From: Eledone cirrhosa
Taxonomy: Eukaryota
Reading direction: 5' to 3'
DNA length: 64,000 bases
Assembly: GCA_964016885.1 (NCBI GenBank)
Contig: OZ024740.1
Coordinates: 45,570,001-45,634,000, forward strand
Part shown: piece by piece, positions 1 through 64,000 of the stretch
How positions within the stretch are numbered: the stretch's first letter is position 1
Layout of the letters: every line of letters starts with the position of its first letter
The notes under the pieces: model-generated
Databases searched by the model: none
What the model was told of the DNA's origin: nothing
Seen by the model: the letters and a program-made list of their open reading frames with translations, nothing else
Translations under genes and position numbers: made by a program

Positions 1-264
1 CCAATTGAAGAATAAATTGAATTTAGAATAACAAATTTCTATACAACATATTTTTCTTTTTTATTCTAATATATGAGGAACAATTTCATTTCCGGGCAAT
101 GCCTTTGCTAGTAATATGATACCATATTTGTAATCAACTATATAAATTACAACAATAAACACTTAAACCCTTTTGTTACCATGTTTTTAATGAAAGACAC
201 CGCCCTTGAATTTCAATTCATTTTTTAAAATAAAGAAGAATTTGGATGAATTTAGTGATATAAC

Positions 265-720
265 TTTAGGAGATTAGTATCGGTGTACATATAACATAAA
301 AAAGACAGTAAATACCGGTGTGTGTGTTATAATAATGTTTTTACTTCATGGAAGTCAAAGGTATTAAATATTAAGGATTTGTTACCCGATGGTCATAACT
401 CGAGGCTGAAGTTGGTAGAGAAAAGAAGAGATCTTTTCTAGCTGGTATTGACATCTTAGGCTCTCAGGCTGCAAGTTGCATTGTTCTTGGTCGCGAAGGA
501 TTACCAAGAAGGAATCATCACAAGCTAAGGTCGCAGGTGTTACCACTTCGGAAATCGGGAAGCAAGAGAGAGATATCGTGGTAACCTGCTCCTTTTATAG
601 GAGTTGACCGGAAGTGACCAACAGGGAGTCTGTCAATCCCAAAGGGAAGCAACTCCAGCTACTTCCTGTCTAGAGAGCGGTGATGAGATTGACATGACAA
701 GGGAGGCAACTCTTGCTACA
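265..720 (-). repeat. 3' LTR (element orientation TGTAGC...CCTAAA)
   Basis: Direct repeat of 5443-5898. Preceded on the minus strand by the purine tract GGCGGGGGATAA (721-732). Confidence 0.95.
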
Positions 721-1329
721 TTATCCCCCGCCAGATTTTTAAAACATAAAAATCGAAAGAAGCATGCATGGAGTAAGATGGCGAGCATGTAAGAGGCATG
801 AAAATTATGGTACAAAGTAATAAAAGTACGAGAAGAGGTCAAAAGTTCAAATATCTAAAATACAGTTCACATGTGTGCAATCACATGACAGCAGTAAAGA
901 ATGTGTTCCAGAGAATGAATGCAGGTGGTTTCTGGTCTGTGGTATAACATGAAATTTCCAACTTCCGAAGGGAATTTCTCACAGGCAGAGTGCTGCAGAA
1001 ATAAATTGTCTGGCTTGTTCTGCTGGTTTTAGTTGTTGATGAAGCTGTGTTGTTGTTGATGATGTTGTGAATGCGTTGACCTGGAAGGGTCAAGAGGCCA
1101 GCGACCAGAGAAATAAGCATTCTTAATAAATGCGCGGTTTTCAACGGCAAATTTATGTGGTAAATTTATAAACCGGCAAATAGAAGAATATAGCTTAAAA
1201 TGTTCGTTGTAAAGGAAACGAAAAACATATATATACATCCAGTGAAATGGTAATGAGAGGTACATTGTAATACAATAAATCAATAAATAACAAGAACAGT
1301 AAAAAAAAAATATAAGGCCAATGGCCAGT

Positions 1330-4077
1330 TCACATAAAAATAGTTTGGCAGAACTTTTTGGGCCAGTGGACTCTCCGACCGGAACGGGTCGTAGTCTTGT
1401 ATGTAGGTGAAGGTGGGGCAGAAGGAGCAGGTGTATGCACAAGAGAGAAAGATTGGGGTATTTGTGGCTCGGGTGTATGAGCGTCATTGTGTGCCCTTTT
1501 CAGTCTATCCACCGAAATTGTCTCTCTGGACCCCTTAACGTCTACAGTGAAATGTTTGTCAGTGCGTGCTAACACACGGTAGGGTCCAGAGTATGGTTGT
1601 GTGAGGGGTGGTCTCACAGCATCGTTCCTTACGAACACATGGGTCCACGAGATGAGATGGGACTCGAATTGTCTACCACGGTCTGTGGTGAGTGTAGTTG
1701 GTACCCCAAAGCGGGTAATCCACCCTGATACCAGGGCACGTGCTACAGTCTCAGCAGTCATGTCTTGTAAAGGGATGGCTTCAGGCCATCGCGAAAAACG
1801 ATCGACACACATCAATATGTAAGAATATCCACTGCTGAATGGCCAAGGTCCAACGATGTCAATGTGGATGTGTTGAAACCGAGCATCTGGAGTACTGAAA
1901 GTACCAAGTGGAGTCCGGATGTGTCTATGGATCTTCGATTTCTGGCAAGCGATACAGGAACGGCACCAAGCAGCAATGTCGCGCCTCATATTTGGCCAGA
2001 AGAATCTGGCTGTTATGAGTTTAACTGTGGCAGCAGATCCTGGATGAGAAATGTTGTGCAAAGCCAGGAACACAATTCGACGGTGAGTCTCAGGAACAAG
2101 TGGCCGTGGTGCATCAGTGGATACATCACATAGAATCTGCCTGTCCATGGTGGACAAGGGCAGATATTTGAAAATGCAAGTCGCAAATTCAGTAGAAAGA
2201 GTGTCCAACGATTGGAGTGCAAGTTGGTCTGCAGCTAAACGACCTAAGTTGATCTCCTGGGATGATGAGATGGAGCTAATTGGCAAACGTGATAATGCGT
2301 CTGCAACTATGTTGTGCGAGCCGGCAATGTGCTGGATATCGTTTGTAAATTGTGAAACGTAGTCCAGGTGCCTTGTCTCTCTGGGCGAATATCTGTCGGC
2401 TTTGGCCCTCAAAGCGAAGGTCAACGGCTTGTGGTCGGTAAAAACCGTAAAATTTCTCCCCTCAAGAATATGAGAGAAATGTTTCACCGACAAATATATG
2501 GCTAATAACTCCCGCCCAAATGTGCTATAACGCGTTTCTGCTGGTTTCAACTTCCTCGAGAAAAATGCCAAAGGTTGTTGGTTTTCAGCGTAAGACTGCT
2601 GTAAAACTGCTCCCACAGCGGTATCAGATGCATCAACACAAAGCGAAAGCTTGGCCTCTGGTACCGGGTGGGCTAGCAAAGAAGAACCAGTGAGTGCTGT
2701 CTTGGCAGACTGGAAGTCCTGAAGCTGTCCTTGTGTCAAGGAAATGTCTTCATTCTTTTTACAACGATTTTTTAAAATGTCAGTAAGGGAAGATAGCCAA
2801 TTAGCACAATGAGGAATGAAACGCCTATAGAAATTGATTAGGCCTAAGAAGTGACGCAACAAGTGAAGTGTAGTAGGCGGAGGTAACTCTTGTATGGCTT
2901 GAACTCGCTGAGGGAGCGGCCTAATACCTTCGGCGTCGATGAGGTGGCCTAAAAAATGTAGGGAAGTGGAACCGAAAACACACTTTGCAGGATTCACGCG
3001 AACGCGGTAATCCTGAAGTCGCCGAAATAAGAGAAGCATGTGGCGTATATGCTCTTCTGGAGAGGAACTAGCGACGAGAATATCGTCTATGTAAGCATAA
3101 ACGAAGTCCAGACCACGCGTGACCTCGTCTATGAACCGCTGAAAAGTGCTAGTGGCGTTCCTGAGTCCAAAAGGCATGGGAAAAAATTCAAATGGAGCGA
3201 AAGGGGTTGTAATCGCCGTTTTCGGAATATCCTCCTTCCTGACCGGAATTTGGTGGTAGGCTCGCACTAAATCTAACTTAGAAAAAATCTTACACCCCTG
3301 CAGTGAAGATGCAAAATCGTGGAGATGGGGAATGGGATACCTATCCGGGACGGTCATGGCATTTAACCTCCTATAATCCCCAGTGGGTCTCCAGTCGCCG
3401 GAAGTCTTGGGCACCATGTGTAACGGTGAAGCCCAAGGACTCGTAGATGGGCGAATAATGCCCAGCTGCAGCATATGGTCAAACTCGGACCGTGCTGCCT
3501 TTAATTTTTCCGTCAGTAAGCGGCGTGGACGCGAAAACACTAGGGCACCAGTGGTGGAAACGAAATGTTCGGTCGAGTGTGTTGGGTCAGTGACTCGAAA
3601 ATTTCCATCCGTGAGCTCCGGGAAAGAACCCAGCAACGAATGGTAGGCGTCTCCAGCAGCAACAACAAAGAACATGGGGCTGACTATCGGAGCATTGGCT
3701 TCCTGGCCATGAATTGAAAAGCCGGTGATGTTATGCACCAGGTGTTGGCCACGGACGTCCACAGTTAAAGAGAAGTTGTGGAGGAAATCCGCTCCTAAGA
3801 TGGGATATGGCAAATCGGCAACCGTAAAAATCCACTTAAAATCCCTTCGAAGATTTAGGAATTTAAGAGGGAGTGAGATTTGCCCGTACGTCTTTATAGA
3901 CGAGTGGTTAACTGCCTGCAGCGTAACAGATGATTCTATGGGGGTATCTTTCAGGCAATGGACCGGCCAAATGCTACAGGAGGCTCCTGTATCCACGAGG
4001 AAACCTCTTCCGGACATTAGGTCCTTAATGAAGAAATGGCGGTTTGGTGGCTTTATGTTGAGGTCAACTGTCCCCAT
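1330..4077 (-). CDS. pol: pol polyprotein (aspartic protease, RT, RNase H, integrase with internal deletion)
   Basis: Protease FLVDTGA; RT YIDDIL; RNase H DAS...TDH; HHCC zinc finger; integrase HIDIVG...TDRG; GPY motif. The region carrying the catalytic E of DD35E is absent ([14 protein letters not shown]). Confidence 0.93.
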
Positions 4078-4088
4078 CAGAGGACCTC

Positions 4089-4875
4089 TTAGGCGTTTCC
4101 CGCCTTATGAAAGGAGCAAGGTTGCACGCAGCGATTCGCGTTCTCAGCAAATCGCTCGTGGTACCAGCATAGAGATGAAGCTGGTGATTTAGAACGCCGT
4201 CTAAAACTTTGCGATCTCCCGCGACTGCGGGGGCGCGAACAGCCACCACACAATGCCTTCATCTTGTGGAGCTCTATGGTGAGCTCCTGAATGGACCTCT
4301 GCATCGCTATAATGGTCGAGCTGTCTGTTGGCGCTGCCACGTAGATCGCATGGCCGTGTGTGGCCCGAGCTGGGTGGTGAACAGCGGCAAGGGGGTAGCT
4401 GCCTCCGGCATTCGTCACCTCAAAAACTTTGTCCGCAGATGCGGCAAGCTGATCCACCGTGCTTGTATCCCTCATGGGGGCCAAAATTGCCTGTACGTTG
4501 GTCGGCAGGCGCGAGAAGAACAACTGCTTCAGTTTCCGCTGCAGACCCCTCCGTTAGGTCCTTCATTCGCCTAAAGAGGTTCGATGGGGTGCCATCCCCT
4601 ATATGCTCCAGATGGACCAGAGCCCTAAATCTTTTTTCTGAAGACTATTCTGTCCGGCTGAGTATTTCAGCCTTCAGAGACGTGTACGACGAGTCTGTGT
4701 TTGCCTCTAACACGAGGTCCTTAACCGCTGGGAGAATTGCCGGCGGAATTGCGCTAAGGACCACAGAATGTTGTAGTTCCTCGTCAACTCTGTTCGCCCT
4801 GAAGAATGCTTCTAACTCTGAAAACCATAGCCTCACGTCGCCCGTGTACGTTGGCAGAACAGAGTGGGAAGCCAT
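4089..4875 (-). pseudogene. gag: gag of the Gypsy element, disrupted
   Basis: ORF pieces 4875-4645 (..DVRLWFSELEAFF..) and 4523-4089 (..FSRLPTNVQAIL..CWYH..C..PC). Premature TAG at 4647-4645, and the two pieces are in different frames. Confidence 0.85.
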
Positions 4876-5420
4876 TGGTATACCGCAGGCAATCTACCGT
4901 TTGGAAAAATGTCTCTAACGTAACAGAAAAGGAAAACAAAATTTTTCCGTCAGACCACTGGACCAGAAAAATAATGCATCCGGGACAATATGCAAACAAG
5001 CGATTAAGTGAATGCTGTTATACTAAGGTAAGGGCAAGGAACCTAAAAAAAAAAAAATCCAACATGGCGGACTATTTCGCGCCAAAAACACTATTGATGG
5101 AGAAGAGAGACTCCATCTTGTCATCCTCAAAAATGTTTAGCCAGAGAAGAGAAGAGCAGAAAAGGAGAGGAAAAAAAAAGGTAAAAACATTTATACAATT
5201 GCTGTTTGTCTGTATGTCAATAATTGTAGGTGTTCGTTTTGTATTGGTAACAAATCCTTAATATTTAATACCTTTGACTTCCATGAAGTAAAAACATTAT
5301 TATAACACAACACACCGGTATTTACTGTCTTTTTTTTCTGTCTTTCTTTTCTGTCTTTCTTTTTTTCTTCTTTATATTATATACACCGTATACCATTTCC
5401 CATTCTTTTTTTTTTTTTTA

Positions 5421-5441
5421 AAATCACGTCGGGGGTCACCA
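5421..5441 (-). promoter_or_regulatory. Primer-binding site complementary to the tRNA-Trp 3' end
   Basis: Plus strand aaatcacgtcgggggtcacca matches the eukaryotic tRNA-Trp 3' end (AAATCACGTCGGGGTCACCA) with one extra G. Confidence 0.88.
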
Positions 5442-5442
5442 C

Positions 5443-5898
5443 TTTAGGAGATTAGTATCGGTGTACATATAACATAAAAAAGACAGTAAATACCGGTGTG
5501 TGTGTTATAATAATGTTTTTACTTCATGGAAGTCAAAGGTATTAAATATTAAGGATTTGTTACCCGATGGTCATAACTCGAGGCTGAAGTTGGTAGAGAA
5601 AAGAAGAGATCTTTTCTAGCTGGTATTGACATCTTAGGCTCTCAGGCTGCAAGTTGCATTGTTCTTGGTCGCGAAGGATTATCAAGAAGGAATCATCACA
5701 AGCTAAGGTCGCAGGTGTTACCACTTCGGAAATCGGGAAGCAAGAGAGAGATATCGTGGTAACCTGCTCCTTTTATAGGAGTTGACCGGAAGTGACCAAC
5801 AGGGAGTCTGTCAATCCCAAAGGGAAGCAACTCCAGCTACTTCCTGTCTAGAGAGCAGTGATGAGATTGACATGACAAGGGAGGCAACTCTTGCTACA
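5443..5898 (-). repeat. 5' LTR
   Basis: Direct repeat of 265-720, followed on the minus strand by the PBS. Confidence 0.95.
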
Positions 5899-6054
5899 TA
5901 ACTAACTTTTTCATTTTTCATTTGGCGTTTGGAATATAACTTAACAAAGGTTCTTACATCATCATCATCCTCATTTTACGTCCGCTTTTCCCTGCTTGCA
6001 AGGGTGGGACGATAAAATTGTAATAGAAAGTTCTTTGATAAATCTACCCCATAT

Positions 6055-6975
6055 AATCTCTGGGAGGGCTCTGTAGAAACAGTAGACAGCTTCTGCTACC
6101 TAGGTGACCGAATTAGCAGCGGAGGTGGGTGCTCAGAAAGTACAATAACTAGGGTAAGAACAGGATGGAAGAAGTTTAGGGAACTACTACCACTGCAAGC
6201 TGCAAAAGGCTTCTCCCTCAAAATGAAAGGCAGACTGTATGATGCGTGTATCCGAACAGCGATGTTGCATGGTAGTGAGACCTGGGCGCTGAAGGTAGAA
6301 GACTTACGTAGATTGGAGAGAAACGAAGTCTGCATGCTCCGATGGATGTGTAATAGTAATATACGCGACCGACAAAGCATAAATGAATTGAGAGAGAGAC
6401 TGAGCATAAGAGGAATCAAATGCTGTGTGCAGGAGAGGTGGTTGCGTTGGTATGGACATATGATGCGTATGAAGGATGACAGCTGCATAAAAAGGTGCAG
6501 AGCACTAGAAGTCGATGGAAACTGCCGAGTGGGGAGACGCAAGATGACCTGGGATGAGGTGATAAAAGCCGACCTTACCCAATTACACCTCTCAAAGGCG
6601 ATGACACACGAACATGACCTCTGGCGTCACGCAGTAATACAAAGTACCCGACCTCCCATGGCTACAAGCTGAAGCATATAGACAATATGCCCCCACACCC
6701 CCCACTGCAAGGTGGTCGTGGAGGTGCCACGGCAAAAAAGCACCCAGCCCACACTGTAAAGTGGACGTGTAGGCGCCACGAAAAAGTACCCAGCACTCAC
6801 TGTAAATGAAGTTGGTGTTAGGAAGGGCATCCAGCTGTAGAAACCAAGCCAAATCAGTTCCTGTATGAGCAAGGCATGGTCAGCCGACCAGACACTGCTC
6901 ACAACAGGACAACCCGTCTAACCCATGCTAGCGTGGAAGAACGGACGTAAAACGGTGATGATGATGATGATAATG
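6055..6975 (+). mobile_element. 5'-truncated RTE-clade LINE (C-terminal coding region, 3' UTR, (GAT)n tail)
   Basis: Near-identical to 32440-32610 and 32610-32712. ORF 6223-6672 has the RTE C-terminal motifs MLHGSETW and RWLRWYGHM. Confidence 0.9.
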
Positions 6976-7509
6976 ATCTGGTGCTATAACAAAAAAGCAC
7001 ACATCATGCCTGTAAGACGGTCATGTTAGAAACATGAAAAAGCACCCAGTCAACCCTGTGAGGTCATCGTGCTGGTGACTTGGCAAAAATTACCCAGTCT
7101 ACCATGTTAGATAGTCGTTTTGGTACCACAGTACCCAGTCCAGACTAGTTGGCATTAAAAAGGGCACCTTGCCATAAAAACCAAGCCAAAATACAGATCT
7201 CTATGAGCAAGATATGGTCACCTGACCCAAATTATCTCATAACGTGACAACCTGTCAACTCATGCAAGTATGGAAAAATAGATTCTAAACGAAAATGATG
7301 TTGATAAACTCTTTAAAACAATTTTGTATTGTAAATCCAAGGTCAGTTAACTTGTTATAAATACAAGCTTAATAATGAGAAAGTCAGTTATATCATTAAA
7401 TTTGCCCAAATTCTTCATTATTTGCCAACTTAATTGAAATTTATAAGCAGTGTTTTTCATTAAAGATGTGGTAATGAAAGGGTTAATGAAATATTGAAAA
7501 ATCTCTGAC

Positions 7510-7592
7510 CTGTATTTCTCAGGGTACTCTCCATGACCTTTCAGTATACGGTAAAGTCGATCTTTATCAATACTTTCTTCCAATTCCTTGTC
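7510..7592 (-). CDS. TBC1D31: TBC1D31/WDR67 coding exon 9 (DKELEESIDKDRLYRILKGHGEYPEKYR), start of the TBC domain; gene continues left of the window
   Basis: cag|...AG|gtcag, phase 0 to 2. Matches the recalled vertebrate sequence LNKKRLQILLKGYGEYPTKYR. Confidence 0.9.
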
Positions 7593-8605
7593 CTGTAGTA
7601 GAAAGAAGAACAAAATACATGAGAACACAGTCCAAGTTTTACTGGTAGAACTAGAAACCATATATGATAGGACTGCAGCACCTATCATTAAAACACACAA
7701 GAAAGGTGCAATTTTATATGAGGTTGGTTAAACCTACATAGGTATGAGCCACAAGAACTAGAACCAAATTCATTTCTGACTTCTGTTTATTTCATAGCTT
7801 CTATTTCCTCATATTTAGACCTGTGGTTATTCAAATTTTTGCATGTGTATGTATAATATATATATATATAATTGTCAAGGCATGTGTTTTAGTGGTTGGA
7901 GAGTTGGATTCACAATTTAATTGGAATTATTGTCTTCCTTGATAAGCCATGCACCTCATTTACATACATTACATTTTAGGCATGGTTTCTGCAGCCAAAA
8001 CTTCCTATCACTAACCATTTTACAGTGTGCACTGGGTATATATTTATTAAAATATATAAATCATTGTCATTTAACATCTGTTTTCTTGGCTAACAATGCT
8101 GGACAGGTCATCACAGATAGAGTCAGTACTAAAATGGAGCTACTGACCTCTCAGATGGGCATCTTGCTTCTACCGAGTATTCAGATGAGCTGGGGACCCA
8201 CTTCTCACATATATTCCCATGCTCTACCAAGTGAATTTTATCATGTAGATCACCAATACTAGGGAGGTTGTCATTTATTTGAAAGAGCTGAAGAGTCCTC
8301 CCAACCCTTTGTTTGGCAGGTTTTCTATGGCTGGATGTGCTTCCTATCACCAACCATTTTACAGAATGTATTAGGTGCATCTTATCATGGCACCAACACT
8401 TGGAAGGTTGTTATGTCTTTGACACAGCTGAAGAGTCTCCACAACCCTTTGGTTGGCAGGTTTTTTATGGTTGGATACCCTTCCTATCACCAACCACTGA
8501 GTGTGTTTTATGATGTAGATCATCAACATCATAAACATTAATAAAATAAAATAAAATAAATATTTCCAGAATTTCTCTTATAGTTAAGTATATTTCTTAA
8601 CTTAC

Positions 8606-8710
8606 CTCTGAAGAATCGGTAGACAGCTTGTCTTTACTTTTACAACTACTCTTCATGGATTCCTCAAAAGACTTTGATTTTCTGACAGCTTTTACCACAG
8701 GTGGAGGAGG
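8606..8710 (-). CDS. TBC1D31: TBC1D31 coding exon 8 (PPPPVVKAVRKSKSFEESMKSSCKSKDKLSTDSSE)
   Basis: tag|CCT...GAG|gtaag, 105 nt, open, phase 0/0. Matches the recalled PPPPLVKV. Confidence 0.85.
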
Positions 8711-9046
8711 CTAGAAATGGGAGTTCAAAATTGTTATAATTAGCAGTAAAGTAAATATAAATATATAGTAATTAACCAAACAATGAATAAAAAATGATAG
8801 AATTCCTAAATCGAAATGAACCCTTTTGATATCAAGTTGTCTGAAACCCTGCCCTGGTTCTCTGACAAACTCATCACTATCATCATTTTTATGTCCACTT
8901 TCCATGCTGGCATGGGTTGGATAGGTTATCATGGTTCAAGACCAACCTCATCTCGCTCATATGCTCCATATTTAGCATGATTTCTATGACTGGATGTCAT
9001 TCCTAATGCCAACCATTTTACAGTGTGTACTGGGTTCATTTTTATG

Positions 9047-9174
9047 TTGACATGCCCAAATCAGATGTTTGTACCATGATAAAATGCACCTAGTCCACCC
9101 TGTAAATGGGCACATTTACAGGGTGGACTGGGTGCATTTTATCATGGTACAAACATCTGATTTGGGCATGTCAA
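9047..9174. repeat. Near-perfect palindrome, 62-bp arms, 4-nt loop
   Basis: ttgacatgccc...ctgtaaatg / ggca / catttacag...gggcatgtcaa, with one mismatch. Confidence 0.92.
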
Positions 9175-9783
9175 TATTTCAGACCTCATATGGAAGCAGT
9201 CATTGATGCTAATGGTGGATTCATTGAATGCATGTGTCAAGAAGACTCTCAAGATTATTCATGCTAATTTTTTCTCAAATAAACCTCTTCTTTCATGACC
9301 TATGTCTTTTACTAAATTCATGCAAGTGTCCTCAAAGAACTAAACAACCCTGTATGATAGAAACATTTACTATTATTTCACACATGTTGATGTATGAGCT
9401 TTTGGTTAAGAAGTTTGCTTCCCAATCATGTGGTGCCATTGAAAGAACTTTTAAGCAAGTGTTTCTACTACAGCCTCAGACCAAACCATACCTTGTGGGT
9501 GAAATTGGGTATTCAGAAAGTTTGTGGAAGCCCATTGAATGGACAGTATTTGTAAACTGATAGGCTCAGCTTTGCCACACAGTCACACTCATTCTGTCTG
9601 AGTTATTACCTTAAAGGTACAAGAGAATGTGGAATATTCAGCCACTAACAATATACAGAGTGCACTGGGTACATTTTATAGTAGCACCAGCATTAAATGA
9701 AAAGGATACATTGAACAATGTAGTCCTTGATAGACAAAGTTTGGATGGTCATTGCTGGAATGTCTGTGGTCATAGGGTTAAAT

Positions 9784-12700
9784 AACAACTCCAAACACTG
9801 TATGTTGAACAACAACAACAAACACTGTATGTTGAACAACAACAACAAACACTGTATGTTAAACAACAACAACAAACACTGTATGTTGAACAACAACAAC
9901 AAACACTGTATGTTGAACAACAATAACAAACACTGTATGTTGAACAACAACAACAAACACTGTATGTTAAACAACAACAACAAACACTGTATGTTGAACA
10001 ACAACAACAAACACTGTATGTTAAACAACAACAACAAACACTGTATGTTAAACAACAACAACAAACACTGTATGTTGAACAACAACAACAAACACTGTAT
10101 GTTGAACAACAATAACAAACACTGTATGTTGAACAACAACAACAAACACTGTATGTTAAACAACAACAACAAACACTGTATGTTGAACAACAACAACAAA
10201 CACTGTATGTTAAATAACAACAAAAAACACTATGTTGAACAACAATAACAAACACTGTATGTTGAACAACAACAACAAACACTGTATGTTGAACAACAAC
10301 AACAAACACTGTATGTTGAACAACAACAAAACAAACACTGTATGTTGAACAACAACAACAAACACTGTATGTTAAACAACAACAACAAACACTGTATGTT
10401 AAACAACAAACACTGTATGTTGAACAACAACAACAAACACTGTATGTTAAACAACAACAACAAACACTATGTTGAACAACAACAACAAACACTGTATGTT
10501 AAACAACAACAACAAACACTGTATGTTAAACAACAACAACAAACACTGTATGTTGAACAACAACAACAAACACTGTATGTTGAACAACAACAACAAACAC
10601 TGTATGTTGAACAACAACAACAAACACTATGTTGAACAACAACAACAAACACTGTATGTTGAACAACAACAAACACTGTATGTTAAACAACAACAACAAA
10701 CACTGTATGTTGAACAACAACAACAAACACTGTATGTTAAACAACAACAACAAACACTGTATGTTAAACAACAACAAACACTGTATGTTGAACAACAACA
10801 ACAAACACTGTATGTTGAACAACAACAACAAACACTGTATGTTGAACAACAACAACAAACACTGTATGTTGAACAACAACAACAAACACTGTATGTTAAA
10901 CAACAACAACAAACACTGTATGTTGAACAACAACAACAAACACTGTATGTTGAACAACAACAACAAACACTGTATGTTAAACAACAACAACAAACACTGT
11001 ATGTTGAACAACAACAACAAACACTGTATGTTAAACAACAACAACAAACACTGTATGTTGAACAACAACAACAAACACTGTATGTTGAACAACAACAACA
11101 AACACTGTATGTTAAACAACAACAACAAACACTGTATGTTGAACAACAACAACAAACACTGTATGTTAAACAACAACAACAAACACTGTATGTTGAACAA
11201 CAACAACAAACACTGTATGTTGAACAACAACAACAAACACTGTATGTTGAACAGCAACAAACACTGTATGTTGAACAACAACAACAAACACTGTATGTTG
11301 AACAACAACAACAAACACTGTATGTTGAACAACAACAACAAACACTGTATGTTAAACAACAACAACAAACACTGTATGTTGAACAACAACAACAAACACT
11401 GCATGTTGAACAACAACAGCAAACACTGTATGTTAAACAACAACAACAAACACTGTATGTTGAACAACAACAACAAACACTGTATGTTAAACAACAACAA
11501 CAAACACTGTATGTTAAACAACAACAACAAACACTGTATGTTGAACAACAACAACAAACACTGTATGTTGAACAACAATAACAAACACTGTATGTTGAAC
11601 AACAACAACAAACACTGTATGTTAAACAACAACAACAAACACTGTATGTTGAACAACAACAACAAACACTGTATGTTAAATAACAACAAAAAACACTATG
11701 TTGAACAACAATAACAAACACTGTATGTTGAACAACAACAACAAACACTGTATGTTGAACAACAACAACAAACACTGTATGTTGAACAACAACAAAACAA
11801 ACACTGTATGTTGAACAACAACAACAAACACTGTATGTTAAACAACAACAACAAACACTGTATGTTAAACAACAAACACTGTATGTTGAACAACAACAAC
11901 AAACACTGTATGTTAAACAACAACAACAAACACTATGTTGAACAACAACAACAAACACTGTATGTTAAACAACAACAACAAACACTGTATGTTAAACAAC
12001 AACAACAAACACTGTATGTTGAACAACAACAACAAACACTGTATGTTGAACAACAACAACAAACACTGTATGTTGAACAACAACAACAAACACTATGTTG
12101 AACAACAACAACAAACACTGTATGTTGAACAACAACAAACACTGTATGTTAAACAACAACAACAAACACTGTATGTTGAACAACAACAACAAACACTGTA
12201 TGTTAAACAACAACAACAAACACTGTATGTTAAACAACAACAAACACTGTATGTTGAACAACAACAACAAACACTGTATGTTGAACAACAACAACAAACA
12301 CTGTATGTTGAACAACAACAACAAACACTGTATGTTGAACAACAACAACAAACACTGTATGTTAAACAACAACAACAAACACTGTATGTTGAACAACAAC
12401 AACAAACACTGTATGTTGAACAACAACAACAAACACTGTATGTTAAACAACAACAACAAACACTGTATGTTGAACAACAACAACAAACACTGTATGTTAA
12501 ACAACAACAACAAACACTGTATGTTGAACAACAACAACAAACACTGTATGTTGAACAACAACAACAAACACTGTATGTTGAACAGCAACAAACACTGTAT
12601 GTTGAACAACAACAACAAACACTGTATGTTGAACAACAACAACAAACACTGTATGTTGAACAACAACAACAAACACTGTATGTTAAACAACAACAACAAA

Positions 12701-14187
12701 CACTGTATGTTGAACAACAACAACAAACACTGCATGTTGAACAACAACAGCAAACACTGCATGTTGAACAACAACAACAAACACTGCATGTTGAACAACA
12801 ACAACAAACACTGCATGTTGAACAACAACAACAAACACTGTATGTTGAACAACAACAACAAACACTGTATGTTGAACAACAACAACAAACACTGTATGTT
12901 AAACAACAACAACAAACACTGTATGTTGAACAACAACAAACACTGTATGTTGAACAACAACAACAAACACTGTATGTTGAACAACAACAACAAACACTGT
13001 ATGTTGAACAACAACAACAAACACTGTATGTTGAACAACAACAACAAACACTGTATGTTGAACAACAACAACAAACACTGTATGTTGAACAACAACAACA
13101 AACACTGTATGTTGAACAACAACAACAACAAACACTGTATGTTGAACAACAACAACAAACACTGTATGTTAAACAACAACAACAAACACTGTATGTTGAA
13201 CAACAACAACAAACACTGCATGTTGAACAACAACAACAAACACTGCATGTTGAACAACAACAACAAACACTGCATGTTGAACAACAACAACAAACACTGC
13301 ATGTTGAACAACAACAACAAACACTGCATGTTGAACAACAACAACAAACACTGCATGTTGAACAACAACAACAAACACTGCATGTTGAACAACAACAACA
13401 AACACTGTATGTTAAACAACAACAACAAACACTGTATGTTGAACAACAACAACAAACACTGTATGTTAAACAACAACAACAAACACTGTATGTTGAACAA
13501 CAACAACAAACACTGTATGTTGAACAACAACAACAAACACTGTATGTTAAACAACAACAACAAACACTGTATGTTGAACAACAACAACAAACACTGTATG
13601 TTGAACAACAACAACAAACACTGTATGTTGAACAACAACAACAAACACTGTATGTTGAACAACAACAACAAACACTGTATGTTAAACAACAACAACAAAC
13701 ACTGTATGTTAAACAACAACAACAAACACTGTATGTTGAACAACAACAACAAACACTGTATGTTAAACAACAACAACAAACACTGTATGTTGAACAACAA
13801 CAACAAACACTGTATGTTAAACAACAACAACAAACACTGTATGTTGAAGAACAACAACAAACACTGTATGTTAAACAACAACAACAACAAACACTGTATG
13901 TTGAACAACAACAAACACTGTATGTTGAACAACAACAACAAACACTGTATGTTGAACAACAACAACAAACACTGTATGTTGAACAACAACAAACACTGTA
14001 TGTTGAACAACAACAAACACTGTATGTTAAACAACAACAACAAACACTGTATGTTGAACAACAACAACAAACACTGTATCTTGAACAACAACAACAAACA
14101 CTGTATGTTGAACAACAACAACAAACACTGTATGTTGAACAACAACAACAAACACAGTATGTTGAACAACAACAACAACTCCAAACA
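9784..14187. repeat. 4.4-kb minisatellite, 24-bp unit (aacaacaacaacaaacactgtatgttg/a type), in TBC1D31 intron 7
   Basis: Tandem array seen directly. It is the source of the long QQQQTLYVE / NNNNKHCML / CCCCSTYSV ORFs. Confidence 0.97.
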
Positions 14188-14239
14188 TAGAAACAGATAT
14201 AAATGTAAATCATAGAGAATGGTGCCTAAATAGTTTTAC

Positions 14240-14440
14240 CTTATTTAGTTCTGATGTTAGAGCTGGAAGACTGTAAATATTCATATTGCAAGAATCCATT
14301 AAACCAATCAAATGTTTGCCCATAAGACTACTTGAAATACTGTGTATTCTTTGTTCTATGGTGCCAATATCAAAGAGGAGTTTACATGAGTGAATATCCA
14401 TGAACCTTGCAATACCATCTTGGCACAAGGCACCTAGGAT
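14240..14440 (-). CDS. TBC1D31: TBC1D31 coding exon 7 (ILGALCQDGIARFMDI...LTSELNK)
   Basis: cag|ATC...AAG|gtaaa, 201 nt. Matches the recalled VLGVLSQDGIMRFINMQTCKLLFEIG. Confidence 0.92.
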
Positions 14441-16145
14441 CTGAAAGAAACAAAACATTCATAAATTATTGTTGGTGAAGAACTGGAAAAAATAGAGAGG
14501 TAAGTTATTTTTTGTGGCAATGTAGGGATTCTCTCTCTGTGTAGAGGGTAGATTATATGCTGCCTGTGTATAATGTACAATGTCATGTTGCATGGCTGTG
14601 AGACATGGGTATAGAATACAGAGGATGTGCAATGACTGGAAATAAATAAATTGAGCATGCTTTGTTTGAAATGCAATGTTAGTATGCTTGAATTATGTAG
14701 CACAGGTGAATTGCGAGAAAAACCGGGTATAAGAGAAACCAGATGTAACGTGCAGAAGAGAAGATTGTGCTGGTATGGACATGTAATGCATTCATGTTGG
14801 TGAGTGATTGATGGTGAAGTGCCAAGGCTTCTAAGTGAAAGGAAGCTGCAGAAGAAGAAGACTGAGTCAAAGGAGGAAGATGAATGACTGCGACCTTTAC
14901 AAAGACCCCATAACTGGTGGGAAGAAAGAGGTACCTACAGGCCAGGTGGTGATATTATACTGAGCATGGAAATGAATGAACTTCCACCAGTTTCAACGAT
15001 GAGTGTTCTAGTTGTTCAATCAAGGTAACAGCCTGCTTGTAAAATTAATATGTAAGTGGCTGAGCATTTCACAGATATGTGTACATTTAACATAATACTC
15101 AGAGAGATTTAGTATGACACAGTGTGTGATGAGGCTGACCCTTTGAATTACAGGGACAATTCTTCCAACAGGCTTCTACACAGTTTCTACCTACTAAATT
15201 TAATCCACAAGGCTTAGGTTGATCCAAAGCTATATTAAAAGACACTTGCTCAGTGGAATGAACCTTGACACCTCATGATTGCAAAGCAAACTTCTTAACC
15301 AGAGATCTGCTTAGCCACTGCTGACCTGGTGTTCACCATCATCATCATCACCATATGTCCGTCTTCCCTGCTAGCAAGTGTTGGACAGGTCATCCCAGAC
15401 TAAGACAGTATTCAATTGGAGCATCCAACCTCTCAGACGGGTTGGGGCCAGCAGCTCACTTACATATATTCCTGTACTGTACTGGGTGAATGTTATCATG
15501 ACACCAGCAGTAGGGAGGCTGTCATGTCTTTGAGACAACTGAAGAGTCCTCTTGAGCTTTAGATCGACAAGTTTTCTATGGCTGGATGCTTTTCCTATCA
15601 CCAACCACTTTACAGAGTATATGTGCATTTTATCATGTCATCAACACTAAAGAGGTTGTCATGTTGTTGATACAACTGAAGTCCTCTCAACCCTCCTCAT
15701 TATTTTACATCCATTTTCCATGTTGGTATGGGCTGGACAGGCTGTCACAGACCTGAACTAGATGGGTCAGAGAATCACATCTTGCTCATATGTTCCATTT
15801 TTGGCATGGTTTTTACAGCTGGATGTCCTTTCTACATTCAATATAATAATTATTTCTAACATTGGCACCTGGCCAGCAAGTTGGGGGAAGGGGAAAGTGG
15901 ATTATATTGACCCCACTACATAACTGGTACTTTATTTTATCAACCCTGGAAGGATGAAAAGCAAAGTTTACCTCAGTATGATTTGAACTCAGAATGTAGG
16001 AAATCGTAACTAAATCACAAAGTATTTTGTCCAATGCTCTACTGGTACTGTCAATCCACCACCAACATAACAACAAAAACAAGAATAGCAACAGCAACAA
16101 CAACAATATGGCTTTAAATGTTAGGAATAATTTGTTATTACCAAC

Positions 16146-16305
16146 CTTATTTGATCCCTTATCAAAACTATCCGAGAGAAAGATGAGCTGTTTCACCAGG
16201 GTAACCTTGCTAGGTAACTCTATCACTCGGAATAAGGTATGTGTATCTAAGGCAAACAGGTTTATAAATCTTGAGTGACCTGCAGCTGCCAATGTACGAC
16301 TGCTC
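16146..16305 (-). CDS. TBC1D31: TBC1D31 coding exon 6 (SSRTLAAAGHSRFINLF...SDSFDKGSNK)
   Basis: cag|G...AAG|gttgg, 160 nt, phase consistent with neighbouring exons. Matches the recalled FLPDSFDAGSNQ. Confidence 0.92.
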
Positions 16306-16461
16306 CTGGTAAAAATATTTATAGAAATTGTGAAAAATCATATTTAACCCTTTCATGATAGTATTTCTAATTAAATGCTTTGTATTTCAAGTAATTAATG
16401 AAGAATTTGGGAAGAATTAACTAAAATTATAATTTTATTAAAATCATATTTGTAACATATG

Positions 16462-16805
16462 AAAGCACATGGCTTAGTGGTTAGAGTGTTGGGTATGCAA
16501 TCATGAAGTTATGCGTTTGATTCCCAGAACCAGGTGAAGCATTGTGCGCTTGAGCAAGACACTTTATTTCACATGGCTCCAGTTTACTCAACTGTAGAAA
16601 TGAGTTGCGATGTCACTGGTGCCAAGCAGTGTCAGCCTTTGCCTTTCCCTTGGACAACATTAGTGGTGTAGAGAGGGGAGGCTGGTATGCATGGGCAACT
16701 GGTGGTCTTCCACAAACAACTTTGCCTGGACTTGTGCCTTGGAGTGGAACATTCTAGGTGCAAATCCAATGGTCATTCTTGACCGAAAGCAGTCTTTACC
16801 CTTAT
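16462..16805 (+). mobile_element. tRNA-derived SINE (same head and core as 19985, different tail)
   Basis: A-box TGGCTTAGTGG, degenerate B-box, core cttgagcaagacactttatttcaca. Confidence 0.7.
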
Positions 16806-17192
16806 CCTTCATTTGTAACATAACTAAATGTTCTTATACAAAATTATGTTGGCAAGTTTTAATTTAAATAGAAACAGAGGCAGTTATAGACACGTTGGTA
16901 TCAAAATTGTTAAATAAAATGAACATTTTAATGATTTGTTATTTTTTTATGCAAAGGAGTGTGGCCTAGTGATTTGTAAGGTCTTGGATTTGTTTTCTAA
17001 ACCAGGTTGTGTGTAGTGTCATTGAGCAAGATACTTCATTTCACGTAGCTCCAGTCCACTCAAAAGTAGCTAGGTGTTAAACCTGACCAACCCACCACAA
17101 TTGACCAGTATAAACGGGTGGGTAGGTAGGCCAAAAAAATCAGTATAGTTGCTGAGGTTTGCCACTACAGGTGACTGAAGTGCTGATGGGTA

Positions 17193-17243
<51 letters not shown>

Positions 17244-17888
17244 CAGGATTAAATCAGTATTAAACTAGTTAGACCATTATTCAACAGAGTACTTGATATA
17301 TGGGATAGAAGAACTAGCTGTTGAAACAGCAAGAGCTCAGCTGTTGGGCCCAAACTCTTTCTAATATATATCTATATATCAAGGAAAATGATGAAGTTTC
17401 GTTTACATGTAGTTAGTTTTTTATTGTGTATCAACCTGTTATGTGCATTTCACAGGGGATTGGGTCAAGGTCACTCATACAAGTTATGGATCTGACTCCA
17501 TTATTGATATGCTCATCAAACTGGTGATTCGACGAAAAATTGAATTATAAATGGAGTTAGCCATTTAAGTCATATATATCAAGATATGGATAAGCTCAAT
17601 GTATTATAATTATCTGCAATCATGCACTAATTGATACATTATATATATGTGTGTGTGTATATATATATATATAGTCATCACCATTTTACATTTATTTTCT
17701 ATCCTTAAAACAGCGATGCTACTGCTGCTGATTATGATGGTGGTGGTGATGGTGATGCTGATGCTGCTAGTGATGATGATAATAATGATGATAAGGATGA
17801 TGGTGATGATAATGCTAATAATGATGGTGATGAAGCTGATGGTGATGTTGATGATTTGTTTTTGTAAAAAATACCAAAAGTTTCTTAC

Positions 17889-18037
17889 CTTGTGGAAGCA
17901 AGGGTTTTGTATTTAGTTTTCTTTCCTGGTGGAATTGGTAGTTCAAATTTACAGGTGAGTGTTTCAAGATCCCAGCCAAATATTGAATCATCTTTGAAAC
18001 ATGTAATAATAATATTACTGAGAGGTAGGAAAAACAC
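17889..18037 (-). CDS. TBC1D31: TBC1D31 coding exon 5 (VFFLPLSNIIITCFKDDSIFGWDLETL...KTLAST)
   Basis: cag|GTG...AG|gtaag, 149 nt. Matches the recalled VFFLPLSNTILSCFKDNSIFAW. Confidence 0.92.
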
Positions 18038-18690
18038 CTGAAACAGGTAATAATGATATTACTGAGAGGTAAGAACACATGAGACAGGTAATAATAATAT
18101 TACTGAGAGGTAGGAAAAACACCTGAAACAGGTAATAATGATATTACTGAGAGGTAAGAACACATGAGACAGGTAATAATAATATTACTGAGAGGTAGGA
18201 AAAACACCTGAAACAGGTAATAATGGAAGTATTAATGAGAAGTAAGAAGAACACCTGAGACAGGTGTTACTGAGAGAGACAGGTAATAATGATATTACTG
18301 AGAAGTAAGAAGAACACTTGAGACAGGTAATTATGATATTACTGAGAGGTAAGAAGAACACGAGACAGGTAATAATTGTTTCTATTTTAGGCACAAGGCC
18401 AGCAGGTAATAATGGAGGTATTAATGAGAGGTAGGATGAACACCGGAGACAAGTAATAATGGAGATATTAATGAGGTAGATAGAACACCTGAGACAGGTA
18501 ATAATAGAGGTATTAATGAGAGGTAAGAATACCTGAAGCAGGTAATAATAGAGGTATTAATGAGAGGTAAGAAGAATACCTGAAGCAGGTAATAATGGAG
18601 GTATTAATGAGAGGTAAGAAGAATACCTGAAGCAGGTAATAATGGAGGTATTAATGAGAAGTAAGTAGAACACCTGAAATATTAATCAGT
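18000..18690 (-). repeat. 41-45-bp minisatellite made of the TBC1D31 exon 5 start plus acceptor AG
   Basis: Minus-strand unit cagGTGTTTTTCCTACCTCTCAGTAATATYATTATTACCTGTTT. 85-bp dimers lie near the exon and more diverged copies lie distally. Confidence 0.93.
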
Positions 18691-18803
18691 GTTAAATTGA
18701 AAGTGACTGAATAAAACATATATGGGAATGAAGTACAATTTAGAATATGATTTGCATACAAATTAATATATAAATATAATTAATAGTTTCATCTATAAAC
18801 ATG

Positions 18804-18833
<30 letters not shown>

Positions 18834-18836
<3 letters not shown>

Positions 18837-19024
18837 TGTTTCTACTTTTGGCACAAGGCCAGCAATTATCCCAGTGTATTACTGGTACTTTATTTTATCG
18901 ACCCCGTAAGGATGAAAGGCAAAGTTAACCTCGGCGGGATTTGAACTCAGACCATAAAGGGCCGTAACTCTTTGCTGCAAAGCATGGCGTCCGACCCTCT
19001 ACCGATACTGCCAATCCACCGCCC
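18834..19024 (-). mobile_element. tRNA-derived SINE family B. Other copies at about 15855-16065, 20910-21465 (three), 27492-27640, 34289-34468, 43220-43420, 45685-45830, 50030-50437, 53547-53730, 63281-63437
   Basis: Minus strand GGGCGGTGGATTGGCAGTATCGG (A box)...GAGTTCAAATCC (B box)...tgtgccaaaagtagaaacaattattatt tail. Many dispersed copies in this window. Confidence 0.85.
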
Positions 19025-19169
19025 TTATAATAATGATAAGAATAATAATGAAATTATTGTGTACAGTGCTCATGTGCACTACAACTAATTATTTTCATGT
19101 GTAGATACACATTTATTTCCACACACACACACATAATTATGTAATGATTTTCATATTTAAATACAGATC

Positions 19170-19413
19170 GTGTAGGTGTCACGACAAAAAAACACACAGT
19201 CCACACTGTAATGTGGCTGTGTAGGTAACACGGTAAACAGTTCCCAGTCCACACTGTAAATGTGGTTGGCGTTAGGAAGGGCATCCAGCCGTAGAAAACC
19301 TGCCAGATAGTCCTATATGAGCGAGACACGGTCACCCGACCAACCTTGCCTCAAGTGGGAGAACTCCCGTCTAACCCATGCTAGCGTGGAAGATAGACGT
19401 TAAACGATGATGA
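19170..19413 (+). mobile_element. RTE LINE 3'-end fragment
   Basis: Similar to 6740-6970, with cccgtctaacccatgctagcgtggaa and a (GAT)n tail. Confidence 0.75.
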
Positions 19414-19954
19414 TACAGTAACAGTGACAGCAACTGCCATGGCATCAATGCCAACTACAGGTATTACCAGTAGTAACTACGACAGCACCAGCAAGAACAT
19501 CACTGGGAAGGGCTCTGATATTATATTTGTGGGTAGGTGATAGTTATTGTCATTGACACTGATGGACGTTGTCATTACCATTGCTGTCATTATTCTCAAG
19601 ATTATTGTTAATGTTATTATTGTCATCTTTATATACATAGGTATAAATGATGATGTGTTCAAACGCATAGATGCTATAAGATAGCTTATAAAATAGAGAG
19701 AAGAGCCTTAAAAGATGGAAAAAGAAGTTGCCATCTTCTTTTAAGGGTTTTCACCCTATTACAACTATTTCATCTGACGAATGGGCTGGACATTTCTATA
19801 AGGATCGTCAAGTTTCTTGAAACCTTTGCTAATAGAATAATTATATTGTGTTGTTTATTATGTAATTAAATAGCTCTGTACTATACATGGAGTACTCTTC
19901 TTTCTTTTACCTTTTCTACGGAAATACTTAACATTTAACATACACACACCACAC

Positions 19955-19984
<30 letters not shown>

Positions 19985-19985
<1 letters not shown>

Positions 19986-20308
19986 GAGGCACATGGCTTA
20001 CTGGTTAGAGCATTGGCCTTGCAATCGAAAGGTTGTGAGTTCAATTCTCAGACCGGGTGATGTGTTGTTTCCTTGAGCAAGACACTTTATTTCACATTGC
20101 TCCAGTTTACTCAGCTGTAGAAATGAGATGATAGGGACTGAGGTCCCACTGTAAAGTGGTCGGGGAGGTGCCACGAAAAAAAAGCACCCAGCACTCACTG
20201 TAAATGAGGTTGGTATTAGGAAGGGCATCCAGCTGTAGAAATCAAGCCAGAATCAGTTCCCGTCCCACCCTTGCAAGCAGGGAAAAGCGGACGTAAAATG
20301 ATGATGAT
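19985..20308 (+). mobile_element. tRNA-derived SINE family A with RTE-derived 3' tail. Other copies at 23568-23898 (-), 26405-26667 (-), tail only at 5957-6011 (-)
   Basis: A box TGGCTTACTGG and B box GAGTTCAATTC. The 3' part matches the LINE 3' UTR at 6780-6860 and ends in (GAT)n. Confidence 0.88.
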
Positions 20309-21962
20309 ATATATATACACACATATCTTAGCGCTTAAAAGTCCGAAAATTCGGCTTACATACATTGATTATCATCTTTATTTGACTGATGCAAATAACA
20401 CCTGTTATTGTCGTCATCATCATCATCATATAACATCTGGATTGTTATTGCACGATAAAATGTACCTAGTACACCCATAAAGTAGTTGGTAATTGGAAGG
20501 GCACCCAGCTGTAGAAAAACTGCTGAATAAAGGGTTGAGAAAACTCTTCAGTTGTATCAAAGACGTGATGACCTCTCTAGTGCTGGTGCCACAATTTAAG
20601 CACCAGGTACACTCTGTATAGTGCAGGAACATATGGAAGTGAGGTGCAGTCCCTGGCTAATTTAAGAGAGCATTGGCTCTGATTAAATACTGACATAGTA
20701 CGTGATGACCTGTCCAATCCTTGCTAGCAGGGAAAACATATGTTAAATGACGATAATGATGATGACTGCTATAATTATTGCTGTTGCTGTGGATGCTGCC
20801 ATTGTTGGTATTGGTATCATGATACTGGTCATGTGTCATGATAATAGATCCATACCAGCATAGAAAAACTGACCATCATTATTATTATTGTTATCAGTAA
20901 TATTGAATTGATAGAATTGTTAGAGTGTTGGACAAAATACTATTATTTAGCAAAATACTAGTATTTAGCTATGGCTCTTTACAGTCTGAGTTCAAATCCT
21001 GCCATGATTAATTTTGCCTTTCGTCCTTCCGGGGTCGATAATAAAATACCCGTAATGTACTGGGGTCAATTTAATTGACTTATTTTCCCCCCACCCAAAT
21101 TACTGGCCTTGTGCCTAAATTAAAAACAATTATCATTTTTTAAAGTTTTGAGTTCAAATCCTGCCAAGGTTAGCTTTGCCTTTCATCCTTAAAGAGTCGA
21201 TAAAATAAAGTACCAGTAACACACTGGGATTGATTTAATTGACTTTCTCCCCTCCCCAAATTATTAGCCTTGTACCTAAATCAGAAACCATAATTATCAT
21301 CATAGGGTGGTTGGTTGATAGCATCAGTAGAGCATCAGACAACATTTTTTTGTGGCATATAGTTATGGCTCTTTAAGTTCTGAGTTCAAATTCCATTCAA
21401 GTTAACATTACCTTTTATTCTTACAGGGTCGATAAAATAAAGTACCAGTAATGCACTGGGGTCGATTAAACACTAGCATTTACATTATATATACTATTGT
21501 ATATAGGCTTTATTTCACATATCGAATCTATGAGATTTTGATATTATTTATTTTGAGAACAATACCTTAACATCAGTATGAGCAGCTGATTACAGCCAGT
21601 TTGAACAGAAAGAGGTGAGAGAATTTTGGCCAGATATAGCCGGTTTAAATGCTAAAGGGTTAAACCCCCCCTCCCCCCCCCCAAAAAAATTGTTGGTCTT
21701 GTGCCGAAACCAGAAACCATCATTATTATCAGTAATATTGTTATTATTTTTATTAATAAGCAATATTGTTGTTCCCTTCACAATGGGAAATGAATATTAC
21801 CATTATTTTTATGTCCATTTTTCTATGCTGGGTTTGGATGATTTGTTACAAAGTTTTACAGCAGGATGCTATTCCTGATGCCAACACTTTAACACTTTTA
21901 GTCACTTTAAAAAGAAAAAATATATATTTTAAAAAAACTGTACAAAACACACCATAACATAC

Positions 21963-22141
21963 CTCAGTAATGTTGATACTTTCACTAATATTTAACTTTT
22001 TTAGTTGCTGAAATTTCTCCAGGTTCCAAAGAAGAGCATCATCCACTGATACAGTGATAGCAAATTTACCACTAGCATGTACTGAGATGTTATTGATTGC
22101 TGTTTGATGGCCTCTCATTTCAGCAACTAATTCTTTGGTTT
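21963..22141 (-). CDS. TBC1D31: TBC1D31 coding exon 4 (TKELVAEMRGHQTAINNISVHASGKFAIT...SINITE), WD40 repeat
   Basis: tag|AA...GAG|gtatg, 179 nt. Matches the recalled TKELVSWMRGHESSVFSISVHASGKYAIT. Confidence 0.93.
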
Positions 22142-22189
22142 CTAAATATTAATTGCAAAAGCACAATAAAATTATCAGTTTTCAAATTA

Positions 22190-22381
22190 CCGTATATACT
22201 CAAGTATAAGTTGACCCCACTATTATATGTCTGAGAAATGGGCAAAAAATCCAAACCTTATTTGTGTAGAATTTGAAGTTGGTGAAAATTGTCAAAATAT
22301 TGACCCCAAATATAAGCTGAACCCCTTCTACCATCAAATTTTTGGTCACATATTCCTTGGCTTATATTCAAGTATATACAG
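22190..22381. mobile_element. Tc1/mariner-type MITE
   Basis: TIRs ccgtatatactcaagtataag / cttatattcaagtatatacag, flanked by TA on both sides. Confidence 0.75.
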
Positions 22382-24041
22382 TACTAACCTCACCTTTATT
22401 TTAAAAAAATACACCCTGTACACTCTGTAAAGTGTTTGACATTAGGAAGGGCATTCAACTGTAGAAATCATATCAAATAAGGGTAAAAACGACTATTTAA
22501 CTATGTGAAGGACATGACAACTTTCCTAGCATTGATGCCACAATAAAATACACCTAGTACACTCTGTAAAGTGGTTGGCATTAGGAATAGGAAGGACATC
22601 CTATTGTACAAACCATGTCAAACAAAGGTAAAGAGCACTCTTTAGTCATGCCAAGGACATAGCAACCTTCCTAGTGTTGATGCTATAATAAAATACACCC
22701 AGTACACTCTGTAAAATGGTTGGTATTTGGAGGAACATCCTTTCCATATTGGCATTGGTTGGATGTTACAGACCAAGTCCTTACTTATCAGAGATACTAT
22801 ATTATTGGCTCAACATGTTTCATTTTGACATGTTTTCCACAGCTGGATGTTTTTTGTAATGTTAACCACTTTACAGAGTGTACTGGGTGTATTTTATCAT
22901 GATATCAGCACTAGTAAGGTTATCATATCCTTAACATGACTGAAGAGTCCTGTCTATACCTTGTGGCATGGTTTCTATAGTTGGATACCCTTCCTAGTAC
23001 CTTCCCTCAAGGTTTTAAAATGTCCTTTACAACAGAAAAAACAAAAGCAATTTAATTACACATAGACCTTAGTATTGTACCGATTATCTGACAACAACAC
23101 AAAAGAGGTTGTAATATTCTTGACATAACTGAAAAGTCCTCTCTAACCTTTTTTTGGCCTGTGGCATGGTTTTTACAACTCGGTACCCTTCCTAACACTA
23201 ACCTCTTTAGAGTGTACTGGGTGTATTTTATATCACCAGGATTAGGAAAGTTGTCACTTGATGTACATGATGTACATGATGTACATATGTGACTTGATGT
23301 GACAGAATTCTTCTCTACACCTTTTTGGAATGGTTTCTACAACTGGATGCCTTTCCTAATGCCATCAAGATTTGAAAATATACTTTTTAATAGAAAAAAA
23401 AAGGGAAAGCACCTGGTTGTCAGATCAAACCATGGAAACAATGTTTCCATAGGTCTTTTTATTGCTGTTACTATCTGCCAGTCGCAGAAGAAACAACGTG
23501 AAATAAAATATAGAAAATAGTTTTTTTTTGTTTTGAGAGATCTACAACAATGCAAATAGAACATTATATCATCATCATTTCATTTTACGTCCGCTTTTCC
23601 CTGCTTGCAAGGGTGGGACGGGAACTGATTCTGGCTTGATTTCTACAGCTGGATGCCCTTCCTAACACCAACCTCATTTACAGTGACTGCTGGGTGCTTT
23701 TTTGCCGTGGCACCTACACGACCACTTTGCAGTGGAATGATAGGGACTGGGGTCCCTATCATCTCATTTCTACAGCTGAGTAAACTGGAGCAATGTGAAA
23801 TAAAGTGTCTTGCTCAAGGAAACAACACACCACCCAGTCTCAGAATTGAACTCACAACCTTTCGATTGCAAGGCCAATGCTCTAACCACTAAGCCATGTT
23901 ACAAATAATAACAAAGATTGATGTGTTCAAGAGGTGAGATGCTATAAAACATGGTGTTTGTTGACATTTAAAAGTTGTGATTCCACTATCTAATTTAAGA
24001 TGGTAAGATTTGTTATGGTCCCTTAGCATAATGGTTTAAAG

Positions 24042-24259
24042 CAGGCATGTCAAACTGAGGGTTCCTGAGGGCCACAGGGGTCACATATGTGTAGTCTGAG
24101 GGCCACACATGACAACTAATTGTGCGCACATTATAACTATTTATTTTAATTTTATATTAAAGATAAAACATGCTCACTCTGTAAAAATATTTGTGCGGGC
24201 CACAGATGAGCTTGTAAAGGGCCACATGTGGCCTGCGCACTGCATGTTTGACATGCTTG
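24042..24259. mobile_element. hAT (Charlie-like) MITE
   Basis: TIRs caggcatgtcaaac / gtttgacatgcttg. Perfect 8-bp TSD GTTTAAAG (24034-24041, 24260-24267). Confidence 0.9.
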
Positions 24260-24487
24260 GTTTAAAGTACCTAGCTGGTATCTGGGAGATATGGGATTCA
24301 ATTCCACGAGTGACCCTCGGAAGTGTCCGCCCTATTAGGGAATTTTCCTTTGTTTCAATTTTTTGTTACTTCCTTTGTTATTATTTTCATTTACACACAG
24401 AAATGCCCATTTGTATCGTCCTGTACTGTCCAGTGCTGTCCTTAATGTTATACCTTATGTCAACCCTTGTGGTTAATAAAGAAAGCA

Positions 24488-25478
24488 TTATTACCTATAT
24501 CATAACGGAGTAAGGTCATTGATTATTACCTATATCATAACAATGTAAAGATATTATTACCTATATCATAACAATGTAAAGATATTATTACCTATATCAT
24601 AACAATGTAAAGATATTATTACCTATATCATAACAGTGTAAATATATTATTACCTATATCATAACAGTGTAAATATATTATTACCTATATCATAACAGTG
24701 TAAATATATTATTACCTATATCATAACAGTGTAAAGATATTATTACCTATATCATAACAGTGTAAAGATATTATTACCTATATCACAACAGTGTAAAGAT
24801 ATTATTACCTATATCATAATAATGTAAAGATATTATTACCTATATCATAACAGTGTAAATATATTATTACCTATATCATAACAGTGTAAATATATTATTA
24901 CCTATATCATAACAGTGTAAAGATATTATTACCTATATCATAACAGTGTAAATATATTATTACCTATATCATAACAATGTAAAGATATTATTACCTATAT
25001 CATAACAGTGTAAAGATATTATTACCTATATCATAACAGTGTAAAGATATTACTACCTATATCATAACAGTGTAAAGATATTATTACCTATATCATAACA
25101 GTGTAAAGATATTATTACCTATATCATAACAGTGTAAAGATATTATTACCTATATCATAACAGTGTAAAGATATTATTACCTATATCATAACAGTGTAAA
25201 GATATTATTACCTATATCATAACAGTGTAAATATATTATTACCTATATCATAACAGTGTAAAGATATTATTACCTATATCATAACAGTGTAAAGATACTA
25301 TTACCTATATCATAACAGTGTAAATATATTATTACCTATATTATAACAGTGTAAAGATATTATTACCTATATCATAACAGTGTAAAGATATTATTACCTA
25401 TATCATAACAGTGTAAAGATATTATTACCTATATCATAACAGAGTAAAGATATTATTACCTATATCATAACAGTGTAA
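24488..25478 (-). repeat. 31-bp minisatellite (~31 copies) made of the TBC1D31 exon 3 end plus 5' splice site
   Basis: Minus-strand unit TTACACTGTTATGATATAG|GTAATAATATCT. The first copy is the real exon end (25460). Confidence 0.95.
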
Positions 25479-25575
25479 GGAATAGTCTGCCATAGCTACA
25501 AGAAACTCTGTCTTTTTCTTCAAGCTGAAAGTAAGAGCTGTTGGTGGGATTTTCGTCTTTTTCACCAACGTGAAC
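25460..25575 (-). CDS. TBC1D31: TBC1D31 coding exon 3 (FTLVKKTKIPPTALTFSLKKKTEFLVAMADYSLHCYDI)
   Basis: cag|G...ATAG|gtaat, 116 nt, phase 2 to 1. Matches the recalled SEFLVALADYSIKCFD. Confidence 0.92.
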
Positions 25576-25878
25576 CTGGAAAGGAAATAATTAAACACAA
25601 ACATTAATGAATAAGATCACCAGCCACACCACCACCACCACCACTACCACCACAACAACAACAACCGTCATCATCATCGTTATCCATATTGGCATGTGTT
25701 GGATGGGACTTTTTGAGGCAATGTTTTACACCAACCCTTTTGGATGTTTCTTACGACACACAGAGTTACAGTGTGTACCTATTTTAGACTGGCCCTTTCA
25801 TTAACATATTTCTTATGAAAGATGGTCTTTGATTTTCAAATTATTTCGAAAATGATAAAGAGTTTGAAATTTTTATAT

Positions 25879-26150
25879 ATCAGGTCATCCCATAACTAAT
25901 GTCCAATTTTAATTGTTTCCAAAACTTTACAGTATTTTAGAATGTCTAATGGCATCAAGTAATATTTATATGTATTTAAACACATTTAAACTAATTAAAT
26001 TTTATTTTGCAAGATACTGTATTTAAAATTTCACTAATTTAAACATGGAAGTGTCTAAGGAGCATTTGATGCACATAATGCTTTATGAGTAAAATAAAAG
26101 GGAACTCTGCAGCTGAAGCAACTCGAAATATTCACATGTTTTAGATAAAT
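25879..26150 (+). pseudogene. Mariner transposon 5' fossil (TIR region and transposase N-terminus)
   Basis: From 26045 reads MEVSKEHLMHIMLYE*..KGNSAAEATRNI, resembling the mariner N-terminal HTH. Stop and frameshift present. Confidence 0.7.
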
Positions 26151-28065
26151 CTAATCAGATTTGTATGATAGAAAATCAATCTCAGTTTTAGGGAGTTTGG
26201 TATCAAAATAGTAAATATTAGAGAGCAGTTATAAATAAAATACTTTATTGGACAAACTGTTGTCCAGTTGCGTGTGTTTAGTATGTGTGTGTCTGTGTCT
26301 GGGTGTGCATGTGTGCGTCTGTATGTCATTGTGTATGTGTTTGTCTGTATGTCAGTGTGCATGTGTACATCTGTATGGTATTGTTTATGTGTGTGTCAGT
26401 GTATTGGTGCTTTTTTTCCCGTGGCGCCTACGTGTCCACTTTTACAGTGTGGGCTGGGTGCTTTTTTGCCATGGCACCTCCACGACCACTTTGCAGTGGA
26501 ATGATAGGGACCCCAGTCCTATCATTTCATTTCTACAGCTGAGTAAACTGGAGCAATGTGAAATAAAGTGTCTTGCTCAAGGAAACAACACATCACCCGG
26601 TCCGAGAATTGAACTCACAACCTTTCAATTGTAAGCCCAATGCTCTAACCACAAAGCCATGTGCCTTCATATATATATATGCACACACATCATCATCGTC
26701 ACTAATACTTATGCAAGAGCCAGAAATAATTACAGCATGCTTAAAAATGTTAGTTGAAAAAACACAAAAGTTATTTAAAATTTCCAGTCATTAGACTAAT
26801 TCATGTTAACATTTATGATGATGATGATGATAATTATAATTACAATGAACATGGTTTTGATGATGATGATGGTGATAACAATGATGATGATGATGGCTTC
26901 ATTCCAGAACCAATTGCCTACACCTCAACACATATCACACAGAAGGTCATATTTTATTCTATTTTGAAAAATGATTTACACATTGTCATTTCTTAAATTC
27001 TTTGATATAACTAACTTTATATTGATAGATGTCTTTAATTAAAATTCATAGAGTAATTGTTTAATTACAATTTGGTATGTTTATATAATATTAATTTGGT
27101 AAACAATTATCTTGTGTGGAATGTCAGATGGAAGTTGGAATTTGACATTTCATGTAAGATAATTGTTAAAATTCCTTTTGAAACTAATTACCTTTGCAGT
27201 GTACCAATATTGGTAACATGTCTTCTAGAATGCAATAATAGTTATCTTTAGTAGTTTAATTTCTTTCACTGCTCTAGATTCATCTCATTATAGAATGTTA
27301 CACAACAAATATTTGAATTCAATTATGTTTTGGTTAACTAACTTTTTCATATTAACTAACTTTTTCATTATCATCATCATCTTCATTTAATGCCTGTTTT
27401 CCATGTTAGTATAGGTTTGATGGGTCAAGTCAATACTTAATTGAAACTAGTATCTTGAAAGAGAGGTTTAACAAAGTTTTTATATAAAATAACTGTTTCT
27501 ACTTTTGGCACAAGGCCATAAATTACCCAGTGCATTACTGGTACTTTATTTTATTGACTCCGTAAGGATGAAAGGCAAAGTTAACCTCGGCAGGATTTGA
27601 ACCCAGACCATAAAGGGTCATAATTCTTTGCTGCAAAGTATGTTTTTATATAAAATAACAACACTGAGTAACCAAAAGAATATGACTGTGAATACAAGCA
27701 GCCAAAATAGGGTTCCTCTGTGGGGTCTGTAGAGTAATGTTACTTGCTAGGGTACACAGCTGAGATCAGGCAGTCACTCCAAGTAGAGCTGCTAGTTCTT
27801 CACATTAAGAACTCACAGCTCCAGTACTACAGACCTGTGGTTAGAATGTCTAAGGAAAGAATGGTAGGAGATCGAGAGGTAGATCAGGAGCAAGATAGCT
27901 GTTTAACAGCCATAAGCTCAGTTTATCAGACAGGAACCTCTGGAAGGCATATCTGAGGGCTTAGCTTCCATGACCCTCTTAGGAATAAGTGGGCAAAGAA
28001 GAACAAAAACAAGAACAACAGCAACAACAATCTTATTATTATACTAATAAAATAAAATGTCTCAC

Positions 28066-28224
28066 CAATTTCTGTTTAAATTGAAAGCAAAAATATTTCC
28101 ATGGTGGTCAGCTGCAATAAACTGTTCTCCAGTACGGTCAAAGGATGCACAGAGAAAACGGACTGTCCGGGAAGGATAAGTGACTGATGAGTCTAAAACA
28201 CTGTGACATACTTGAACAATAATT
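28066..28224 (-). CDS. TBC1D31: TBC1D31 coding exon 2 (IIVQVCH...RFLCASFDRTGEQFIAADHHGNIFAFNLNRN)
   Basis: tag|A...TG|gtgag, 159 nt. Matches the recalled RFLNVAFDGTGDCLIAGDHQGNIYVFDL. Confidence 0.92.
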
Positions 28225-28271
28225 CTACAAAAGAAGAGAAACATATACCCAGTGTGAAAGGTGTTAGAAAA

Positions 28272-28677
28272 TAACCCTTCTGTTACCATATTTCTAATTG
28301 AAAGACACTCCCTATGTCATTAGCGGTTTCATTACCATATTTCAATGAATGACACTCCCTATGTCAATAGCCCTTTTGTTACCATATTTCTAATGAAAGA
28401 CACTCCCTATGTCAATAGCTCTTTTGTTACAATATTTCTAATGAAAGATACTCCCTATGTCAATAACCCTTTTGTTACAATATTTCTAATGAAAGACACT
28501 CCCTATGTCAATAACCCTTTTGTTACAATATTTCTAATGAAAGACACTCCCTGTGTCAATAGCCCTTTTGTTACAATATTTCTAATGAAAGACACTCCCT
28601 ATGTCAATAGCCCTTTTGTTACCATATTTCCAATGAAAGACACTCCCTATTTCAATAGCCCTTTTGTTACCATATTT
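28272..28677. repeat. 48-bp minisatellite, left half; it resumes at 32713-32855 after the LINE insertion
   Basis: Unit ttctaatgaaagacactccctatgtcaatagcccttttgttaccatat. The ORF track shows a 16-aa period. Confidence 0.92.
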
Positions 28678-31600
28678 TTCCAGCCATCCATCTAATCTAC
28701 GAAGGTATTTTAGCCTACATATTGTCGTTAATATTATGATGTTCCCTGCTGTATTAGCGTTAAATTTTCCCTGCTGTATTAGCGATAAATTTTCGAGGGT
28801 TTCTCTTAGTAGTTTTTCATGACGTTATTATTGTTAATTTTACTGATGTAGTATTAACTTATTAACTTGGATATTTACCATGCGGTATTCTAATCCTATT
28901 GTATCTCTCTCAGTTATTTACCATGCGACCCTCAGTTCCTACCCCCCCTCTCTATGCACTTCGTTAAGGCTTACTACCCTGTCTTTAACCTAATTCATTC
29001 AATCTGAAAATATTGAAGAGATAAGACACTTTCCCATTCTTCTCTGCTAAAATGTATCACTAGAGCTGATTCCAATTTTTCCAGCCATCCATCTAATCTA
29101 CGAAGGTATTTTAGCCTACATATTGTCGTTAATATTATGATGTTCCCTGCAGTATTAGCGTTAAATTTTCCCTGCTGTATTAGCGATAAATTTTCGAGGG
29201 TTTCTCTTAGTAGTTTTTCATGACGTTATTATTGTTAATTTTACTGATGTAGTATTAACTTATTAACTTGGATATTTACCATGCGGTATTCTAATCCTAT
29301 TGTATCTCTCTCAGTTATTTACCATGCGACCCTCAGTTCCTACCCCCCACCCTCTCTATGCACTTCGTTAAGGCTTACTACCCTGTCTTTAACCTAATTC
29401 ATTCAATCTGAAAATATTGAAGAGATAAGACACTTTCCCATTCTTCTCTGCTAAAATGTATCACTAGAGCTGATTCCAATTTTTCCAGCCATCCATCTAA
29501 TCTACGAAGGTATTTTAGCCTACATATTGTCGTTAATATTATGATGTTCCTTGCTGTATTAGCGTTAAATTTTCCCTGCTGTATTAGCGATAAATTTTCG
29601 AGGGTTTCTTTTAGTAGTTTTTCATGACGTTATTATTGTTAATTTTACTGATGTAGTATTAACTTGGATATTTACCATGCGACCCCCAGTTCCTACCTCA
29701 CAATTTCCCTCCCCCCACCCCCACACACCACCATAGTCTATTCGACCAATCAAACCTAGCATGCCATTTCCACTGCTGCTGCTACTACCTGCCTAACTAA
29801 CTCTCTCCTCCTCTGGCGCATCCCAACACACCCTGCCATTACCCCACCACCACTGTTCTTCTAGCCCTCAATTTTCCCACCGTTATGGATGGATGAGCTG
29901 GGAATACACGAGCAACTCTGAATCAATAGATGAAATATGAATCTGCGAGCTACCAAGCACCCACGTGAAGCGCCAACCCAGAGACCCTCCCCTACGAGTG
30001 TCGACAAATGCCCAAAACTCCGAGTTGGTACCATCAATGTAGGCTCAATGAAAGGAAGAGCAGGAGAAATCGTAGAAATGCTAGAGCGAAAGGAAGTTGA
30101 TGTATGCTGTGTGCAAGAGACTAGATGGAGAGGAGGGTCTGCTAGAGTCCTTGTAGGAAAAAGCCAGTGCTACAAATTTTTCTGGGTGGGAAATGACGAT
30201 GGGATGGGTGGTGTAGGTATACTATTAGCTGACAAGTGGGTAGATAAAGTAATCTCAGTGTACAGGGTAAATGCAAGAATCATTAAACTCAGACTAGTCC
30301 TGAATAAGACAATTACCACAATAATATCAGCTTACGCACCCCAATCGGGGCTGCCAGACGAACTTAAGGATAGGTTTTACGAGTCCCTAATACACACTAC
30401 TGCTCTAACAGACGACAAGGACTTCCTAATCATTGCAGGAGATTTTAACGGACACGTAGGTAAACACTGCGACGGCTTCAATAGAGTACATGGAGGCCAT
30501 GGAGTTGGCACAAGGAATGAGGAAGGATTCAGACTTCTAGAATTCTGCGACGCCAATGACATGTCGATATGTAACACAAACTTTAAAAAACCCGACAACC
30601 ACCTGATCACCTATAGATCAGGGGAGCACTCTAGTCAGTTAGATTTTATCCTCATCAGAGGACGTGACAGATGGACGGTCGTAAACACAAAAGCCTTCCC
30701 TAGTGAGGAATGTACATCCCAACATAGCTTAGTTGTCAGCGACCTCACGGTCAGAACTAGACGAGCCCTGAAACAGAGGCCAACCTGGAGAAGAAAGATC
30801 TGGAAGCTGAAAGTCCCCTCAACCAGTAACAGATTTAAAGATATTTTACTCAACGCCTACGACAGTAAAGAAGAACAGATAGAGACATTTAACGTAGAAG
30901 AGAACTGGGAGTTCCTAAAAAATAACTTACTAGAGGCGACGGATGAGGTTTGTGGCTGGAGTAAGACCTCAAGCAGGAGGAGAGTGACTTGGTGGTGGAA
31001 CAATAAGGTAGATGAAGCAGTCAAGGCCAAGAGACAGGCATGGAAAGAATGGAAGAACGGGGGGAGCAGGGTACATTACATAGAGACCAAGAGGGAAGCT
31101 AGGCGACAAGTATACTTAGCTAGGAGGGAAGCAGAGGATAGAAAATTCAAGCATGTTTTACAACGTGAGGACCAGAAACAGGAGGTATTCAAGATTGCGA
31201 GGCAGTGTGTCAGAGATAGTTGTGATGTCATTGGAGAGAAGTGTATCCGGAATGATAAAGGTGAGCTTGCCCTCACAAGTGCTGAGAAGAAAGATGCATG
31301 GAAGAGTCATTATGATAGATTACTAAATGAGGAGAATGCATGGGAAGAAGAGACCCTACCCCACGTAGACCCTATAGAGGGACCAGCAGTACAAGTCAGC
31401 GGCAGCATAGTAAGTAAGGCAATCAGAGATATGAAGATAGGGAAGGCAACCGGTCCATCGGGTATAGCTGCCGAGATGCTGAAGGCATCTGGGTCTGTAG
31501 GTCACACTATAACCACACGTATCGTTAACCAGGTAATACTAGAGGGGGCCATACCAAAAGATTGGTGCAGTAGCATTATTGTCAACTGCTACAAAGGTAA

Positions 31601-32712
31601 AGGCGATGCACTAGATAGAGGAAACTATAGAGGTATAAAGTTGATGGACCAGGTCATGAAAGTAACAGAAAGAGTTATAGCACAGCTGATTAGGGACCGG
31701 GTGAATATAGACGAGATGCAATTTGGGTTTGTACCAGGGAAAGGCACCACTGATGCCCTCTTCCTTGTGAGGCAATTACAGGAAAAGTACCTAGCTAAAA
31801 GTAAGCCACTCTACTTGGCATTTGTCGACCTTGAGAAAGCCTTTGACAGAGTTCCACGTGCAGTAATCTGGTGGGCTCTTAGAAAACTAGGAGTAGATGA
31901 ATGGCTTGTGAAAGCGGTACAAGCCATGTATAGGGGAGCAGTCAGCAAAGTTAGGATTGGCAATGAGTATAGCGAGGAATTTAGCGTACAGGTTGGGGTC
32001 CACCAGGGCTCTGTTCTTAGCCCTCTCCTGTTCATCATAGTCCTGCAGGCAATAACGGAGGAGTTTAAGACCGGATGCCCATGGGAACTCCTGTATGCTG
32101 ATGACCTCGCACTCATAGCTGAATCTATGGTAGAACTAGAGAATAAATTCCAAACCTGGAAGCAGGGACTAGAGAGAAAGGGTCTCAAAGTCAACATGAC
32201 AAAGACTAAGGTCCTTATAAGTAGACGAGAAAACAGAACCCAGATCCCCTCAGGGAAATGGCCTTGCTCAGTATGTAGGAAAGGTGTAGGTAGGAACTCC
32301 ATTCTCTGCCCCAAATGCAAACAATGGGTACACAAGAGATGTAGCGGGATCTCAGGAAGCTTAATTAAGAATGTAGGATTCACATGCAGCAGCTGTGCTG
32401 AAACAGCAAGCAAACAGCCACAGGAAACAAGTACCACCAATCTCTGGGAGGGCCCTGTAGAAACAGTAGACAGCTTCTGCTACCTAGGTGACCGAATTAG
32501 CAACGGAGGTGGGTGCTCAGAAAGTACAATAACTAGGGTAAGAACGGGATGGAAGAAGTTTAGGGAACTACTACCACTGCTAGCTGCAAAAGGCTTCTCC
32601 CTCAGAATGCAAGGCATGGTCAGCCGACCAGACACTGCCCACAACAGGACAACCCGTCTAACCCATGTTAGCGTGGAAGAACGGACGTAAAACGGTGATG
32701 ATGATGATGATG
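28678..32712 (+). mobile_element. RTE-clade LINE, near full length, with tandem ~400-bp 5' monomers and an internal 3' deletion
   Basis: Inserted within one minisatellite unit, with a (GAT)n tail. Monomers start at about 28681, 29082 and 29486. Confidence 0.9.
29937..32690 (+). CDS. RTE ORF: AP endonuclease, reverse transcriptase, PHD-like Cys/His finger; C-terminus truncated
   Basis: Endonuclease VGTINV, VQETRW, GDFNGH; RT QFGF, HQGS, YADD; finger CSVC..CPKCKQWVHKRC..CSSC. Confidence 0.93.
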   Translation: MNLRATKHPREAPTQRPSPTSVDKCPKLRVGTINVGSMKGRAGEIVEMLERKEVDVCCVQETRWRGGSARVLVGKSQCYKFFWVGNDDGMGGVGILLADKWVDKVISVYRVNARIIKLRLVLNKTITTIISAYAPQSGLPDELKDRFYESLIHTTALTDDKDFLIIAGDFNGHVGKHCDGFNRVHGGHGVGTRNEEGFRLLEFCDANDMSICNTNFKKPDNHLITYRSGEHSSQLDFILIRGRDRWTVVNTKAFPSEECTSQHSLVVSDLTVRTRRALKQRPTWRRKIWKLKVPSTSNRFKDILLNAYDSKEEQIETFNVEENWEFLKNNLLEATDEVCGWSKTSSRRRVTWWWNNKVDEAVKAKRQAWKEWKNGGSRVHYIETKREARRQVYLARREAEDRKFKHVLQREDQKQEVFKIARQCVRDSCDVIGEKCIRNDKGELALTSAEKKDAWKSHYDRLLNEENAWEEETLPHVDPIEGPAVQVSGSIVSKAIRDMKIGKATGPSGIAAEMLKASGSVGHTITTRIVNQVILEGAIPKDWCSSIIVNCYKGKGDALDRGNYRGIKLMDQVMKVTERVIAQLIRDRVNIDEMQFGFVPGKGTTDALFLVRQLQEKYLAKSKPLYLAFVDLEKAFDRVPRAVIWWALRKLGVDEWLVKAVQAMYRGAVSKVRIGNEYSEEFSVQVGVHQGSVLSPLLFIIVLQAITEEFKTGCPWELLYADDLALIAESMVELENKFQTWKQGLERKGLKVNMTKTKVLISRRENRTQIPSGKWPCSVCRKGVGRNSILCPKCKQWVHKRCSGISGSLIKNVGFTCSSCAETASKQPQETSTTNLWEGPVETVDSFCYLGDRISNGGGCSESTITRVRTGWKKFRELLPLLAAKGFSLRMQGMVSRPDTAHNRTTRLTHVSVEERT

Positions 32713-35700
32713 ATTTCTAATGAAAGACACTCCCTGTGTCAATAGCCCTTTTGTTACAATATTTCTAATGAAAGACACTCCCTATGTCAATAACCCTTTT
32801 GTTACAATATTTCTAATGAAAGACACTCCCTATGTCAATAACCCTTTTGTTACAAGCAGAAAGAGTAATGTGAAATAAAGTGTCTTGCTCAAGGATATAA
32901 TGCATCACCTGGTCCTGGACTGAAACTCACAACCTCACGATTGTGAATCCAATTCTCTTACCACTAAGCCATGTAATTTTTATCATCATCTAAGCTATAT
33001 AATTTTTATCATCATCATCAGGGCTTAACATCTATTTTCCATGCTTGCATGTGTTAGATGTGTTGACATATTCTGCGGCTAGATAGATCAGGTGACTATG
33101 TCTTGCTCTTATGTTCAAGTTTGGGCTTGGTTTCTGCAGTGTGTACTGGGAGCATTTTATTGTAACTCTGGTACTACTACCATTTTATAGAGTGGGATAG
33201 GCAGCATTTTTATCAAGGTACTAGCACCTGGTAGGCATTGGTGGGAGTGGGATGGGGGAATGGGGTCTTGCCACCATGAGAGAAGTGTTTTGTACCTGTT
33301 AGAAATCCTTGTTAGTAGTAGTGGTGGTAGTAGTGTCATGTTGTTGAAAGCTAGGTTTCAGTACACTGACAATAGATCTTCTTTGAAGAAAATGACATTA
33401 ACTCTTGTTTGATTCAATGGCTTTATTTCATATATAATACAGGTTAGGGTTCATTAGGATTAGCGTTTTCTGTCAACTTGTGTGTATGTCAGCAAAGTAT
33501 GGATGGGCTGAGAGAAAAACTAAATATAAGAGGAATCAATGTAGTGTACAAGAGAGAAGACTGCACTGGTATGGACATATATGTGATGCATATAGATGGT
33601 GATTGTTGTGTGAAGTGCCATTAGTTTTCAGTGGAAGGAAGTTGCAGTAGAGGAAGACCTGGGCAGAAGTAGTGAGAGCAGATCTCAAAATGCTGAACCT
33701 GGCTGAGATGATGATGAAGAAACACAGTAGATGGAGGGAAGCTGTTGTAATGGAATACTCCTATGTTTTACCTGGTGAAGATTCGAAACCGAATCTGAGG
33801 GTTCTCGCCTCTAAAACTACCTATTGTTGGTAATTCCCAACCATTGTCCTGTCAAGAGACAATTATGACAAACGTATATACCACTTGACCTGTGACCCCA
33901 GGTTCTTGACAGATGAAACACACATGGCTGCTCCTAAATCAACCCATATACATATCCTTCTAGCTATAGGGTTATAGCTAGAAGGATATTATAAATACAA
34001 GTACTTAGAGAGTCCACCAGAGAGACCGAAGCAGCAGTCTGTGAGAGGTTAACAATGTAGCATATTCACTTTCTACAGACCTTTCACTCTCTCTCTCTCC
34101 TGGCCTTACAGGCTCTCACATTTCATACCAGCTCGGCAGATTGACCACTACGTATGCTAAGGATAGACACACACGCACAGTAGGTTTACTTATATTTTCC
34201 CTACTCTTTCGTCTTCCTGTTATTTCACTTCTATCTATTGTATCGTTTTATTGATACATGCTAGCTCGAAGTAGCTAGTCAGAAAATAATTGTTTCTACT
34301 TTAGGCACAAGGCCAGCAATTACCCAGTGCATTACTGGTACTTTATTTTATCGACCCCGTAAGGATGGAAGGCAAAGTCAACCTCGGCGGGATTTGAACT
34401 CAGATCGTAAAGGGACGTAACTATGTTGGAAAGCATGGCGTCCGACCCTCTACTGATACTGCCAATCCAAGAAAATAATGTAGTGATAATTGCTGTCACG
34501 ATTTTATTACTCGACATTCAATGTACCAACAAGTGAATTTTGTTATTATAAAATAAACATTGTCAACATCACAATTCTTGCATCATTCTTATTATCATTC
34601 ATCCTGAAAAGAATACATCTATTCACTACATAATGGTGACCCCCATCACTACACTGTGTTGGAAAAGACCTGTCTAACCCATGCTAGCATGGAAAAAACA
34701 GGCATAAAAGGGTGGTTGTTGATGATGATGTTGATAAGGGGGAAAGCATGGGAAACGAATCTGGTGAATCAGATATTATTTTCTTCAAAGGAGAGCTATT
34801 GTCAAGGATACCCTTGGGTTTAGGGGCCCTCATGTAAAACATTCATGACAATGTTCTCTGTTAATAGCGCCATGACAACAAAGAACCTCTGTATAGTCGT
34901 TGATATGTGTTAGAAATAGCAGCCAAATCACACCATCTTTCAAATACGGAAGGATATAGTAAAGATATAAATTATGTCTGAAAAGAGGGAATTGTCACAA
35001 CTAGAATGCCTGTTGATCACAGGTCTGTTTGACCAGGGCTGCTGATCTGGAAGTAAATACCAACACCCATATGGTAAAAACAATGTCTCATTTATTTATG
35101 GGTCACGGAGAATCTTACCCTAATACAATTTTGGAAAACAACTTTTTTTCCCCAGAATAGTAATGTCCTATTTCAGATGTAGGAAGCTGAAGAAAGTTTC
35201 GAGAAAAAATAAATAAATAAAAATGAATGTTGAATGTTTGTGATAAAATGGAAATTTCGAAAACATTTTTTAAGAATCGTAATCCTTTATGTTTCAAATG
35301 TGCGAACATAAAGAAATTTTCGATATAGAATAAAAAGTTAGTGACTCGAAATTCAGCCCTTTATTTTTGTTCATTTCATACTACAAACATATTATTTTAT
35401 AATAGTTACATAACATAATAGGTTATTTTTTATTTTCATAAACGAGATTTGATTAGCATATAATTAATTAATGGACGATTCTTCACATTATGTAACGGTA
35501 TAAAATGTATTGTAAATAAAGACATCTTGTTTCATCCAATATTGTCTCGTATACTCCACAACTTTCTAGTATAAGAGACAAAACAAGAAATCCAGTAGCA
35601 TTATCGTCATCATAAACATAATTATACGTCCACATCTCATGTTTGGACGGGTTGTTACGGTCCGAGTCAGTTTTTATTCGGAGTTTCTGACGTCCTAGAC

Positions 35701-36070
35701 ATCACACTCATAAGTCTGATGTGTGTATGTTGACTTAAAAAAAAGACTTTGGTAGAATTACTGGACCAAACAATATTTTGTTAGAATATATTTTATAATT
35801 TAAAAAAACCCATTAAATATACACATTTGAGATATTCTTCTTAATCTTTTTCAGAAAGTTTAATGCTGTTCCTGTTTGCCTCAACAAGTATTAGAGGGAA
35901 ACTCCGGTGTGGTGTGTAACCAATTGACAAACTTAAGTGTTGACTTAATATTTTCTTTCGTTTTGATTCTATTATTTTCATATATATTGTATATGTGTGT
36001 ATGTGTTGAATTTTGACAATTGTTTTTGTAATTTCAAGCTATCTATATTGTCAACATATTTGTTTAGAAG

Positions 36071-36236
36071 AGGCTATTTTGCCGGTCCTAACCCTAACCC
36101 AAACCTAACACAATTTAGGTTTACCGGCAAAATAGCCCCCCGGGGGGGGGGGGGGGTCTATTTTACCGGGACCGGTAAAATAAGCTTAAAAAGCATGTTT
36201 GTCTATTTTACCGGGACCGGCAAAGTAGATATTACA
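36071..36236. repeat. Short palindromic element with telomere-like ctaaccctaacc insert (probable non-autonomous DNA element end)
   Basis: ggctattttgccggt...accggcaaaatagcc inverted pair, plus two ctattttaccgggaccggyaaa palindromes. Confidence 0.55.
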
Positions 36237-36769
36237 GACATGTTTGGGAAAAAAATGTGAACTTTGCTATTATGTAATTTTATGTACATTGTTTTTTTTT
36301 TTCGATATAATGAAATAAAGTATCAGTGAAATATGTTATTCTCATTCATAAGGACATAAAAAAGAAGAAAACAGCAGTTATTGAATGGAATAGTAAACAT
36401 CACAATCGTACATGATTTTAAAAATAAATATGACAAATATCAGATGAATAAATAGATTGAAATACAGAGTAAGAGGCGAGCAGAAAGAAAGCATTAAGTG
36501 TAAAGAAAATCTCACAAAACTTCAACTGTTTGTATTTTCAGTTGAGTTTACAGCAGTAATATCTAATGTAGACAAACGGTCAACGATTTGTGGTGAGGGA
36601 TAATTGATTTGATCAGCCAAAATGTTTAATGAACGGATTTGTATAAGAATATTATCTATTTAATGGTAATCTTCATAATGGAAAATGTACTGGTTAAGAA
36701 AGTTACGAATTAACAAAATCGAGAAAGGGAGGGGTGCACATTAAAAGGTAAACATGCCAGATGACCCAT

Positions 36770-36900
36770 ACACTGAATCAAACAGTTACTTTGCTAAGGG
36801 TCGGAATTTTATCTCAATTACGTTACTAAGGGTCGAAATTTTATCTCAATTAGTTTGCCAAGGGTCAATATTTTATTTCAGTTAGGTTGCTAAGGGTCAA
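36770..36900. repeat. Short ~32-bp tandem array (ttgctaagggtc...ttttatctcaatta, about 4 copies)
   Basis: Seen directly. Confidence 0.75.
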
Positions 36901-36965
36901 TTGAAAGTGTCCATTTATTACTAGAAACATACTACTAGAAGAAATAGTACACGAAAATGTTACTT

Positions 36966-37210
36966 AGGGTAATTCTTCGTTTTATGATCACAAACAACTT
37001 CCAGTAATTTCCGTTAGTGGAAATGACAATTAAAAAATATAAATATTAAAAAGTGTATATCTGTAAAATATTTATTAAGAAAATTATGTAAAAACAAACT
37101 CAGGTGGGGGATACTAAATTGTAGTTATATACATATATACATACACAAATTACCATTTTTACTCAGAAATTACCAGAGTTTTTCTGTGATCTTAAAACGA
37201 AGGATTCCCA
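36966..37210. mobile_element. Degenerate MITE-like inverted repeat just inside TBC1D31 intron 1
   Basis: ttcttcgttttatgatcaca...gtaatttc versus gaaattac...tgtgatcttaaaacgaagga. Confidence 0.5.
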
Positions 37211-37258
37211 ATTAATAATAAAAATGACAATAATAAAATAACACATATTTAAAATTAC

Positions 37259-37335
37259 CCATCTTGATTTGATGGTGAAGGTTTTCGATGCCATATTCTC
37301 CCCTCGTTTTTCCTACATACATCCAGATATTGCAT
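37259..37335 (-). CDS. TBC1D31: TBC1D31 coding exon 1 (MQYLDVCRKNEGRIWHRKPSPSNQDG)
   Basis: ATG at 37335, GG|gtaat donor, 77 nt. Matches the recalled N-terminus MQSTDLGNKESGKIWHRKPSPATRDG. Confidence 0.92.
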
Positions 37336-38087
37336 ATTTACAGAATATAATCAACAGAAATTACAAATAATTCAGTTAGAATCATAACCAACAACCTGTT
37401 CTAACTTGTCACAGTTTGTAATCTGGCGCTTCATTTTAGTTTATTTTAAGTCATAGCTTCGTATTAAAGAATCACCAATAATTTAAATCATGTAAAATTT
37501 AAACAATGTGAATATTTATTATAAAATATTTTTATTTACAACGAATGTAAGATTCTGATTTTTATTTCCATTTACATTATGTACAACAAAATAATAACAG
37601 ACGATAGTAAATACGGTGTAAAATTAACGACAATCTTGTTTGAAAATGCATATTTGCAAACACGGTGTAAACTCAACGGACGTCCTGTCTACAAATATGC
37701 TCAAATGCTTGGTAATCACAGATCTGTTATGAGGGTGCTGCTGTGATCCATCTCCGAATGCTAGAGCCGATGTCTCATTAAGTGGTGAAGTAACTCTAGA
37801 TTTTTTGGCCCCTTCCACCGCGACACCATAGCTACTCGATATAGACGACGAAACTCCTGTACAACAGCACAATATTAGGTGAGTCTGATGTGACTCCGGC
37901 CACATCAACGCGTCAGAAAACCATGAAATTTGATAAGTCTGGTGTTATGATATATCAATTTGTGTGTGTGTGTGTGTGTGACGGCAAGGGGCTAGCCGTC
38001 AGGCAGCAAATCATTATAGTACTTACACTCAACTTTCTTAAATATCGAGTACTAAGCTGAACAGTGGGCTAACTAGTTTAAACTGGT

Positions 38088-38216
<129 letters not shown>

Positions 38217-38289
38217 CCCCTCTCTCTCTCTCTAAATATATATATAGTAATAATAATAAATAAATATATATAGTAATAATAATAAATTT

Positions 38290-41200
38290 GGCTCCCTCGG
38301 TTGAGCACTCTACTGATTTATATTCATCATGCAGAAACAACATCTGAATATTTCTACAAAGAACATACCCGTACCAAGCAGGAAAACATACCTAAAACTC
38401 CTGATACAGAAAACAGACGCGTTCATTAAAAGGTTGCGTTGGCGGGGCTTTTACTTCGATAATCCGCGAAAAGCAGACAACAAACAGGATAAATTTGGAT
38501 TTAAAACCTATAATAACCCCCCGTGTAACCCAGCATTGCTACCCTTCGAAAATGATGTCTTGGAACTCATTCGGAGTATCAAATTTCGGAATAGGAGCAA
38601 TTCCTTCCAGCAAGACCTGAAGAATAGAATTCGTTCTATTAAGGATTCTAATGCCGTGCACGTCCATTCCGACAAAACTGGCAACCTATATCAAGTGGAG
38701 CGCAGTACTTACCATCAACTACTACATAATGCTGTAACTAAGGATTACCGTAAAACTAATCGGTGCGTCATCAATGAAATCAACGATGCTGGGTTTTAAA
38801 TCACATCTGATCTCAACATCCTGGACCGGACCGAACCTCTGGACCCTATTTCTCCCCACTTTACCCTGAAGGATCACAAATCCAACTTTCCGAACAACCC
38901 CTCTATTCGGCTTATTAACCCTACGAAGTCCGATTTAGGTAGACTTAGTAAGACGATTCTTGATAGAATTATACCTGAAATTAGAAGTTTGGCCCCTCTT
39001 GCACTGTGGAACAATTCCTTCGCGGTGATTGATTGGTTCAACGGCATATGTAACAATGAACATTGCCGTTTTATCCAATTCGACATCAACAATTACTACT
39101 CCACCATCACTTTACCACTTCTCCTTAGAGCTATCAATTTCGTTAAAACACTCACAGTGGTTAAGGATTTCGAAGTTGATGTCATCCTCAATGCTCGAAA
39201 GTCGGTGATTAATTTCGACGACTCTATTTGGATTAAAAAATCCAATAGCACCCCATTCGACGTGAGTATGGGCGCCAGTGATTCTGCGGAGGTTACTGAT
39301 CTTATCGGCCTTTTCCTTCTTTTCTCTATCAAGGACGAATTCCCCAACGCGGGCGGTGGTTTGTACCGTGACGATGGTCTTTTGACCATGACTAAGTGCG
39401 GCCCACGTGCTTGCGACAGGTTCAGAAAAGAACTCACAGCCTTCTTTAAAGGCTTCAACCTCTCTATACAGGTTGAGGCCAATCTCTCGGTCGTTAATTA
39501 CCTTGACGTTACCCTCAATTTATTGAATGGGTTGTATTACCCGTATAGAAAGCCGAATGATACGCTTAATTACATAAGTAAGCATTCCAACCATCCTGCC
39601 AGCATAACCAAGAACCTGGTAAGAAACGTTTCGTTGAGGCTTTCCCGTCTTTCCACTAACGAGCGTATTTTCAACGACCATTCCACGTATTACAATGAAG
39701 CCCTTGCTCGAAGTGGATTTGTCGATAAGGTAGCATATACAGAGTACGAAAATAGACCTAGAAGAAATAGACCCCGTCGCATTTGTTGGTATAACCCACC
39801 ATATAATAGGAGGTGGCCACACCATTAGCTAAGATCTTTCTTTCCCTTATTACGAAACATTTTCCCCCTACACATAAATATAGTTAAATTTTTAATAGAA
39901 ATACTATTATAATTTCTTACTCTACGACTCCTAACCTTGCACACAACATCACAGCTTCAAATTTAGCTAAACTACCTAGCCGTAGGAACACGTGCAACCC
40001 TGTAGTTAGTACTAACTGTAATTGTAGGAATCGGGTTGATTGCCCCCTCTCTAGTAACATTGTCTACAAATGTAAGGTTGTAACACCCACGTCCCGTAGG
40101 GCCTACATAGGGTTAACTGCCAATAGATTCAAGCAGCGTCTTTACATGCATACCCATTCTTTTCGTTACCCTCTAAGAAGGAATATGACGTCACTTTCAG
40201 CTTATATCTGGAGTCTAAAAGACAACCACACCCAATTTAAGTTACACTGGGAGATCCTAGCTAGGGCTAGATCGTATAACGGAAATAAAAGACCTTGTGA
40301 CCTCTGCGCCGCTGAGGCCCTGGAAATACTCTACGTCACAGACCACATCTTAAACAAAAAATCTGAGGCAATTTCGGCTTGTAAACATAAATTGCACAAA
40401 ACTTTCCTGTATTACAACTCCACGTTATACCCTAACGGATAGTACGATCTATACGTGGATATTTTACGTCTCGATGTGGGAGCTAAGTATATTTTTTGTT
40501 TATACCTTTACTTATTTGCATAGGTAAGTATATATTACTTGTATGTTTTGTGAAGGTACGTATACCTTCTCGTACGTATATTTGATTGTTATGGCGTATA
40601 ATTTTTTTATATATTCTGGTACATATGGTTCGGCTATGTGTATACGGGAGTTTTGCGTCTGTGTGAGTATGTAGGTTCGTACGTATGTAGGGCGTGTGTA
40701 TATGTGTACTTCATGTTTTGGTTGACTTACGTCTCCGAACATTCGTGTATTTACATGTAGGTATGTGTGTGCGCTTGTTATATACGTATTTATTTATTTA
40801 TATACGTTTATATAATTATTTATTTATTTGTATACACACTTACACACACACACATATTATATGTGCGTGGTTTTGTTTACCTATGGTAAGTTTTTGCGTA
40901 TGCTTGTGTATGTACGTTTTTGTTTGCGTGCATGTATTTATTTATTTCTATTACTTCTGTATTGTATTTATTTACTTTGTTCTTAACTCTGTAGCGGAGA
41001 TTCATTCGGTCTCCTAGTTAGAATTTAGTCTACGACTTCTGCTATACCATTTACGTGGTTTTGTATTTGCGTGCTATTGTTCTCCACGCTCCACATATGA
41101 CGTATTATCTTCGTTTTTTTCGTTCATTGCCAGAGAACGTCTCTATGCACCACCTAAGAGAACATTAGTCTACGACCTCTTTTATACCATAAACGTGGTT

Positions 41201-41435
41201 CTGTCTTTGCGCGTAATTGTTTTTCACCGCTCCTATTAATGACGTATTATATTCGTTTTTTCCCGTTCTTAGCCAGCGAACGTTTCCACGAACCAAAGTA
41301 TCATCTTCCTATCTTCCTCCAGTTGCAACGTTTTTTGAAATATCCAGTTCTGCGTTTACAGATTGACTTTGTTAGTTTCAGAAGATCCCGTTAAGGGTGA
41401 AAGCAGTGATTCTTTGCTTAAACTTTAATCTGTTA

Positions 41436-41440
<5 letters not shown>
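38290..41440 (+). mobile_element. Penelope-like element (Naiad-like), degenerate, with RT, GIY-YIG and terminal hammerhead motif
   Basis: N-terminal STKNIPVPS; FTLKDHK..RLINPTKS; RT FDI, MGA, YRDDG; CNCR..CPL, IVY..YIG, CDLC. Stop at 38797-38799, frameshift near 39810 and a further stop near 39883. Flanked by (CT)n and (TA)n. Confidence 0.9.
41374..41424 (+). ncRNA. Type I hammerhead-ribozyme-like motif with variant core
   Basis: AGTTT-CAGAAGA-tCCCgttaaGGGt-GAAA-GCAG..TTGC-TT-AAACT. All three stems pair, with U4>A in the core. Confidence 0.6.
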
Positions 41441-41486
<46 letters not shown>

Positions 41487-41899
41487 TATATATTATATAT
41501 ATATATATATTATATATATATATATATTATATATATTATATATATATATATATTATATATATATATATATATTATATATATATATATATTATATATATAT
41601 ATATATATTATATATATATATATATATATAGGTAAACAGAAATAACAACATAATCGGTACAGTATATGGAAGGGATATATTAGGTTAACGCTTAATATAG
41701 CAAGAAGAGGGTCTTAATGTTTCGGACGCTAGTCTTTCATCAGAAGAAAGAATGAGAAATAAGATAGATTGAGGGTACGGGCGGGTTGGAATTGGAAAAA
41801 ATGTCTTTAGATAAAAATAACAGGTCCATTCATGTTGACATCTCCTGCAAAACAGTTGGTGCTGGCGTTTTGTGTATGATTTATTTTTTAGAAAAGTGG

Positions 41900-42840
41900 A
41901 TGATGGCGCGCGTAGAGGATTAATCCATCGGGGCGCTTGCTATTTCCACGATCGAAACCAGCCGGCTCCAATTGCGTCGAGACTCTTTCTAATGTCGTTC
42001 AAAGCAGCGTGTTGGGGTGGCCTGCACTAAGGCGGCAAGATAACGGGTGCTAACAGAACTCGTCGACACAACGGCATCTGTGTCGCTCGCATACACAGAG
42101 GCCGAGGCGCTGTGTCACTCCAATGCCGATGGAAGTTTGGTTGTGAGGCGGAGCATATACAGGCGAGACGATTGGTCTGAGGAAGACTTGATTCGCCTGA
42201 AGGCGGACTTGCATTTGACGTCATCCTAGTTACGTTGGGCATCGATACACTGGGGGACTGCTAGGCCTTCGTTGGTCCCGCCTAACGTTGTTGATGGCGT
42301 TATGCATGTCCAGTTTCACTAGGAAGTGAGGTGACGAAGGAGGCATGTGCTCTATGAATCGCCTGGTTGCATGAACTGCCACCTCACATCCACACTTAAC
42401 TCCTACTCTGAGCTGGACAGTCAACGACTGACCTGCAAGCTACTTCGGCCACAAGTCACCGAACGGTCACGGGCATGGCGTGGCAGGCTGGCACGAAGAA
42501 GCCTGTTGGTAAGCGCGGTAATCAATCGGAGGAGCCGCCCTCTCCCCGCCACGGAGTGTGGGGAGATTAGGTCTCTGAGGTGGCCACTCCACCGCTGCTG
42601 CTCCCTTAGAAGAATCCCATGGCTGCTGTCACATCCCCGTCGGGCGCGAACAAGGCAGCAACACTGTCAGGGATCTGGCAGTCCCTGATGTCGGTCGATG
42701 GGTTTGGGTGTTTGAGACGGAGAGCGCCCAGAACCTCCAGTGTGAGCTTGAGTACCGATTCACTCGAGGCCAGCATACGCACCGCAGCTGAAACGTCACT
42801 CTCGATTAATTTTCGACTGACTCTTCCGAGGTCAATATAA
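41900..42840 (-). pseudogene. Fragment of a CRE-like non-LTR retrotransposon RT ORF
   Basis: QLRVGVKCGCEVAVHATRRF...LVKLDMHNAINNVRRD resembles the CRE-clade motif QLGVG..GG.EAAVH...KLDF.NAFN. GC-rich island with several frameshifts. Confidence 0.72.
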
Positions 42841-43714
42841 ACTTTGTGAGTGGAAATAGCTAAATAGAAACAATTTGGAGTCCGTCAGATGAATTGTATC
42901 TGTAATTCAAAGGTCCAACCTTGTTACACAGTGTGCCACGCTCTTTCTATCAGAAAATTACGTCAAGGGTGCACGTGTCTGTGGAATACTCTGTTGGGTG
43001 TTCAGGAGATCAAACGACTGAATACCCATCGTCGAAACTGACGGAAGATCCATCATGTATTACAACAATGTGTGTTAACAATTATCTCTACAGGAAATAA
43101 TGAATTTGTAGAAATTTCCTTTCCTTTATCAGCTTTAAGCACTTACCTTGATTTTCTTGAGCATATTTTCTGAAGTGACTGAGAAGTCAATAATCTATGA
43201 ATATTTTCAGATCAATATTAATTTCTAATTTAGGCACAAGGCTAGCAAATTTGGTGGAATGGGTAAGTTGATTCAATCAACCCCATGATTTGATTTTATC
43301 CACTCCGGAAGGAGAAAGGCATTGTTGACTTCTGAGTTGAATTCAGAATGTAAAGAACCAGAATAAATACCGCAATGACATTTTACTTGAAGTTCTACCA
43401 ATTCTGCCAATACCACACCCTCAGGTTTCAGATTATTCTTCAAAATTGTTCACGAGAATGTATTGCTGATTTATAATTCGTCTAAGTGTGAATCGGGTAA
43501 TATTCAACAGAAAATCTTGTTGGTGAACTGAGAGATGAGGGAGAGACTACCGTTGAGCTCTTTGTTCAAGTAGAGAATTAGACAAAATAATTTTTGGACT
43601 CTCCAAATTTAGTAATTGCTATACATGAGAATATGTTTGTTGCTGACTTATCATTATTTTGTGAAATATGAAATATTATAGGCTATATATTGATGCTGAG
43701 ACAGACTGGGTCTT

Positions 43715-44265
43715 AAAACCAAGCCAGGTGACACTGATAAACAGACTGATGAGGGCCAGAGGTGGTGTTTTTACTGCCCAGTTAAGGTAACACTAACAAA
43801 TTGCTGAGGGTCAGAGGTGTGTTTTTACTTTTCAGCTAAGGTGGTAATGATTGATAAATAGACATCTGACTACTGAAGACCCAAGGTGTTTTTTCACAGC
43901 TCAGCTAAGGTGACACTGACTAACAGACAACTGAGAGACAAATGATACGTTTTCACAGCGTAGCTAAGGTGGCATTGACTATCAAACTAACAACTATCGA
44001 GGGCCAAAGGTGTGTGTTTTTAATGCTCAGTTAAGGTGACACTAACAGATTACTGAGGGCCGGAGGAGTGTTTTTACTGTTCAGTAAAGGTGGCATAGAC
44101 TAACAGACACACAAGGGACAGATGTGTGTTTTCACTACCCAATTAAGGTGACACTAAGAGACTGGTGAGGGCACGAAGTGTGTTTCACTGCTCAGCTAAG
44201 GTGACGTTGACTATTAGATTATTGAGGGCTATGGACGTGTTTTCACTGCTCAACTAAGGGACATT
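43715..44265. repeat. Degenerate ~55-60-bp tandem array
   Basis: Recurring actgagggccagaggtgtgtttttactgctcagctaaggtgacactaac. Confidence 0.8.
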
Positions 44266-44404
44266 CCATTTTCGTTTCAATGCTTGTGCAACGGCCGTGA
44301 CTTAGTTATTCGTGACATTTTAAAACCCAGCCTATATGGGCCGCCCGCTTCTGTTTTGAGATACTGTATAGAGGGAAAACAAATATTCTGGCCATTAAAC
44401 GTCA

Positions 44405-44881
44405 CTAGCAGAAAAACCACCCTTCGGGTGGTTTTCTACTAGCATGTGTAGTGTGCATATTGATATTATACGCAAGTATATATGCATGTAGATATGATAC
44501 ATCAAATAAAATCGTAATTGACAATATACACAGGAATTGAACGAAGACTGCGTTACACTGTCTTATGTAATCAGTAACGTAATCCATGATACATTAAAAA
44601 AAGACGATATTATATGCATTAGGAGAAAATTAATGACGGAAATATATGTTTATTTAAGCGATCGCTAACCGGAAGTGTTGACATTTGAAAATTTTAAAGT
44701 GAATCTTAAAATAAGCAACAAAATTATTTATATTTAATAAAAAAAATAACGAAATTTAGTAGATAAATTATGTAATATTTATTCATTATTTATTCAAAGT
44801 AATCCAACTTATTTTATAAACGGGAAAAAAAAAAAATATTCTGGACGCAGTCCCGCACTCCTTACTTTATTATAGTTTAGA
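44405..44881 (-). mobile_element. Non-autonomous Helitron-like element
   Basis: On the minus strand it begins A|TCTAAACTATAATAAAG and ends with hairpin AAAACCACC-CGAAG-GGTGGTTTT followed by CTAG|T. Confidence 0.6.
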
Positions 44882-45369
44882 TTAGAAAAAATACACTACA
44901 TCTTATAATATAGTGGGTTGTCTATCAGATAATTACCTCAGACTCAAGAGAGAAGACAAATGGTGCTTATAATACAGTGAGTGGTTCCCATCAGATGAGA
45001 TCAAACGTTGAAGTTGACGAAGATATTTGGCATAGAGTCACACTAGCCGACTTGTTTAATTTCGCGCTGATTTTGCAGGATTTTCGTCGTTTACATCAGT
45101 GAGTGGCCTTGGGCACCTCTAGTGTCGAGGTGAAAGGGATTAAATCATTTACAGAATTGCTTCACAGCCAGATGAGACATCATTTCCTACATTCGAGACA
45201 GAGTAAAGCAGTATCTTTAATACAAACTGTTTACTCCGAATATGAGTTACTGTTCCATTTGAATAAATAAAATAAAAAAGCCATCGATGTTTGTTAAATT
45301 CCTTCTTTTTTTTTCTTCATTTTTGCACATATTACCTGCGTTATTTCTTACTGATATCACCTTCAACCC

Positions 45370-45610
45370 AGTCTCAGAAACTATCAAACTTGCTCTATAT
45401 ATAAGAAAATATCACCTCTGCCCTTAATATCAGAAACTGCCACCACTGCCCTCAATATCAGAATCTATAACTACAGCCCCCAATATCAGAACCTATAACT
45501 ACTGGCCTCAGTATCAGAAAATATCCCCTCTATCCTCAATGTCAGAAACTCTCACCACTGCCCTCAATAGCAGAAACTATACCCACTGCCCTCAATATCA
45601 GAAATTATCC
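45370..45610. repeat. ~28-bp degenerate tandem array (atcagaaactatcaccactgccctcaat)
   Basis: Seen directly. Confidence 0.8.
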
Positions 45611-46962
45611 CTATATTTTAAGGAACAATAGTTATATGTCTCCAATATTAGGACTCGCATATAGAAGGAAAGGTATAAGGCTCCGAATTGGCAGAGTTGT
45701 TAGAACGTCGGGTAGAATGCTCCACGGAGTTTGTTCTGCCTCTCAGAGCTCTGAGTTCAAATTCCACTAGAGTCAAATTTGCTTTTCATCTTTTCAAGGT
45801 CGATAAATTGTAACATTCCAGTGCCAGGATCGATTCTCCCTCTGTCTCACTTTCTCTCTCTCTCTTTTTTTCTAGAAAAAAAATCGGCTGTGCTCTGACC
45901 TGGCGAAGGGATGTTCTCCGCCAGGTTTAAATGTCCAAGACCCACCGTGTGTCGTGGCGGTGTCTCCAATGTTCCCTCAGGAGTTTATAGCCAACGGAGG
46001 GATGGATACTGATATATGGAGTAATTTTTCCATTCTAAACTTTCTGAGTTGAAATTGAAAATAGATTAACTATGTAGCGGTGTTACTGTCTGGAGATTAT
46101 CATGAACATTCTATTCACTTAATGAGTTAAAAGATATAGATAATTTGGTTGTGGTTTAGTTCCAGTTCAGTCTAGATATATATTCAAAGGCGTTCCTTCA
46201 TAACCATCCATCATTTTATTTTTAAATAAAGAGTAAATTATTCAACGTACCTCCTTTTTTTTTTTCAAACGATAGGAAATTTGTTATTTATAGCGAGCCG
46301 GGAGACTATGTAATTTATTTTATCGAAACCTGTTGTTTGAATGAAATTGAAGCTAATACCAAATCTATAATCTAAGAATAGTGTTTAAGATGTGGAATGG
46401 TTTGGACGATAAGTGTTCCAGTTATTCGACCAACAGAACAACCTGCTCGTGAAATTAATGTGTGAAGCGAACTTTTTAACCATCCAACTGTGTTGCGTTC
46501 ACGTTTAATACGTAACGTAAATCACGAAATAAATGCGATTGATTTGTATATTTATACAATATAATTTGTATAATAAACATACATAAGTTCCGCTGTGAGT
46601 ATCTTAAGCTGTGATAATGTCAAGCTGCCCCAGTAACCGTGTGTGAATGCCAAAGGCTATAATATTTCAGTATCATTAATCCATCATCAGTGACGTTAAT
46701 TCACACGGTACTGAGGTTAGAAAGGTGAAGCTTCTTATATACTGTATATATTAACGTAATATATATTATTATATTATATATATATTAAGGGATTATAAAT
46801 ATATTGTATATATATTAATGTATTGTATGCATGTATGTATGAACCCACACCTCTTCGTGGAGTCGTAAGGGTGCCGTAGTATCATACAGCGTTTCTTGGG
46901 CATTTAAAAAAACCTTGTAGCGTCCATCTCTCTCCAGATTTGAATACAGCTTATTTCCTCCA

Positions 46963-47064
<102 letters not shown>

Positions 47065-47814
47065 AATGACCCCAGTACTTGGACTGGTATTTTTTTATCC
47101 ACTTCAAAAGGAGGAAAGCAAGAGAGCCGGAACGAATACCGCAAACCATTCTATCCAACATTCTAACGACTCGGCCAATTATATTATATACTAGTCGAAT
47201 TACCCGCGCCTTGCTGCGTTTCATACATTTTGTTTGTAAGAAAATGATGATTGATTTTAAATCAGTGATATAATTTATGAAGAAAAACTCTGCATTTCAA
47301 TATTACTCAATGTAAAATGTAATGCATGAAAAATTGGAAAACATTATTTTTTGTAATATATCAAATCAAAATTACATTATTAAATCTTATTTTTATTTTG
47401 TTTCTTGTAAATAATTTGTTTCAAAATATCAATTCAAAACTTTTATGAATAGGCATCATATCTTGTCATTTACCTATGGTTTAAATTTTATATAAATCGA
47501 AGGGAAAACATTTTCAGCGGGGGTTTGAGACCCCGGGGAACCCTTTGATTAAAATGAAATATACTTATCCAAGTACCCTGGGAAATGTAGTTTCAGAATA
47601 TATATGGTTATGGGGGATCTTTCTCCAAAACCATAGGAGGAGTTCGTGAAATCTTGTTCCATTTATTGGCCAAAATTTTCACTATAGAGGTTTAACCCCC
47701 ATTAGGGTGTCTTAATATTGAAATTTGCTGAAATTTTGTGAATAGGTATCATATCTTGTCATTTACCTATGGTTTAAATTTCATATAAATCGAAGGGAAA
47801 ACATTTTCAGCGGG

Positions 47815-48830
47815 AATAAGGTTAATAGAATAAACTCATGGTATGATAGCAATAAATACCAGAGTGTAATGTTCATCGATACAACCCCTAGAGGTGAATT
47901 ACCTTACAAATTTAGAAGGGCCCTAGATAAACATAAACTCAATATTAAGATAGTAGAAAGACCAGGTACCTCCATAAAAACACTTATTAGCAATACATAC
48001 CCTTTTCAAAGACCTCCCTGTATAGATAAGAAATGTATAATCTGTAAATTAAGCCCCCATATTAACTGTAAAACTAGAAATGTAGTATATAGCATAAGGT
48101 GTACTGAAGGACAATGTAGAAATAAGAATATAGTGTACATAGGTGAGACAGCTCGTAGTATAGGGGAACGGATAAATGAACACTGGCGAGAGCTTCAAGA
48201 TAGTAAAGAATCATCTGTACTCTACCAATATGCTAAAATAGAACATAAGGGTAAATTAGAGAACATAGAAATAAAAATAGAATCTACACACAGAAAAGAC
48301 GCAATGTTTAGACAAATCACGGAGACAATAACCAAAATTAAATAGAAAACATGAATGGAACAGCAACATCACAACTTACAATTAAGGCAAAATGAAAACA
48401 CACACACACATAGAACAAACAACCAACTAGTAACATGTAAATAAACAAATAAATAAACAAATATAAACACACACAGACACCCAGATGTAACATGCGCAAA
48501 CTAAGCACACAACACACACAAAAACAAGATGGCGTAGGACAGAACAAAGGAGAAGCACAAAAACAAAGAAAAGAATCTCCAGTCACTGAAGAGGTCACAG
48601 AATGTGTGACGAAAGAACTTTGACAATATATGAACAACCGTCTAGTTGTGGAACCAACCAACCGGAAATTTATAAATTCCTAAATTTATAAATTTAATTT
48701 ATAATAAATTGAAGTGAAAGCAACTGGTGCGTGTGTTTCTTATTGGCAACATGACCCTCCCAAAGTATAACAATATCGGTTTCAACACACGTTTTCAGAT
48801 AAAGAATCTTGCTAAACAAATTCAGAAACG

Positions 48831-48835
<5 letters not shown>
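47815..48835 (+). mobile_element. Penelope-like element 3' fragment (GIY-YIG domain, hammerhead, (TA)n end)
   Basis: ORF 47869-48345 reads CKTRNVVYSIRC...VYIGETARSIGERINEH. Confidence 0.82.
48582..48624 (+). ncRNA. Minimal type I hammerhead ribozyme motif
   Basis: GTCA-CTGAAGA-g-GTCACAgaatgTGTGAC-GAAA-GaaC-TT-TGAC: canonical core, 6-bp stem II, very short stem III. Confidence 0.7.
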
Positions 48836-48906
<71 letters not shown>

Positions 48907-51019
48907 ATGTGTGTACGTGCACACACATACACACACACACATATATACATATTTTTAAGACAAAAACCTATTTTCGTCAGGAATTATGGTAGGATATGGA
49001 ATGAACTTCCGTCGGTTTCAACGATGAATGTTCCAGCTGTTCGATCAACAGAACAGCCTGCTCGTGAAATCAACGTGAAAGTGCCTGAACATTCCATAAT
49101 CATGAGTACCCTTACGTAGTTCTCAAAGGGATTCAGCGTGACACAAGGCTAGCACGTTGAGTGACTGGTAATCTCATTATTGTCAGCTGAATGGCTGAGC
49201 ATTCCACAGGCACGCGATTTAGTGTGACACAATAATGTAAAAAGGCAAGTTCCTACACTGGTTTCGTCTACTCAATTTCACTCACAAGTAAGTGTCGTCC
49301 TGAAGTTGCTGTAAATGAAGTTTGGTCAACATGCTACACAATGGGACCTTATAATTCAAACCAAACGTAAACGTTGCTGGATAATTAATGAAACACGTTA
49401 TGTTAGTATTATCGCTGATAACGTGATAGATCTACAATGCTCAAATGAAAGACAAATGATGACTTTGATCATAGAGCAGCTCAGTAGTGGCTGACTTCAA
49501 GCTAAACAACAGCAATTACCATGAAAGGATAACTAGTAAGGTTAACGGCGCTGGAATCAGGCCGTGAAGTAACGTACCTAACTATTTTAGTATTGTAGTT
49601 TTTATGGAGCATTATGAAGTATGAGGTTAAGATTGTTTGTGGAAAGCCAGTGCAATGCACGTTAAATATACAGGAGTGAAAACTAGAGTAAAGTATGACA
49701 ATAGAACAAGAGTTTACACTTCTACTTTAGATTTCATGATATTTCGGGGTTAAGACGCCTTTTACAAAATAAAAAATGGAGACTGATAGTTATTACACTG
49801 AACTGGCTTTCCCAAAAGAATCCTAACAACATATTTTGGTATTAACACATATTAACGTATTTCTAACATATATTAACATATTTCTGACGTTAGCACAAGA
49901 GAACACATTCTGTAGTCGATGAAATCTGTTGTAATGTTTGACTGGTACATTATTTTATCTATCCTCGAAGGATGATAGGTATAGTTGACCTCACTAGCAG
50001 TATTTTAACTCAGAACATAAAGGGTCATAACACAATGCCAGCAATTTTGAGGAGGGGGCAGTCAGTTGTAAAGATCTCAGTATTTTACTGGTACTTTATT
50101 TTATCGACCTCAAAAGAATGAAAGGCAAAGTTGACCGTGGCGGAATTTGAATTCAGAACACAAAGGATCGTAACTCAATGCTGCAAAGCATTTTTATCCG
50201 ACTTTCTAATGATTCTGCCGATCCATCACCATAGAGAAGTTAGGAAATAATTGTTTCTACTTTTGGAACAAGGCCAGCAATTATCCCAGTGCATTACTGG
50301 TACTTTATTTTATCGATCCCGTAAGGATGAAATGCAAAGTTAACCTCGGCGGAATTTGAACTCAGAATGGCAAGGGCCGTAACTTTGTGCGTCAAAGCAT
50401 AGTGTCCGACCCTCTACCGATACTGCCAATCCACCGCATTAGTTAGGAAATAATAAAGAAACAAAAGGTAACGAAAATGGTTGAGTCAATGGAACGCTGT
50501 AGTGTATTGCTGTTGTTATATCACAATCATGAGTTCGAAACCATGCAGAGGTAGGTCATTTATTTCTTCATCCAGAAATCGCTGTTAGTTATACACTGGA
50601 GGTGTTTCAGTGATCTACACACCTCTGTCAGAAATGTTTCTTATTAGGTGGAAGGGTGGAGTGTCTAATCAAATGAAATTTAACGTTTGTACAGATTTGA
50701 TGTACAGTATTGTGTGTTTAATTTTTTCTATCATAGTAAGATAAAGAATAAGGTCGACCTCTGCAGGATTTCAACTGAGAACCGAAGAAGACATGACTAC
50801 AACAACAACACTGCATCGTATTTAGTTTGGCATTTTTTTAAAAACAGTTTCTGCTATTTTAACTGGTATAAAATGAAATGAATAATAAAGAGAGACTTAA
50901 AAAATATAAGAACATTTATTAATTTCTTTATTGATTTATTAATTTATTAATCTGTGTTTTTTTATTGTTACAATAAAAGAAGTTTGTGATAAATCATATT
51001 ACTACATATATGCTCAACA

Positions 51020-51290
51020 TCGATGGCTGCATTCATGGCTAACGTAGGTGAACACATATATGCTCAACTTAGGTGACCACATATATGGTCAATTTAGGTG
51101 AACACACATGGTCAATATAGTTGACCACATATATGGCTAACGTATGTGACCAAATATATAGTCAACACAGGTGACCATGTATAAGGTCAATATCGATGAC
51201 CATATACATGACTAACATAGATGACCACATATATGGTCAAGATCGATGACTACATACATGGTCAGCTTAGATGACCACATATAGGACTAC
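51020..51290. repeat. ~25-bp degenerate tandem array (gaccacatatatggtcaacataggt)
   Basis: Seen directly; units are partly self-complementary (gacca..tggtc). Confidence 0.8.
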
Positions 51291-51364
51291 CATAAGTAAC
51301 TTATGAAAAAAATCTTTGGGTTATTAAAAATATTTGATTTATTTTGTTAATAGGAACAAAAACT

Positions 51365-51605
51365 TTTTAAAATATTTATTGATTTCTATAATATGCACAA
51401 GGCCTTAAAAATATTTATTGATTTGTATAATAGGCGCAAGGTCACCTGAAAATATTGATTAATTCCTATAATAGGCGCAAGGTCACCCGAAAATATTAAT
51501 TAAATCCTATAATAGGCACAAGGTCACCTGAAAATATTTATTAATTCCTAAAACAGGCGCAAGATCATCTGAAAATATTTGATAGATTTCTATAACAAGC
51601 GCAAG
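51365..51605. repeat. ~41-bp tandem array derived from the tail of a family B SINE
   Basis: aaatatttattgatttctataataggcgcaaggtcacctga, repeated and running into the SINE body at 51640-51710. Confidence 0.7.
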
Positions 51606-52553
51606 AGAGTAGAGTCAAAGTTGATTAGATATCAACTCATTGCTCAATTGGTACTTTATTTTATCGATCCCGGGGTGCGGGGATGAAAGGCAAAGTGGAC
51701 CTGAGTGGGATTGGAGGTAATTTAAAAATAATAAAATGGATTTAATGTAATTTGAAGATTCATAAAATTGAAAACAATCAAAAATAAATAAAAAGATAAA
51801 ATTTCTCGATATTAAGCGATCTTTTCTAATTCCTTTATTGTCAAAAAGGAATTAAAATTTTTTTTATTGTGCTTCTGATAGAAGCTAATATTCTGGTGTA
51901 TAATAAGGGCATGGGTTGATAGGATACGTAGAAGCCTTGCTGTAATTAGTTACATCTTTTTACGTTCTGAGTTTAAATCCTACCGAGATTGACTCTGCTT
52001 TTCATATTGTAAGATGTAATACACTTCTGTGAATGTAGTTAAGTTCTTTATCTCCAAAGTCCAAATGTTGCCCTTCTTTTGTGTCTATCTAAGGTTGATT
52101 AAAATATTAAGGGAGTGTAAAATCAATGGAGGATGAAAAGCAAAGTTGACCTTCGTGGAATTTGATTTCAGAACGTAAAGGGACGGAACTAGATACCACA
52201 AGGTATTTTGTTAATCTCTTTATATATTCTACCAATTCGTTATATATATATATATAAATTTATATATATATGTTCTTTAAAATAGTATAATTATTGCATC
52301 TAATTTGGTTGATGTTTCGATAAGATTTATTAATTTTAAAAAGAATTTAGTAAAAATTAGGCTAAAGTTGTTTTTTAGAATAGTCATAAGATCACAACAT
52401 TTAGGGGAGGGTATAGTCGATCATATTGATACCAATACTTGACTGCTACTTTATAATATCGATTCCAGAAAGATGAAAGGTAAGATTGACTTCGGCGAGA
52501 TTTTAATTCAGAACTTAAAGTGCTATATCCAAATACCAGCAAGTATTTTATCC

Positions 52554-52940
52554 GACGCTCAAACGTTTCTGCTAATATTGATACTTAAATCATTACGAAA
52601 AATAAATCTTATCTAACTGCTAATGACCAAAAAATACACTGATTAAATTAAAATATTTCTTTATATTATTATATGTAACAAAATCCGAATGAACTATTGC
52701 GTGTTAGGAAATTGATCAAAATCTGAAATATGCTAACACGCAATAGTTCATTCGGATTTTGTTACATATAATAATATAAAGAAATATTTTAATTTAATCA
52801 GTGTATTTTTTTGGTCATTAGCAGTTAGATAAGGTTTATTTTTCGTAATGATTTAAGTATCAATATTAGCGGAAACGTTTGAGCGTCATGATAGAACACA
52901 GGAAATTGATCAAACTCTAAAATATGCTGTGTTCTATCAT
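52554..52940. repeat. Double fold-back: 154-bp inverted arms plus 14-bp inverted arms, sharing a duplicated 25-nt loop
   Basis: Arms 52554-52707 / 52733-52887 and 52888-52901 / 52927-52940; loops 52708-52732 and 52902-52926. Confidence 0.93.
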
Positions 52941-54170
52941 ACTGATACTTGTAACGCTTACCGAAATAACTTTCTAACTCTAAATTAAATTTTCTTCAGT
53001 AAGTGAAATATTTATGAAAAGTCTTAGACTCTCAGAAGGGAAATATATATATATATATATATATATATGGGAGAGAGAGAGAGCGAGAGAGAGAGAGAGA
53101 GAGAGAAAGGGAGAGAGATAGAGATATCATTGTAAGTGCTTGTAAATCGCCCAACGTTTTCGGCTAATTAATGCCAATCCTTCGGTGCCACGAATGATTC
53201 TGCAATAATAAATCCATTATGAAGAGCTATATCTCTGTAGCTAAATAATCAGCAAGTGTTGAGTGAGCTCTATATCCGTAAAGGAACTATATATTTATTC
53301 TCAGTTTAGCCATTTATAAACATGAAGTCTCGAGGAATACAGGAAAGACGTAGAGATATATTATCCCAAATATAATGATCTGTTCAAGTATAAAACTCGA
53401 GTGTAGCAGGCATACTGTTGTTATCATGCAAATATATAGCTGGATATACATAGATTGATAGATATAGATAAGTATTTATTTTGAGGATTTGTTTAATAAA
53501 TACACTAAACATGAATTATATGGAGTCAATATAATATGTTATTAATAATTGTCTACTTTTTGGCACAAGGTCAGCAATTACCTAGTGCATTGCTGGTACT
53601 TTATTTTATCGACCCCGTAAGGATGAAAGGCAAAGTTAACCTCGACAGGATTTGAACTCAGAATGACAAGGGCCGTAACTCTATGCATCAAAGCATGGCG
53701 TCCGACTCTCTACCGATACCGCCAATTCACTATAATATCTGTTTACTTCGAAGTTTTGCAGATTTTAACCGCTTATCAAAGGAATAGATAAATAGGTCAT
53801 TTTGTTTTCTAGCCCCATGTTTACTCAGGTCAAAAAGGCCTATCATCTAAGGCATTCCGTCCATACCCATCCCATAATACCTCAGACATCATGTCTTCTG
53901 TATACATTATTCAATGTGTCCTATATTTTGAAAATGGTAGGGTGTTATTTGAGGGAGTTTGATGATTACATAGAAACCCTCGCTGGCTCGTAGGTAGGTA
54001 GATAGGGAGGTTAGCTTAGGCAGGGAGGTAGCTAGATATAGCTACATAGGTATACATATATAGTATCATATATATATATATAGTATCATATATATATATA
54101 TTACATATTTATTACATAGTTATTACATATGTTATATATAAATATATATGATATTATATATATATGATAT

Positions 54171-54210
<40 letters not shown>

Positions 54211-54874
54211 CATATATATATAATATCATATATATTTATATATAACATATGTAATATATTATATATAAATATATATGATATTATATATATATGATATTAT
54301 ATATATATATATATATATATAGTATCATATATATATAATATCATATATATTTATATATAACATATGTAATAAATATATACATATTTCTACATATATAAAT
54401 ATAATCTTTATGTATGTGATAAATAAAATATAATTATAGTATACATGTAATATATCTATATATATATCTATATATAAAATATGATATAATATGATATAAT
54501 ATAATATAATATATAATATAATATATAGCCAGAGTTAAAAGGAAAGAAGTGTGAGAGCCGGAAAAACGAGAAAAAAAAAAACAGTGAAGAAGAAACAAGG
54601 GGAAGTAACTCAAATGGTGGACAGATTCTTTTAGAAAACAACATAAGCAGATGTGAAGGACATCCGTTGAGAAATAATTCAACAACAAAATTGTAATATT
54701 TCCATGGGTATTATTTTAATAGGACTAACAATACTTTCTCCATAGCTGTCCGATTCTCAACCAAGATGTTCTGTGCACGATCCCACTTGTGTGGACATGT
54801 GTCTTCTACTGTTTGTAAATTTGGGTCAGTCAACCATTGCTTTAGTTAACATTAACTGCGCGGAAGCCCGCCGG

Positions 54875-54929
<55 letters not shown>

Positions 54930-54946
54930 CATATATATATATATAT

Positions 54947-54995
<49 letters not shown>

Positions 54996-55044
54996 TATAT
55001 ATATATATACACACATATATATATATATATATATACATATATAT

Positions 55045-55120
55045 TTATTAAGATAACAGATTAAAGTTTAAGCAAAGATTCGCTGCTTTCACCCTTAACG
55101 GGATCTTCTGAAACTGAGTT
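55045..55120 (-). mobile_element. Solo terminal fragment of the 38290-41440 Penelope family with the same variant hammerhead (55065-55115)
   Basis: Reverse complement of 41374-41440 with few substitutions, again abutting (TA)n. Confidence 0.8.
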
Positions 55121-55189
55121 ATATATTTGATATATATTTATCCTTATCGAGCCCTCTTTGGATTTTAGTCTTCAAATTTATTATTATTA

Positions 55190-58170
<2,981 letters not shown>

Positions 58171-58369
58171 ATATAAGTATATTTTGCGTTAAGTTGCGTC
58201 CCTTTACGTTTAAGGGTTACTAAGCCATTCGTTAAATATATATTTATAGATTGATAAAATAAGCATCGGATTGAAATAATCAATATAGTAGGGTCGATAT
58301 TTTTCGACTAAAATCCCTTGATACTGGTGCCTCAGTATAGCTGCAATTTTACGACTGGAACCAGTAAAA

Positions 58370-58404
<35 letters not shown>

Positions 58405-58668
58405 ATAGATAAATAGAGTGGGAGTTAAACTATTTCAATGAAGGACAACAACAACAATAATAATAGTATCATCAACAATAGAATAAAATAGTTATGAAAC
58501 GTATCTATACCAATAATAATAATAATAACAATAATATAAGTTCTGTATCTGTCGACTGTAAGTTCTGTATGTGTCGACTGTCGACGAAAGAGAGCTGGAG
58601 CCAAAAAACAGACATATTTCTCACTCCGGGTAGTTGCTCTGTCGATTGTTGTATTCTAGTCTCTTCAG

Positions 58669-58810
58669 TTATTTGAAGACCTGGAGAATGGCGTTGCCAA
58701 CGATATCGCAAAGTTCTTGACAGTAGAATGTTGCTACTAATTGTTTTTCACCAAGCTTGCGTCCCACGAATATAATCTCTTCCATGAAGTTACCATGTGG
58801 AGGGATATCA
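58669..58810 (-). CDS. Transglutaminase, last coding exon (DIPPHGNFMEEIIFVGRKLGEKQLVATFYCQELCDIVGNAILQVFK*)
   Basis: cag|T acceptor, phase 2. The G.KQLVA.F...L..I.G pattern is typical of the second C-terminal beta-barrel of transglutaminases. Confidence 0.85.
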
Positions 58811-59272
58811 CTGAAATGTGTAAAAAAAAACAAACAAATGAAAATATCACTGAAATTTGTAAAAAAAAACAAACAAATGAAAATACTGAAATATGTAAAA
58901 AAAAACAAATGAAAATTTCTCTGAAATGTGTAAAATATGGGTGAAATTTCACTGAAATATGTAAAACATGGATGAAATTTCACTGAAATGTGTAAAACAT
59001 GGGTGAAATTTCACTGAAATGTGTAGAACATGGATGAAATTTCACTGAAATGTGTAAACATGGGTGAAATTTCACTGAAATGTGTAAAACATGGGTGAAA
59101 TTTCACTGAAATGTGTAAAACATGGGTGAAATTTCACTGAAATATGTAGAACATGGATGAAATTTCACTGAAATGTGTAAACATGGGTGAAATTTCACTG
59201 AAATGTGTAAAACATGGGTGAAATTTCACTGAAATGTGTAAAACATGGGTGAAATTTCACTGAAATGTGTGA
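58811..59272 (-). repeat. 31-bp (39-bp next to the exon) minisatellite made of the transglutaminase last-exon acceptor
   Basis: Minus-strand unit ttttacacatttcag|TGAAATTTCACCCATG; the real junction is ttttacacatttcag|TGATATCCCTCCACATG. Confidence 0.92.
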
Positions 59273-59279
59273 AAATTAT

Positions 59280-59470
59280 ATTATCAAATGTTCACACATT
59301 ATATAATCCGGATTATATTATCTAATGTTCACACATTATATAATCCGGATTATATTATCAAATGTTCACACATTATATAATACTGATTACATTATCCCAC
59401 GTCCACACATTATACAATCCGGATTATATTATCCAGGTTGCAGGCATTATGTAATCCGAATTATATTATG
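59280..59470. repeat. ~37-bp tandem array (atcaaatgttcacacattatataatccggattatatt)
   Basis: Seen directly; contains the palindrome atataatccggattatat. Confidence 0.8.
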
Positions 59471-59629
59471 CAATAAAGGAAGGTGTGAATTGAAGGAGAT
59501 TTGGTATCTATATTTACCAAGTCGATCAGCCAGGTAAAGGCTGTCATGTAATTGTAAAATGACCAAGTTATTCACCGAAGTTGTGAAATTTATAGAAAGT
59601 TCTACTACAAATAAAATACTTGAACTTAC

Positions 59630-59766
59630 TCCACACGAATCTCATAAATACGTTCAAATCCGTTTCCTTCCACCATCAGCTCACAGTTTGTAAGTGGAAT
59701 ATTCAATGGATTCAGGAAAGATATACGTGCCATAACTTGATCTCTTATTCTGATCTTCTGAGGAAC
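59630..59766 (-). CDS. Transglutaminase coding exon (VPQKIRIRDQVMARISFLNPLNIPLTNCELMVEGNGFERIYEIRV)
   Basis: cag|GTT...GA|gtaag, 137 nt. Contains the F.NPL..PLT.C...VEG.G motif of the transglutaminase C-terminal barrel. Confidence 0.9.
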
Positions 59767-59890
59767 CTGACAGAGGAGAATAATATAATACAATACTATA
59801 TGTTATACAAGAGTTATTCTATCATGTGTTATTCTGAGATGGAAAGGTTTTGCAAACAGACACACACACGCGTATACACACACGCGCGCG

Positions 59891-59987
<97 letters not shown>

Positions 59988-60145
59988 GTATTATGTTATA
60001 ACAATGGTACTAGTACGATTGGTAATATGTCATATAATATATACATTATATTATATTACAATATATTACAATCGTACTAGAACCACTGGTTAGATATCCT
60101 ATATTATATTATGTTATTATATATAACAATGGTAATAGAACAAAC

Positions 60146-60318
60146 CTCAATAGATAGGTAAGGCCAATCAAGTTGATAACTATCATTAAAAACAAACAGT
60201 TGGTCAGTCTGTTTCACTTTGCAATAAACCATAATTCTCATTGATAGACGAGAGTTGTTGTCACGGCCCAAATATGGCAAATAGTCCTCTGGAGAAACGT
60301 TCATGACAACCATTTTAC
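60146..60318 (-). CDS. Transglutaminase coding exon (KMVVMNVSPEDYLPYL...VKQTDQLFVFNDSYQLDWPYLSIE)
   Basis: cag|GT...GAG|gtttg, 173 nt, phases consistent with the flanking exons. Confidence 0.87.
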
Positions 60319-60789
60319 CTGGATATTTCAACGAAGAGGAAAAAAATAATTATTGTAACCAATAGAATTTGTTTCTAAAGACATATACATTGATTTTAGT
60401 GAGTTGGTTAATGGATAAAGTTATCCCAAATCCAGAGGTTTATCAGGTCGAAGCCTATTTCAGTTTCATTGGCCTTAAGCTGCTGTGAGTACAAGATTTC
60501 CACCTGGATAGGATGTCAATCCATCACAAGGTTAATTTTAAGCAGCTGCAGGTATTCATTTTCGGATAAGTAAAAAGAAGTGTTTTGCTGAAAAACACAA
60601 CTGGCTATTCGGTCCAGTAATCGAACCCACGACATTACGATCACGAGCCTCTTACGCTAACCATTAGGTCAGGCCTCCTTCAAAACGATATATAATTATA
60701 ACCAATAAAACTTGTTTCTCAATTTCTTTACTTTGATTGATTGACATATTTTAGTGAGTTGCAATATAATGAAACGGATGGTTACTGTA

Positions 60790-62320
60790 AATATATAGCT
60801 AATATGATATTAACCATCGAGATAGTACCTAGTGCCCCTATGACGATGAGAACGACCTTTCTCTCACGACAATCTCAAATTATTTTCAGTTCTCATTTTA
60901 GATCCTGGCACCGCTTAATTTTCTCCTTCTCTTTTTCTTGCACTCTTGTATCAAAGGGGCAAACTATATCTATAATTAAGCAAGATAATTTTCCTTGTCA
61001 AAAACCACCAGGTCAGGCCTATTGTGTTCTAACTCTTTGTCGGTTTGTATCCTGAAATCCCACAACACTTTCACCCTGTCGTTTTCGATCCCCGACTCTG
61101 GCTTATTCTCGCACCATTTCTCAGAATAAGGTAATTGGTTCAGTTTGCATAAATGCCAATGAATCACTTTTCCTATCATATCCTGCCTCCGTCCTTTATA
61201 GTGAGTCTGGGTTAGGTGTTTACACTCGGATACGATGTGAGCCACAGTTTCCTCTCTCTCTCCACAGATTCTACAGAGAAAGCTAGCCTCCTCCTTGTCA
61301 ATATGGTGTTTCATCCACTTCATTCTAAGGGCTTTCTTCTGTGCAGCCATTAGCATTCCCTCTGTAGCTTTCTTAAGGTCTTCTTTCTTTAACCAGTTCC
61401 ATGTCTGCGGATCTCTGAATTCTGATTTCTTTAAAAAGATGCTATGAAGCGCATTTTCATTCAGGCTGCTCTTCCTTTTTATTGTTATTTCTTTCTTGGA
61501 CACTCCCTGGTCTATTGTCTCCCCCTTCAATACAGCCTTAAGTATTGGCTCGTTACTCTCAGACACATGTTTGTGTAAATAGCTCTTCTCCATCTGAATA
61601 CAGTCCTCCACGCTAATTAGACTTCTTCCACCTTCAGATCTCCTTATGTACAATCAATGAACACCACCCCCTACTTATGAAACATACTGTATGTAGTCGT
61701 TAATTTTCTTGTGTTTCTATCCAGTTCTTTTTGCTCATTTTCATTCCATTTAACAATTCCCGCACTGTACCTAATAATAGACACAGCTTGGGAATTTACG
61801 GCACTTAGGCATTTCTACTATTCAGATGTGATTTTAGTATGTTCTTTGCTCTCCTTATGTATTCAGATTTTATCAACTCCTTCATTTTATTGTCCTTTAT
61901 GTTATCTTCCTCCGGAACACCCAAATACCTATATCTCTCTTCGGTGTCGATCTCCCTTATCATCTCACCTGTTGGTACCACGATTCTTTTGTTTCTCTTC
62001 AATTGACATCTCCCCATCACTGGGACTTTACACTTATTAACACCAAATTCCATTCATATACCATTGCTGAAAATACGGACAGTGTTAAAAAATACACCCA
62101 ACTCCTCACTCTTCCTGAAGGGTTGTATGTCGTCCGTGAAAAGGAGGTGGTTTATGGTAAGCTTTCATTTCCCCAGTTCGTATCGTTCCTTCACTTTTCG
62201 CAATACGAGGGACAAGAGTATGAGGGTAGGGACAAACAATAAAGGGGAGAGACTATCTCCTTGGAAGATATTTCTCTTGATTTTCACTCCTCCCAAGGAT
62301 TCTCCCTCTGTTGTTAACTC
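60790..62320 (-). mobile_element. R4/Dong-like non-LTR retrotransposon fragment (RT end, CCHC, REL endonuclease), degenerate, in a transglutaminase intron
   Basis: IFQGDSLSPLLF, INHLLFTDD, YRYLG, CRICGEREETVAHIVSEC, LWDFRIQTD..HNRPDLVV; multiple frameshifts. Confidence 0.85.
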
Positions 62321-63594
62321 TGTGTCTATCATTATTGTGGTTAATAAAGAAATACTTATTATTATTATTATAGAGGTGACTGTTCAGAATCACTTTTAAA
62401 TGAGAAACGACACAACAGCAGCAGCACAGCAGCAACAACAGAAGCAACAACAACAGCAACAACAGCAGCAAAAACAATGACCAATTTTTAATAAAAATTA
62501 AAAACAACTCCCTCAAAAAACTTTAGCCGCATTAAACACTAAACTTGTGGTCGCTATAAAATATGTTTGGAGGGTATGATAGCTGGTAAGAGAAACCAAG
62601 TATACCCCTGTGGCAGATGGAGAGACCAGATCTTAAAATGGTCTCAACGTTTATCACAGACAGAACTGAATGTAACGACAAGAAACGTGTGTGGGTGTCT
62701 CTGTAAAATCTATCTGGAGGGCATGATACATGGAAAGAGATAGTGAGGACACTCAAAAAGATCTGATCTTAATATGGTCTCCATGTAAACCATAAACAGA
62801 ACTCAATGCAATGACAATAAATAAGAATATATGGAAAAAATATGTTCATGGTGTTTTGTACTTAACTGTAAGTTGAAATAACGATTGAAACAAATGATAA
62901 ATCTATATTATAAAAGGAAAGCTCTTTCTATATCTGTCTGTCCGTCACACATATATGTAGAATGAGGGAAAGAAGAGGAATGAAAAGGAGAGGCAACTCC
63001 ATTTTTAAGTTGATTGGAGAAGGGAGTTAATTTATCATACTTATAGTTTATTGCAAGGGTTAGAGGTAATAAGGTAGAGATCTGTAGAAGGGTGGTGGTG
63101 AGGAACCAGTGGAGAGGAGAGACCAAATATTAAATAAGAAATTTGTAGAGGAAGAAATGAATTAGTTTAGCTAATGAAACAAAACTACACATTTTAAAGA
63201 GTTCCTACATTAATTAATATCTTCCTACATAAATTTATATAAGAATCATATGTTAAGTTCCGATCTTTGTAATTAAATAATTGTTTCTATTTTAGGCACA
63301 AGGCCAGCAATTACCCAGTACATTACTGGTACTTTATTTTATCGACCCCGTAAGGATGAAAGCAAAGCTAACCTCGGTGGGATTTGAACCCAGATCATAA
63401 AGGGACGTAACTCTATGCTTCAAAGCATTGTGTCCGAATGAATAATTATAGTAATTCACATTAAACTCTTCATTGATTAATTGAAATAGGGTGTCATTCG
63501 TTAGAAATATGGTCACAAAAGGGTTGAAACAATCATGATGAAAAACATATGCAGGATGAAAAGTTGAAGGATTTGGAAAAAGAAAGCTACTTAC

Positions 63595-63793
63595 TGATTT
63601 TGGGGTCAAAGAAATTGTTGACATGTATTTCACGACATATGTCAATCTTTTCACCAAAATGGTCGACAATTTTACAATAAATTGAACAGCTTACATAACG
63701 CTGGTCCTGGCCGGTATTGCGACAGTGAAGAGTGACATTGAAATCTTGGCCAATCATTACACTTTCCCTCTCACTAAGACGGAACTCCATATC
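63595..63793 (-). CDS. Transglutaminase coding exon (DMEFRLSERESVMIGQDFNVTLHCRN...FFDPKI); gene continues right of the window
   Basis: cag|GAT...A|gtaag, 199 nt. The V.IGQDF.V....N motif opens C-terminal barrel 1. Confidence 0.88.
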
Positions 63794-64000
63794 CTGTAAT
63801 GTAGTGAAGATAGAAATATAGATTACATAATCATCTTTAATTAGTCATTATAATCATAGAAATTACACATTATGTCTCTATTTTTTGCGTTTTAGTTTTA
63901 TTTATTTATTTCCATAATTTATAAGTACGTCCATAGTATGTATACATGCATACACACACACATGATGGCTGTATCTCCATTTCGAGAACTGCCATCAATT

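Follow-up and report, generated by a model that had tools for sequence, protein, structure and literature searches.

The DNA analysed here (the window) is a stretch of 64,000 nucleotides from Eledone cirrhosa. It contains the exons for the first part of TBC1D31 and an LTR retrotransposon, whose features are listed in Table 1. TBC1D31 exons were mapped with the Octopus sinensis protein, to which they are mostly about 90% identical, and they run along the minus strand from 37335 to 7509, bearing out an earlier reading of the locus (the sequence-only reading), which had described element and host gene as co-oriented. With the later TBC1D31 exons lying outside the window, we can only infer that the element is in the intron following the residue-410 exon.

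Table 1. Coordinates of the retrotransposon, its hairpin and the host gene in the window.
Feature	Position	Strand	Remarks
Host gene TBC1D31, exons for residues 1-410 of 952	7509..37335	minus	Upstream of element, co-oriented
Target-site duplication TAAC	5899..5902 and 261-264		4 bp
5' LTR	5443..5898	minus	456 bp, TGT...AAA ends
TATA-like box	5769..5777	minus	Transcription start predicted near 5748
LTR arm of long stem	5476..5564	minus	Predicted R/U5 border region
AGTAAA, candidate poly(A) signal	5518..5523	minus	Arm centre
CA run (candidate cleavage site), then U/GU-rich tract (candidate downstream element)	5466..5505	minus	Putative role
Inner stem, LTR side	5455..5478	minus	
tRNA-Trp-type primer-binding site (PBS)	about 5423-5441	minus	One C longer than in L004
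Inner stem, leader side, degenerate	5371..5393	minus	1 mismatch, 2 small gaps
A-rich bulge	5336..5370	minus	Two extra AAAGACAG copies derived from inner unit of arm
Leader arm, antisense copy of LTR 5476-5564	5246..5335	minus	
Leader remainder	4876..5245	minus	Five more AUGs, pyrimidine tracts, acceptor-like AGs at 5043, 5023, 4915
gag, broken	4091..4875	minus	Three pieces, different frames; CX2HX9CX3C motif
pol	1330..4104	minus	Protease motif, RT, RNase H, integrase
Polypurine tract	723..732	minus	
3' LTR	265..720	minus	456 bp; same poly(A)-like signals; no arm downstream

The two LTRs are identical at 454 of 456 positions (2 differing sites). The pol order is PR-RT-RH-IN: RT, RNase H and integrase are recognized by Pfam, with a DTG motif ahead of them, and the CX2HX9CX3C (CHCC) Gag motif is found in frame 4553-4091. 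The integrase is approximately 128 residues short relative to P0001, the best relative (66% identity); other Pol matches include a Clonorchis sinensis polyprotein (P0119, 55% identity). Near-identical LTRs combined with a broken gag and a shortened integrase point to a recently inserted, non-autonomous copy.

Minus-strand positions 5441-5423 correspond to the tRNA-Trp PBS motif given in the accessible text of PMC2582038 and to the PBS of relatives such as L004. According to the same text, the CsRn1 clade (CsRn1, PwRn1, AgCR, Kabuki) is marked by a tRNA-Trp-type PBS, a CHCC Gag motif, a 4-bp target-site duplication and LTRs with TGT...AAA/ATA ends, all as here. Judged by these four marks, the element is classed as a CsRn1-type Ty3/gypsy retrotransposon, and apart from its arm it is an ordinary member of that type. 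CsRN1 elements are frequent in cephalopods (PMC6238403, accessible part). The extra base in the C run of the PBS is also seen in L009, L015 and L017, and a bulged primer site may be tolerated in the CsRn1 clade.

The inverted arm and its hairpin

Between the PBS and gag, the leader carries an antisense copy of part of the LTR. The 90 nt of this arm and the 89 nt of its LTR counterpart share 89 matches, the sole difference being a 1-nt indel within a TG/CA microsatellite (blastn E about 1e-38). The sequence-only reading had recognized both the reverse-complement match and the single indel, and had set the end of the arm at 5336 instead of 5335. The local alignment of arm and LTR scores 173, whereas 300 shuffles average 21 and reach at most 32, and the folding z for 5236-5574 is -23. 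Two other elements of that reading were recovered: an imperfect inner extension beyond an interruption, with one mismatch and two gaps, and the position of the PBS within the hairpin loop. Its description of the arm as a copy of the LTR end is correct as to LTR origin but not as to the exact end, as the main arm stops 33 nt before the LTR end (5443) and the inner arm approximately 12 nt before it.

Folding gives a duplex of about -138 kcal/mol that starts approximately 12 nt from the PBS. The 89-bp stem includes 64 A residues and zero G-U pairs. Its LTR partner is the 5' LTR alone, as the 3' LTR has no arm behind it. As had been proposed, the host pre-mRNA should also contain the hairpin, and the stem is unusually long. 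The Rfam search returned no match at the gathering score, only four weak generic-hairpin matches far below it. An assembly artefact is unlikely, given the distinct loop, the decayed inner part and the depth from independent runs that crosses 5246 (discussed below). A second long hairpin is expected in the same pre-mRNA: window positions 9044-9177, in a TBC1D31 intron, hold an inverted repeat of 65 nt (97%) around a 4-nt loop.

Relatives, other copies and the age of the arm

The sequence-only reading had suggested looking for the arm in related families and in other copies of the same family. For the former, 93 Pol-related loci were collected, 79 from the best 80 of 613 metagenome matches and 14 from genome contigs. 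Forty-one of the 93 are testable, having a PBS match flanked by 125 nt or more upstream and 400 nt or more downstream, and these represent 32 distinct LTR ends. An LTR-like inverted arm is present in 0/41 testable loci: the best LTR-versus-leader scores are 15-26, within the null range. Five further loci, tested from the LTR end, score 18-22; the other 47 of the 93 fall outside this test. No matches to Pol, to the alignment or to the arm motif were found in viral contigs.

The leaders of relatives are also mostly far shorter than the one described here. The distance from PBS to Gag motif is 587 nt here, compared to a median of 123 nt and to 206 nt or less in 30/31 relatives with a motif found by motif search; the remaining relative is at 733 nt. 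The absence of the arm and the short leaders of relatives mark the arm as belonging to a leader expanded in this lineage, not to the clade at large.

One relative, L064, has the 5' start of its LTR copied in inverted form (64 nt, 98%; 4224-4287 and 4418-4481) directly behind its 3' LTR, followed by a short tandem array. This repeat was rejected as a parallel to the arm since it copies the LTR 5' start and sits behind the 3' LTR; it may be an aberrant end or a mis-assembly. LTR-bounded CsRn1-like elements were also observed in contigs labelled as bacterial/archaeal MAGs (L080, L081, L083), and these are probably host animal DNA within those bins.

Other copies of the family were assessed by read depth in four runs: contigs X1 and X2 from one sample, contigs X4 from another and RAD reads X5 from another study. 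The family is multi-copy, with most records 90-95% alike. At 4818, 4886, 5735 and 5739, all X1 and X2 depth has another letter; the exact copy in the window is therefore absent from X1 and X2. Depth in X1, X2, X4 and X5, respectively, is 1197, 1063, 56 and 2.0 at 5173-5215 and 442, 577, 48 and 2.1 at 5216-5258, so that the outer arm junction at 5246 is crossed in 4/4 runs. Further in, depth is 0, 178, 0 and 0.77 at 5259-5301 (2/4 runs) and 0 at 5302-5387 in 4/4 runs, with 5324-5424 masked. Among the five joints listed, none skips the arm; 275 loose ends lie beyond that listing. These depths are suggestive of other family copies carrying the outer junction of the arm, while presence of the arm family-wide is not established because of the masking and because arm reads can be placed on the LTR. 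The check suggested earlier thus has a mixed outcome: the arm is absent from the testable related families and probably present, on suggestive depth, in other copies of the element's own family. In the same leader, depth at 5044-5129 rises to 3432 in X1, versus 348 and 492 in the flanks. This segment, which bears what we take to be E2F-like and YY1-like motifs, may be common to other families or may be an internal promoter.

The arm is likely to be older than the current insertion. The leader side has accumulated three inner-stem events plus one indel and two unit duplications, versus 2 LTR-LTR substitutions in 456 bp. This excess suggests that the hairpin predates insertion and has passed through reverse transcription, an argument from sequence comparison that is weakened by the fast mutation of repeats. 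Mismatched positions number 1/90 in the outer arm versus 4/24 in the inner (p = 0.007, with boundaries chosen post hoc). The better match of the outer arm fits selection, repeated correction or a two-step origin; in the last case, an old short stem would have seeded a recent fold-back. The sequence of the arm is that of strong-stop DNA, and exactly such a layout would be expected from plus-strand snap-back or from a switch of the growing minus strand to its own 5' end.

The main rival to the reading preferred below is a tolerated by-product, in which a fold-back template switch occurred in one sub-lineage and was then copied along without benefit. We consider this account somewhat unlikely, although several lines of evidence are in its favour. 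The arm is missing in 41/41 testable related loci, the copy is non-autonomous, and the 89/90 match of the arm to its own LTR, in a family whose records are mostly 90-95% alike, fits a recent origin. Strong-stop DNA does self-prime by fold-back in vitro (PMC6088434, accessible part). Long near-perfect inverted repeats also arise nearby by accident (9044-9177), and L064 has an inverted LTR piece, albeit in another geometry. Two observations speak against a by-product: persistence is implied by the decay of the inner stem and by the unit duplications, and the depth of other copies crosses the outer junction. A 90-bp duplex near the PBS should furthermore be costly to replication, yet this RNA was recently reverse-transcribed. 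If the arm is a mere by-product after all, it would still plainly record a past fold-back template switch and be of modest interest.

Candidate functions of the arm

The LTR side of the hairpin coincides with sequences resembling a poly(A) site. AGTAAA is the sole one of 13 tested hexamers to occur downstream of the TATA box in the LTR, and the arm covers this hexamer, the CA run and the U-rich tract. Folding predicts that these are accessible before the arm is transcribed (unpaired 0.40 for the hexamer, 0.91 for the CA run and 0.38 for the tract) and almost completely paired afterwards (0.0, 0.0 and 0.1). In the 3' LTR context, the corresponding values are 0.37, 0.72 and 0.52. The arm is transcribed 130-280 nt after the poly(A)-like signals.

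An inverted poly(A) signal placed downstream reportedly blocks processing in engineered constructs, as Chao et al. are said to have found in 1999. Where the poly(A) signal of a retroelement lies in R, its 5' copy has to be suppressed; a hairpin is one of the means by which HIV-1 achieves this, and the MMTV poly(A) signal is AGUAAA (PMC12789967, accessible text). The same text indicates that suppression without a hairpin is possible, through cap proximity or a weak signal.

Our preferred reading, which we hold tentatively and at something below even chances, is that the arm is a fold-back product of reverse transcription that has been retained as a cis-antisense mask of a candidate 5' poly(A) site. 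The arm would have arisen through a fold-back template switch in reverse transcription, either by the minus strand copying its own strong-stop DNA or by plus-strand snap-back. In the nascent RNA, the leader arm would zip onto the 3' region of the LTR before cleavage, and the duplex would hide the candidate AGTAAA signal, presumed to be in use, in the 5' LTR only. Full-length RNA would thereby escape premature 3'-end cleavage. Template switching or selection would maintain the match of the outer 90 bp, and the inner stem would be left to decay. As the partner strand is outside the LTR and beyond the PBS, such a mask would by its layout act at the 5' end alone.

Masking of the 5' LTR poly(A) site was absent from the sequence-only reading and is the best fit to the position of the arm. 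Several observations temper it. Among shuffled arms, 29% hold one of three common hexamers, so that the overlap with AGTAAA is weak evidence alone. AATAAA occurs within the last 125 nt of the LTR in just 5/41 relatives. With 0/41 relatives having the arm, the clade manages without it, and the gag and integrase defects of this copy mean that its leader need not be under selection. The stronger statement that an octopod retrotransposon family has a cis-antisense arm as its answer to the two-LTR poly(A) problem, with a 90-bp inverted copy of the R/U5 border beyond the PBS locking the 5' site alone and template switching keeping it in step with the evolving LTR, is rather doubtful.

A different role would be that of a replication tether. 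The arm, freed by RNase H removal of 5' R/U5, would pair with 3' R and draw the two RNA ends together for minus-strand transfer, and its DNA complement could likewise aid the second transfer. If cleavage occurs near 5500, approximately 65 nt of the arm target are in R and recur at the RNA 3' end (about 322-386); an analogous end pairing, CYC5-CYC3, is required by Ty1 (PMC4974528, accessible part). However, having the sequence of strong-stop DNA, the arm would be its competitor; pairing with 3' R would first require displacement of the local 5' duplex (-138 kcal/mol), and relatives have no arm. We regard a tether as improbable.

The sequence-only reading had itself proposed three functions: a priming or translation switch, a self-silencing siRNA hairpin and an ADAR substrate. 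None of these is positively supported. A duplex of -138 kcal/mol located about 12 nt from the PBS looks more like an obstacle to strong-stop synthesis than an aid to priming. Tf1/sushi elements have a PBS complementary to the 5' end of their own RNA instead of to a tRNA. Self-priming of this type was rejected, as the PBS here is of the tRNA-Trp type and the arm is not over the predicted 5' end.

Translation enters through a related possibility, in which the arm sorts RNA for either packaging or translation. In this scheme a donor-like GG|GTAACA would be hidden at the stem base, the PBS kept from being spliced out and scanning blocked, with gag read from spliced or shunted RNA. The donor-like site (5563) lies at the stem base and is fully paired in folding, and the predicted leader has 16 upstream AUGs as well as acceptor-like sites, one of which precedes the gag AUG by 40 nt. 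There is also a 4-codon uORF that terminates at the base of the stem, and beyond the stem comes an A-rich stretch. The donor matches the consensus weakly, however, and there is no GT-AG joint on the element strand among the listed joints, in runs that are not on record as RNA. As to translation, three AUGs precede that of the uORF (at 5574) when counted from the predicted start; the uORF stop falls among the first 5 bp of the stem, and the stem is followed by five further AUGs. Ribosome shunting was rejected on this basis: the configuration differs from that of CaMV, and the translation switch proposed earlier gains no support from it. We regard sorting as quite improbable.

The double-stranded character of the stem is the basis for the other two proposals. 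Whether in element RNA or in TBC1D31 pre-mRNA, the hairpin could be a self-limiting source of siRNA or an ADAR substrate. In favour are the prediction of a near-perfect 89-bp duplex, the co-orientation of the host gene and the widespread editing of repeats and introns in cephalopods (PMC9068888, accessible part). Zero G-U pairs in 89 bp with 64 A nevertheless indicate that the founding RNA left no editing trace in the stem, so that the idea of an ADAR substrate finds no inherited editing there. Editing would moreover be a consequence of the duplex and leaves the position of the arm unexplained. We judge a dsRNA role to be very improbable.

If masking of the 5' poly(A) site is the function of the arm, it bears on a problem, suppression of the 5' LTR poly(A) site, that has been little studied beyond a few retroviruses: a long antisense arm placed beyond the LTR would solve it simply and, through its layout, at the 5' end alone. 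It would also follow that a retroelement RNA with a 90-bp duplex by its primer site can be reverse-transcribed and carries no inherited editing, despite the very active ADAR of this lineage.

Known leader structures and other features of the window

The arm is a new variant of LTR-leader pairing, with a putative function. One analogue under the masking reading is the HIV-1 poly(A) hairpin, in which RNA structure hides a poly(A) signal occurring at both element ends, as proposed here. The HIV-1 hairpin is short and local and is able to form in both LTRs; the partner strand here, in contrast, is outside the LTR, beyond the PBS, and pairs over approximately 90 bp. The construct of Chao et al. was artificial, with the inverted poly(A) region shortly downstream, whereas here the arrangement would be natural and in a mobile element.

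Pairing between U5 and leader across the PBS has retroviral precedents. In RSV, U5 pairs with the leader across the PBS, and retroviral U5-leader stems are short. The stem described here is approximately 110 bp and probably reaches into R. In pairing across the PBS, the inner 24-nt stem resembles the RSV U5-leader stem. A further retroviral structure of this kind is the U5-IR loop, mentioned in PMC3601003. The accessible text of PMC5902531 describes a CaMV/RTBV leader that resembles the present one in several respects: its stem is large, its ascending arm bears the poly(A) signal (here the candidate AGTAAA), it contains uORFs, and the stem is followed by an A/U-rich stretch. In the same pararetroviruses the PBS is downstream of the stem, whereas here it is in the loop and the arm is an inverted LTR copy; the shunt uORF there is 5'-proximal and ends ahead of the stem, a configuration that differs from the one here. 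A final comparison is with Ty1, whose CYC pairing is short and has no known 5' partner; the nearest partner of the arm is the 5' LTR itself. In CYC5-CYC3, sequence downstream of the PBS is complementary to sequence near the 3' end, as is the arm (PMC4974528, accessible part).

In the literature covered, in which subscription papers are thinly represented, no long antisense LTR copy was found described for a Ty3/gypsy leader. The accessible portions of PMC3601003, bioRxiv 10.1101/825315, PMC12801592 and PMC9935383 describe none, and the readable supplements of PMC6238403 contain neither of two searched motifs.

The window has several other repeats and coding remnants. Positions 17990-18700 are a tandem array of 85- and 47-nt units that includes several partial copies of a TBC1D31 exon start (18040-17888, about residues 175-198), and these may add decoy splice acceptors. 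A 27-nt satellite of approximately 160 copies (9650-14230) reaches the TBC1D31 exon at 14240-14443. On the plus strand, antisense in a TBC1D31 intron, positions 29934-32687 hold a LINE-type frame of 918 codons, encoding endonuclease and RT and showing a PHD-finger match. A GIY-YIG domain match at 47746-48342 (plus strand) is possibly a Penelope-like fragment. Two weak matches to the transglutaminase C-terminal domain (59629-59802 and 63590-63844, minus strand) are possibly duplicated exons of a neighbouring gene. The region 55000-58000 is a nearly G-free tract with a GC content of 7-13%.

Follow-up and report, generated by a model that had tools for sequence, protein, structure and literature searches.

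Mirages, i.e. tandem copies of an exon-intron boundary, are known from amphioxus. Many of these copies carry AG/GT, their number is unstable, and splicing is reported to be left undisturbed (PMC3087553). They were reported for the globin genes BflGb6 and BflGb9 and for Adh3 (PMC3087553, PMC3902484), and PGBD5 and troponin C were added as further cases (PMC3902484). The BflGb6 unit (150-160 bp) is composed of the 3' end of an intron together with the 5' portion of an exon, and the Adh3 units measure 10-72 bp. A boundary repeat on the donor side is found in human F7, where the 37-bp VNTR of intron 7 provides functional pseudo-sites, with use restricted to the exon-proximal one (PMC1557585). De Grassi and Ciccarelli described minisatellite-driven elongation of exons and introns in human paralogues (PMC2812944).

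The array in front of exon 5 of TBC1D31 in the window, a stretch of 64,000 nt of Eledone cirrhosa DNA, is a mirage, a kind of structure already described from amphioxus. With the amphioxus mirages it shares minisatellite-like junction units, partial retention of AG/GT, copy-number variation and local homogenisation. In contrast to them, it occurs in a cephalopod mollusc, contains 1-6 intron bases per unit and draws its branch-like motif and its tract from codons. With the F7 VNTR it has in common a boundary-spanning repeat, identical pseudo-sites and exon-proximal use. However, the F7 repeat affects the donor side, whereas the exon 5 array lies on the acceptor side, where the used site is the most downstream AG/GT. 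The direct analogue of F7 is a second array, situated at the exon 3 donor. Tandem duplication at AG/GT, conversion of exon sequence into intron and a longer intron link the locus to the study of De Grassi and Ciccarelli and to the Rogers model (cited in PMC3087553). That study deals with paralogues from segmental duplications, whereas here a single-copy conserved gene is concerned and no new intron has arisen. No report on mirages in cephalopods was found in the literature covered by the search, with most subscription papers outside it.

The gene is octopod TBC1D31 and lies on the minus strand. Six of 28 candidates proved to be relatives of exon 5 (17889-18037). The top one is TBC1D31 of Octopus sinensis (96%), and the proteins of O. 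bimaculoides and O. vulgaris fall into the same cluster. Nine coding exons were placed by tblastn between 37335 and 7509, and this agrees with the exon and intron numbers (exon 5, intron 4) given in the initial annotation. Joined via 18037, exons 1-9 yield 409 codons with 0 stops. The gap-free alignments comprise 374/409 identical residues with O. sinensis, 371/409 with O. bimaculoides, 355/409 with Argonauta and 288/409 with Sepia. For exon 5 alone, Pfam returned no family. The coordinates of all features are compiled in Table 1.

Table 1. Features of the TBC1D31 locus and related arrays in the window. A slash within a motif marks the splice junction.
Feature	Position	Strand	Description
TBC1D31 coding exon 5	17889..18037	-	149 nt, starts VFFLPLSNIIITCFKDDSIFGW, phase-0 acceptor, donor AAG/GTAAGA
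Working 3' splice site, exon-derived	18038..18061	-	branch-like CAGTAAT from codons S-N, tract from I-I-T-C-F, CAG
Youngest layer, two 85-nt dimers	18038..18207	-	sequence comparison of units
Mirage array	18038..18673	-	13 units, 41-82 nt; 7-24% divergence from exon copy
ATT-tailed dispersed repeat 3' end, 26 nt	18366..18413	-	insert 18377-18402 in unit 18443
Distal 47-nt-family units	18444..18673	-	extra codon; 7/7 branch-like CATTAAT at -25; CAG/GT at 18488, 18532, 18579, 18626
Likely original intron 4 end	18674..18706	-	unique AT-rich; ATTTAAC with A at 18692; TTTCAG/GT at 18673
Exon 4	21963..22141	-	ends GAG/GTATGT; partner donor of intron 4
Second mirage, exon 3 donor of TBC1D31	24487..25478	-	31-nt unit, 32 motifs AG/GTA(A/G)TA
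Third mirage, last-exon acceptor, transglutaminase-like gene	58811..59275	-	14 upstream ATTTCAG copies; 30-31-nt and 35-39-nt units

The initial annotation had proposed that tandem duplication shifted the acceptor of exon 5 by ~640 nt. The distance is indeed 636 nt (18038-18673), and it is filled by 13 units that each start like exon nt 1 (unit starts at 18078, 18122, 18163, 18207, 18254, 18317, 18361, 18443, 18488, 18532, 18579, 18626 and 18673). We hold with high confidence that these 636 nt represent 13 junction copies, that the acceptor at 18037 is derived from the exon and likely serves the mRNA, and that the intron probably ended at 18673 originally. Outside the array, the first 43 nt of the exon reach a maximum score of 31 in 2 x 1278 windows, and the exon itself scores 86. 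In addition, the 30-mer at the exon 5 junction scores above all 300 shuffled versions of the neighbouring intron sequence. This means, the exon copies in intron 4 are not due to chance. Divergence from the exon amounts to 7% in nearby and 16-24% in far units and rises with distance (rho 0.83 for 13 non-independent units).

The units belong to two families, one of 47 nt with an extra codon, which is mostly distal, and one of 41/44 nt, which is mostly proximal. Both separate in the unit tree, which is too short for ordering events. The unit had been described as the first 44 nt of the exon. Copies of the exon start are present, but simple 44-nt copies are not: the lengths vary from 41 to 82 nt in the two families. 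In register, one unit corresponds to 43 exon nt and the last intron G, and owing to TTTCA microhomology the breakpoint may lie anywhere within 6 nt. Probably, the final 1-6 bases of the intron belong to the unit, which is hence a boundary repeat. Because the unit that was duplicated reaches across the splice junction, the new acceptor is chimeric. The earlier view that it arose from exonic sequence holds for most of its length, and its final 1-6 nt possibly stem from the old acceptor. As in other mirages, units homologous to the junction lie beside the authentic exon, and many, not all, keep the splice dinucleotide; CAG precedes 8 of the 13 upstream unit starts. Concerted evolution of neighbouring units, a further feature of mirages, is found as well. 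Decoy 18122 equals the working site 18037 across 103 nt upstream and 35 nt downstream, and decoy 18207 equals it across 18 nt upstream and 35 nt downstream. Unit 18207 is identical to 18122 and unit 18163 to 18078, and units 18626 and 18579 differ at 1 of 47 nt.

One retroposon-like tail interrupts this pattern. The insert is flanked by 11-nt direct repeats (18403-18413 and 18366-18376) and is missing from the array of organism B (see below). Nine further copies of the dispersed repeat exist in the window, and the one at 63307 is identical over 26 nt. In runs X4-X7 the repeat reaches very high depth, and its loose ends run into (AAT)n. The insert looks like a 5'-truncated retroposon insertion with target-site duplication; alternatively, it may have come from templated repair using the copy at 18862.

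The working acceptor reads attattacctgtttcag/GTGTTT at 18037 on the minus strand. As stated in the initial annotation, the intron sequence in front of it copies exon nt 28-43 (ATTATTACATGTTTCA), i.e. the codons I-I-T-C-F. The branch consensus is YNYTRAY. CAGTAAT, whose predicted branch A is located at 18059 (-22), agrees with it at 6/7 positions by consensus match only, compared to 7/7 for the motif of the distal units. The tract contains 71% pyrimidines, and the six other acceptors of TBC1D31 contain 65-82%. The far acceptor, cactgattaatatttcag/GTGTTC at 18673, is located 636 nt upstream of 18037. It had been reported together with a branch-like motif. The acceptor itself could be confirmed, but in CACTGAT the A is at -13, and ATTTAAC, with its A at -19, is better placed. 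The old intron terminates in ...ATATTTCAG, and TTTCAA is found at exon nt 39-44. The array terminates at a unit start equivalent to exon nt 1, which is preceded by unique sequence ending in TTTCAG. Tandem duplication leaves the original flank in place as the unique flank of the first copy, unless it was rearranged later, and this argues for 18673 as the old intron end.

As had been noted, the reading frame is lost at the decoys 18122 (+85) and 18207 (+170). Their number was underestimated, because the array contains 8 upstream CAG/GT sites and not 2-3. Among the CAG/GT sites, only 18532 and 18673 are in frame by length, with stops at codons 116 and 39, respectively. Splicing to any of the 17 AGs between 18061 and 18673 would run into a stop before exon 5 ends, and a coding role for the array is therefore out.

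Public sequencing data allowed a look at both the spliced form and other species. Sixteen runs are listed, none recorded as RNA, and four of them (X4-X7) were compared at 80% likeness. X8-X13 contain small shares and were outside the comparison. All data from X4-X7 are contigs, in which rare forms are lost, and differences less than ~30 letters from piece ends are apparently unlisted, as inferred from the table. Blanks were not counted as evidence: they comprise the array outside the dispersed-repeat tail in X4, exon 5 in X6 (organism C), and 18054-18350 as well as 18417-18830 in X7 (organism D). X4, a run of the same species, contains one 623-nt contig (depth 3.7) that lies on 17888-18039 only. 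It shows 0 differences there and extends past the exon 5 match by 103 and 368 letters. It overshoots exon 5 by the AG ending exon 4 and the G starting exon 6. Since exons 4 and 6 share these letters with the introns, the contig looks as a molecule spliced at 18037 would. As to the junction check at 18037 suggested previously, the contig supports use of this site: it covers exactly exon 5, at low depth and in a run not recorded as RNA. On the basis of this one contig, the acceptor at 18037 is likely used in mRNA. Use of the exon-proximal site by the normal mRNA is typical of mirages, and here it is supported by one contig at depth 3.7, with minor use of decoys possible.

Organism B (X5) is represented by one 790-nt contig spanning 17856 to 18777. 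For exon 5, pS is 0.17 in organism B and 0.64 in organism D. In organism B, 231 nt (record 213-443) separate the exon 5 start from 18673, and hand counting yielded ~5 units of 42, 47, 52, 43 and 47 nt. Such an unstable copy number between species, 636 nt with 13 units vs. 231 nt with ~5 units, is again a mirage feature. Both lengths, 636 and 231, are divisible by 3, which is regarded as a coincidence (1 in 9). The unique intron flank above 18673 is common to the window and organism B, and in B this flank is joined to the exon via a shorter array. The earlier proposal that 18673 is ancestral is therefore very likely correct. From organism D, a 371-nt genomic contig aligns on 17879-18043, i.e. 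six bases into the intron, and its 139 further upstream letters do not continue the exon-derived acceptor beyond TTTCAG. An array-free orthologue with the exon-derived acceptor, named previously as the case that would speak against an ancestral 18673, was not seen, as organism D departs beyond this TTTCAG. The shorter array of B together with the departure of D 6 nt above the exon indicates that the array grew in steps, and makes 18673 very likely the old intron end. Organism B has as its exon-proximal unit a member of the 47-nt family, to which the unit above decoy 18207 in the window also belongs. Hence, the two 85-nt dimers likely arose later, in the lineage of the window. Exon codon 12 is ACC in organisms B and D and in 13/13 copies, and ACA in the exon of the window. 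As the exons of B and D agree with all copies, the copies keep the older state of this codon. Some copies share ATC at codon 9 (18011) with the exon of organism D and TGC at codon 13 (17999) with that of organism B; these may be old states or the result of array-exon conversion.

A metagenome scan yielded 457 pattern matches and one locus (L001, 68% aa). Its intron has the same position and phase as intron 4, and no junction copy was found in 1984 nt upstream. Intron gain by tandem duplication according to the Rogers model was rejected, as the X4 contig starts at the 18037 copy and the intron of L001 agrees in position and phase. Intron sliding was rejected on the gap-free alignment of exons 1-9 to Octopus, Argonauta and Sepia proteins. 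Both fail because the mRNA is unchanged.

Very probably, repeated junction duplication has lengthened intron 4 at its 3' end, and former coding sequence now serves as the acceptor. The locus had been called a snapshot of intron extension by duplication. This description is adequate, with the additions that several rounds were involved and that the kind of event is known from mirages. In the proposed mechanism, slippage or unequal exchange would have involved two TTTCA motifs, one in the old acceptor and one at exon nt 39-43. This would have duplicated the final G of the intron together with 43 exon nt and re-created CAG/GT (TTTCAG/GTG) 44 nt downstream. By chance, the duplicated codons may have contained a branch-like TRAY as well as a pyrimidine-rich tract, and the downstream copy could then function at once. 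Use of an upstream AG would cause a frame shift or a stop; hence, only the exon-proximal site would be selected. Furthermore, exon definition with the donor at 17888 could favour the proximal site, and nonsense-mediated decay might hide leaks. The freed copies would then have behaved like a minisatellite, with local homogenisation and one retroposon-tail insertion, and later the first 35 nt of the exon may have been re-copied (18207, 18122). Branch points, exon definition and decay are predicted components of this mechanism. The protein is unchanged, and intron 4 is longer at its 3' end. Most likely, the array is a tolerated by-product.

At 3 of the 23 placeable splice sites in the window, the neighbouring 300 nt contain copies of the junction that outscore 300/300 shuffles. 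In the second mirage, at the exon 3 donor, 7 of 7 downstream donors tested meet a stop. The most distal unit of this array is 35 nt long and diverged. The third mirage is located in a transglutaminase-like gene, for which Pfam gave sub-cutoff Transglut_C matches for 2/4 pieces. A 37-nt array (59275-59469) lies directly upstream of it, and 3.3 kb of extremely strand-skewed (TA)n/(CATA)n microsatellite (54876-58182) are found just downstream of the gene. Other repeats populate the introns of TBC1D31. An array of 27-nt units (9777-14178, 4.4 kb, ~165 copies) starts ~60 nt inside intron 7; according to the shuffle test it is not junction-derived. Arrays of 48-nt units occupy two places in intron 1 (28270-28677 and 32713-32855), one of them ending ~45 nt above the exon 2 acceptor, and a 404-nt repeat (28674-29665) is located between them. 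Antisense to the gene, intron 1 also contains a LINE-type element (29934-32690, plus strand) with a 918-codon frame for endonuclease, reverse transcriptase and PHD-finger.

The conservation of the old site is not what pure neutrality would lead one to expect, and the better match of the distal units to the branch consensus (7/7, vs. 6/7 at the working site) also speaks against it. In organism B, the old acceptor has 0 differences in 33 nt where divergence nearby is ~12-17% (P 0.01-0.035). No difference is listed over 18665-18706, compared to 7 in 18707-18747 and an exon pS of 0.17. For 18674-18700, the interval chosen in the initial annotation, 0/27 vs. 7/47 positions differ (Fisher one-sided P 0.035); simulation gave P 0.026 for this interval and 0.010 for 18674-18706. 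These values would fit a site at 18673 that is still used, either as a recursive AG/GT intermediate or as a regulated unproductive acceptor sending transcripts to decay, and a recursive step would lead to the same mRNA as that of X4. We consider such continued use unlikely. An unchanged run of at least 42 nt anywhere in that piece has a P of 0.057, the regenerated donor GAG/GTGTTC is weak, missing positions +4 to +6 of the donor consensus, and no molecule joined at 18673 was seen in one low-depth run (X4). As the conservation is based on one species pair only, it is a lead for continued use and not a finding. Very unlikely is a further view, namely that 18673 is not ancestral and that an old deletion or insertion brought in a flank which resembles an acceptor by chance. 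An array-free species matched to 18674-18700 was not obtained, and the L001 acceptor agrees with the old site at 8/12 nt and with the working site at 6/12 nt, both within the 5-10/12 of unrelated acceptors. However, the flank above the array ends with TTTCAG exactly at the unit start equivalent to exon nt 1, organism B has the same arrangement of flank and array, and the alignment of organism D likewise stops at the 6-nt TTTCAG position.

The origin of the first duplications is a separate issue. Instead of plain slippage, nicking and priming by an ATT-tailed retroposon at TATTATTACCT-like sites could have seeded them. The exon 5 and exon 3 arrays have this 11-nt word in common, on opposite strands, a degree of sharing that 3/5000 unit shuffles reached. 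The window contains 32 copies of the word, none outside these two TBC1D31 arrays, and in unit 18443 the retroposon tail with its direct repeats sits inside it. But the word was discovered post hoc and evaluated by mononucleotide shuffles only, the third mirage lacks it, and TTTCA microhomology accounts for the unit register without it. Moreover, the tail insertion is missing in organism B and so is likely later than the array. Seeding by a retroposon therefore appears quite improbable. The same low expectation applies to a broader scenario in which octopod mirages arise at a high rate and acceptors are repeatedly rebuilt, with the old TBC1D31 acceptor under selection and retroposon-seeded duplications. 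Finally, around 18122 and 18037 the two 85-nt dimers show no difference over 138 nt, and the exact copy number could be off. That the whole array is an assembly artefact has a negligible probability, as its units differ by structured substitutions, indels and the retroposon-tail insertion, and an independent species, organism B, has a related array at the same place within one contig.

Compared to the mirages known so far, the repeated junction duplication at TBC1D31 adds a comparison across species that documents growth in steps, units with hardly any intron bases, the density of mirages in the window and the conservation of the old site. It represents a dated cross-species snapshot of coding sequence turning into a working 3' splice site while the protein is unchanged. 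In addition, acceptor choice is put to a natural test here: no base distinguishes 18122 from 18037 over 103 nt upstream and 35 nt downstream, but only the exon-proximal site fits the spliced contig. This speaks for exon definition rather than first-AG scanning. The presence of three arrays within 64 kb suggests that mirages contribute to intron growth in octopods and can mislead gene annotation.
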